Of a stretch of DNA of 64,000 nt, positions 1 to 64,000 are shown piece by piece; the stretch's first letter is position 1, and each line of letters starts with the position of its first letter. The stretch comes from Mizuhopecten yessoensis (Eukaryota), in NCBI RefSeq assembly GCF_002113885.1, contig NW_018480034.1, positions 22,098 to 86,097 on the forward strand, given 5' to 3'. The position numbers and the translations under genes were made by a program. The notes beneath the pieces were generated by a model. It was not told the origin of the DNA, searched no databases, and worked only from the letters and a program-made list of their open reading frames with translations.

Positions 1-2271
1 TTTTTTTTAACTGAATGAGAAGAAATGTAAGGCCAAATATCCTCACAAACAACGCTTAAGTGAAATCAGTTTGCAACTAAGCAGTTCGAAAATTTTGCAA
101 CACGTCTGGAGAAAGACGTTCCTCGTGACGCTGTAATTCACTAGAGTAAAACGTCCGTTTATTATGTTTGTTTTTGCATAATAACTGCTATACATACCGT
201 AGAAGCACCTTCCTTTTTGTCATCGCCGCTGACAACATGCGCCATTCTCTGCGGCTTCGGCCGCATGCTTGGCCACAAGTCACCGAAATCGGGATACATA
301 GCCTTATTTATGAATCAGTAGTAGGTAAACGTTGCAGAAGTGTATGTATATTGTTCATTGTCAATGCTGCTTAAACAACATGCCTAACATTAAGTCAACA
401 CTCGCCTGCATTTTCGTCTTTTCCGCTTCGCGTTGCGAATGATGTCTAGGCCTACACAAAACGAAAGTAAAATGTGCGCATGTCTAAATGTAAGGGAGAT
501 CACTCGTGTTTTCCCGCAGTATATGTCTGAAATCATTCCGAAGGTGTTGTTGTTTTTGTGTATATTGAAATAAAAGAGTCCTGTTATATGGTAATACTTC
601 AATAAACGAAAAACACAAATCACACCAACAGACATATAAAATGTAGGCCTATCGGAGCATATTTTCGTTTCTGGCTGAGCTGTAATTAGCGAGAAGGCGA
701 TATAAAAATGCAATAGCATATCTTATGATGAAAATAGAACAAAATGATAATACTGCGAAGGTAAAAAAAGCCTTCAGGTTAGAATACCAATATGGAACTA
801 GAGAAGGACAGTGGCTAGTTCTAACATGATTCCCGGTCTCATCTGCCCCGGCCGGTTGATCCCATTTTAGTTAGGCAAGCCTGGTGTGAATCACACGGAG
901 GCGATTTTAGAATTAATTGACAGGATCCGTATCCATTAATAGGTTTGTAATATGAACTTTTTATGTTGATCTCCTACATAATTGTAAGTTATACTCCGCC
1001 TTATATTTCGTTAAATTATCAAGTTTACGTAACAAGTGCAAGCGAAATCCTAATTGACTGCCATGTTGGAAACTTCCTCAATCTTTCCGATATAGGTCAG
1101 ACGTCTAAATATGGGTGTCATGACCAAATATGGAAATTGTAGTAAACATGACCGCATCAGTAGTAATACTATATTTGGCCGTGAAGGCCATATAAGGAAA
1201 CGGATAACATCACGCGTGATCTAACATGGCCGTCGTTTCTTTTTTTAGAGTTTTTAGTAAGGATTTGTTATTTTAACGATGAACGAATATGCAATATTTT
1301 GATAACATTATAATCATATGAAGCGTGAATCAGATATATTATTACTGATTAGCACTTTTGATTATCCTCAGTTAGTTGGAACAGGACCGCTTCATAGCTC
1401 TGACCACGCAATATATAATTGTAAACAGGGACGTAAATGTCACCAATTTTAGCCAATCACAGGACAATATTTCCGTGTAAAGGGTTAATCCAGCGACAGT
1501 TCCAAGAGTAAATACGAAGTTTTAGAAGGATACTTAGTTCTAACTAAGAATAAGATTATATCCAATGACGTTTGAGTGAACTTGAGTCCGTGGTAATGGA
1601 TTTTATTTGCAGTTTGTTTAGTATTACTAGAAGGTGACGTTATGTCTCGTTTATGAATATCTGAGCTCATTAACTGAAGTATTTTTACCGGAAGTTGCGT
1701 GTAGCATGCATGACCTACATTCAAGTAGCAGTTCCCGATTGAGATAAACAGGGTGCATTTTCAATAAGAATACGACGTTGTGATAAGATCATATGTTCTA
1801 TAAAGAAAAGTAATGATATTTACAAGCCATTCAAGTGCATTTGAGTCCAAAGTTACGCATAATAAAGACAGTAGGTCCGGTATATGATTCAATTTAGTAC
1901 CAGTGACTACCGCTAGAGGCCGTCTGTGTGAAATCGACATTTATGAATATCTGAGCTCATTAACTAAAGTAATACCAATAGCTGGCGGCTAACGCCTTAG
2001 CTAAAAACTACCATGGTACCAATGCTTGGAGTGGGAACCAAGGGTGTGAATCAATCGATATCAGTCAAAACACAGGTTGGAAACCTCTCTGGTATTGTCA
2101 GACTTAATCAACTATTTATTTATTCATCATTCGATTTAAATCTAAGAATACAATTTCTGTAGGTAAATGCTCCAAAAGATGCTATATATCCTAATATCCT
2201 TTTAGGTATCTGATATGTGCTTGGCATTTGATGATTACAGTCTATGCTTAATACACCAACACTCATTACTC

Positions 2272-5200
2272 TCAGTCCATAATACACTTGATCTCGCCGT
2301 GCTTGAGGGTAAAGAATGACCCTGTTATCAATCCCTGCCGGTCAAGCTCTGCAGCAACTTTTTCTCTAGGTTCCAAGTAATGCTGAAAGTAAACACAAGA
2401 TAATGGCTGATCACACTGTGTTAAATGACGGAAGGCATTTTATATGAAATTGAAAATCATGTGTAGTAACATGTGTGTAAAGGCTAAAGGCTAGAACTTG
2501 ATTCTGGAAGAGTTCATCATCTCATGTCATTTCATAACAATTTTAAGATTATGATTTTCATTTTACAATGTCTTACCCAAACTTTATGCAAAATAAAGAT
2601 TTTCCCAACAAGCGCAACATCACGCCAAGTTTGTGTGTATTGGAACCATGGGAGAAAGTTAAAATATTGTAATATATTCCCTGTTTGCAAAATCAAAAAA
2701 CACAGAGTGTAAGTAATGAGAGAATGGGGAGTAAGTTTAGACTTTGAAACAGCCCAGTTTTTGCAGTGGGGAGAATGCATGGGGAGTAAGTTCAGACACT
2801 GTAATTGTTCTGGATAACGTGGAGTTATTACTTACCTCAAAACAGCCTAGTTGTTTGAAGGTTCCCCAGTGGATTCCAACAGAGTTTGTGGATTTTATGT
2901 CAATGTGGATCTGGACAGCTTCCTCTGGATTAACATGCTGAGGGTACATAAACCACCTACAACCAATAAACATCGAAGTGAACAAGAACCCTCAAACACA
3001 TCCACTTATCTCAGTATTTCACTTTGGCAGCAATGTGACACGCTATTATCATCTCTGATCTTGAACTTCAGATCACAAACCTATGTTTCGTATTCAACAT
3101 TCTTTACTAAGTACTCTCAAAGTCATCAAACACAAACCTTACAAGTTTCAGCATATAGAAGTCTACGACCAGACAATGCATTGCAGTGTATTGACCTTTG
3201 ACTTCTTGTTATGACCCTGACCTATCATAGGGTACAGAAATATGAGTAGTACAGGGCATAACACACAAACTCTGGTACCTATTAAAACTGCTGACAACTC
3301 ATAAGTTACATGTAGTCCGGAGAAGATCCAAACGGACAGTTGGCAGAATGCTATAGAGTATTTCTAGTCATTTTTAACCTCAGTGGAAGATACTACAAAT
3401 CCTACCAGAATTCACAAGAAAAGAGATGCAAAGTTACCAGACTCCTTATCTATCTAATATGTTGGAACAATGCACAGGGGCCAGACTCGAGCTACAATAT
3501 TTGGTAACAATGGACAGGGGCCTGATACTATCTTTTATGATGGAAATATGCACAGGGCTCAGCCACTACATTGTATCTATTATGGTGGACCATGGCACAG
3601 GGGCAACACTCTTTTATGTTGGAATAATGCACAGGGTTCGGACACTATCTATTATGGTTGACCATGGCACAGGGGCCAGGATCTATTGTGTTAGAACAAT
3701 CCCAAGAGGCAACACTATCTGTTTTGGTGGCACAATGCACAAGGGCAAGGCTATATATTATAGTGGACCATGGCACAGGGGCCAGGCCCTACTATATTGA
3801 AACTATGCACAGGGGTCAGACTCTATCAAATAATGGAACAATGCACAGAGGCAAGACTCTTTCTGTCATGATGGAACTCGACAACGAGATCAGATGCTAT
3901 TTATTATGGTGAACAAGGCACTGGGGACTGTCACCACTGTATTTTGGTGACACAGGGTCAAAACTTTTTTCTATTATGTTTGAAAAAAATACAGGAAAAA
4001 GAAATGTATCATATTGGAACTATGCACAGGAGTAAAATTCTTTCTTTAATTGTGGAACATTATGCACTGGGGCTAGACTCTTTCCATTAATTTATGGTGG
4101 AACTATGCATGGGGGCGTATTATTCATTATGATGGAACGTCTTTTTTTTTGTTTTTCTGAAAAGTGAAATATAAAATAATTTATAAACAAACAAGGTTTT
4201 GGTAAAAATGTATAATTGTTTACCTCGGTTCATATGAACCTATGGGAATGGCAGCGATTGTAAAGGGGCCATATCTCTGTCCAATCTGTTTAAACCCTTC
4301 ACAGTAGCCTGTGTCTCCAGTAAAGAAGAAGCTGTGATTAGGTCCTTTAACAACCCAGCTTCCCCACAGAGACTGAAATGTAATAAATACAAGTACCGTA
4401 CACATTTTGTGGTCTTCTTTCCTTCAACACATTTAACTCATCCACCCTAGAAGACACATTTGAACTCTTCTGATATAAAGGCTGCAATATAGTTCATTAT
4501 AAAATTTCAGGGGTGAAGGATACAAGCTATACTACATTCTATTTTTGTGTAAGAGTTATCTCCCAGTTATTGACTCATTCACCCCCCAAGACACATTTGA
4601 GCTCTTCCAAATCAAAGGTTGGAAAAGTTCATTATGAAAGTTCAGGGATGGATGAGTTAATTTTCCATAAGCATTAAAATTAATTATGTCTCAAGTATTC
4701 TGATGAACACATCATTGTAACCTTTCAAATGGGTCATTCAGTTAATGTAGTCTAACTATCATTCATAAAAGATGTTGAACATACCGGGTATATTTTTTTT
4801 TGTGGAACTCTCTAGGGAAGAAGGTTTATTTCATACTTCGGTACCACATATCCTTTAACAGTCATTGACCTAATATTTGATAATCATTCAGTTTCATCAG
4901 CAAGAGTTGTGCAGGCTCAAGTTTTATACAGGAATTATGAATAAATTTAAATCTACACTATAAGGATGTTAGAACATTTTGAAGAGTCAAACAAATACAT
5001 CTTATGTTACATTTGTCTTCTCATTTTATTTCTACTGCTCCTACCTCCGAAAAAAAATCTTAGAAATTAGCTGCCAACTCCATGTTACCTTTTTCTTTAA
5101 GAAATAAGTATTTAATGCTCTGTTTAATGTTTATTAGAAGATCAGGATTTTTTCTATAATTATTTAAAGTGCTAACTGAAAATCAAGCTCTAAAATTTTG

Positions 5201-7304
5201 GATATTCATGGCCTTCACAGTTTCAGTTCATTATCGGACATCTCAATATTTTGTGTATTTGTGGTGCATGCATGATGTATCCTTGTGTTTAAACAAAAAG
5301 TTTTTGGTACAAAATTACGTTATTAGTGTTACTAAGAGTTAATTCTATTAAAAATGATTTTGCAAAATCTTCAAATTTGAATAGCTCAACAATGACTAGG
5401 GTCTGGTTGTTCAAAAGATTATAAGTTTAATCAATGATTAGTGCAAATTATAAATTTCATGTTATCTTAAACTTGCAACCAATACTTGATTTAAAACTCC
5501 AGACTGGATTTATTGCCAAAGTAAGTTACATGCAAGCAAGCTAGCTGTTAAACAGTAAGTATGTTGACAGAATTATTAGAGGTGGTTAAACCTTGATTTA
5601 GCTTAATTATCACCTTATGAACAACTGGGGCCAGATGAGGTACACATGGCACTTTAAAAACAAAAAACATTCCGCTGACTGACAGTGCTCGCAAATTAAA
5701 TTATTTTCTGTTAAATGTTGAGTGTTTCTATTTAATCTTAGGTAAGGTTTGATATTGCTATTATAAGTATGTTTACATTAAGCAACAGTCCAATCATGAA
5801 ATACAAACTTTATTTTCATCATTCCAAGATCTTCTGGACCAGTGTTGGGTTGGTGTAAAGGCTACAGTTGTCTCCCCCTGTTTTCCCACAATTTTCTCCT
5901 CTTCCCACCAGGATAATTCAGTCACACGACCACACCCCATACTTTTCATCCATGTCTTCAGTCCCATTGGCACAAACCAGTGTAGACTAGGGCCATATTT
6001 GTTAACCAGCTGTTTTACAGATCCTACGTCTAGATGGTCATAGTGGTTGTGACTTATAACAACAATGTCAAGGGGAGGCAACTCCTGTATCGTACATGGT
6101 GGCGCCCTGTACCTCTTGGGACCCATTCGCTGTGAGAATGAACAGCGGTCACTGAAAATGGGGTCAGCAAGGACAGTCAGACCATCCAATTGAACCAACA
6201 CAGTGGCATGACCAATCCATACCAGCTGGACACAGGATGGGTCAGGGTTTGTAATTTTTTCTTGGTCAAGCTTCATTAGAGGGAGGGTCACATCCAATTC
6301 CTTAAAAGATAATATATGCACATATTCGAAAATTGTACTATTTATGATTGGGAAAATATTCATTATGCCATTCATGGAAAGCATTTCATACCAATCAACA
6401 TATAACTATTTGACACAATAAATGAAATGTGTACTTGTGGTCAAAGTATTGAAACTCCTTATCAGCAGATAATGTTTTAATTACATTAATATAATTCCAA
6501 ATTTGACCTTGGACTTTGTTACAAGTTCTGTGATTGGTTGATACATGTAATTGCACATGTGACCCATTTGAGTTGTCTCCCGTTGCATAAATGAAACTCA
6601 TCTTGAAAAAATGTTGCTAGATCTTCTATCTTTGTCTTATCGTTTATTATCAGTAATGGAATTTTTGAAAATAAATAAGTTGAAACTACAGTAGAACACA
6701 CCATTTTTTACAACTGTTTACTATGCATTGCTACAGCAGAGACGTATATATACTGGCTTTATATGTCTCTGGCTACAGCCAATCATGTGGTGTGTAAGTA
6801 AATTTCCCATAGTTCATGCTAGCATGAACATTAGAAAAATCCAGATTCCCCGACACCAGACTTAGATGTCACACCAGACATGCACCTATCTGTCTGTCAA
6901 AATCTGGTGTCAGGGCCAGTTGAAACTCAGGCTACTTTTATTTCTGAAGTTAACTATAATTAACAGTAAAACAGTTTTTTCATATACAATACATGTATTC
7001 TAAAAAATACATAAACTCTGAAAATGCTTAGTAGTTTATTAGTAGTTTATTAGTAGTCAATTTTGTCTAAAATACCAGACTTAAATAATTCCGTGAAAAT
7101 ACATTACAAGGATGAGATATGACTTGTGAGATGTACCTCTTGGCTTGGTATGTTACTTCGATCAATATCCCTGATCTTGAACTTTAATAAATTCCATAGA
7201 GAAGGTTTATGCCAGGATTTCCAGGGATTTTCAAATTTTCCATTTTTGTAAATAGGCTTTGTAAGTTCCATCTGGTCTTGGTGCTGGGTGGTTTCTCCCT
7301 CCAT
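2272..7304 (-). CDS. NAPEPLD: N-acyl-phosphatidylethanolamine-hydrolysing phospholipase D (metallo-beta-lactamase fold), 5 coding exons, 346 aa
   Basis: Exons 7137-7304, 5809-6300, 4224-4372, 2836-2956 and 2272-2382, all GT-AG with consistent phases (0,0,2,0). Motifs: [31 protein letters not shown] (HxHxDH), [56 protein letters not shown] on the minus strand at 2115-2120. Confidence 0.96.
3460..4135. repeat. Degenerate minisatellite (~38-bp unit TGGAACAATGCACAGGGGCCAGACTCTATCTATTATGG) in NAPEPLD intron 3
   Basis: TGCACAGGG/GGCACAGGG cores recur about every 38 bp. Accounts for ORFs 3426-3912. Confidence 0.8.
4437..4656. mobile_element. Two adjacent ~85-bp piggyBac-like mini-MITE copies
   Basis: TTAA-CTCATCCACCC ... 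GGGATGGATGAG-TTAA. Internal halves 4437-4520 and 4575-4656 are homologous (AAGACACATTTGA.CTCTTC...AGTTCATTAT.AAA.TTCAGGG). Confidence 0.65.
5400..5631. mobile_element. PIF/Harbinger-like MITE, older copy of the family at 49995-50230
   Basis: Ends GGTCTGGTTGTTCAAAAG / TTATGAACAACTGGGGC, similar length (232 bp), flanks TAG/CAG. Confidence 0.7.
6737..6771. mobile_element. 35-bp micro-insertion with inverted ends and 7-bp TSD
   Basis: GCTACAG-[CAGAGAC...GTCTCTG]-GCTACAG. Confidence 0.6.
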
Positions 7305-7720
7305 TACTACTGATACTGTATTTCTCAATTATAACGTCTAAAAGTAGTCCTTCCGGTCAGGGAATTTCTTACTTATATCCATAAGAGGCCGTTGGTCGGC
7401 CTAACATATTATACAATGTTTTGATGACATTTTCGCTGATGTATCGCTATATTAATTACTGCAGTACAGCAAACTATATTGAATTGATGATAAGGAGATT
7501 TTTTTCATTTGATGATGGCCTTTTGACACTATTGTCTAAAGGTTATTAGCTAATCCAGTTTCCAGGACGCATCTGTGAAAGCATTTTGGTCCAACACCTT
7601 CGTAATCCAAACCGGGGCCCCATCACACAAACTGAAACTGAAAACAGAATCAGGGTGAGGACAAAACCCGGAAAGCACTCAGGCGTGAAGATTATTTTGT
7701 TGATTATTGGTATATATTAG
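7305..7720. promoter_or_regulatory. Probable bidirectional promoter region for NAPEPLD / TRMT10C
   Basis: The genes diverge. ETS-like CCGGAA cores at ~7351 (minus) and ~7668 (plus). TRMT10C coding exon 1 is preceded by an acceptor (TTTTTGACAG, 10912), implying an upstream non-coding exon. The location of that exon is inferred. Confidence 0.35.
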
Positions 7721-7737
7721 GCTGTATCTCCCTCAAT

Positions 7738-8055
7738 ACGTCTTGGATTTTTATTCGGAGAACAGTCTAGGAAAGATTATTTTATACCCGTTACAATAAT
7801 ATAAGTTATGCGTACCATTATCTAATATTGGAAGTGAAAGTGGTGGCCGGAATGAACCACTATGAAATAAATATGGCAATATTTTCAACTGGTTTCGTTC
7901 TGATAAATACTCATATCTCGAAAAATGCTGAACCGATTTTTGTTCGGAAACAACTCTGGTCAAGGGAATTTTGCACTTGTTAATATGATACCAATTTTTT
8001 AAACACATATTTCATATTGATCGCAAAAGTGATGGCCGGAATGAATCCAAGTCGT
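7738..8055. mobile_element. Non-autonomous DNA transposon (MITE) with imperfect TIRs
   Basis: Left ACGTCTTGGATTTTTATTCGG versus reverse complement of the right end ACGACTTGGATTCATTCCGG. Internal GTGGTGGCCGGAATGAACCACTATGA recurs at ~8224-8249. Confidence 0.5.
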
Positions 8056-9429
8056 TTAAAAAATGACGAAAAAAATCTAACTTTCTCGTAAATTTCTGTC
8101 TTTTTTAACCCATTACTCGTTAATTGCAGAACCGGTGTTCGGTGAATACTCGAAGCAAGATAATTTTATAATCTTTAAGCTGATATAACTTTTATTAATA
8201 TACATCACAAACTCGATGCAAAAGTGGTGGCCGGAATGAACCACTATGACAACACCAGTAAAATGTTAAGCTAACCAGCCATTGACCATGTGCAGCTTGT
8301 AATTTTTCCCATGGTAGTTTGTAATCAGTATTTTCATTGGTCAAATAAGAAAAAAATCTCTGATATAGAATGAATAATTTTCAATATTTCACTGGTAAAA
8401 ATGTAATTAAATCTTTCCTTCATCTAAAATAATTAAAAAAGAAAAATTCACAAGCTGCTGTTTTGCATTCCGGGTTTTGTACTCGCCCACAGAATCATGG
8501 TTTATTGGAGGTTTTGAACTTCCGCTGTCGCCTTCCACCGGTTGGACCGATTGAACTGCAATGTCAGTTCATAAATGAAAGACGGGCTAAGGGGTCTAGA
8601 TTGTGTAGTTGTTACTACCAAAACTTAACAAACACTTTACATGCTTAGGTTATTATTTCTACAGCCCATCTAAGTTAATCCTGAAGATATAACACTTGGA
8701 GTCAGAAAAGCCGGTTGATCCGCATAAACAAAAATTAAAGCTCCCTTTTAAGCGTCTTACTGATAAAGACACTTGTAAGGGTAAGTTGAAACCATGTGCA
8801 GTCTGGACATAAAATGTTGATAAATATATATAGGCCTATCTACATTAACATTAATCAAATAACATAGAACGACAGCTCTTCAGTTGAAATATTTGCTACT
8901 ACGGCATAGCAGGCTTTTATAACCAGTTATATTACAAAATCGTCAACTTGATAAATTTTGAACAGGGGGCAAATTAAGACCGGGGTATGAGCACAAAAAA
9001 CTAACATATTAATACAAATTGGCGTTTAAAAGCCTTTTTCAGGTTAAAGAATTTAAAACATGACATACAAAATATTTCAAACCGTGTCGACTGTTTTGGT
9101 ATCATAGGAATTGAAAAAAGGGGAAAGGAGGTAATTCAACAGGTACTACTAGCCTACACCTTAGCTGCGATAACCAGATAACGTAGCTTTCTGACGACGA
9201 GAGATTTTTTTTTATATTGCGTCGTCAGAGGAGGCCGGGTTTTTATATTAGTACTAACCTATAATGTAATCAAGGTTGCTAACTCTGTCCCCAGAGTAAA
9301 ACGATCCCGTTTCAGAAAACATGCAATTTTTTTCGTTCATAATATGATGCCAGGAGCAGTCTAGATCGTCAGGAAAATATTTTTTATTTAATTTGATGTA
9401 TGATTTGCCATATATAATGGTATTATTTT

Positions 9430-10090
9430 CCGTATCAATTCGTCCTGGCCCCCTAGTAGTTCCGGCCCCTACCCGGTCCGTCCTTAGTAGTTCCGGCCCC
9501 TTAGTGGTTCCGGCCTCACTATCTATAGTGTTTTCCTTCGATCATAGATCACCATTGAACTATTTTTTATGCATGGATCGAATTTTTACATAAATTTGGA
9601 TATAACAGTTTTACATTTTGCTAAAATGAAAAAATATATCTAATAAGTATAGCTAACATTTACATTATGATGAAATATATCTAATATTTTGAACTAAAAT
9701 ATATACTGAATGGTATACCTGATTTATAACGGGACGTCATGATAAAATATATCTAATAAATATAATCCATATCTATACGTAATGGTATACCTAATTTATA
9801 ACGGGACGTAATGATAAAATATATCATTACTAATATATACGTTATAATTACAACTACTAAGACATGTACGGCAGTTGTCAGACATGATGAATGCAATGAA
9901 TTTTCTGTCGAAATATGTTCCTTATATGACAAAATTATTCTATTCAAGTTGCCAACTGTCTGTTTATTTGAGATCATACAAATTTGCATCTTCACACTTG
10001 GAAGATCGATAAAGGGGTACGGGCCGGAACTACTAAGGTCGGAACGACTATGGACGGGACAACTCAGGGGCCGGAACGACCTGTATTCTA
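9430..10090. mobile_element. Non-autonomous DNA transposon with inverted subterminal repeats
   Basis: Left cluster of TAGTAGTTCCGGCCCC-type motifs (9452-9515) mirrored by right cluster GGGCCGGAACTACTA/GGCCGGAACGAC (10021-10082). AT-rich interior. Confidence 0.65.
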
Positions 10091-10270
10091 ATTTTCGGTA
10101 GAATTCATGAAACATCAAAAAATGGTTGAATTTCAGTTGGTCGGACACTGTGCTGTCCTCGGGATGACACGCTAAATCCCTAGTGGGTAGCGCCTAACAC
10201 ACGACACGTACACTATTCAATGTCAGTACAGTGTTTCTACGATCAGAAACAAACTTACATGTACTTGTAT

Positions 10271-10461
10271 TATTCCGTTTTTTGCGTATTGCAGAGTTAT
10301 CTTCTCTTGTGAGCAGGTGTTGATTGTTAAGTCACTTGTTTGTGAGAGTAACGTCATCAATTTTTGAGAAAACGACATAATTTTCTCACTCAAACCAATG
10401 ACGTAACAATCAATACCTGCTCCCAAGAGAGGATAACTCTGCAATACGCAAAGACGGAAAA
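10271..10461. mobile_element. Fold-back (hairpin) MITE, ~190 bp
   Basis: TTCCGTTTTTTGCGTATTGCAGAGTTATC...GATAACTCTGCAATACGCAAAGACGGAA, with arms complementary over ~75 bp. Fragments of the AGAGTTATCTCCCTT core also occur at ~4553, 27235, 34853, 40622 and 46946. Confidence 0.85.
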
Positions 10462-10938
10462 GATCATGCCGTTACATTATCATGTTGGACACCCGAGTCC
10501 ATGGAGGTTTCAAGCTGGTCGGGCTGAGGATCTTAAATCTGAACAAAGCCTGTCATTTTCTCTAACTTTTGTGACCTTGGCGCTGATTGGCCTCTAAATT
10601 TAACGGACCAATCTGACCATATAAGTTTGGTAAAATTTGTTACCAGTTGAAAACAGGTGCATTGATATACCTATCTAAAAAAGCTCTATGTTGCTGAAAA
10701 TTTGATCAAATTTGATTGATACACAATTTTGCATAAAGACAGCACAAGAAATCACCAAAATAAAAGAAGATATTACTGCTATTTCTATCTGTTCATTTTC
10801 CAAAGTGTATTGACCGGAGACATTGGTTGTGTATTGGAAGCATTGTTTCAAAATGAGTATTCAATATTCATAAATAAAATATTTAACAAAACATTGTTTC
10901 CCTTTTTGACAGAAACTTGAGAAAAATAACCAACAGTG

Positions 10939-13900
10939 ATGTCAGTTCTTGGTGTAGGTCTTCGACGCATCGTTCGCCCTGTTTCAGTGATGCGAAGATG
11001 TTGGTCTGGGGCGAAAATAGTGTGTCCTAGCAGATATACTGTGAAAAGGACACACGTACCTTCTAGTTTATGTCGACATCTTTGTGACCAAAGGTCACCG
11101 GAGCACCTTGAGGTGATGACAAATGAAGAACAGGAAGAGAGCTGTCCAACAGAGCAGGAGGATGTTGAAGATCCTGAAAAACCTCCAAAATCCTTACCGT
11201 TACCCTCCCAGGAATTCCTTGACCTTTTGAACGATCGTCAATTGGACCATTACAAGACTATTTTAGATAAATACGAAAACTTTTGGCGTATCAAATTTGA
11301 TGATGTGAAGGTATGTACAAAATCATTGTAGCATAGACATTGAGTGGATTAGTATAGATTTACTCCTTGGGCCAAGGGGACACGATTCAGTATAAACAGG
11401 GTGACTCTTTTAGGGCTAAGAGGTGAGGCCCAATAAAGAAAATTGAGGTTAATCTTAAAGACATTCTTCTTTCCTGGGCATAAAGGTATTTTGTTCAAAT
11501 TTGCACTTGAGCATCCTTGGGCCGAGAGGATTCATCGTTTTATAAGTGGATGATGTGGTCTTCCTCTGAGGGCAGAGGAGGGGAGCCCAATAAGGGAAAT
11601 ATATAATCTGTTAAATCCTTCTTCATGGATGAAGAGATGGTAATCAAATTTGATCTATAGCATCAATTGTGAGGCAAATACATCCATATTACCAGGATTT
11701 GTTCTGCCATTTCTGTCTGTTTCCATCTCTGGGCACTTAAACCCTAATTTGTCACAACATGGAAATAAATGTAATCCACACACTGATGTAGCCATTGGTT
11801 CATGTAGAGATAAATATACCCCTGGAAACTTAGTTCCTGGAGCATATTCAAAACATATATATATGCTTGTGTAACATTCACGTAGATAAAATTCTCAAAC
11901 AGCCCAACAACAGATTAAGGCAACCCATCAAATAGCTAGCCATGTGCTGTCAATTTTGCTACGAAATATTCCAGGGGTGCAGAGAGCAAATAATTGCATA
12001 ATTCCTGGAGTATCAAGGATATTGGCAAGTCTATCCCAGGTAAAATTGAGGTAATTAAATGTCCGACTAATTGAAATCTGTTTGTAACCAACCGAGTTAC
12101 TGGTTAACTATAGCTAGCTAGCCATTGACAACCACCTGGCCCAAAAGGTGCAGGTTGATGATAATTGACCAGAAACATGCTGGTATGAAGGGCTACCAAC
12201 TTTGTTCAAATTGATGACCCTGACCTATAATAAAGGTCACAGGGGTTAATAAATTTAAAATCTTCAAACAGCTTCTGATGAATAACCATGAGGCCCAGAA
12301 TGTTGATATTTGGCCAATATCATGCTTGGATGAATGGCTATCAAGCTTTTACATTTGAATGTCCTTGACTCGCTTTCAAGGTCACAGGGTCAAATATGCA
12401 TAAGCATTTAAATGACCTTATCTCAATAAACAAAAGGTCTAGGGTAGTGATATTTTGCAAGTTGTATGCTGAGATGAAGGGTTATTAAGTTTGTTCAATG
12501 TAATGACTTTGTTCAACTTTCAAGGTCACAGGGGGCAAATGTTTTTAACAGGTTCTTTTGAATGGCTCGGTCATAAATACTGATATTTTGCCTGTAGCTT
12601 TATTTTACATCACTTTTAAGGTTACAATTGTGAGATTAATACCAGGTGAGTGATGCAGGCCCATTGGGCCTCTTGTTCTGTTTTCTAGTGATACAATTTA
12701 TTTGCATTATGATATTTTTCAGCTACGCCCCGATATCATATTGTTGGCTAATCCATGGTTGCTATATTTAAATTACATGTAATATCTTGCCAAGGTGTAT
12801 TCTCTTCCTCACCACATAATACGTAAGCAGAAGTAGGCAGAAATTCTATGATGAAATGTTGAACAAGGATAAATCAATTGCATTGCTTTTCCAGGTGCCT
12901 TCTGTCCTGAAAGATTCCAACTGGAGATTCATCCTCGGATTTGGGACATCTAAGACATTACAAGTTTTAAGAATGCTTCATAGCAGGGAGGCAAAGAAAA
13001 AACTGAAACGAGAAACAAAACCAAAAGAAAAAAATCAAAACGTCATCATGCACAGTCACACCTTACCAAACAAAAGTTCACAGAAAGCTTATGATATCCT
13101 GAAGACATACAAGGCCATGGAGTATGGCCAACAGCTTGTGTTTGACCTTGGTTTTAAAATTGATGCTGAAGTAACTCACATTTTTAGGGAAGAGAGACGA
13201 ATCAAAAAGCAAATAAACCAAATAATACATGACAACGCCAGACAAAGATTTCCATTTCACTTGGTGTTCTGTAACGTAAATGAGCAAACTCGCAGTATGT
13301 TGGAGGAAGCGGCTGGTGATATTCCCATTACAATCACAGATCAGTGCTACCTGAGCATGTTCTCAAGGAAAGACCTTGTATACCTTTCCCCTGACGCAGC
13401 GACCGAGCTCGAAACTTACAACCACAATTGTGTTTACTTAGTCGGTTGTATTACAGACCTGGAAACCAAGCCGTTGACAAAGAGCAAGGCACAAAAGCAG
13501 GGTCTCAAACATATGAGTTTCCCTATCAGAAGATACCTAGGGTGAGTTGTAACATAACAATATACTTTATTATGATCGGCTCATATAGGAAACCTGACCT
13601 ATAAAAGCTCCAGATGCAGATACTAATGACGAGAAGGGGTTGGGGGTGGTGGGTGGTGGGTGAGGGATGATGTCTCTATATTTCAGATAATTTTTCCTTA
13701 AATCAAACAAAATGAATAATTTTGTTTATAGAAAATAAAAAGTAAAAGTAAATCTTCTAAAGGATCCATTACAGGTAAAAACACCAGAGAATCCAACTGT
13801 AAAAGTTTTCATGCATACATATCTTTTAAGTTTCATTTTGGAAATAACTGTAGTGCCATTGAGCTTATGGTATGGTGTGTTGTCTGTCGTCCGTCAACTG

Positions 13901-15083
13901 TCAACTTTTTCTTTAAACAAATTCTTAAAAACTTTATGACCTAGGGTCATTATATTTTGCTAGTATAGGTACCTGGGATGGAGTGCTAATAAATGACCTT
14001 CACACACTTTCAAGGTCACAGGGGTCAAATATGTAAAGTAACCTTTAAAGAACTTCTTCTGAAAAACCAGGAGGCTCAGAGTGATGATACTTTGCCAGTA
14101 GGTACCTGGCAAGGAGTGCTCTAAAATATTCTCAAATAAATGACCTTGACCACTTTCAAGATCACAAGGGTCAAATGTGTTCAAAACCTTTAAACAACTT
14201 CTTCTGAATAACCATGCATCGGAAGGATTTTAAGATGTCAGTTAGGCATGGAACATCGGTTGATGCTGAGAGATAGAGCCAATGTTTAGAAAAAGTTGCA
14301 GTCGTGTATTTAATGAGAATATTTTCAATTGGTTGCTTAATTATTCAGGTGAGCGAAACAGGCATTTTGGGCCTCTTGTTTGTTCATAATGTCAAGGTCA
14401 CAGACGTCAAATAGGACTGTTTAAAAATTCATGCTGTCATTGGCAGGAAGGCTCCGCATTTGTCAAGATAAATGACCTTGACTTACTGTAATTACCGTAA
14501 CTAGCACCCCTTCCTCTCTTTCTGGAGGGACTTTGATTTACAGTACTTATTTATGTCACTGATCATAGCCGAACTTAACATGAAGTGGATGAAACATTAG
14601 GTATTCTAACCTTCAGTCACACTGGAATGTTTAGTGTCCTTGTTTTTTTGTTATGTAGCAACAGTTTAAGTTGCACAACTTGGTCCATCAAAACTCAGTT
14701 TGTTTTCCTTATTTAAAGCTATACCCCTATTTAAGCTAATGTTTTAAGTGCCCTGGGCACTAATTAAGGCGAAATAGGGTACTTTCCTTGTTGCATGGCT
14801 CAGATATAATATATACATTCAATCAATATAAACTAGACATAGAAAAGTCACTCATATTAAATCATTTCACTGGATGTGCTGAATGAGCCTTTACAGCCTA
14901 ATTTTCATTTCATTTTGCAGAAATATAAAGTCTCGTATCCTAACTCTGGACCAAGTCGCTAATGTACTTCATGACTTGAAAGACACAGGTGATTGGATGA
15001 CGGCTTTAAAACACGTTCCTAAGCGCTTCAGACAAACAGAAAACAACAGTTCCAGCATGAAGAAAAAAAAGAAAATGATTTGA
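10939..15083 (+). CDS. TRMT10C: tRNA methyltransferase 10 homolog C / mitochondrial RNase P protein 1 (SPOUT m1G9/m1A9 methyltransferase), 3 coding exons, 393 aa
   Basis: Exons 10939-11310, 12895-13541 and 14921-15083 (phases 0,2). Arg-rich N-terminal mitochondrial presequence. Motifs: AMEYGQQLVFDL, PFHLVFCN, LVYLSPDA, VYLVGCITD, FPIRRYL, LTLDQV...TGDWMTALKHVPKR. AATAAA at 15091. Confidence 0.9.
12140..12677 (+). mobile_element. Helentron-associated (HINE-type) element, 3' part, TRMT10C intron 1
   Basis: 3' end CAGGTGAGTGATGCAGGCCCATTGGGCCTCTTGTT (subTIR plus hairpin). Internal ~150-bp repeats with TGACC...CAAGGTCACAGGGGTCAAAT. Left boundary approximate. Confidence 0.7.
13855..14380 (+). mobile_element. 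Helentron-associated (HINE-type) element, TRMT10C intron 2
   Basis: 5' GAGCTTATGGTATGG..GTCTGTCGTCCGTC microsatellite seed, internal CAAGGTCACAGGGGTCAAAT repeats, 3' CAGGTGAGCGAAACAGGCATTTTGGGCCTCTTGTT. Confidence 0.75.
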
Positions 15084-15234
15084 CAGTCCAAATAAACTTA
15101 TTGATTATTGGTCATTTTTATATATTACTACCCCAATACAAGTTTGCTTTGGTATGTACTCCGTAACCATGGATACAAAAAGTGCATGGGTATAGATGCC
15201 CTTAGCCACGGTTCATTTGACTATTGCTGAACAG

Positions 15235-15637
15235 TATAGTGCTGCAATGATATATTAGTATGACATTAAATTCTTATCACAATAGTAACAATACTGTGGT
15301 CACAATACGATAGTTATCATGATACATATATACATGTAGTAACAGTAGAAGCAAAGAGAAAAGATATATTGCAAATTTTTAATGGCAATATTTCAATAGA
15401 AAATAAGACTTCATCAATAATGGGCATGACTTAAAAGTTTCACACATGTTACGTCTTACAACGCGTATGCTGAGCTGAAGCTGTCACTCGCCATATTTGA
15501 AGGGATATGTGTAGACTAAATTCAGAAAACAACAAAATCCAAAAAATACCGTACATGTATAGGTGTATTGCGACCTCCCAAAAAATATTGTGTATTGTAC
15601 CGTATTCAAAATATGGTGATATATTGTTTCGGCCCTA
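15235..15637. mobile_element. hAT-like MITE (~400 bp)
   Basis: Ends TAGTGCTGCAATGATATATT / ATATATTGTTTCGGCCCTA. 8-bp flanking direct repeat CTGAACAG / CTGAATAG. Confidence 0.6.
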
Positions 15638-16563
15638 CTGAATAGATATTTAAGTTTAAGAAAAAAAAATTATCAACTTTTAAAACACAAAAAACTTGTG
15701 AGGAATCATGTCCCACTAGTAAACCAAAGGTCCTAATGTCACGCTACCACAATTTGTACAGTGTCAAATTTTTCAGTAATATTTGAAAATCCAGATTTCA
15801 AGTGAATCTCTTAACATGATGTTTACTTCACATGTGACCCTTGTACATTAGTGTTACCAATGTATATCCCTTTCCAAAATTGCCTTTATTTCACGTATGT
15901 CATGGGAGTATATAGTGCTCCACAATGTGGTACTGTTGAAGATTGTAATGTTTTTTTTGTATAATTGTGTCACTGAAGTGTGGAGCCGCATATAAACATT
16001 GTATTTTATACAAAACTTTCTATTAAATTCCAAAGAAGCGTAGACAACACAGCAGAATCTTTGTGTCAAAGCTTTGTGTTTTTAATCAAGAATAAATTCA
16101 TCTATAAGCACCAGGATTCTGTCTTGTTGTCTTGCTATCAGTGGGACTCTGTAAAAGTATCATCATCTGAATTTCACCGGATTTTCAACTGCAAAGGGAC
16201 GGTGTCTCAAAAATCCCTAAAGTGAAAACTTTCTAAGTCAGTAAATCTGTGAAGCAAGATCACAGCATTGTGTGGCATTTTTAATAAAACTCCACACAGA
16301 CTACATGTATATATTAAGTAAGTTGATGGAGAAAAACACCTGCTAGGACTTAATATAATAATAAATCATTCATAGCTAAGAGAATCGGCAGTGTTGCTTT
16401 CCATATTAACTCCAAAAGAAACTTATTAAGTGATTCATTATTTGCATGACAGAATAATAAAAACAGCATTACGGTTGTTACTTAACTGACACAATTTAAA
16501 CCTCACTAGTCTGTGTTTTGAGATAAAAGATATTACCCAAAAAGTCAACCTCAGAAAGTCCAA

Positions 16564-19500
16564 TACCGTATAACGGGTTATTAAGCGGGCTAAATGTTTT
16601 TGCAATTTTGACACAAAATTTCACCTATCGGGTATTATTAGTTCATGTTCTAGACATGTGAAGGAACTAAATTTCTGCGGTGATTTGGAACAGAGACAGG
16701 ACACTCGGCACATAAAGTGTCAAATAGTCGACAGAGACGGGACACTCTGCACATAAAGTGTCAAATAGTCAACAGAGACGGGACACTCAGCACATAAAGT
16801 GTCAAATAGTCGACAGAGACAGGACACTCAGCACATAAAGTGTTAAATAGGCGACAGAGACGGGACACTCAGCACATAAAGTGTCAAATAGTCGACAGAG
16901 ACAGGACACTCAGCACATAAAGTGTTAAATAGTCGACAGAGACGGGACACTCAGCACATAAAGTGTCAAATAGTCAACAGAGACGGGACACTCCGCACAT
17001 CAAATGTAAAATAGTCAACAGAGACAGGACACTCCGCATATAAAACTCAGCACATTAAGTGTCAAATAGTCAACAGAGACAGGACACTCTGCACATTAAG
17101 TGTCAAATAGTCAACAGAGACAGGACACTCTGCACATAAAGTGTCAAATAGGCGACAGAGACAGGACACTCAGCACATAAAGTGTCAAATAGTCAACAGA
17201 TACAGGACACTCAACACATAAAGTGTTAAATAGTCAACAGAGACAGGACACTCAGCACACAAAGTGTTAAATAGTCAACAGAGACAGGACACTCTGCACA
17301 TTAAGTGTCAAATAGTCAACAGAGACAGGACACTCAGCATATAAAGTGTAAAGTAGTCAACAGAGACAGGACACTCCGCATATAAAGGGTCAAATAGTCA
17401 ACAGAGACAGGACACTCAGCACATAAAGTGTCAAATAGTCAACAGAGACAGGACTCTCCGCATATAAAGTGTCAAATAGTCAACAGAGACAGGACTCTCT
17501 GCATATAAAGTGTAAAGTGTCAAATAGTCAACAGAGACGGGACACTCAGCACATAAAGTGTTAAATAGTCGACAGATACAGGACACTCAGCACATATAGT
17601 GTCAAATAGTCGACAGAGACGGGACACTCAGCACATTAAGTGTCAAATAGTCAACAGAGACAGGACACTCGGCACATATAGTGTCAAATAGTCAACAGTG
17701 ACAGGACACTCGGCACATATAGTGTTAAATAGTCAACAGAGACGGGACACTCGGCATTTAAAGTGTTAAATAGTCAACAGAGACGGGACACTCCGCACAT
17801 CAAATGTAAAATAGTCAACAGAGACGGGACACTCGGCACATAAAGTGTCAAATAGTCGACAGAGACGGGACCCTCTGCACATAAAGTGTCAAATAGTCGA
17901 CAGAGACGGGACACTCAGCACATAAAGTGTCAAATAGTCAACAGAGACGGGACACTCAGCATATAAAGTGTCAAATAGTCAACAGAGACAGGACACTCTG
18001 CACATCAAATGTAAAATAGTCAACAGAGACAGGACACTCAGCATATAAAGTGTAAAGTAGTCAACAGAGACAGGACACTCCGCATATAAAGTGTCAAATA
18101 GTCAACTGAGACAGGACACTCAGCACATTAAGTGTCAAATAGTCAACAGAGTAGTGTCAAATAGCCGACAGGGACGGGACACTCAGCACATAAAGTGACA
18201 AATAGTCAACAGAGACAGGACACTCAGCACATATAGTGTCAAATAGTCGACAGAGACGGGACACTCAGCACATAAAGTGTAAAGTAGTCAACGGAGACAG
18301 GACACTCAGCACATAAAGTGTCAAATAGTCAACAGAGATGGGACACTCGGCACATATAGTCAAATAGTCGACAGAGACAGGACACTCAGCACATAAAGTG
18401 TTAAATAGTCGACAGATACAGGACACTCAGCACATATAGTGTCAAATAGTCGACAGAGACGGGACACTCAGCACATAAAGTGTAAAGTAGTCAACAGAGA
18501 CAGGACACTCGGCACATATAGTGTCAAACAGTCAACAGAGACAGGACACTCCGCATATAAAGTGTCAAATAGTCAACAGAGACGGGACTCTCGGCACATC
18601 AAATGTAAAATAGTCAACAGAGATGGGACACTCGGCACATATAGTGTCAAATAGTCAACAGAGACGGGACACTAGACAGGACACTCGGCATATAAAGAGT
18701 TAAATAGCCAACAGAGACGGGACACTCTGCATATAAAGTTTCAAATAATCAACAGAGACGGGATACTAGGCACATATAGTGTCAAATATTCAACAGTGAC
18801 AGGACACTCGGCATATAAAGAGTCAAATAGTCAACAGAGAAGGGACACTCCGCACATCAAATGTAACATAGTCAACAGAGACAGGACATTCAGCATATAA
18901 AGTGTCAAATAGCCAACAGAGACGGGACTCTCTGCATATAAAGTGTCAAATAGTCAACAGTGTCAAATAGTCAACAGAGCCGGGACTCTCGGCACATCAA
19001 GTGTAAAATAGTCAACAGAGACGGGCCACTCGGCATATAAAGTGTTAAATAGTCAACAGAGACGGGACACTCTGCATATAAAGTGTCAAATAGTCAACAG
19101 AGACGGGATACTCGGCACATATAGTGTCAAATAGTCAACAGTGACAGGACACTCGGCACATATAGTGTTAAATAGTCAACAGAGACGGGACACTCGGCAC
19201 ATATAGTGTCAAATAGTCAACAGAGAAGGGACACTCCGCACATCAAATGTAAAATGGTCAACAGAGACAGGACACTCGGCACATAAAGTGTTAAATAGTC
19301 AACAGAGACAGGACACTCCGCATATAAAGTGTCAAATAGTCAACAGAGACAGGACACTCTGCATATAAAGTGTCAAATAGTCAACAGAGACAGGACACTC
19401 GGCATGTAAAGTGTTAAATAGTCAACAGAGACGGGACACTCCGCACATCAAATGTAAAATAGTCAACAGCGACGGGACACTCGGCACATATAGTGTCAAA

Positions 19501-22118
19501 TAGTCAACAGAGACGGGACACTCGGCACATATAGTGTCAAATAGTCAACAGTGACAGGACACTCGGCACATATAGTGTTAAATAGTCAACAGAGACGGGA
19601 CACTCGGCACATATAGCGTCAAATAGTCAACAGAGAAGGGACACTCCGCACATCAAGTGTAAAATGGTCAACAGAGACAGGACACTCGGCACATAAAGTG
19701 TTAAATAGTCAGCAGAGACAGGACACTCCGCATATAAAGTGTCAAATCGTCAACAGAGACAGGACACTCTGCATATAAAGTGTCAAATAGTCAACAGAGA
19801 CGGGACACTCATTATATAAAGTGTCAAATAGTCAACAGAGACAGGACACTCGGCACATAAAGTGTTAAATAGTCAGCAGAGACAGGACACTCCGCATATA
19901 AAGTGTCAAATCGTCAACAGAGACAGGACACTCTGCATATAAAGTGTCAAATAGTCAACAGAGACGGGACACTGGGCACATAAAGTGTCAAATAGTCAAC
20001 AGAGACGGTAAAGTGTCAAATAGTCAACAGAGACGGGACACTCAGCATATAAAGTGTCAAATAGTCAACAGAGACAGGACACTCGGCACATATAGTGTCA
20101 AATAGTCAACAGAGACGGGACACTCGGCATATAAAGTGTCAAATAGTCAACAGAGACGGGACACTCCACACATCAAATGTAAAATAGTCAACAGAGACGG
20201 GACACTCGGCACATATAGCGTCAAATAGTCAACAGAGACAGGACACTCGGCATGTAAAGTGTTAAATAGTCAACAGAGACGGGACACTCGGCATATAAAG
20301 TGTCAAATAGTCAACAGAGACGGGATACTCGGGACATATAGTGTCAAATAGTCAACAGTGACAGGACACTTGGCACATATAGTGTTAAAAAGTCAACAGA
20401 GACGGGACACTCGGCACATAAAGTGTCAAATAGTCAACAGAGACGGGACACTCCGCACATCAAATGTAAAATGGTCAACAGAGACGGGACACTGGGCACA
20501 TAAAGTGTCAAATAGTCAACAGAGACAGGACATTCAGCATATAAAGTGTCAAATAGTCAACAGAGACGGGACACTCCGCACATCAAATGTAAAATAGTCA
20601 ACAGAGACAGGACACTCGGCACATATAGTGTTAAATAGTCAACAGAGACGGGACACTCGGCACATAAAGTGTCAAATAGTCAACAGAGACGGGACACTCG
20701 GCACATATAGTGTCAAATAGTCAACAGAGACGGGACACTCGATCATTATATAAAGTGTCAAATAGTCAACAGAGACGGGACACTCGGCATATAAAGTGTC
20801 AAAAAGTCAACAGAGACGGGATACTCGGCACATATAGTGTCAAATAGTCAACAGAGACAGGACACTCGGCACATATAGTGTCAAAGAGTCAACAGTGACA
20901 GGATACTCGGCACATATAGTGTTAAATAGTCAACAGAGACGGGACACTCGGCACATAAAGCGTCAAATAGTCAACAGAGACAGGACACTGGGCACATATA
21001 GAGTCAAATAGTCAACAGAGACGGGACACTCATTATATAAAGAGTCAAATAGTCAACAGAGACGGGACACTCGGCACATAAAGCGTCAAATAGTCAACAG
21101 AGACAGGACACTGGGCACATATAGTGTCAAATAGTCAACAGAGACGGGACACTCATTATATAAAATGTCAAATAGTCAACAGAGACAGGACACTGGGCAC
21201 ATATAGTGTCAAATAGTCAACAGAGGCGGAACACTCGGCACATAAAGTGTCAAATAGTCAACAGAGACGGGACACTCATTATATAAAGTGTCAAATAGTC
21301 AACAGAGACGGGACACTCGGCACATATAGTGTCAAATAGTCAACAGAGACAGGACACTTATTATATAAAGTGTCAAATAGTCAACAGAGACGGGACACTC
21401 ATTATATAAAGAGTCAAATAGTCAACAGAGACGGGCCACTCGGCACATATAGTGTCAAAGAGTCAACAGAGACAGGACACTTATTATATAACGTGTCAAA
21501 TAGTCAACAGAGACGGAACACTCGGCACATCAAGTGTCAAATAGTCGCGCTTTACTACAGCATGACGGGACACTCGGCACATATAGGGTCAAATAGTCAA
21601 CAGAGACGGAACACTCGGCACACAAAGTGTCAAATAGTCGCGCTTTACTACAGCATGACGGGACACTCGGCACATATAGGGTCAAATAGTCAACAGAGAC
21701 AGGACACGGGGCACATATAGGGTCAAATAGTCAACAGAGACAGGACACTGGGCACATATAGTGTCAAATAGTCAACAGAGACGGAACACTCGGCACATAA
21801 AGTGTCAAATAGTCGCGCTTTACTACAGCATATAGTGCAACAACAAGTTAGTGTAGTTTATTGAAACAAATCATCAACAAAATTACTATATGTGTGATAC
21901 AATCTATTTTCAAACATCTGATATAACTCTTGATGTAAATAAATCATTATAACCACATACTCGCTGCTACATAATAACATTATGGTTATGAAGTTTATTA
22001 TTGCAGCTCTTTTTTATGCTTGTCATATTATCCTGCAGGTCATATATTTCGCAATCACATTATTGACCCAAGAAATTGCAAAAATATCATCCACATGGAA
22101 ATATCCTGCTATGCGGAA
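16564..22118. mobile_element. Termini of a TA-type (Tc1/mariner-like) MITE enclosing the 41-bp satellite
   Basis: Left TACCGTATAACGGGTTATT...TTTTTGCAATTT. Reverse complement of the right end CCGCATAGCAGGATATT...TTTTTGCAATTT. Confidence 0.5.
16689..21812. repeat. Satellite, 41-bp unit CAGAGACGGGACACTCGGCACATAAAGTGTCAAATAGTCAA, ~125 copies
   Basis: Direct periodicity of 41 (16691, 16732...). Internal dyad GACACT-N10-AGTGTC. Confidence 0.97.
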
Positions 22119-23089
22119 AATACACTATGTCCGTTTCTAATTGGGAAACAATTGCCATGGATCATAACCTCAATTTGAAAGATGACAGTGCGAAAAATTG
22201 TTACATGATGTCATAATTTAAAGATTGATAAATGAAATCACGTCAAGGGTGTTATCCACTAGTGGGTAACCAAAAATGTTTACCTACTTCTAACAGGTTT
22301 ATCCATTGAGTCATCATGAGTGAGTAAGGAAATCTGAAGTGATTGAGTGATTAAGCTTTATTTATAATAAATCTTCACGATATTCTTAATTTATAACTAA
22401 CATGAAGGAATGATGTAGATACAAAAAAAAAAAAAAAAGTTTGCATCGTCAGTGCAAACAGTATCACTGGATCAGCCTTAAATATCACCTAAATGTTTAC
22501 TCCTTACAATAGTCTCATGTTATCTGAGGCAGGATGAAGAGCTTCAAAGTGACACTGATCTAATGGCATCCATGGCCTTGTGAATGCAATTTTTTGTTGT
22601 AGTGTTTTCAAAGGGACTTTAATTTATATATTAGAGGGGATACATTTTAGCACTTTGTCAAAGTGTTATTTAGTGAATACATGTTCATCCTAGTTTGTGT
22701 ATATGAACTCGTGTTATATAACCTGGCCTGTATACAATAATGACTCCATTAAATGATAAAATTATGTCGGACTTCCAGCATATCAATTGCCGAATTTTAG
22801 AATTCATAGTAACTTGAAAAATGCAAAGGATCTTGTGTTTGCTTGACCTTATATTTGTGAAGCTTAATATATTCTTCATGAATTTCATATGAAATGAAAA
22901 TTAAATGAACAAAAATCATGGCATTCGCTGATCTTGTTATTAGTACGTACCCCGAGAGTTTCCGAAATGAAGGAGAGTTCCGAGTGAGACCAAAATGCAT
23001 GGAGAAGTTATATCTGTATACCTGGTCATGTAATCGTATTACCATTACATTATATTGCTGATTTGGCCTGCATATAGGAGAGAGGAATC

Positions 23090-26000
23090 ATGCCCCTTCC
23101 AGCGGCATTGTTGGCGCGTCTGCAGAAAAGGGGAATTGTTAAAGAAAAGGAAGAAAAACCAGGTGCGTGGCCTCCACATACAGAGTTACTTGCCCTTCAA
23201 CAAAGAATTACATGTGTTATGATACGTTACGTTGTAGATTATGTGACAAACTTATATTGTTTGAATGTTCCCATTCATCTGATTGTTAAAACCGTGAAAA
23301 ATGTGGTTCAGTATCGTTTTGATTACACGGCAATACATTATAGATGAATCTACATGGGATTGAAAAAGTGAACCGGCCCCTCACGGCCTCAGTTTCAACT
23401 CTAAGCACAGGTGCTGGCACACTGATTTGATGTGTATGTACTATATAATAGTATTATTATTATAGTATTATATACAAATCATATCAAGTGTGTCCAGCAC
23501 CTGTGACACTAATTACAGAGCTAAGGGAAAATTCCCTCTAGAAATTAAAGCGACCTAAATATATAATTGAAACCTAGCTTTGGCACATTTATAATATTAA
23601 AAAATATTCAGATAATACAATGTCACTGGCTGCAGCTATCTGAACAGAAACACATCCACATTTAAAATAATTGTAAACATGCTCAACATATGTACATGTA
23701 AATACTCATAGGATCACATGTACAGTCTCTTTAATTTCTAGCTCTGTGCTAGATGGAATTTCCCATCGGCATCAGCTCAATTGGTCGGAGAAGCTGTGGG
23801 TCACTGGTTTGTTTCTCCAATGGAAGCACACTATTCTCTTTTCTGTATATGATATTATCTCTACAATAACAAAATCATTAATGTCTTACCCGTGACGTGG
23901 AATATATATATGCTACTGACACAAACTGCCATTATTATCATTTATTGTGGAGTCTCCTTAAAGCTGCGGTCACATCTTAAGGTCACGCATGTAATATAAG
24001 TTGACTGTAGTGAGGATGACCACAGTTGACTAGTAGACCGTAGGTGACCTTAGTTAAACGTAGTTCAACGTAGTTATAAACGTATATAGCTTGAACTTCA
24101 ATAAACCCATGACTTGGCCGTGGCTATAGCCCAAATTTTTTCAACATGTTCAAAATATCTCTAACCGTGAGTTTGGATGCCAAGACCCTACTGTGACTGT
24201 AGATTGAATGTAGCTGACCCTACTTAGTTCATATAGTTCAAATAGCGATGACGCCGATTGAAAGCTGTGAGCTTCTTATGGCGCGTTTGAATATACCTGA
24301 CCGTGGTGTTTACCGTAGTTGATCGTAGCTAGTAACATGGCAATACGACTAAATTAACACTACCTACGATCAAGTTAAGTCGAACAGGCCTAGGGACAAC
24401 TACTAGGGTTGGACTATGTTTGAAGAACGTTCACAGTACTGTTAAGTACGGTTAACTAGGGTCAACTAGCTATAGGGTGAAATAGGGTTAAGTAATATTG
24501 AATTTAGGAGTTAAGGTTAGGGAACTACGTCTAACTACGTTAAATACATTTTGCTAAGGTCACCTACGGTCTACTACAGTCAACTGTGGTCATGACCGTA
24601 AGATGTGACCACGGCTCAAGCTTGTATTGATGCTTGGCATCTTTTTCTTATGGAAAAGACACAAACATAAACATTATCAAGGGCTTTTGTTGACCATTGA
24701 CACTTAGCAACTTCTGAAGCAATTTCAGAAATCAGAAAGAAATTTCCCTGAATTTCAGAAAGTCAAAACATGTATATGTCAAATAGACCTTTTCTCTAAA
24801 ACCCAAAACTCGAAGCTTATTTTGGGGAGTCAAAAACAATAAATCCCAAGGGTCGGTTCAAAGCCCTGATTACCACGGAGTAAAAAAAATATGGATTGAA
24901 AGACAGCAGCTATATTAGAGGATTTATAATATATTCATTGTGCTGTCTACATGTAAACCATATTTTTATAGTCACACTGACACCAGTGCCAGTGTCAAGT
25001 TCGGAGCCAGTTGAAGAGGTTTTCGCTGAAGATTATGATGATCCAACCAAAGACCAGAACTCCAATTTGGAAGAAGAAGAAAGTCCTGCTATAATCCCTG
25101 AACCTGAAAATGTAGGACCCCTCTTCTGGGAAGTGTCTGCATGTCCCAATAAAAATAACCCTTATCACAAATGTGTCGCTTACTGTCATGAACGATGGGG
25201 AATGGAAACTTTCAATGGCAGTGAAGATATGCTGAGGAAACGAGATCGAATGCTTCGGAGACATCCACTCCCGGAGGGATGGGAGGAAGTCGCAGACTCG
25301 GAAAGGTAAGAATTTTTCTCCAAAATCTGTTCAATTCAAGACTATTGTCAAATGAAATGCATTCACAACTTATTGTTATCGTATAACAGTTACTTGTATA
25401 TAAGCAGCACTTACATCATTATTTGAAGTTAAGAAAACAATATATTAATTCTCTCTGGGTGAAAGAAATTCTGTAATCGGCATTGATTATGAAAACTGTC
25501 TTGTTCATGTAGTACCCAGTATATCTGAAAGGAAAGGATATGTTTCCAATTGTATTATTTTTAATTCATATTGGAAAAATTACCCATAATCATATGATAA
25601 ATTCTTATTGATGCCATATTAGCTAGTTATAGGTTGTGTCCCCTTAGCTGCATTCACATATGATAGATCTCACCAATACAATGTACATGTATGTATATAT
25701 TTGTCTCCCTCCTTAAATACGAGCTTACTATGACATATATATTTTAAAACAAAATTATAATTATCATGTTCCAAATTCTTGAAGATGATCCGCTCAAGTA
25801 AACAAATTCTATATATATATTTATTATTTAAAGGTCTTCCTGTAGTTAAGCTATCTTGACAGAGTTGTCAATCCATATACTCACTCACATGTACGTGACA
25901 AATGAAGCTTGTATGAAATTGACAATGTACATTTTAAATGAAATGACCTTTTATAAAGAAGGCTTTTTTAATATTCATGATGTTAAATTGTGCAAAAAGT

Positions 26001-29000
26001 AAAATTCTGAATATTCCTAACACAATTTTCCCAATTTCAAAAGTCACTGGGCCCAGTACCCAAAATATTGGAAATAACTCTGTATTACATATTTATATAA
26101 GTGTGATGCTAGATATTTGTATACATGTACATATGTTTGCTTGATCCCTTAGCAACAGGTACTATTACTGGAACGTACTGACTGATGAAGTGTCCTGGCT
26201 GTCACCGTCTCACCCCTTGGCAAATGTCACAGTTTCTGCACAGAGAGTCAAAAGTGAGTGTCCAACACACAGATGTTAAAATAAACAACAATATTACGTT
26301 TTTGGGAAAAGTAAAAATGTGTCTTTAAAACAGGGTCATTTATCTAATTGTCATGTTTGTCATTTTTCTGAAAAAGTAAAAGATTAAATAGACTTTCCAG
26401 TAGTGATATTACTATGCTCTATAAAAATGAGGTTCAAAACAAGTGGTCAGTTTTGTTAAGCATAGGAATGTAAGAAAGAAACAGAGTGAAATTTGGAATC
26501 TTGCAATTTTTTCACTTTTGACACAAAAACAGAGTTAATGTGTCAATATGCTGCCACTAGTTGTTCTAGAATAAGTTTTCAACATACAGAATGGTTTAAA
26601 TTGTAATTAGGAGTTTAAAGGGTCCCCTGCATTGTGTTTTTGTAAGCTGCAATTTTATATTCACAGTGCAGTAATCTGTATTTAGCTTAGATTTATTATT
26701 TGACTTGTTAAGGTAAAAAAAAAATGATGTATGTTTATTTTATTTTTTATTATAATTTTTTGAGGCGTGCATGGGGAGAATTGTTTTAAAGAAATACAAA
26801 AACTACCAAACATATTTTTCGGTCTTTTAGATAAGAATTATGCAAATGTGATTTAGATTTGGTTTTGATACCTACCTATGAAGTAGAGAGGATATATAAA
26901 GTTGCCTTGTTTGTATGCCCATATATTTGTTTGCATCCAGTCTACAAGTTATCTCAACACTGGATGAAATGTGTTTGAGTGAGATAAAATTGTTAGGGTC
27001 GGAGGTAAAAATTAGTGTTGGTGAAACATGCATTTTTGTGGCCTAATTAGTTGAGCTCATGTAGCGTTTTTTATTTTCTTGTTTCAGACATTTCCATGGA
27101 CATTTCTGCACATCTGGATGGTTTTGACAGCGAGGAAGATATGGAAACGAAATCAGAGAGTGATCTGGTATATATGATGGCCTATTCCCGTTCAAATATT
27201 AGAGTTACATGCTACCAAAGCATTGCCTTATTGTAGAGTTATCTGCCTTTGTAAGCTTGATATCAACACATTCTGTTGTGTTGACAACTGTCAGATGTCA
27301 AGTATAATAAATTAAATAGTTAAAACCTATCTATCATTGTTCAGGTGTCTTGGTGTGAAAAACTTTTGTAAATAATGTGAATTTATTAGTAAGGTAGCAA
27401 ACATCCTTAAGTCACTGTAAGGTAGCATCCATCCTTAAGTTGATCTTCAAACAATAGAATAAAAGGTTTTGTATGTAGATGAAGATTTCACAAAATTTAT
27501 TCAGCTTTCACTAAACTGAAAATTTGACGGAAGTATTATGGTATGGGGTTGTCCGTCCGCCCTCTGGCGTAAACTATTGTTTGTCCGGCAAAATCCTCCT
27601 ACATTTTTCGACCAATCTCTTTGAAACTTGGTATACATTATAATCATGATATGAAGTTGTGTCTCCCTTAAAAGAATTATGATTCGACAATTTCTTCAAA
27701 AGTTATTGCCCTTTGTTCATTTCAGTATTTGATATTTGTCCGGAGATTTTCTTCTTCATTTTTTATATCATGTCAGCTAACCACTCTTTGAATGATGCAG
27801 GTCTTATTTCAATGTAAGAAAGTATATAACACTATATGGCATTCGACGGGCATATTTTGTTCAGAAATTAGTTCAGACTTTTATGAGACAGAAATTTAAA
27901 AAAGACTTTATCAGATTTTTTAGCAGGTTTTAGCAGATTTTTTGAGACTGTAGATGTCATGACAAATTGGTATATGGTCCAGTCACTTGGAAGTTAAAGC
28001 ATTTCACTTGTAATTTGTACAATCACAAGACAAGTTTAATGAGTCTAGAGATGTGTTAAACTGCAGGTAATCAGTAAAATTACACTACTGAGGATATGAC
28101 AACATTTTAACAAAGACGTTATCTGAGAACCTGTATAGTAAGTTAGTAACATACCTGTCTCTGAACCTGGAGATCCAATATAACTTTTATAACTTAGGTT
28201 TATTCTGTCCCAACAGAGCCCATCCTCTAGTGATTCTGAGTCTGAGGAGGAGGAGATGGTGGTGGAAGAAAAACGGCCGAGAGGTGGACAAGGTCATGGT
28301 CAAAGGGGTAGGGGACGTGGCAGAGGTGGGCGACGGGAAAAGGATGAACTCGATCCAATGGACCCCGCCTCTTATTCCGAAGTTCCCAGGTATGATTGCA
28401 TATTATATCCAGAAAAAACATAATCTAAGACAGCTTTGTTCCATCATAAATACCTAAGGTCACAGATTTTTTTTTTTTTAAATCAAACTAGATAGTCAGA
28501 ATTAAGTCTTTAGATACACCAAGTATAGAAAATTTGTTTGGAGAAATAGTTTTGATAGTAAATCATGTTTTGAGATATATCCAGTATAAGAGATTATTCT
28601 ATGGATTCCAGTTTAGGAGATTTTGTGAAGATTATTAATTTTTATAAATAATACATAGGTATGTGTACCGTCTGTCCTAGTATGGAATTAATTAACCACA
28701 AATTTTGTCAAAGTTCTAACCTGTAAGCGTATTCTGACATCGCTGTTTGCACTGAGCATGCAGTGCACACGTCAAAGGTTATAACATATTTTGTAAAGAT
28801 TTCATGTTGCCAAGCGTTTCAAAGGTCAATTTTCTTGGTCAAGATATAGTCTATAAAAATTTAAGTAGGGTAGGTCGATAAGATAACTTCATCCCCTAGA
28901 CATAGTGTTAATAGTGTGTAAATTCTAAATTCTAAGACATAGATAGCACCCATTGGTAATGTGATATAGTTCAGGGATGATCTTCTCTACCATGCAGTGG

Positions 29001-29354
29001 AACTGGACTGAGTCAATCGTCGGCAACCAGTTAGCTCAATTGGTAGAACGTCCATCTAGATTTCAGAGGGTCCCAAGTTTGAATCCAGGTCTGGCCGTTG
29101 CATTTCTCTTTCTCCTTTAACAAACTGTTTCTATCATCAAGGCTTTTTAAATGTTCTGTTGCAGGGTAAAAAAAATCAGTAACACAATTATTATTTTTTT
29201 CTCCTCTAGAGGGACATGGTCAACTGGACTAGACAGACGAGGAGAGGCCAAAACAGGGGCAGACATCACAGCATCTGGACCTCTCTTCCAGCAACGTCCC
29301 TACCCCAGTCCAGGGGAAATATTACGCAGGAATCAGGGCATGCCGAAAGAGTAA
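23090..29354 (+). CDS. PQBP1: Polyglutamine-binding protein 1 (WW-domain splicing factor), 6 exons, 301 aa
   Basis: Exons 23090-23162, 24972-25305, 26153-26253, 27088-27167, 28217-28389 and 29210-29354 (phases 1,2,1,0,2). Motifs: [28 protein letters not shown] domain [88 protein letters not shown] at 29955. Confidence 0.96.
23406..23505. mobile_element. 100-bp hairpin MITE (CA...TG ends)
   Basis: CACAGGTGCTGG.ACAC...GTGTCCAGCACCTGTG. Degenerate 8-bp flanks ACTCTAAG/ACACTAAT. Confidence 0.65.
23962..24616. mobile_element. PIF/Harbinger-like MITE (~655 bp) in PQBP1 intron 1
   Basis: TIR AGCTGCGGTCACATCTTAAGGTC versus reverse complement AGCCGTGGTCACATCTTACGGTC. ~40-bp subterminal inverted repeat (24017-24054 / 24554-24593). 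Flanks TAA/CAA. Confidence 0.8.
29026..29096 (+). mobile_element. tRNA-derived SINE head / tRNA pseudogene in PQBP1 intron 5
   Basis: A-box TAGCTCAATTGG, degenerate B-box GTTTGAATCC, partial acceptor stem CCAG/CTGG. The anticodon arm does not pair well. Confidence 0.6.
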
Positions 29355-29437
29355 ACATAACACATTGGAACCAAGGAACCAAGGCGTGACATTTTCTCCA
29401 GATAAAGTTATGCATGTTTGCATTTAATCGAGGTCTG

Positions 29438-29721
29438 GACGCGTATTCATTAAACTGTTCTCACGCTCAAGCCCAGATTCTGTGCTCAAGCCCGATTTCT
29501 TGTGCCAGTGATAAGGTTATTAAAAAAATCATATTTTGTCAATAATATGTCAGAAATTTTGAAAGACTTAGAGCTGATTACTGTTTTCAGTGCTTACATT
29601 AGACTTTTTGGCCATGTTACATGATTTAAGCGGCTTACGAGAAAGTCGGCTTGGGCACAGATGTCCGGCTTGGGCACAGATGTCTGGCTTGAGCACAAGA
29701 ATGGTTTAATGACTACAGGCC
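29438..29721. mobile_element. Harbinger-like MITE inside the PQBP1 3' UTR
   Basis: CTG TSD on both sides. TIR G...GTATTCATTAAAC / GTTTAATGACTACAGGCC. Inverted subterminal GCTCAAGCCC / GGCTTGGGCAC repeats. Lies between the stop (29354) and AATAAA (29955). Confidence 0.7.
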
Positions 29722-30222
29722 CTGCTTGTACCTTGAATCTTTCAGTCTTTTTACGTCAAAGTCTTTTCAACATCTGGAAAGTGTCGGGGACAGTGTCACG
29801 TCACCAAAAAGGAGGACATAAAAACATTGTGTTTCTGGTATAGATGAAATCTATCAAAGTCACCTGTTATGCCTTGTTCTGTATGTTTATACAAGTATAT
29901 GAAGAACATGGTTACCTGTTTCATCAGTATCTTAAATCATTTCATTGCATTGTAAATAAAATCATTTGACTGAAAATGTTTTTTTGTTTATTTTCTTAAT
30001 GAACCATGCTTTAATCACTTTTTATTTTACTTAATGCTTTGCTTACTGCAAAAATCTTTCAAAACCTCTGTTCCTGTTTTCTTTGCAACTCCTTAAACAT
30101 CTCCTTTGATACATTGTCAAACCAGTTTTTATAATGCCAAAAGCTCCTGTGGTCTAATGGTGGCAGTATAACAAGGTTTTACTGGTACATTGTACTTGGT
30201 ATGAATGGTGGGGTGACAATAT

Positions 30223-30644
30223 ATGGCCCGTTTGCCTGTCAGGAAAGCTGAGGGATTGTACCGTATTCGTCAGTCCATCATTCTTTGTCACTCTGGCCCG
30301 TTTGCCTATCAGGAAAGCGGAGGGATTGTACCATATTCGTCAGTCCATCATTCCTTGTCACTCTGGCCCGTTTGCCTATCAGGAAAGCCGAGGGATTGTA
30401 CCGTATTTGTCAGTCCATCATTCTTTGTCACTCTGGCCCGTTTGCCTATCAGGAAAGCCGATGGATTGTACGTATTCGTCAGTCCATCATTCTTTGTCAC
30501 TCTGGCCCGTTTGCCTAACAGGAAAGCCGAGGGATTGTACCGTATTCGTCAGTCCATCATTCTTTGTCACTCTGGCCCGTTTGCCTATCAGGAAAGCCGA
30601 GGGATTGTACCGTATTCGTCAGTCCATCATTCCTTGTCACTCTG
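30223..30644. repeat. Minisatellite, 70-bp unit, ~6 copies
   Basis: CTCTGGCCCG recurs at 30291, 30361, 30431, 30500 and 30570. Confidence 0.95.
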
Positions 30645-31167
30645 TCACCTATTCTTATCAACTTGTAACTGTTAGAAATTTCAATAATTGTAAACAAAAC
30701 TAAATACATTGGTTTAACATGACTGACCGATGTGTCACTTACAGCTCTTTGGTCTGGACCACCGTGTTCAACCTCAAAGGCAGGGTTCAAATGTTAAATC
30801 TTAACATGTCCTATACCTGGATGATATAAAATATATTGCTGTCAGAACTAACTATAACTTTAAGGTCAAGGTCATATCAAGGGGTCAAACATCATGTAAT
30901 ACCTGAACACTTCTTAATTTTTAAATGATTTTTTTATTGATGATTTTCACAACTAAATGATGTGTGGCATACATTTCTTAAATTTCATAATCCAGAGGCC
31001 AACGGTCAAAGGTCAAATAATTGTTATAAACTTGACACATGTCTACCCCAAGGTCAAGGTCATGGGCAAAGGTTAAAATATTGTAATTCTAGACAGGAAA
31101 GTACAATCACAGGGTACAAAAAGGAATACCAAAATGACAACAAAACCGTAATTTGAACTCAAAATGG

Positions 31168-32306
31168 AACAAGTGGCACAGAGGGCCTGTATCGCTCACC
31201 TGGATATCTAAGCAATAATGGCAAAATATTCTCCAAATGAGATCCAGGGGAATATGCCAGACCCCAAGGCCAATCCTTGTTGATATCTGTATTAGATTGT
31301 TCATGCCCAGCAATTTTATGTATGGTTATGGGGTGGGGATCTCAACTGTTTCCAAGCTGTGACTCAGAAACTAGGTCCATAGGGTTGTGGTCAGACCCCA
31401 GGATCAATTCTAATATCATGACTGCATTCCTCCCTTTTTGCCCATCATTTGTATTTATAGTTTTGGTGTGGGGATCTCAACCGTTTCAAAGTTATGACCA
31501 GGAGTTAAGTCTGCAAAGGTTGGGCAGACCCTAGGATAAATTCTAATATCATGACTGCATTGGTCTCTTTATGCCCAGCATTTGTATTTATAGTTTTGGG
31601 GTGGGGATCTCAGCCATTTTCAAGTTATGGCCCAGGGGTTAAGTCTCCAAGGGTGGGACAGACCCCAAGGCCATCCTGGAAGCATATGTGCATTCATCTC
31701 TTTATACTCAGCAATTGTGTATATGGTTATAGGATAGGGATCTCAACTGTTTCCAAGCTGTGACTAAGAAACTAGGTCCCTAAGGGTTAGGTCAGACCCA
31801 AATTCTATTCTAATATCATGACTGCATTCGTCTCTTTATGCCCAGCATTTGTATGTATAGTTTTGGGGTGGGGATCTTAACCCTTTCAAAGTTCTGACCA
31901 AGGGACTATGTCTCCAAGGATGGGGCCAGACCCTAGGGCCATCCTGGAAGCAAATGTGCTTTTTTCTCTTTATACTGGGCAATTGTATAAATGGTTAAAT
32001 TGTGGGGATTTCGACCATTTCAAAGTAATAAACTTTTTTTGGCTCCACTCCTTAGCCGAAGGGGTCAGCCCCACCATTTGTACAATTTGAATCCCTGCCT
32101 CCCATGAATGCTGAATGCTTCCTACTAAATATGATCGATATCCATGGCACAGCTCTACAGAAGAAGTCGTTTATAGGAATATAGCCAAATTGGCCCCACC
32201 CCTCATCCCCACCATTTGTACAATTTTGAATCCCCGCCACCTAGGGGTGCTTCCAGTCAAATATGGTTGATATCCATCTCCATCCTTCGGACAAGGTGAG
32301 CTAAAA
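31168..32306 (-). mobile_element. Apparently complete Helentron-associated (HINE-type) element with internal tandem repeats
   Basis: On the plus strand it starts AACAAGTGGCACAGAGGGCCTGTATCGCTCACCTG (3' hairpin plus subTIR) and ends AGGTGAGCTAAAA (5' subTIR). Internal ~135-bp repeats containing GGGTGGGGATCTCAAC. Confidence 0.8.
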
Positions 32307-32469
32307 ACCAGTGCAAAATATGCACAAAGTAAGTGTTTTGAAAAGCTAAGCGTCCTCTGCTTCATCAATGACACCCGGCATGTAGATCACCGTCAAGTAA
32401 TGTCACGTCCTCGCATCGAGGATTGAAATTTATGTAATGAAAATGTAACGTATTAACCTTCACGTTGCA

Positions 32470-32600
32470 CACAGAAGAAGCATAGTTCCAAATCAACTGC
32501 GGTATATAAACACCGTAATTTTGGGAAACGAGCATGTTACTATCAAGAAAGGGAAAACTCATGATCGAAAAATAAAAATCTATAAGTAAAGACCGAGAAA
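32470..32600 (-). pseudogene. Degenerate retroelement reverse-transcriptase C-terminal fragment (Penelope-like type)
   Basis: DFYFSIMSFPFLDSNMLVSQNYGVYIPQLIW..A.VC resembles the common DFNFxIVNFPFLxSNIPxxPAYGVYISQLIRYARAC motif (recognised from memory). Confidence 0.7.
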
Positions 32601-32759
32601 AACGGCAGGTGTAGAAGTTCAGTGTCCTTGATTTTATTTTCATGATGTTAGGTACGACCTATGTGGACAATACATTTTTATCAAAAGACAGTATATCATG
32701 GATATATCTGAATGTGAAATTGAACGACTTGGCAAGGCTTTGTTGCTCGTTCTGATAAG

Positions 32760-33105
32760 CTCGTTATAACAAAGGGTCAAAGTTCAAACCATTGCACGTA
32801 AAGTCAGTAACCTAAGGTCTACGTTAGAACAAGGGTCCACAGTTCTAACCATTGTACGTAAAGTCAGTAACCTAAGGTCTCCGTTGTAACAAAGGGTCAA
32901 AGCTCAAACCATTATACGTAAAGTCAGTAACACTAGGGTCTACGTTATAACAAGGGGTCAAAGTTCAAACAATTGTACATAAAGTTAAGACCCTAAGGTC
33001 TACGTTATAACAAAGGGTCAAAGTTCAAACCATTGTACATAAAGTCAGTAACCCTAAGGTCTACGTTATAACAAGGGTCAAAGTTCAAACCATTGTACGT
33101 AAAAT
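32760..33105. repeat. Minisatellite, ~60-bp unit, ~6 copies
   Basis: GTTATAACAAAGGGTCAAAGTTCAAACCATTGTACGTAAAGTCAGTAACCTAAGGTCTAC repeated. Confidence 0.9.
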
Positions 33106-33559
33106 CAGCATCTCTTAGATCGTCGTACTGCTCCGAAATATTTAACAGCTAAACATTACCTCTCAACTTCTAAACAAGTAGCACCACTTGGAGCTGACTT
33201 CATATACAGCGGTAGGGAGGAAGAAAACACATTTTTATATGTTGAAAATATAATAATTTATTTAAAATATACAAGAATAAAGACATCATGATAAAAAAGC
33301 ATTTCACTCATTCAACCATACACCACCCATGGTCTTGATTGTGATAAACATGTCCACCACATACTTCGTATGTGTAAATTAAAGTCAAATATCAAATTTA
33401 GATTAAAAAAAAATATCCACTTGTCGCACCAACACGGAAGTGTAAAATAAATACTTATAAATACTCACGCGCCAGCTATTTAATTGTTCGTCTGCAAAAA
33501 CTAATCAATTTCATATGAAATTGATCGATATATATATTATCTATTGATAAATAGCACGT

Positions 33560-33760
33560 ACTGCCGAGGCTGATTCGTTTCGTCCCTTCGCCACGAAAAG
33601 ACGAGCTTTAGTCACTTTCAATTATCGTTGTGTAAAAGACGAAACAACGAGAATTGGGGTTTCTGATTTTCGTCTTTTTGGGACGAAGCAACGAAAGTTA
33701 ATTCTCAACAACGAGAGTTCAGGTTTGTTTCGTCTCTCTGCCCTGAAATCAGCCACCGTA
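33560..33760. mobile_element. Short TA-type MITE
   Basis: Left TAC...GGCTGATT, right AATCAGCCACCGTA. Internal TTTCGTC / GACGAAA motifs in both orientations. Confidence 0.5.
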
Positions 33761-34338
33761 ACAAACCCATACTGAACTCCTCCTTAAACCACTACACCTT
33801 GTCCAGCACTGGGATAATAAGATTATTTCGGCCATTCTAATTTCTCTCATTCAGCATGATAACCAATATAAGGACAATCTGATGTATATAAAATTCCTAT
33901 GTAAAAGTTCATCAGCTAAGAATCCCGAGTGCATGAGTGCAATGGATTTGATATTTAGCCAAAGCTTGAAAAAAAGTTCACGATAAGGTATCAACTTTTA
34001 TAAAGTACGCTACACTTAAAGCACAGGCTCCACACGTTTATAATAATACTAAGTCGCAGGCTTCAGACGTTGGTGATCAGAATGCTGGTGATTAGACTTA
34101 GTCACGGGCTCCAGACGTTGGTGATCAGAATGCTGGTGATTAGACTTAGTCACAGGCTTAAGACGTTAGTGATAAGGCTAAGACACTGGTAAGTATACTA
34201 AGGCACAGGCTCAAGACGTTGCGGTGATGATACAAAGCACATGATGATATAAAAGTTGGTGATTTAGAATAAGGCACAGGATATAGACGCTTGTCATTAC
34301 ACTATACGCCGGTGTTGAGATTCAAATTATAAAGACAC

Positions 34339-34740
34339 CAGCTCATAACGCTGATGAATAGACTAAGGCGCCAGCTCATAACGCTGATGAATAGACTAAG
34401 GCGCCAGCTCATAACGCTGATGAATAGACTAAGGCGCCAGCTCATAACGCTGATGAATAGACTAAGGCGCCAGCTCATAACGCTGATGAATAGACTAAGG
34501 CGCCAGCTCATAACGCTGATGAATAGACTAAGGCGCCAGCTCATAACGCTGATGAATAGACTAAGGCGCCAGCTCATAACGCTGATGAATAGACTAAGGC
34601 GCCAGCTCATAACGCTGATGAATAGACTAAGGCGCCAGCTCATAACGCTGATGAATAGACTAAGGCGCCAGCTCATAACGCTGATGAATAGACTAAGGCG
34701 CCAGCTCATAACGCTGATGAATAGACTAAGGCGCCAGCTC
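34339..34740. repeat. Perfect minisatellite, 33-bp unit CAGCTCATAACGCTGATGAATAGACTAAGGCGC, ~12 copies; degenerate relatives at 34015-34300
   Basis: Exact 33-bp periodicity, which produces 11-aa repeat ORFs on both strands. Confidence 0.95.
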
Positions 34741-35235
34741 AAGATGCACTTAGGATATACGCTCCCTTAATTTGACATAAAGGATCACTTATACACCTTA
34801 TATCATCAAGAATGCAAGCAATCATTTATGAGATAATGGTAATTGAAAAACTAAGGGAGATAAATCTAACAGAACTCTCGGGTAAAAGTGAATCATTCTG
34901 TGTGTCTGTTTTACAATAGAACAAAAGCTATTATGTCCAACCCATTTACTGACATAAGCATCCTTGCCGATGCCATCTACACCTGTACCTCACACCAACA
35001 AAGCATTACATCACTCTTCATCACAGTCGACATTTAAAATATGCTTCCCTGCGTGATCTTAATTTTACGGAGAAAAGTGTTTGTTTTTTATTCTAAACGA
35101 TGCCATCCGATATCACACTCAATCAATTTTAACATTCTTAATGAAAAAAGGCCGATGCAGAGTTCGAAAAAAATATCGACGTTGTAAGATATCATATAAC
35201 ATTTTGCTCCCTATTCACCTGTTGAGTTCACCAGG

Positions 35236-35347
35236 GTCCGCTAAAACTGACCATAATATGCTGGCTTTATATTTTTTGTTCATAAACGGCGACCGACAAG
35301 CCTTTTGAAGCCGGCGGTACATATACTTATGGTCAGTTTTAGCGGAC
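35236..35347. repeat. Inverted repeat/MITE immediately 3' of the Shisa-like stop codon
   Basis: GTCCGCTAAAACTGACCATAA / TTATGGTCAGTTTTAGCGGAC, perfect 21-bp arms. Confidence 0.75.
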
Positions 35348-35352
35348 TAAGT

Positions 35353-38300
35353 TTAGAACACAGAGAAATTATGTTGATACGACGGTAAGTCGACTATAGT
35401 GCTAGTTCTGATGCTGTACGTCGAGCCCATGGGGGTGGGGATGAGAGTGTGATCTGGAACAACGCCCCTACCCAAGGGCCAACCCTCGCACCCGCTGTCG
35501 ATGTCTGTCCAAGGTTGAGAACGGATGTATCTATCCTCGCATTCCGGACACCTGAGCGGCATCAGTGGGTACCGCTGGCCAGCTACATCTGTAAATCAAT
35601 CAATGAAATGTACAATTAATGAGGACTCTCATATTTTACTAAGAGGGTATCCACAATCGTGAACCGTCGGCACTTTCCGTAAACGACATTTTCTCGAAAA
35701 TCTCGTTTACGGATAGTACCGAAGGTTCCCGATTGATGGTATCCAATGAGTAAAGATTTCTTATCCGAATGAGTTATACATTCATGAGATGAAATAGAAA
35801 TCATAATAAATTATTATTTATTTGATACCCTCTTTGTAAAATATCAATATCTACCCAATTCATGAATTAATACCAAATTATTAACATATTTTCATTCTCA
35901 AAAATATATAACATCAACAAGTAAGGGGATTTTGTTTAGTTTAAAATCAAAGAATTCGAATGATTTTTCCCCAATCTGACACAATCTAGTGGCAATTGCA
36001 CGGCAGATGGATTATAACAACACTGTATATTTCTTGACCATTTTGTTTTATTTCGGGATATATCTCGTTTTTCGTGTTAGTTCGTGAAATAAACCCCAGA
36101 TGTTTAAACTGTCGAATTCAAAATTTCACGAATAAATCATTTTGTAATACAATCCCGAAAATCTTCAAAGTATGTATATATTTATAACGTGACCAATTTG
36201 ATCATGTTTTTTGTTTGTTTTTGTTTTTATGTTATCTACTTAGTAATATTTTTTTAATGCATATTATAACGTGTAATATACATCTAAGCCGACCTTTTCA
36301 CTCAAAATTATTTAATTATCTTTGAAAGTCTTTAATAAGTGTTAGCCAATATATATTACGTCACAGAACTTACCACCACAAATTGTGTAAAACAAACAAA
36401 GACCTTTTTATCAAAAGGAAGGAATGAAGAGTAGCACCCTTCTATGAGTAACGGAAAATCTCATACGGAAGTAATCAGAATTGCCGGTGCTGAGATAAAA
36501 TTTGTTTTTCATTGTCCGTGAAATATATACAACGCTAACTATTGATGACATCGGACACCATTTATAGCCAAGCTGGAATGTATACCCCCTTTTTATCTTA
36601 GCTCCTGTATAATAACGTCCACGCTGGTCGGCTATGGGTTTACATAAAGAAGGCCATCTGGTCGAGAAGAAAGTCCGCTCCCTCGTTTACGGTTTCTTGG
36701 TTCACACTAAACCCGACACCCAACTAGATCCAGATTCACTCTTGAACTTATTACGCCAATCAAAACGATGCCAGAACAGCTGGCTCCCATGCAGTTTTAT
36801 TTAGTGGCTTAATCACAACGTGAATGGAAGTCATTCGGTGATGGGTGTCCTTACACGTATTTTATGTGTTTCAGCAATATAATGTTCGAGTGTAGGTCCT
36901 TAGGGTGAAGGACTAGAAATATGAGTTTCAAACGCATTCAGTCATTTCGTATATCATTCCATTCATTTCAGCACATTGGGATATCATATAGTCTTCACAA
37001 CCAATAGGCCGGCGTATCTTCATAATCAAAGAGTTCCGCTGTCGATAAATTGAGATTGGAGCCCTCGGATTTCGAAGATACGCCGGCATATTGGTTTTGA
37101 AAGAGTCAAGAAGATGTTGTTGTTTTTTGTTTTCTAAATTGTCTGCGTATAATTTTCAAAATTAATGAATATTATTCATATCTATATTTCAAATTGAAAT
37201 GGCTTCATCGAAAAAACTATTTGAGAAAACACTAGTTTGAAATGTTAACATTTCAGCAAATCGATGAAAGGAGAATAGATGTTAAAATATTTTAAAATGA
37301 AATTGACTTGGTTTCGGAGCTGAGATACAGTACCGGTCCCGTTTGTTGTGTTTGGAGCTCGGTTTGAAGTTTGATCGACAGGAGATGGGCGTGGTCCTTT
37401 CTTGGAGGCGTCGGGTTTCTTACGTCGACAGCAGCAGACGATGACAACAATAGCAATGACGACACCGCATGACGTCACAGCGGCGATGATGCCGAGCACT
37501 GGGACGATGGCCGTGCAGCATTCCTCGTCCCCCTGGGCTGAGGTACAGCACCCGTAAGGACACGCTTCACATTCTCCGTCGGTCACTAAAATGTGAAAGA
37601 GATATTCTAAACGATATTTGGGTCAACTAAATCACAAATTTGTATCACCCGTTAAATTATTTCTATTTCTATTCAACAGTTTGCGTACTTAAATTCCATA
37701 ATCATGTATTCAAGAAATTATATCATAGACGTCAGTCATACTCTGTTTGGGGTTTAACGTCCTCGTTACAGCCGGGGTCATATGCGGACTGATGCGGAAA
37801 ACAGGAAAAATGGAAAGGAAAGAGGTCATAGCGGTATACCTTTTCTCTTGAATGAACGTTTCCGCTTTAGCTATTGGTTCTGGATATATAACTTTTCAAT
37901 ACGAGCCTGTATTTCACAAAAAAATATGTTGATAAATAGACTGCGTTTTATATATTTAAATATACAAAATATACTGTTATCTCAAAGCTCTCTCATTACG
38001 ACCTAGCCTCTAAAATACACTATTTAAAAGCTGTTTTTATCACAGGGGCCAGACAGTTTGACATACGATGTATCAATGTACAATCTGTAGGTGGCGCCGT
38101 TTGACTTTTCATTCATCATTCTGCCCCGGCAGGGATGGTACATGTCCAATCACAGGGGCACGCAACTACTATTAATATTGGTCTTGTTAGACTTTCAGTC
38201 TGTGGGTACGGTATTGGGATATGACGTACATGTAACCAGCGACTGAAAGTCTAACAAGATCAATATTAACAGTAGTTAATAGTAGTTGCGTGCCCCTGTG

Positions 38301-39582
38301 GTCCAATTATATATGTACATGTAGGTAAATGTACTATCACTGGTTCAGTAGATGGTATTATCCATTCAATATGTGTCACCGATTCAATTACGTACGCAAT
38401 ATTATTGATGGAATCAGTGATAATATTGATACAATTATGTACAGTATCGATATTATCGATTTAATTATATAAGATGACACTATTTCCCCTTTGTTCTCAT
38501 AGCCTCGATCATAATCACGTGGAAGCCAGTGATTTGAGATATGGACTACTTTTAGAAACAGTAGGTTAGTTAATCTCTTTATGACGTCATTTCATTTGTG
38601 ACGTCACAATTCTCTGTGCAAAAAAAGGACTTTATTTCAGTGAATATGTTGTTGAAACATTGAAATTGACCGAGACGAATAAATAGTGACCCGATGTTAC
38701 TATTTATAGAAACAACATGTTAATAGTATGATAATGACGTCTCTTCAATTCAGCATCATTTGATATTCAATATAACAATTATGGACTTTTTGTTGATATG
38801 GTGAATTGAATCGATGATATAATATACTAAAAAAAATAAGTTGAAGTGAACATTATGGGTAAATAAACATGAATAGTGATGTTAACCGAAACGAGGTGGA
38901 TATTTATAGATTTGTTAATTTATCACTCTTCAGGTTCATATAACCATACACTCACATCAACTGAAGTCCATACATGGTAGATACGCATATGATCGATTCA
39001 GTTATATACAGTTAAACATCACCATTTCGATTATGTACCCTACGTGATATTATCCATTCACAAATTTGGTATAAGTAATATCACCTATGCGAATTCGTGA
39101 TGACATTGACTCGTTGAATAATTAAAGGCACCAGACAGGCCAACGTTAGTTAGTTGACGCATGTATAATACGAAACACTGTCAAAGATCAGCCCGTAATC
39201 TACTTAGGTCTCATGATAAATAACGATATGTGATCCGACCATCAGTTATACTAAAACCTGTTTATTTCCAACGCAAACGTTGAATCCTTATGACGTGTCG
39301 GTTAAGACAGTGTTTACTGTATAAACCGGTGTCGATGAATAAAAAACCCCACATACACTATCTTTTAATGAGTGTCTCGTCTCCATGACGCACACTCGGT
39401 ATGACCAGAATATTCTGCGTTTTTATGACAACAAGGCCTGTATTATAGATTCCTCCGCATTGAAGCCATTTTGGTCTCTGTGGAGTATAACATATATTAT
39501 GGCAAACAATACGTCGGTAGAGTACTTTCTTACCTTCAGCTTGTAGAAGAACCAGGAAAAACACCACAATTACAACTTCCAT
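35353..39582 (-). CDS. Small type-I membrane protein, Shisa/WBP1/VOPP1/CYYR1-like, 3 exons, 178 aa
   Basis: Exons 39534-39582, 37334-37585 and 35353-35588 (phases 1,1). Signal peptide MEVVIVVFFLVLLQAE, Cys-rich ectodomain CEACPYGCC...EECC, TM helix LGIIAAVTSCGVVIAIVVIV, then CCCRRKK and a C-terminal LPSY motif. AATAAA on the minus strand at 35087-35092. Confidence 0.75.
35650..35740. repeat. Short hairpin element; second copy at ~40511-40578
   Basis: CAATCGTGAACCGTCGGCACTTTCCGTAAACGA...TCGTTTACGGATAGTACCGAAGGTTCCCGATTG. Confidence 0.65.
36993..37101. repeat. Hairpin/MITE ~110 bp in Shisa-like intron 2
   Basis: AACCAATAGGCCGGCGTATCTTC / GAAGATACGCCGGCATATTGGTT. Confidence 0.7.
38151..38300. 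mobile_element. 150-bp fold-back MITE with 7-bp TSD (P-element-like ends)
   Basis: GTCCAAT-[CACAGGGGCACGCAACTACTATTAA...TTAATAGTAGTTGCGTGCCCCTGTG]-GTCCAAT. Confidence 0.85.
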
Positions 39583-41459
39583 TTTGCCATTTCACAATCC
39601 ACCGATCGTCATCATCTCAGGAAACCACAAACAAACACTTGTTTTAAGAAACGGAGTATATATCCCAGTTGTATATCTCCTGTACACAGGATAGCGGCGA
39701 CCCAGCATCAGTTGCAGTCCCCGCTCTGGGCACCAGTGGTGAGAGCAAGAGGCAGATACAGAGTGACTATTATCTATATCCTGTATATTTACATATCTGT
39801 CCATCCATCATCACGAGCGATAGATAACCAATAGACGCTGTCAAACTACTTTTCTTCACGTGCGCTCGAGCTGTCGTCAGCGCGTGATCCATATCTCTGC
39901 CCGATGTCAATGAGCGTAACGATTTATTAACGGAACGTGCGTTTTTGTTTCTTTTTTTTTCTCTCGATTAGTCAGTGAATAGTTATCATTTTACAGAGTA
40001 GGTATTATTGTCTATATAGGAGTGGAAAGTTTATAAGCCAGCATGGAAATTTCACTCAACAATTATTGATGTTATCGGCAGCGTATATTTTCTCACTTCC
40101 AATACTTATTATAATATGGTACGAGAAAATTGGGCTTTATTCCAATATAAACTCTGAAATCACGGAGTTTGGTTAGCGGTACCATAATCGAATCTCCACA
40201 ACATCAAAGCCGACAATTTTCAAAAGTTTAAAAAAAAGTTTCACATAAGGCCAATTACTCGATAAGATGCTTGCTACATCGTTGTAAAAATGCGTCCAAC
40301 AAGAGTTTAGCAATAACAAACTTTTGTGAAATATAATTTACAGTGTATGAATAGAATTTTGATCTGGTTTGTTAAATGAAGTATGAAATAATGCAAACAA
40401 TTAGTTCTGTATATGGGATATTACTCTAATAAAAATCACATGTATCATCATGTGTAAGCTAGCATATAAACTTAACGCGAACAAACTTTATAGGTAAGAT
40501 GTATAAGGTTGCATCAATCGGGAACCTTCGGCACTTTCCGTTAATGATTCTCGTTAACGGAAAGTGTCGACGGTTCCATATTAACCACAGGTTAATTGTT
40601 GCGAAATATGGATTAAGTCCTTAAGGGAGATAACTTATAATACAGATCATGTCGGTAAAATGTTTAAGTAGCATATAGCCTCAACTGTAACACAGAATGA
40701 TATAATGGGTGAAGTAGGCATACATGTATATGAGTAAGTAAGGGGATGTCACGGAGTAAGTGAAACTATTAATACACTTTTGCTAGTTTATCTCTTTCTT
40801 TGAATTATTTGATACTATTTATAGAATGGATTTTTCACGCAAAAACCCCCGATTTATGGTCTTTCTGCAATGGATGCGATTTAATTCACTTTTCTCAGTT
40901 CTTTAGTTTATGATTCAGTCGTTTTCAATTGTTATTTTGTCTATATTTGATGAGATCAAATCATGTACGTTTTTTGCTAATATTCGTTTATACGACGTTT
41001 GTTGTCTTTTGTTCTCTATCTTGTTCTTTTAATTTTTCATTGTGTACGCTTATAACAGGAAACTATGAAAGTTTGATTTTACTAAAAAAAAAAAAAAAAA
41101 AAAAAAAAAACCGAAAGAAGCATACCCATTCTTGAATACAAGATATTTAGTTTGTTTCCTAGCTCTGAATGATGTATCAGTAATGTGTGGTCTGTTATTT
41201 ACAAGAGGGTCATATACATAAGAAAGTATCACTACCCCTTCCAACATCCGGAAGTACCGACCCCGCCCACTCTATTAAAGAACATCCGGTGATACTGCCC
41301 CGCCCCCCTGTAGAGGGATTCCAGTTGCAAACGACTGCAAAATACACAGTTTATAAAACGAAATACTCTTTTCATATTCAAGCTGTTCAAAGTCCGTGGT
41401 AGAGTTAATGGAAGACAGTGAAATTATGACAAGATGCTATAGACACTATTTGTGAGATA

Positions 41460-44400
41460 GCCAAAGTGTCTCAAATGGTGTCAGATTCGACAAACTAATC
41501 TGAACAATGAGTATGTCCCACAGGGTGTCGGATTAGACATGTAAATAATAACTATGTGTAATGTCCCAAAGTATGTCGGATCAAACGGTAATCTGACTAG
41601 TACGTTGTGTCTCTGAGTGTTTCACATTAGACAGGTTAATCTGATCATTATGTTGTGTCCAACAGGATGTCAGGTTAGAAAGGTCAATATTACCAATATA
41701 TTGTCTCACAGGGTGTCAGCTTAGAAAGGTCAATATTACCAATATATTGTCTCACATGGTGTCAGGTTAGAAGAGTGAATCTTACCAATATATTGTCTCA
41801 CAGGGTGTCAGGTTAGAAAGGTCAATATTACCAATATATTGTCTCACAGGGTGACAGGTTAGAAGAGTCAATATTACCAATATATTGTCTCACAGGGTGT
41901 CAGGTTAGAAAGGTCGATATTATCAATATATTGTCTCACATGGTGTCAGGTTAGAAGAGTGAATCTTACCAATATATTGTCTCACAGGGTGTCAGGTTAG
42001 AAAGGTCAATATTACCAATATATTGTCTCACATGGTGTCAGGTTAGAAGAGTCAATATAACCAATATATTGTCTCACTGGGTGTCAGGTTAGAAAGGTCA
42101 ATACTACCAATATATTGTCTCACAGGGTGTCAGGTTAGAAGAGTCAATATTACCAATATATTGTCTCACTGGGTGTCAGAATAGAAAGGTCAATATTACC
42201 AATATTTTGTCTCACTGGGTGTCAGGTTAGAAAGGTTAATACTACCAATATATTGTCTCACAGGGTGTCAGGTTAGAAGAGTCAATATTACCAATATATT
42301 GTCTCACAGGGTGTCAGGTTAGAAAGGTCAATATTACCAATATATTGTCTCACATAGTGTCAGGTTAGAAGAGTCAATATAACCAATATATTGTCTCACA
42401 GGGTGTCAGGTTAGAAAGGTCAATACTACCAATATATTGTCTCACAGGGTGTCAGGTTAGAAGAGTCAATATTACCAATATATTGTCTCACTGGGTGTCA
42501 GGTTAGAAGAGTCAATATTACCAATATATTGTCTCACTGGGTGTCAGGTTAGAAGAGTCAATATTACCAATATATTGTCTCACTGGGTGTCAGGTTAGAA
42601 GAGTCAATATTACCAATATATTGTCTCACTGGGTGTCAGGTTAGAAGAGTCAATATTACCAATATATTGTCTCACTGGGTGTCAGGTTAGAAGAGTCAAT
42701 ATTACCAATATATTGTCTCACTGGGTGTCAGGTTAGAAGAGTCAATATTACCAATATATTGTCTCACTGGGTGTCAGGTTAGAAGAGTCAATATTACCAA
42801 TATATTGTCTCACTGGGTGTCAGGTTAGAAGAGTCAATATTACCAATATATTGTCTCACTGGGTGTCAGGTTAGAAGAGTCAATATTACCAATATATTGT
42901 CTCACTGGGTGTCAGGTTAGAAGAGTCAATATTACCAATATATTGTCTCACTGGGTGTCAGGTTAGAAGAGTCAATATTACCAATATATTGTCTCACTGG
43001 GTGTCAGGTTAGAAGAGTCAATATTACCAATATATTGTCTCACTGGGTGTCAGGTTAGAAGAGTCAATATTACCAATATATTGTCTCACTGGGTGTCAGG
43101 TTAGAAGAGTCAATATTACCAATATATTGTCTCACTGGGTGTCAGGTTAGAAGAGTCAATATTACCAATATATTGTCTCACTGGGTGTCAGGTTAGAAGA
43201 GTCAATATTACCAATATATTGTCTCACTGGGTGTCAGGTTAGAAGAGTCAATATTACCAATATATTGTCTCACTGGGTGTCAGGTTAGAAGAGTCAATAT
43301 TACCAATATATTGTCTCACTGGGTGTCAGGTTAGAAGAGTCAATATTACCAATATATTGTCTCACTGGGTGTCAGGTTAGAAGAGTCAATATTACCAATA
43401 TATTGTCTCACTGGGTGTCAGGTTAGAAGAGTCAATATTACCAATATATTGTCTCACTGGGTGTCAGGTTAGAAGAGTCAATATTACCAATATATTGTCT
43501 CACTGGGTGTCAGGTTAGAAGAGTCAATATTACCAATATATTGTCTCACTGGGTGTCAGGTTAGAAGAGTCAATATTACCAATATATTGTCTCACTGGGT
43601 GTCAGGTTAGAAGAGTCAATATTACCAATATATTGTCTCACTGGGTGTCAGGTTAGAAGAGTCAATATTACCAATATATTGTCTCACTGGGTGTCAGGTT
43701 AGAAGAGTCAATATTACCAATATATTGTCTCACTGGGTGTCAGGTTAGAAGAGTCAATATTACCAATATATTGTCTCACAGGGTGTCAGGTTAGAAGAGT
43801 CAATATTACCAATATATTGTCTCACAGGGTGTCAGGTTAGAAGAGTCAATATTACCAATATATTGTCTCACTGGGTGTCAGGTTAGAAGAGTCAATATTA
43901 CCAATATATTGTCTCACTGGGTGTCAGGTTAGAAAGGTCAATATTACCAATATATTGTCTCACAGGGTGTCAGGTTAGAAAGGTCAATATTACCAATATA
44001 TTGTCTCACAGGGTGTCAGGTTAGAAAGGTCAATATAACCAATATATTGTCTCCCAGGGTGTCAGTTTGAAAGGTCAATATTACCAATATATTGTCTCAC
44101 AGTGTGTCAGGTAAGAAGAGTGAATCTTACCAATATATTGTTTCACAGGGTGTCAGGTTAGAAAGGTCAATAATACCAATATACTGTCTCACAGGGTGTC
44201 AGGTTAGAGAAGTGAATCTTACCAATATATTGTCTCACAGGGTGTCAGCTTAGAAAGGTCAATATTACCAATATTGTCTCACTGGGTGTCAGGTTAGAAA
44301 AGTCAATATTACCAATATATTGTCTCACTGGGAGTCAGGTTAGAAGAGTCAATATTACCAATATATTGTCTCACTGGGAGTCAGGTTAGAAGAGTCAATA

Positions 44401-45080
44401 TTCCCAATATATTGTCTCACTGGGTGTCAGGTTACAAGAGTCAATATTACCAATATATTGTCTCACATGGTGTCAGGTTAGAAAGGTCAATATTACCAAT
44501 ATACTGTCTCACAGGGTGTCAGGTTAGAGAAGTGAATCTTACCAATATATTGTCTCACAGGGTGTCAGCTTAGAAAGGTCAATATTACCAATATATTGTC
44601 TCGCAGGGTGTCAGCTTAGAAAGGTCAATATTACCAATATATTGTCTCACAGTGTGTCAGGTTAGAAGAGTCAATATTACCAATATATTGTCTCACATGG
44701 TGTCAGGTTAGAAAGGTCAATATTACCAATATACTGTCTCACAGGGTGTCAGGTTAGAGAAGTGAATCTTACCAATATATTGTCTCACAGGGTGTCAGCT
44801 TAGAAAGGTCAATATTACCAATATATTGTCTCACAGGGTGTCAGGTTAGAAAGGTCAATATTACCAATATATTGTCTCACAAGGATGTCAGGTTAGAAAG
44901 GTTAATCTGACTAATGTGTTTAGCCCACAGGGTGTCGGACAAGACAGGTTAATCTGATAATTTTTCGTGCCCTAGATTAGAAAGGTTAATCTGATCAATA
45001 TGTCGTGCCTTACAGGCTGTCAGATAAGACAGGTTATTTTGACCAATGTGTTGTGTCCAACAGTATGTCAGAATGGACAG
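41460..45080. repeat. Satellite, 46-bp unit CCAATATATTGTCTCACTGGGTGTCAGGTTAGAAGAGTCAATATTA, ~70 clear copies with degenerate flanks
   Basis: Periodicity 46. Identical core ~42450-43770, variant units either side, decayed units at 41460-41660 and 44900-45080. Confidence 0.96.
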
Positions 45081-45169
45081 GTTTCGTTGTATATGTAATA
45101 TATATGTAAGATAATTCCTACATAGGCAACGAAATATGTGTAGAGGATAAGACAAGCAATTATTTGGCA

Positions 45170-45389
45170 CAAAAAATTATATGAAATATTTTATTTCTCA
45201 TAAATATATAGCAAGCATAAATACAATCTAGCTATGACCAATATTGGTCAAAAGTGCAACGAATGTACATCAGATCGAGGATGAGATCGATATGCCACCA
45301 TCATACAAGATCGATGACGTTCAATTTGTCAACTTCCGTTCCATAATCGACTGATATCGATATTCTTCACGATGCCTGGTGGAATCAAC
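45170..45389 (-). other. Probable terminal (3' UTR) exon of the 46439-48366 gene
   Basis: Acceptor TTGTTTTCCAG|G at 45390 and AATAAA (minus) at 45190-45195. The matching donor TAG|GTAGGC follows directly after the stop codon. Confidence 0.5.
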
Positions 45390-45678
45390 CTGGAAAACAA
45401 AGTTATCGAATAATAACAAAGTGTACGTTCTCCACGACAAAATCTTACATCATTTGTCATGTGACGTCATTTTAAAACTGATTACCATAAAGTATGTTGA
45501 CCACGTTAGTCATACGTTTCTTTAAACTTGTCAGTTTGTCTAATCGTGTCTGCTTAAAACATTCTTAGACATTACGTGTATCGAAAATAAGTCAAAAACG
45601 AGAATATTCCGCTAATCGGTAGTCCAACCAAGTAAAATGATACCGTGTGTATTCGAAAACGAGGGGCGGGCCACCCAC

Positions 45679-46035
45679 TAGCGAGGGACGGTCTACCTAC
45701 ATCACGAGGGGTGGGGTAAATACCTAACGAGGGACGGGCTACCAACATCACGAAGGTGGGGTAAATACCTAACGAGGGACGGGCTACCTACATCACGAGG
45801 GATGGGGTAAATACCTAACGAGGGACGGGCTACCAACATTACGAAGGTGGGGTAACTACCTAACGAGGGACGGGCTACCTACATCACGAATGTAGGGTAA
45901 AAATACCTAACGAGGGACGGGCTACCTACATCACGAAGGTGGGGTAAATACCTAACGAGGGACGGGCTACCTACATCACGAATGTGGGGTAAATACCTAG
46001 CGAGGTACGCGCTTCCTACATCACGAGGGGTGGGG
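45679..46035. repeat. Minisatellite, 45-bp unit TACCTAACGAGGGACGGGCTACCTACATCACGAAGGTGGGGTAAA, ~8 copies
   Basis: Periodicity 45 (45721, 45766...). 21/23 match to 46436-46458. Confidence 0.93.
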
Positions 46036-46438
46036 AGGGGCTGTCTTAAATCCTAGCAAAAATGACGGGACATCTGATCGACGTCCATTACAGGAAAACT
46101 TAACCCTGAAGATTTCATGTTCCAATATAAAGTAAATAAAACTAACTTTAAACACCCCACCCCATAGCAACATTGTCATAACATCCCAAAATCCTTATTT
46201 CTGATTTTATGTCCATAATAATCATGTTTATTTTTTTCAGAACAACTCATGTGCTTTCCAAGTTAATGATGCTCAGTTTTGTGAATTGTTGCATAAAATG
46301 TTATTGAAATAAACTGATTACATGTTTTGACAATTTAATCAAACTGCATTGTTCCTTGAAGGCCCTATATTTCCAATGGTTAAGTTATTCTGTAAGCTAT
46401 GGGCTTTTAGAAACTTATGACAAACTACATGTGCCTAC

Positions 46439-48366
46439 CTAGCGAGGGACGGGGTACCAGTAGTTGATCTGACGCTGGATGCACAGTGGGAACAGAACCA
46501 TGTGTGCCTCCTCAAATCGCTGACAGAACTTCCTCTCCCAGTACAGGTTATCCTGTGGCAGCTCTTTGGTCAGTACCACGGACAGCTCTAGTCCGTAGTT
46601 AAACAACATCATGGCTTCTGACCGCTTGGCGAAATTGGCTTTGTCCCTCTTGCGACTTCCAGAAGGCTTCCAAAATGACCTCCTTTTGACCTGGCATGGG
46701 ACAGTACCGCAGTGACGACAGCGTGAAGGCCCTGTTCATGCACCAATGACATGTATGTTAGGATAGAAGAAGAAAAACCAATAGATTGATTCAACATGAA
46801 ACTATATCGTGTAGATCGGAACGACACGACCATCAGCAGTGCGATTCAGCCAAAGTGCCTTAAAAATGAAGTTTAAGTATTCAAATTATATCAAAAATTC
46901 AACGAGTGAGTTTACTGAATCGTTAGTATACTATTTATGTTATAAGAGCTATTTCCCTTGATGGTGCTTTCACGTTACGTCATTTCCCCGTTTTTCTAGG
47001 CTAATTTACTTTTTTTCCGTAATGTTGATAGAACTTAACGTCCTGTTAGAGAATTATCCAGTGTTTTCTCTGGTTACATTTATAAGCTATTTATATTTGT
47101 AACCGTGGCTCAGTTTTTGAGATAAAATAATGTATTACTTTTCATCCCAGCACAAAATATACGTTGACGCAATTCCTGATGACACAATGTTAAATTTTGC
47201 CGTAAAAATGTTTTGTCCAACTAACTCATTATGGTTAGAGTCTTATGAAACGGATAAGTATATTCATATATAAGCTGTATGCTAAATTTCATAAAAGCTG
47301 GACTGAAAATTAAGCAAGGAAAAATAATTTTCCAGAAGTAAATTACCATAAAATTCAATAGGAAAGTGACGAAAACGTTTAAGAATTTTGGCATTTTTTT
47401 TAAAATACAAGAAAAAACTTAGAAGGAAAGGAGGAACCAAAAGGAATGGCGTTGATGTATTTTTATATAATCACAAAATTGATACTTTAACATTTTAACT
47501 GCAATCATCAATATTACTTACGATTCCACCATGCGCGGACCATTAAAACCATGGCCGACCATCTCTCTTTGGCGCTCTTTCTGATCGACGGCGCATAGCC
47601 CAACAGCAGGGTTAGAAGCACACAGAGAAGGGTGCAGAATACCTCATTTCCAATTCGCTAGAATGATTATAAATGTGATCAGTTAATATTTCAGACCCTC
47701 TTTCTCGTTTCTCCTCCCCTTTTATTAATATTGATATATTTTTTTTATATCTTGTTCTGCCCTAAACTTTTTTCGTTTTTTGGATATAAAATTTGTATAT
47801 TACTTGATGTAAAATATATTTCATAATATGTTTATACGGAGAAGATGCACAAAGTTGTTAGAACTTGTTTCTGATCCATTTGTCTGCACATAAAATAACT
47901 TTAAATCAAAATCAGTGTTTCAGACTCGCGAATTCAGATGGATAAAAAAAGCCCAGTGACGCGAACAAAAATGGGGTAACAAAGCGAAAAGATTATTTAA
48001 TAACAACGGTGCAAAAATACTGAGCAAGGTGTCTTAAATATCAACAGGACATACATCAAAACTAAAATACATACCCAAGTCAAATCGGCAGATGTTGGAC
48101 AAACTTTCTCAATTTCTGTTGCGGTGAAGTACTGGAAGAATCTTTTGGTGTATCCAGGCTCTAGCTCCACGCTAAACAAATAATACAAAATAATGATTAA
48201 TTATTTCCAAACTTTGAATGAAACTATTCCTAAAAATTGAAAACGTGTATTCACGTTAGAAATAACACCATGCGTAATTTCAACTTACAATCAGTACGGA
48301 ATAGATGCAAACTTACCACGTAAGGTCCCGATATACAGCAGGACCTCGGTGCACTGCGCTCATCAT
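46439..48366 (-). CDS. Uncharacterised 191-aa membrane-anchored protein with Cys-containing (P2X7 C-terminal-like) domain, 4 coding exons
   Basis: Exons 48317-48366, 48075-48171, 47522-47657 and 46439-46731. Strong donors (GTAAGT, GTATGT, GTAAGT) and phases 2,0,1 join into an open 576-nt CDS. TM-like EVFCTLLCVLLTLLLGY, then CRHCGTVPC...NFAKR...FPLCIQRQINYWYP. Confidence 0.72.
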
Positions 48367-48675
48367 TACAACATATATCAAGAATAATTTGATATCCATT
48401 GTGGTAATCCAGGTATTAATACAAAAAGATAATTTCAGGGGAGAGACTGATCATCTCCGCCTTTGCCGATTGCTAAGCAGCTAAGCAACAAGTATCTGAC
48501 GTCACAAAAGACTTCTTCCATCATTACGTCATGCAACTATCTGTTCACTGTGTGCGAAACGATGATACACTGATGACAATGGCATTTCTCTATAAATAAG
48601 TAATAACATTGTACATTTTTCTTACATGAAGGTGTCTGCCCCCAGTTTACAGCGACTGTGATCAATTCTTCTAGG

Positions 48676-49312
48676 AGTCAAATTTGGGACTGTAGCGACA
48701 TTGAGCAATTTCGTTACGAGTCCATTTCGGGATTGTAGCGACATTGAGCGATTCCGTAACGAGTCAAATTTGGGACTGTAGCGACATTGAGCGATTTCGT
48801 TACGAGTCAAATTCGGGACTGTAGCGACATTGAGCGATTTCGTAACGAGTTAAATTCGGGACTGTAGCGACATTGAGCGATTCCGTAACGAGTCAAATTT
48901 GGGACTGTAGCGACATTGAGCGATTTCGTAACGAGTCAAATTCGGGACTGTAGCGACATTGAGCAATTCCGTAACGAGTCAAATTCGGGACTGTAGCGAC
49001 ATTGAGCAATTCCGTAACGAGTCAAATTCAGGACTGTAGCGACATTGAGCAATTTCGTAACGAGTTAAATTCGGGACTGTAGCCGACATTGAGCGATTTC
49101 GTAAGGAGTCAAATTCGGGACTGTAGCGACATTGAGCAATTCCGTAACGAGTCAAATTCGGGACTGTAGCGACATTGAGCAATTCCGTAACGAGTTAAAT
49201 TCGGGACTGCAGCGATATTGCGCGATTTGGCTAGGATTCAAATTCGGGACTGTAGCGACATTGAGCAATTCCGTTACGAGTCAAATTGGGAACTTTACAG
49301 TGACATTGAGCG
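48676..49312. repeat. Minisatellite, 43-bp unit CGAGTCAAATTCGGGACTGTAGCGACATTGAGCGATTTCGTAA, ~15 copies
   Basis: Periodicity 43 (48760, 48803...). CpG-rich and ~300 bp upstream of the 48366 ATG. Confidence 0.93.
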
Positions 49313-49994
49313 TTTTCGTTAGTAGTAAAACTTGAAACAAGCGATAATGACTAATTCCGCTCAAATTCAAACCAAGGAAGAGCAATAATTATCGCTAGGG
49401 GGTTGAACTCTGGACTAAAGCAACAGTGAGTGATTCTACACCAGTTGTAATATTACACGCAAGGAAGAGTTCCACTGTGAACTTTTAGAAAATGACGTAA
49501 CGAAAATGAGTTTTTTTACTGGCTTAGAGTAATTTCCAATGATAAGTTCCTAGGCTTTTCGGTCCATCAATTAAACGTTCATTTTGTTGCAGTTCATTTG
49601 TAAGCCATTGAAGGTCCTGAGGTCGACCCCAGCATGATTTCCTTTTTTATTTTCGAACTTTCAATTTTAGAATTTAGAACAATTTGCTATAATGCTGTAT
49701 AACGCATGGCAACAAGTATACTCTTTTTGTAATATGTCTTTTGAAAGGAATTATGAAAGTATTTCACAATGGTGTCAATATTTATAAAAAGTTACACTTG
49801 TTGATACACTTTATCTTTACTATAAATATTAATCAATGGAGTCATTTGTTCAGGATTCAAGGAGTTGAATATTGGCTCATATATTCAAAATTCTTCAACG
49901 GAGTGAATACTGGACATTGAATTTTTAGCTTGTAAGCTTAAATGCTAGCTATACAACTCAGTTGTTAAGAAATGAGTCAAATATTAACATCCTG

Positions 49995-50230
49995 GGCCCA
50001 GTTGTTCAAAAGATGATTAGCTTAATCAGTGATTAGCGAACATTTTAATTTTGGTGTATCTTTATACAGAGCCATTGAATTAGTTACAACTTTCCAGGTA
50101 TCAAATATTTAATAGAGTAAATTTACATCCAAAATTACGAGTTTTTACCTTGTGTATTGACGAGATTATTAAAGGTTGAATAATGTTGTTAAACAGTGAT
50201 TAAGCTAACTAACTTTTGAACAACTGGGCC
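49995..50230. mobile_element. PIF/Harbinger-like MITE, 236 bp, perfect 18-bp TIRs
   Basis: CTG-[GGCCCAGTTGTTCAAAAG...CTTTTGAACAACTGGGCC]-CTG. Confidence 0.88.
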
Positions 50231-50294
50231 CTGATCTTATGAGGTATTTCTTAGATCCGGGTAAGGTTATTCTGATATAGACGCCTGGTAAATA

Positions 50295-53200
50295 TTCTCG
50301 TTGTTAACTCAATCAAATGGAGACTCCTGGTACAGATACTCATTGTTAACTCTATCAAATGTAGACTCCTGGAACAGATACTCATAGTTAACTCTATCAA
50401 ATGTAGACTCCTGGTACAGATACTCATAGCTAACTCTATCAAATGTAGACTCCTGGTACAGATACTCATTATTAATTCTATCAAATGTAGACTCCTGGTA
50501 CAGATCCTCATTATTAACTCTATCAAATGTAGACTCCTGGAACAGATACTCATAGTTAACTCTATCAAATGTAGACTCCCGGAACAGATACTCATTGTTA
50601 ACTCTATCAAAGGTAGACTCCTGGTACAGATACTCATAGCTAACTCTATCAAATGTAGATTCCTGGTACAGATACTCATTGTTAACTCTATCAAAGGTAG
50701 ACTCCTGGTACAGATACTCATAGCTAACTCTATCAAAGGTAGACTCCTGGTACAGATACTCATAGTTAACACTATCAAATGTAGACTCCTGGTACAGATA
50801 CTCATTATTAACTCTATCAAATGTAGCCACCGGTACAGATACTCATAGTTAACTCTATCAAATGTAGACTCCCGGTCCAGATACTCATAGTTAACTCTAT
50901 CATATGTAGACTCCTGGTACAGAACCTCGTTGTAAACTCTATCAAATGTAGACTCCTGGTGCAGATACTCATAGTTAACTCTATCATATGTAGACTCCTG
51001 GTACATAACCTCATTGTAAACTCTATCAAATGTAAACTCCTGGTACAGATACTCATAGTTAGCTCTATCAAATGTAGACTCCCGGTACAGATACTCATTG
51101 TTCTCCTGGTACAGAACCTCATTGTAACCTCTATCAAATGTAGACTCCTGGTACAGATACTCATAATTAACTCTATCAAATGTAGACTCCTGGTACAGAT
51201 ACTCATTGTTAACTCTATCATATGTAGACTCCTGGTACAGAACCTCATTGTAAACTCTATCAAATGTAGACTCCTGGTACAGATACTCATAGTTAACTCT
51301 ATCAGATGTAGACTCCCGGTACAGATTATCATTGTTAACTCTATCAAATGTAGACTCCTGGTACAGATACTCATTGTTAACTCTATCAAATGTAGACTCA
51401 CAGTACCAGGAGTCTACATTTGATAAAGTTTACAATGAGGTTCTGTACCAGGAGAACAATGAGTATCTGTACCGGGAGTCTACAGTTGATAGAGTTAACA
51501 ATGAGTATCTGTCCCGGGAGTCTACATTTGATAGAGTTAATTATGAGTATCTGTACCAGGAGTCTACATATGATAGAGTTAACAATGAGTATCTGTATCG
51601 GGAGTCTACATTTGATAGAGTTAACTATCAAATGTAGACTCCTGGTACTGTGAGTCTACATTTGATAGAGTTAATTATGAGTATCTGTACCAGGAGTCTA
51701 CATTTGATAGTTAACTCTATCAAATGTAGACTCCTGGTACAGATACTCATTGTTAACACTATCAAATGTAGACTCACAGTACAGATACTCATTGTTAACT
51801 CTATCAAATGTAGACTCCCGGAACAGATACTCATAGTTAACTGTATCAAATGTAGACTGGTACAGATACTCATTGTTAAATCTATCAAATGTAGACTCAC
51901 AGTACAGCTACTCATTGTTAACTCTATAAAATGTAGACTCCTGCTACAGATACTCATTGTAAACTCTATCAAATGTAGCCTCCTGGTACAGATATTAATT
52001 GAACTAAATTAAGACTGCTGTAGACATACTCAAATGTTAACTCTGGGCACATCAAGTCATTGTTCACTCCTCTCTCCATGATAAATCAAAACAACACATG
52101 AAGATATTGGGATTGTTTCTTTTATTATTTCTGATACCTTATGTAAGCTTATTGTACTGGCAACATGAGATAACCAATACGTTAAAAGTATATTTAACTC
52201 TATCAAATGTAAAATCCTGGTACAGATACTCATTGTTAAATCTATCAAATGTAGAATCCTGGTACAGATACGTGCTGTTAACTCTATCAAATGTAAAATC
52301 CTGGTACAGATACGCATTGTTAACTCTATCATATGTAGACTCCCGGTACAGATACTCACAGTTAACTCTATCAAATATAGACTCCTGGTACAGGTACTCA
52401 TAGTTAACTGTATCAAATGTAGACTGGTACAGATACTCATGGTTAACTCTATCAAATGTAGACTGGTACAGATACTCATAATTAACTCTATCAAATGTAA
52501 AATCCTGGTACAGATACCCATTGTTAACTCTATAAAATGTAGACTCCTGCTACAGATACTCATTGTAAACTCTATCAAATGGAGACTCCTGGTACAGAAC
52601 CTCATTGTAAACTCTATCAAATGGAGACTCCTGGTACAGGTACTCATAGTTAACTCTATCATATGTGGACTCCCGGTACAGTTACTCATTGTTAACTATA
52701 TCACATGTAGACTCCAGGTACAGATACTCATTGTAAACTCTATCAAATGTACACTCCCGGTACCGATACTCATAGTTAACTCTATCAAATATAGACTCCT
52801 GGTACAGGTACTCATAGTTAACTCTATCATATGTAGACTCCCGGTACAGTTATTCATTGAACTAAATTAAGACTTCTGGTCAGATATTCATAGAACTATA
52901 TTAAGACTCCTGTAAACATACTCAAATGTTAACTCTGGGCACATCAAGTCATGGTTTACTCCTCTCTCCATGATAAATCGAAACAACACATGAAGATATT
53001 GGGATTGTTTCTTTTATTATTTCTGATACCTTATGTAAGCTTATTGTACTGGCAACATGAGATAACCAATACGTTAAAAGTATATTTAACTCTATCAAAT
53101 ATAGACTCCTGGTACAGGTACTCATAGTTAACTCTATCAGATGTAGACTCCCGGTACAGTTATTCATTGAACTAAATTAAGACGCCTGGTACAGTTATTC

Positions 53201-53690
53201 ATTGAACTAAATTAAGACGCCTGGTACAGATATTCATAGAACTATATTAAGACTCCTGGTACAGGTACTCATAGTTAACTGTATCAAATGTAGACTCACA
53301 GTACCAGGAGTCTACATTAGATAGAGTTAACTATGCGTATCTGTACCGGGAGTCTACATTTGATAGATTTAACAATGAGTATCTGTCCCGGGAGTCTACA
53401 TTTGATACAGTTAACTATGAGTATCTGTACCAGGATTTTACATTTGATAGAGTTAGCTATGAGTATCTGTACCAGGAGGCTACATTTGATAGAGCTAACA
53501 ATGAGTATCTGTCCCAGGAGTCTACATTTGATACAGTTAACTATGAGTACCTGTACCAGGAGTCTATATTTGATAGAGTTAATTATGAGTATCTGTACCT
53601 GGAGTCTACATGTGATATAGTTAACAATGAGTAGCTGTACTGTGAGTCTACATTTGATAGTTAACTCTATCTAATGTAGACTCCTGGGTA
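50295..53690. repeat. Satellite, 42-bp unit AACTCTATCAAATGTAGACTCCTGGTACAGATACTCATAGTT, with inverted blocks and interspersed unique modules
   Basis: Periodicity 42. Inverted blocks at ~51403-51625, ~51645-51712 and ~53302-53662. A further array lies at 55805-56275. Confidence 0.95.
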
Positions 53691-53789
53691 GATATTCATT
53701 GAACTAAATTAAGACTCCTGGTACAGATATTCATAGAACTAAATTAAGACTCCTGGTCAGATATTCATAGAACTAAATTAAGACTCCTG

Positions 53790-55798
53790 TAGACATACTC
53801 AAATGTTAACTCTGGGCACATCAAGTCATTGTTCACTCCTCTCTCCATGATAAATCAAAACAACACATGAAGATATTGGGATTGTTTCTTTTATTATTTC
53901 TGATACCTTATGTAAGCTTATTGTACTGGCAACATGAGATAACCAATACGTTAAAAGTATATATAATAAGGTGTTGTAAATTGTCACAAAATATAGTTTT
54001 CTAGTGATATAATAGGAAACATTTTTACTGCAAAAGATGGACCAACCACAGAACAGAATAACTGAGGAGAAAAACATAAAACATGTACAAAATCTCTCCA
54101 ATACATCAGAAATTATTATTATATCACTTATTATTGATAAAGACCCACCTTTATTGGTGCATAGGTAAGTAACAAACCTAAAATTGCAGATGAGAAAATC
54201 TGCATTTAAACCCTACATCAGATATTTCAGAGAAAATAAGACTCTCCTCTTATTTTATAAACTTTAGACCAAAAATGACAAATTTTTTTATGTATAAAAC
54301 AAACATTTCTATTTATAAAAATATCCTTTACGTTGAAATGAACACAAATGTTAACAAAAAAGTTGCAATTAATTTCTTGCGCTGATATAAGCTGATATAA
54401 CAATCAGTTTTAGACCAAAATTACTTATATTTCCATTTCATCATTCTTCAGAGAGCTGTAACGCGTTTAAATGTAGGTATGCAAATATTTTAGAGAAAAC
54501 TATTTTCCAACATTGTTTTTTATTCAAAAGGAACATCTCACTATAGGGGACAACTATTCAACCAATAAAAAGGACAAACAAAAATTTATAGTAGCATTCT
54601 TTTTTACAATTAGGCAAACTATGTTTTTTCTTAAATTTGCATAATGCTCTTCAAATTTTAAGTAGCGTGAATTTATTTTTCATTTTTTTTAAAGCATAAA
54701 ATCTTCTTTAACACTCATTTTAAAATGACATTTATCGGTAAACCTATTATAAATTGAAATTCAAACACAAAATTTTGCAGATTTAAACCCAGGGACTATC
54801 AACATGTCATCAAAACTCAGCTACTGTAAAGCTGTAGGTTCAATCACAAGCAGAGCTTTTTTGCAATGCTTAAATTTCAGATATTACCAGCAAATTTAGA
54901 TATGTTTTTAAATAAATAGATTGATTCTAGATGTTTCCTTAATTCCATTATAAAGATCAGGAATGTCACAATGTCATGTTCCTTGTAAGTTTGATGAAAC
55001 CTCGTCAGAATAAAAAAATATATAAATAAATTACATCATTTTGACATTTTTTCTAAGACTTAAAACTTAAAATTCAACTTTATCTAGATTTTCAGATTAT
55101 TAAAATAGTTGTTTTTTCTTTTTTGCAATGTTTACATTTCAGATAAAACCAGCAAATTGAGATATGTTTTTATATAAATAGATTGATTCTAGATGTTTCC
55201 TTAAGTTGTTTTGCTCCTATCCAGTATTTTATTAACCCTTTCACCACTGTAGACCATAATGGACTCATCCAGATCACGGGAGAATCTACTTAAGTTGCAT
55301 AGAGGTGGAAGGGTTAATTCCAATATAAAGATCAGGAATGTCACAATATTCCTTGTTAGTTTGATGACACCTCGTCAGAAAAATATATATAAATAAATTA
55401 CATCATTTTGACATATTTTCTAAGACTTAAAGAGCCAAAATGTCTGGATTAACAAAATTCAACTTTATCTAGATTTTCAGATAATTAAAAATTTGTTGAA
55501 CTAAGTAAGCATCCAACACTCATTTTATTTTAAGGGCATTCAATATGTCAGACATGGCTTGCTCTGATTATAAGGAAACGTTTGTAAACAATGAATATCA
55601 AAATAATGCAAATCATCTTACTGAATAAAAAACAAAGTGATCAATATACTCTTGTTCCCTTTTTTAAAATGTTAAGATTTTTCAAAAATAACAAACAGTT
55701 TCTGTGATTTAAGTTCGTAAGATTAAATGTCTTGCACAAACTTCGAAAAAAACCGAATCGGTATGAAGTAAAATTTTGTTTATGCCGAGACATAACCT
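53790..55798 (+). repeat. ~2-kb tandem segmental duplication, copy 1 (copy 2 at 57436-59527)
   Basis: Both copies start TAGACATACTCAAATGTTAACTC and end TATGCCGAGACATAACCT, and are colinear throughout. The first ~170 bp also occur at 52021-52193 and 52913-53085. Confidence 0.92.
55236..55313. mobile_element. 78-bp piggyBac-like mini-MITE (duplicate at 58969-59046)
   Basis: TTAA-CCCTTTCACC...GGTGGAAGGG-TTAA. Absent from the paralogous site at 54939. Confidence 0.8.
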
Positions 55799-55804
55799 TC
55801 ATAA

Positions 55805-56275
55805 CTCATTGTTAACTCTATCAAATGTAGACTCCCGGTACAGATACTCATAGGTAACTCTATCAAATGTAGACTCCCAGTACAGATACTCATAGTTAAC
55901 TCTATCAAATGTAGATTCCCGGTACAGATACTCATAGTTAACTCTATAAAATGTAGACTCCCGGTACAGATACTCATAGGTAACTCTATCAAATGTAGAC
56001 TCCCAGTACAGATCCTTATTTTTAACTCTATCATATGTAGACTCCTCCCGGTACAGATACTCATAGTTAACTCTATCAAATGAAGACTCCCAGTACAGAT
56101 ACTTATTTTTAACTCTATCATATGTAGACTCCCGGTACAGATACTCATTGTTAACTCTATCAAATGTAGACTCCCGGTACAGATACTCATAGTTAACTCT
56201 ATCAAATGTAGACTCCCAGTACAGATACTTATTTTTAACTCTATCATATGTAGACTCCCGGTACAGTTATTCATT
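55805..56275. repeat. Second array of the 42-bp satellite
   Basis: Same unit as 50295-53690. Confidence 0.9.
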
Positions 56276-56319
56276 TTCAACTTTATCATGGTGCAGATTT
56301 TCATTAACTCAATCCTCTA

Positions 56320-57436
56320 AGTACAGATATTCATTTAATCGAATTCAGACTCCTGGTACAGATATTCATTTAATCGAATTCAGACTCCTGGTACAGATAT
56401 TCATTTAATCGAATTCAGACTCCTGGTACAGATATTCAATAATTCAAATTTAGACTCTTGGTACAGATATTCATCGAACTAAATTAAGACTCCTGGTCAG
56501 ATATTCATTGAACTAAATTAAGACTCCTGGTACAGATATTAATTGAACTAAATTAAGACGCCTGGTACAGATATTCATTGAACTAAATTAAGACTCCTGG
56601 TACAGATATTCATTGAACTAAATTAAGACTCCTGGTACAGATATTCATTGAACTAAATTAAGACTCCTGGTACAGATATTCATTGAACTAAATTAAGACT
56701 CCTGGTACAGATATTCATTGAACTAAATTAAGACTCCTGGTACAGATATTCATTGAACTAAATTAAGACTCCTGGTACAGATATTCATTGAACTAAATTA
56801 AGACTCCTGGTACAGATATTCATTGAACTAAATTAAGACTCCTGGTACAGATATTCATTGAACTAAATTAAGACTCCTGGTACAGATATTCATTGAACTA
56901 AATTAAGACTCCTGGTACAGATATTCATTGAACTAAATTAAGACTCCTGGTACAGATATTCATTGAACTAAATTAAGACTCCTGGTACAGATATTCATTG
57001 AACTAAATTAAGACTCCTGGTACAGATATTCATTGAACTAAATTAAGACTCCTGGTACAGATATTCATTGAACTAAATTAAGACTCCTGGTCAGATATTC
57101 ATTGAACTAAATTAAGACTCCTGGTACAGATATTCATTGAACTAAATTAAGATTCCTGGTCAGATATTCATTGAACTAAATTAAGACTCCTGGTACAGAT
57201 ATTAATTGAACTAAATTAAGACGCCTGGTACAGATATTCATTGAACTAAATTAAGACTCCTGGTACAGATATTCATTTAACTAAATTAAGACTCCTGGTA
57301 CAGATATTCATTGAACTAAATTAAGACTCCTGGTCAGATATTCAATGAACTAACTTAAGACTCCTGGTCAGATATTCATTAAACTAAATTAATACTCCTG
57401 GTAATGATATTCATTGAACTAAATTAAGACTCCTGT
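56320..57436. repeat. Satellite, 35-bp unit GACTCCTGGTACAGATATTCATTGAACTAAATTAA, ~31 copies
   Basis: Periodicity 35 (56592, 56627...). Shares GACTCCTGGTACAGATA.TCAT with the 42-bp unit. Short runs also at ~51980-52020, 52850-52912, 53160-53260 and 53680-53790. Confidence 0.95.
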
Positions 57437-59527
57437 AGACATACTCAAATGTTAACTCAAGTCATTGTTCACTCCTCTCTCCATGATAAATCAAAACAAC
57501 ACATGAAGATATTGGGATTGTTTTTTTTTATTATTTCTGATACCTTATGTAAGCTTATTGTACTGGCAACATGAGATAACCAATACGTTAAAAGTATATA
57601 TAATAAGGTGTTGTAAATTGTCACAAATGTAGTTTTCTAGTGATATAATACGAAACATTTTTACTGCAAAAGATGGACCAAACCACGTAACAGAATAACT
57701 GAGGAGAAAAACATAAAACATGTACAAAATCTCTCCAATACATCAGACAAGAGGGAGGGCAACAGGTACAACCTCGGCCCTGGCCCTCCCCTATCCCTGT
57801 TCTCTACTATTTGGCGGGTTCCACTTATTATTGATCAAGACCCACCTTTATTGGTGCATAGGTAAGTAACAAACCTAAAATTGCAGATGAGAAACTTGCA
57901 TTTAAACCCTACAACAGATATTTCAGAGAAAATAAGACTCTCCTCTTATTTTATAAACTTTAGACCAAAAATGACAATTTTTTTTATGTATAAAACAAAC
58001 ATTTCTATTTATAAAAATATCCTTTACGTTGAAATGAACACAAATGTTAACAAAAAAGTTGCAATTAATTTCTTGCGCTGATATAAGCTGATATAACAAT
58101 CAGTTTTAGACCAAAATTACTTATATTTCCATTTCATCATTCTTCAGAGAGCTGTAACGCGTTTAAATGTAGGTATGCAAATATTTTAGAGAAAAACTAT
58201 TTTCCAACATTGTTTTTTATTCAAAAGGAACATCTCACTATAGGGGACAACCATTCAACCAATAAAAAGGACAAACAAAAATTTGTAGAAGCATTTTTGT
58301 TTTACAATAATTAGGCCAACCATGTTTTTTAACATTTTTGCTTAATGCATTTCATAATTCTATTCAAATTTTAAGTAGCGTGAATTCATTTTCAATTTTT
58401 TTAAAGCATGAAATCTTCTTTAAAACTCATTTTAAAATGACATTTATTGGTAAACCTAATATAAATTAAAATTCAAACACAAAATTTTGCCGATTTAAAC
58501 CGCGGAACTATCAACATTTTGTCATCGAACCTCTGCTACTGTGAAGCAGTAGCTGAATCACAAGCAGAGCTTTTTTGCAATGTTTAAATTTCAGATATTA
58601 CCAACAAATTTAGACATGTTTTTAAATAAATAGATTGATTCTAGATGTTTCCTTAATTCCAATATAAAGATCAGGAATGTCACAATGTCATGTTCCTTGT
58701 AAGTTTGATGAAACCTCGTCAGAATAAAAAAATATATAAATAAATTACATCATTTTGACATATTTTCTGAGACTTAAAGATCTAAAGTGTCTGGATTAAC
58801 AAAATTCAACTTTATCTAGATTTTCAGATTATTAAAACAATTTTTTTTTTCTTTTTTGCAATGTTTACATTTCAGATTTTACCTGCAAATTTAGATTTGT
58901 TTATAAATAAATAGATTGATTCTAGATGTTTCCTTAAGTTGTTTTGCTCCTATCCGGTATTTTGTTAACCCTTTCACCACTGTAGACCATAATGGACTCA
59001 TCCAGATCACGGGAGAGTCTACTAAAGTTGCATAGAGGTGGAAGGGTTAATTCCAATATAAAGATCAGGAATGTCACAATATTCCTTGTTAGTTTGATGA
59101 AACCTCGTCAGAAAAATATATATAAATAAATTACATCATTTTGACATATTTTCTAAGACTTAAAGAGCCAAAATGTCTGGATTAACAAAATTCAACTTTA
59201 TCTAGATTTTCAGATAATTAAAAATTTGTTGAACTAAGTAAGCATCCAACACTCATTTGTTTAAGGGCATTAACTATGTCAGACATGGCTTGCTCTGATT
59301 ATAAGGAAACGTTTGTAAACAATGAATATCAAAATAATGCAAATCATCTTACTAAATAAAAACAAAGTGATCAATATACTCTTGTTCCCTTTTTTAAAAT
59401 GTTAAGATTTTTCAAAAATAACACACAGTTTCTGTGATTTAAGTTCGTAAGATTAAATGTCTTGCACAAACTTCGAAAAAAACGAATCGGTATGAAGTAA
59501 AATTTTGTTTATGCCGAGACATAACCT
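57436..59527 (+). repeat. ~2-kb tandem segmental duplication, copy 2
   Basis: Colinear with 53790-55798. Carries a GC-rich ~75-bp replacement at ~57748-57821. Confidence 0.92.
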
Positions 59528-60090
59528 GTATATAAATAAGATAAATAGATTTTGACATATGTGCAGCAGTACGAAGGATTTCACATGAATGCTTAGAAAG
59601 TCCCTCAAAGTATGTACCAACCCATCCCTCTATCTATCTACTGGTAACGGTACGGAGTTGATATGGATGTATCTTAGGAGAAAAATCTAAAATCTTTCAA
59701 CATGACATGGTGCAGAGATATATGGCTAACTAAAGGTGTGAAAAAATATACATTTTATATAATTTCAACTTTAAAAACAATCTATTATCCTGCATAATTT
59801 GATATAAGTTGCAGTAAGTGTCTAGACTATATCTACCGATCAGTGATAAGTCTACTAATATATTCTACCATGTTATCTTCATAATATACTTTACAGGTAT
59901 CGGCAACGTGATAAAGATGTTCTGATAAAAGTGATCAAATAGTCCTTTACTAATAATCGCTAACATTGTATCATTTGCGTAGTCATACAGAATTTTGAGA
60001 ACACCATACGATTTTTATTCATTATTTACACAAACATTCATACATTTTCTTTAACATAATATTTACGACAAAAAAAGCATTGAGAAAATA

Positions 60091-60820
60091 CAGTGCCATG
60101 ATTTTGTGTTCCAAGTCATGATTCATTCCATATTCTAACTGCCACAGATCATTAATCTTTCACTGACTGTCATAATTCATGATTTGTTAGATTATCACAA
60201 ATCATTGTTTACCATTCAGTTCAAATCACGATAAATTTACCAACTGTCATAAATCGTGATTTGTTAGATTATCACAAATCATTGTTTACCATTCAGTTCA
60301 AATCACGATAAATTTACCAATCGCCATAAATCATGATTTGTAAGATTATCACAAATCATTGTTTACCATTCAGTTCAAATAACGATAAATTAACCAATTG
60401 TCATAAATCATGATTTGTTTAATTTTCATCAAGAATCACATTCTGTTTACGATCACAAATCATGATTTCTTTGTTCATCAATCTTAATAAATACTGTATA
60501 TGTAAAAATACAGTCAAATATTCACCCTTTGCCAGTGAACTCCATCTTCGCCGAGTGTAAATTTCACCCTTGACATGTAATTACTATATATTGTATGTTG
60601 TGCTTAACATCAACTGCCATGATAAATTCGCCCTCAATGGGGAGGGCGAGAAAGGGGATTGTTAAACTGCAGTGAAAATATCCGGGTTTACAGTAAATAT
60701 TTTATCAAAGAACATCAAAACGACGACTCCTTATAACTGGTCTTTACCAATCATGTTTGCCAATGGCTACAATCATGATTTGTACACAAATTCTCAGAAT
60801 CATAAACATGAATGGCACTG
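60091..60820. mobile_element. TA-flanked MITE with internal 77-bp tandem repeats and a nested second MITE (60494-60693)
   Basis: TA-CAGTGCCAT...ATGGCACTG-TA. 77-bp units from 60167 and 60244. Nested TA-CTGTA...TACAG-TA. Confidence 0.6.
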
Positions 60821-61065
60821 TATAACTTGAGGTCCCTTCAGCTCAAAATGGTCAGTCATGATAGCATCTAAAGGCTGCATTATGAATGGTCCGAATGTGA
60901 CCATGGGAAATCCCAATATTTATTTATTTTGTTTAAACAACAGGATCATGCAAAGCTTTCAACACAAATAATGGCACAATGTTTAACAGGTCACTGTCTC
61001 TCCAAAGTTTCCGATTAATTTAATATAAAACTTCAAATTAAAAAGATACCTTGAGCTACTATTGA

Positions 61066-61310
61066 ACTTAGAGGGCCTGTATACGTATCGCTCACATGGA
61101 TATTAAAGCAATCCTGGCAAATTATACCCAAAGTAGGGGGCCTACACCTACTTTTATAAAATGCTGAGTCAATGCTCCAGACCAATATTGGTCAAAATCT
61201 ACAGAGCCATTTTAGACAAGTAGACCTTTTAAAGGAAAAGTTGAAGTGGCAATGGATGTAAAATGGACACTACACCATGTTATAAGCTCACATGGTTCTG
61301 TGAGCTAAAT
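61066..61310 (-). mobile_element. Short degenerate HINE-type element
   Basis: AGAGGGCCTGTA...TATCGCTCAC ... GTGAGCTAAA, the same termini as 31168-32306. Confidence 0.55.
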
Positions 61311-62071
61311 ATGCTGATTTTTTTTCTTCTTCATATTTTGGCTTATTCTTGTACACAATCAGTTATGTGAAACTGCATTGATATTTTTTTAATCAAAATC
61401 TCAATATGTCAGCTTTTGCCATTTTTGTGTGAAACATCCTTTGTCCATCGGAACCACATTTGAGGCCCTATGATAAACACATGACCCAATATGACAGTTT
61501 TAAATGAATGGCAATCTGTTTTCTTTCAAACACAATGTACAGTGTCTAAATTGTTCTCATCAAATGCAACGTACAATGTCTAAAATATCTTCTTGAAAAC
61601 AATTTACCATCTTTAAGACTCTGTATAAAATCTTTTCAAAAACAATGAAAAACAGTGTAAACTGACAATTTGATCACAAACTTGTGGCCTGTTTATAGCT
61701 ATAACAAAGTAAAATCACGCTTTAGATACAAGATGTACATATTGGACCCTGCCTCGTTTAGTCGCCTGCTGTTCAAAATATGAAACACACAACATAGTAA
61801 CATAAATAAGTCATCATATAAATTCACATCTTTGCAATGAACGACTAATATACAATAGCAATATTTATTTTTTTATCAAGTAACAGTATATATATAAATA
61901 ATGAAACAATTTAACAAATACGTATATACATATATATTTTTAAAAGTTTGTTATGTCGAAGTGATTGCAAAAGCATCCGTCATCAACTTTCATACAATCT
62001 GTCAAGCCTGAATGCCAAATATCAAAACTTGTGGTACCATATCACCATAGGAAATATGCCCTGTATCATAT

Positions 62072-62100
62072 CACGGAATTAGATGTTATCTAAGTCCGTG
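62072..62100. mobile_element. 29-bp palindromic micro-insertion with 7-bp TSD
   Basis: ATCATAT-[CACGGAATTAGAT GTT ATCTAAGTCCGTG]-ATCATGT. Confidence 0.6.
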
Positions 62101-62249
62101 ATCATGTTCACATTCGCAAAGTCCATATTCCATGTTCAACTCAATATGTGATGATTTCAAACATTCAAGTCTTGGTGATTTTTTAAACTTTGGTATTTAT
62201 TTTTATACAATCCTTATGCATGATGTTAAAATTTACACAGCACCAATCA

Positions 62250-62590
62250 TCTGAATCCTTTAAATGTTTTTCATTCGTACGGACCCTTTGAATGTTTGTC
62301 ATTAGTCTAGATCCCTTGAATATTTGTCATTAGTCTGAATCTTTGCCAAAAGTCTTGATCCTTTAAATGTTTGCCATTAGACTTTAGTCTGAATCTTTTG
62401 AATATTTGCCATAAGTCTGGATCCTTTAAATGTTTGCCATTATACTTAAGTCTGAATATTTTTAATTTTTGCCATAAGTCTGGATCCTTTAAATGTTTGC
62501 CATTAGTATGAATTCTTTTGAATCTTTGCCATTATTTTGGATACTTTAAAAGTTTGTTATTATTCTGGATCCTTCAAATGTTTGTTTTGG
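62250..62590. repeat. Degenerate ~28-bp tandem repeat (TCTGGATCCTTTAAATGTTTGCCATTAG)
   Basis: Recurrent ATCCTTTAAATGTTTG and GCCATTAG cores. Confidence 0.7.
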
Positions 62591-64000
62591 GTAAGATCTT
62601 TCATCATGAGGTTGTGGCTTCACCTCAAACCTATATAAATATACTGCAAAACCTTTACATAATTTAAAAAGAGCCAACTCAATACCACCAAATTAACATA
62701 TTACAATGTCCCTTTTCCTATTCATAATGGCAGTATGTCACAAGGTTTCACTGTTGTGCGATGGTAACCAACAAGTGCTAAGGCGAATATCATTCAAATT
62801 TTTCTTTTCAAAAATATGAAACATCAGAGTTGTTTTCCTAAATCACCATTCTTTAGACATATATTATTTCACATCAAAATGAATTTTAATAAGATTGTAT
62901 GGCAGTTATGGAAATTGTTCAGCAAATAGTCTGTGCATCCATCAAGTGATAAAGAATATAAGTGTTAATCTGAGACTTAATTGTAACAGTTTTAAACGTA
63001 AAAATCTTGAGATTAAATCAAATATCTGGTCATTTTAATCTCTTTTTTTTATTAATCTATGGCAGCATATTAAAAATGGTTATACATTTTGAACAAAGTG
63101 TTAAATGATTTGTTGTAGTTTTCACATAACAAGGGCTCATCAATTTGCACTGAAAAAAAAAGATTGTCAAAGAAAACGAAAGAAAACCCCCAAAACAAAC
63201 AACATTTGGTAAAATAACTTAACAACTAATATCTAAACCATGAACTGACTGCAGTAAGATTGTCTCACATCACACCTTATTGCAGGCTCGTTATCCACAA
63301 ACAAATTACACTTATCAAATACAACATTCCACTCACTGGGATGCATAAAGAATTGGTGGCGAGAAAAAAAATCCACCATTTCCAATATTGTTGTCTATAC
63401 AGAATGAAGACATAGAAAAGGGTACAGACTAAATACATACATGCTTATTATGGGATGTATCAAGTAACCTTGACCTATTGACCTCTCTCTCACTAAACTC
63501 CTCAGAAAAGACACTCCATGTAATTTTGTGACCGCAAATGCAAGAACACATAAATTAAGATTTATTGTTGCAGAGACGGCAAGAGAGAAAGAAAGAGTAA
63601 TCTCCCCTTGGTCATGGTCCCTCCTTATGAGATGAGATGAACATCACTTTCATGATTCAAGACTCGTACTAAATGAGAATTAATCTCCCAATACAGAGCA
63701 TTATATAAAAACAGTTCAAGTTTTTGGCTCCAGCATAAAGGGATTAACTTTGGGCCGTCATCTCTGAAGCCCACATTTGATAAATATTTATGAACTACAT
63801 TGTGTATCGTCAATATTTGATCGGTAAAATAACAATTAACGTGCATCTCTGTGAGTGTACGACAGACACACTATCTACAAGTACAAACTACTGGGGAGGG
63901 GGCTATAGACGTTCATCATATCACATTCTAGTTTGATAATTAGTTTAAAAAGTATTGAGATTCTTGACGAGCACTATTCCTGATAAACCAATAAATTAGT

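Follow-up and report, generated by a model that had tools for sequence, protein, structure and literature searches.

A dispersed scallop family of spliced genes for predicted single-pass membrane proteins, with a possible KolX/P2X7-ballast-like domain and young copies associated with (GA)n tracts

A spliced gene on the minus strand of the window

The window analyzed here is a stretch of 64,000 nucleotides from Mizuhopecten yessoensis (contig NW_018480034.1, positions 22,098 to 86,097), and positions are counted from its first letter. It contains a real, spliced scallop gene on the minus strand (Table 1). The initial annotation had proposed four exons with canonical splice sites, the first at 48366-48317 and the others as exons 2 to 4 of Table 1. 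GT and AG were present at the sites, and the exons joined exactly into the 191-aa frame described. A 409-nt contig from run X1 crosses the junctions 48075/47657 and 47522/46731 exactly, with no differences from the window copy in exons 3 and 4 and three in exon 2. The junction 47522/46731 was seen again in run X3, in which exon 1 is covered as well, starting at 48494, free of mismatches and ending precisely at the 48317 donor. The join between exons 1 and 2 was seen in paralogue contigs only (runs X4 and X6). Runs X1, X3, X4 and X6 were taken as RNA by guess; the joins are intron-exact, and in all four the family contigs have deep coverage over exons and almost none over introns.

Two parts of the gene had been missed. 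The frame is open for 11 codons further upstream, with an ATG at 48399, giving a 202-aa product identical to the NCBI model LOC110442493 (P0002) of Mizuhopecten yessoensis; the 191-aa version was too short and lacked the signal-peptide-like N-terminus. The second missing part is a non-coding exon 5. Exon 4 ends with the stop codon, and a donor site follows directly. Because the loose end of the X1 contig matches 45358-45382 exactly, exon 5 was placed from 45389, and a counterpart is also found in paralogues. In one family member (L003, G000:C4651:937449-937739) CAG replaces the TAG that ends exon 4, which would lead translation into exon 5; neither exon 2 nor exon 3 was detected at that locus.

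Table 1. Features of the window gene and examples of the cassette (positions refer to the window unless a contig of genome G000 is named)
Feature	Position	Strand	Description
Distal CRE-like site	48524..48531	-	TGACGTAA here; TGACGTCA in most copies
Proximal CRE palindrome	48497..48504	-	TGACGTCA; immediately precedes 48494, the farthest transcript end observed
RFX X-box-like palindrome	48470..48489	-	near the transcription start
Exon 1	48317..48494	-	5' UTR and coding part 48399-48317; residues 1 to ~15/19 predicted signal peptide; Cys28 begins here
Exon 2, 97 nt	48075..48171	-	short ectodomain with invariant Cys52 (predicted Cys28-Cys52 disulfide)
Exon 3, 136 nt	47522..47657	-	predicted TM helix, residues ~66-82 (47642-47592), and basic amphipathic linker
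Exon 4, 293 nt	46439..46731	-	entire Cys domain; stop codon at exon end
Exon 4, motif 1	46720-46694	-	CxxCxxxPC
Exon 4, motif 2	46636-46601	-	NxxxRxxAxxxF
Exon 4, motif 3	46489-46451	-	PxCxxxxIxxxYP
Minisatellite	45678..46035	.	45/91-bp units, within intron 4
Exon 5, non-coding 3' UTR	45190..45389	-	AATAAA at 45195-45190; 3' boundary provisional
Cassette example 1	G000:C875:386572-392147		
Cassette example 2	G000:C4411:500595-505738		

The product is a predicted type I membrane protein

In 30 full-length homologues a short hydrophobic N-terminus follows K/R4 and GPxxY is invariant. Cys28 is conserved in 29 of them and Cys52 in all 30. The hydrophobic stretch at residues ~66-82 has a 19-residue hydropathy of 2.07, and in the 30 homologues the net charge is -1.3 before and +3.0 after it. 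Hydropathy and charge thus agree with the hydrophobic helix and basic C-terminal flank originally described, and the Cys domain is, as had been claimed, wholly contained in a single exon. Across the 30 proteins both properties fit a type I membrane protein; an uncleaved two-helix topology may fit too. In the simplest reading, hydropathy suggests a type I membrane protein whose ectodomain is small and disulfide-linked and whose Cys domain faces the cytosol. Cleavage of the signal peptide would leave a disulfide-stapled ectodomain of ~45 aa outside the cell and the Cys domain in the cytosol. Within the domain four cysteines are invariant (110, 113, 118 and 189), while Cys175 is variable; the four would bind one zinc, compared with two in the P2X7 ballast.

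The gene belongs to a dispersed family restricted to scallops by name

A search of genome G000 with the exon 4 peptide returned 66 matches among 69 candidates. Of these, 51 cover at least 86 of the 97 residues, at 69-100% identity. The copies are scattered over many contigs, and some may be alleles assembled twice. Paralogues share with the window copy the exons and ~150 bp upstream, the introns mostly not. After exclusion of six regions without an exon 4 match over 100 bp, 55 copies were scored. All four coding exons were found in 42 of them, and 13 were incomplete, partly through assembly gaps. An intact 609-nt frame (exons of 83, 97, 136 and 293 nt) is present in 29 of the 42 complete copies and broken in the other 13. 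Retroposition of a spliced mRNA was considered as a source of copies and rejected, since introns are kept in all 42.

Named homologues come from four scallop genera only, namely Mizuhopecten, Pecten, Ylistrum and Argopecten. When 1.84 billion representatives were searched with HMMER, 15 matches were obtained, and those to which neither the cluster look-up nor the other searches gave a scallop name are three short unnamed ORFs at ~30-41% identity. Scans of viral and metagenome contigs yielded 18 and 89 pattern matches, respectively, of which none was confirmed. Protein length is 195-202 aa and identity across genera ~70%. The family is annotated only as 'uncharacterized', and no publication on it was found via locus ids, topic or the supplements of PMC6708199 and PMC11814522; subscription papers, Repbase or other supplements may describe the cassette or its expression.

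Truncated and frameshifted proteins were left out of the phylogenetic analysis, which kept 38 rows. The base of the resulting tree is unresolved. Species-specific clades with good support contain 11 proteins in Mizuhopecten, 7 in Ylistrum and 3 in Argopecten; the window copy falls outside the 11. The longest branch is that of P0050 (G000:C5561:922929-924281), a highly divergent member with 48% identity in the domain and a shorter insert between motifs 2 and 3.

Exon 4 dN/dS against the window copy had a median of 0.16 for 29 paralogues (L030, misaligned by an indel, is counted in this median), indicating purifying selection among the paralogues. Omega for exon 4 was ~0.22-0.25 at dS above 0.2 and 0.35-0.65 in the youngest pairs. 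The private changes of 22 young intact copies comprise 152 nonsynonymous changes versus 226 expected (omega 0.67, p=0.0035), with an omega of 0.52 within the Cys domain. Old branches bear the mark of strong selection; in single copies it can still be seen, though it is weak.

Promoter motifs hint at sperm-forming or ciliated cells

Of 46 copies, 44 carry a CRE-like 8-mer no more than 200 bp from the ATG, as a rule in two places at ~-140 and ~-105, against a background of 0.009. An X-box-like palindrome, assigned by the RFX consensus, is found in 35 of the 46 (background 0.017). The counts come from related copies and hence are not independent. Both motifs are nevertheless retained by old lineages in which the DNA around them can no longer be aligned. 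In mouse, CREM and RFX2 are master regulators of spermiogenesis and RFX sites cluster at start sites, the target sets of the two factors barely overlapping (PMC4498915). As a lead, the promoter motifs point to sperm-forming or ciliated cells, in which CRE and X-box together would drive expression. Expression appears uneven between runs: eight of the 24 listed were examined, and the raw RNA runs X15, X20 and X18 contained only 3, 2 and 66 reads of the family.

A suggestive link of the Cys domain to KolX and the P2X7 ballast

The initial annotation had likened exon 4 to the C-terminal ballast of P2X7 and to accessory domains of transposons. One part of this claim stood, as a published KolX-like protein shows this arrangement of motifs; the other did not, as homology tests were non-significant. 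The piggyBac-borne protein piggyBac-2_GrCh_2p carries CxxCxxxPC, NxxxRxxAxxxF and PxCxxxxIxxxWP in the same order and with the same inner spacing (PMC9587614 Data S6). In total 13 motif positions match with exact spacing, the comparison being one of short motifs by eye. The 15 most conserved of the 97 columns include eight of the 13 (hypergeometric 4e-5, a value inflated by the general conservation of C, P and aromatics); the motif shuffle figure of 3e-11 is post hoc and not a p-value. CxxCxxxPC is also present in piggyBac-14_PI_2p from the same data set. According to Kojima and Bao (PMC9587614), KolX-like proteins borne by piggyBac lose most of the seven ballast cysteines, and the scallop domain has likewise lost them. 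Unlike the scallop protein, for which both are predicted, these are transposon ORFs without signal peptide or membrane helix. By eye and on short motifs, the scallop protein further differs from them in that ~20 additional residues separate motifs 2 and 3 and the AY..F...HG.LG core is missing.

Human P2X7 aligns to motifs 2 and 3 at N542-Y553 and P570-P582. The likeness to the P2X7 ballast/ZCD/Nanor/KolX group (PF20478, PTHR36981) extends to architecture: in both, a Cys domain encoded by one exon follows a membrane helix at the C-terminus, in the scallop protein predicted to be cytosolic. Equivalents of N542, R546, A549, P570, C572, I577 and P582 are kept, whereas those of Y550, R551, W556, H547, R574, R578 and K583 are absent and motifs 2 and 3 are separated by an insertion of ~20 residues. 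Of the terminal pattern (L/I/V)PSC(C/S)x3IRx2(F/Y)P, the spacing of P, C, I, Y and P is kept and IR is IN. In place of the 7-8 cysteines that define a ZCD (PxWCxCx2C; LCCRx3GxC; PSC; PMC7016195), the scallop domain has four that are conserved. Among the five GDP-binding residues taken from Rump et al. (PMC7016195; R546, H547, R574, R578, K583), only R546 (R142) is kept by motif alignment. Such a domain may bind proteins, as an adaptor, rather than sense nucleotides. The same paper gives fewer than 10 ZCD genes per invertebrate species, with no transmembrane region, as against ~50 copies and a predicted TM helix in the scallop family.

Profile searches gave no significant match to the ballast. 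Pfam returned nothing above cut-off for the domain, 30 family members and seven divergent members. A sequence search of the PDB found nothing significant, while a control alignment of true ZCDs found P2X7 at 1e-16. A PF20478 search of the genome gave 28 true ballast-type sites, none from the membrane-gene family; at least 28 canonical sites (L071-L090) compare with fewer than 10 per species as reported in PMC7016195. HHalign against 11 PF20478 sites gave Prob 0.3% and 0.2%, and HMM scores lay mostly within shuffles. A two-block PSSM chose the expected register for P0002, equalled in 359 of 1500 shuffles (p ~0.24), and reached 7 of 1500 (p ~0.005) for two of eight tested members; the alignments are shallow (Neff 1.7-2.6), which gives the tests low power. 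The fold comparison proposed with the P2X7 C-terminal domain gave no P2X7 match, on low-confidence AlphaFold models (pTM 0.25 and 0.44). Fold searches with a weak model had a best Z of 6.4, to generic helical hairpins, and P2X7 was absent from the listing; given the weak model, this counts neither for nor against the link. In the ESM Atlas the full protein had no usable match, and the domain led to DUF6933 at 0.79, under the threshold for a lead.

We consider homology of the Cys domain to KolX/ballast slightly favored, the link as a whole being suggestive only; the domain would then be a worn relative of the transposon protein from which P2X7 also acquired its tail. The competing view, that the domain is unrelated and resembles KolX by chance (a zinc knuckle of a common type, together with some C, P and aromatic residues), is a serious one to which we give somewhat less than an even chance; it is separate from the question of how the copies spread. 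All profile and fold tests were negative, as it would have it, and no intermediates beyond the three short unnamed ORFs turned up among the 1.84 billion representatives. Against chance speak the three ungapped blocks in the order and spacing of a published KolX-like protein, foretold before look-up (PMC9587614), the register that HHalign and PSSM both chose unprompted, and the two divergent members at p ~0.005 in tests of low power. If the link is true, a KolX-type domain would have been fused to a membrane protein for the second time, and the scallop domain would show the P2X7 ballast in a minimal natural form.

Young copies share a cassette with many ends at (GA)n tracts

A cassette of ~5.6 kb, which starts ~1.75 kb before the ATG and ends ~2.3 kb past exon 4, is common to 38 of the 55 copies; a minisatellite swells it in some. 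Cassette ends pile up at two positions, and the top matches of both end sequences are gene-bearing loci. Of 32 5' ends, 12 have a tract of (GA)4+ no more than 120 bp away, and so do 11 of the 35 3' ends, always on the same strand. Six copies, C875, C4411, C426, C5239, C5592b and C5554.2, have such a tract on both sides. No end carried (TC)4+, and the GA background was 0.0023 per search window (64 control loci). About two thirds of the ends have no GA tract. Several shortened ends meet the tract at GA or AGAG microhomology. Head-to-tail junctions occur in seven places on six contigs, two of them via a GA-rich spacer; one small contig that repeats such a junction was kept apart from the seven.

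No terminal inverted repeats were found around the 21 copies examined, where TIRs under ~15 bp on old copies could escape; a recurrent inverted pair of ~250 bp (~70% identity) is internal to the cassette. The initial annotation had held that many TIR-flanked copies would mark an ordinary transposon gene: the copies are many, yet TIRs are lacking. Its statement that no transposase lies nearby holds for the cassette, and no transposase ORF is shared among 146 ORFs near copies, the long ones being scattered LINE and LTR pieces. Helitrons were rejected as well: by the end consensus TC...CTRR, the 5' TC is present at the cassette ends and the 3' CTRR absent. Rfam 'mir-5014' matches fall below the gathering score and mark a long hairpin. 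A nearly perfect hairpin of ~140 nt lies near the cassette 5' end in the C4667 array (L140:7156-7296 and L141:4391-4527). ORF pieces 4-6 kb upstream of one copy (L046-L047, G000:C3636), which resemble Polinton/Maverick capsid genes, have no counterparts at other copies.

The pattern of the cassettes fits ectopic conversion or circle integration at GA tracts. New copies may arise by ectopic gene conversion into pre-existing GA tracts; alternatively, circles could form between flanking GA tracts and re-insert into another tract. The host would then retain many copies through birth and death. The window copy itself represents an older lineage between minisatellite arrays, and neither mechanism is supported for it because its flanks carry neither the shared sequence nor any GA tract. 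Whether or not the domain link holds, the young subfamily offers a clean example, in countable numbers, of the spread of an intact animal gene with five exons in strand-specific association with (GA)n.

Alternative origins and modes of spread

The reading that we prefer, and to which we give an even chance, takes the window gene as an intact member of a dispersed scallop family of ~50 copies. Its product would be a 202-aa, receptor-like, predicted single-pass membrane protein with a possibly reduced KolX/P2X7-ballast domain in the cytosol, under selection by the host, and recent copies would likely have spread as whole-gene cassettes via (GA)n.

The cassette pattern also fits mobilization in trans by a microsatellite-targeting element (PMC8869645, PMC8557442, PMC3846280, PMC3212892). 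On this account, which we regard as unlikely, the cassette is a non-autonomous element, the gene is its cargo, and a CryptonV-like tyrosine recombinase or a Penelope-like retroelement supplies the enzyme. The piled-up ends without TIRs, the single orientation relative to (GA)n, the truncated ends abutting GA and the partial tandems all speak in its favor, as do at least 150 DUF3504/Crypton-type matches in the genome, some of them identical. Some CryptonV families insert in microsatellites (PMC8869645), and Penelope-like elements retain introns, make partial tandems, favor microsatellites and are able to mobilize genes of the host in trans (PMC8557442, PMC3846280). Omega climbs from ~0.2 in old pairs to 0.35-0.65 in the youngest, as in transposon families. 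However, the cassette has no recombinase, reverse transcriptase, endonuclease or hammerhead of its own, inverted truncated copies are lacking and its ends are not common to gene-free elements. Comparison of 30 of the at least 150 DUF3504 loci (±1.5 kb) revealed no partner element with common ends, the exceptions being an internal repeat of ~220 bp and two matches of 33-53 bp. The cargo, moreover, is a membrane protein without an obvious role in transposition, yet individual copies are under selection. Separately, the loci L204-L215 form a young DUF3504/Crypton-type family of about ten equal-scoring copies with open frames of up to 506 aa.

A more far-reaching version of events is in our view rather improbable. 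Here the transposon-derived KolX/ballast domain would have joined a membrane anchor a second time, independently of P2X7, in the scallop ancestor, and the germline gene would now be a cassette that spreads itself into (GA)n, possibly as a gamete-level driver family. A selfish germline family proper, a poison/antidote meiotic driver that spreads through dispersed repeats like the wtf genes of fission yeasts, appears quite improbable. The wtf family is likewise compact and dispersed, with new copies at short dispersed repeats, and conversion or circle integration at 5S rDNA has been proposed for it (PMC9562144). There is no sequence link between the two, the repeats are (GA)n in scallops and 5S rDNA or LTRs for wtf, and drive in the scallop family is hypothetical. 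In addition, neither a second isoform nor a linked antidote was seen, and sequence and length are conserved in the scallop proteins (195-202 aa, ~70% identity across genera).

That the gene is a plain accessory gene carried by Kolobok or piggyBac elements with TIRs is very improbable and already largely refuted: KolX-like genes do occur in such elements (PMC9587614) and the copy number is high, but the 21 copies have no TIR, the 146 ORFs include no shared transposase, and the ends are GA rather than TTAA. The single domesticated gene of the initial annotation, with syntenic one-to-one orthologues across bivalves, retains hardly any probability and is refuted as stated because of copy number (51 near-full copies, scallop-only named homologues and a tree of expansions rather than one-to-one groups), even though the gene is intact, spliced and under purifying selection.

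Neighboring features

Minisatellite arrays at 41668-44898, 48675-49311 and 50278-57435, with units of 46, 43, 42 and 35 bp, flank the gene; near 50.8-53.8 kb they switch orientation and contain a duplicated block. On the minus strand, 5794-6405 is an exon of a metallo-beta-lactamase-fold gene (Lactamase_B_2, E 7e-13), which to us resembles NAPE-PLD. The plus-strand ORF at 12820-13545 is tRNA m1G methyltransferase-like (PF01746, E 3e-5) and presumably TRMT10C. Another plus-strand ORF (24884-25309) has no Pfam match; we take it to resemble the WW-domain protein PQBP1. Finally, a minus-strand exon at 37245-37622 encodes a Cys-rich ectodomain and TM segment with a weak WBP-1 match (E 0.003), and two CRE palindromes at 38582-38606 may be the promoter of this gene.
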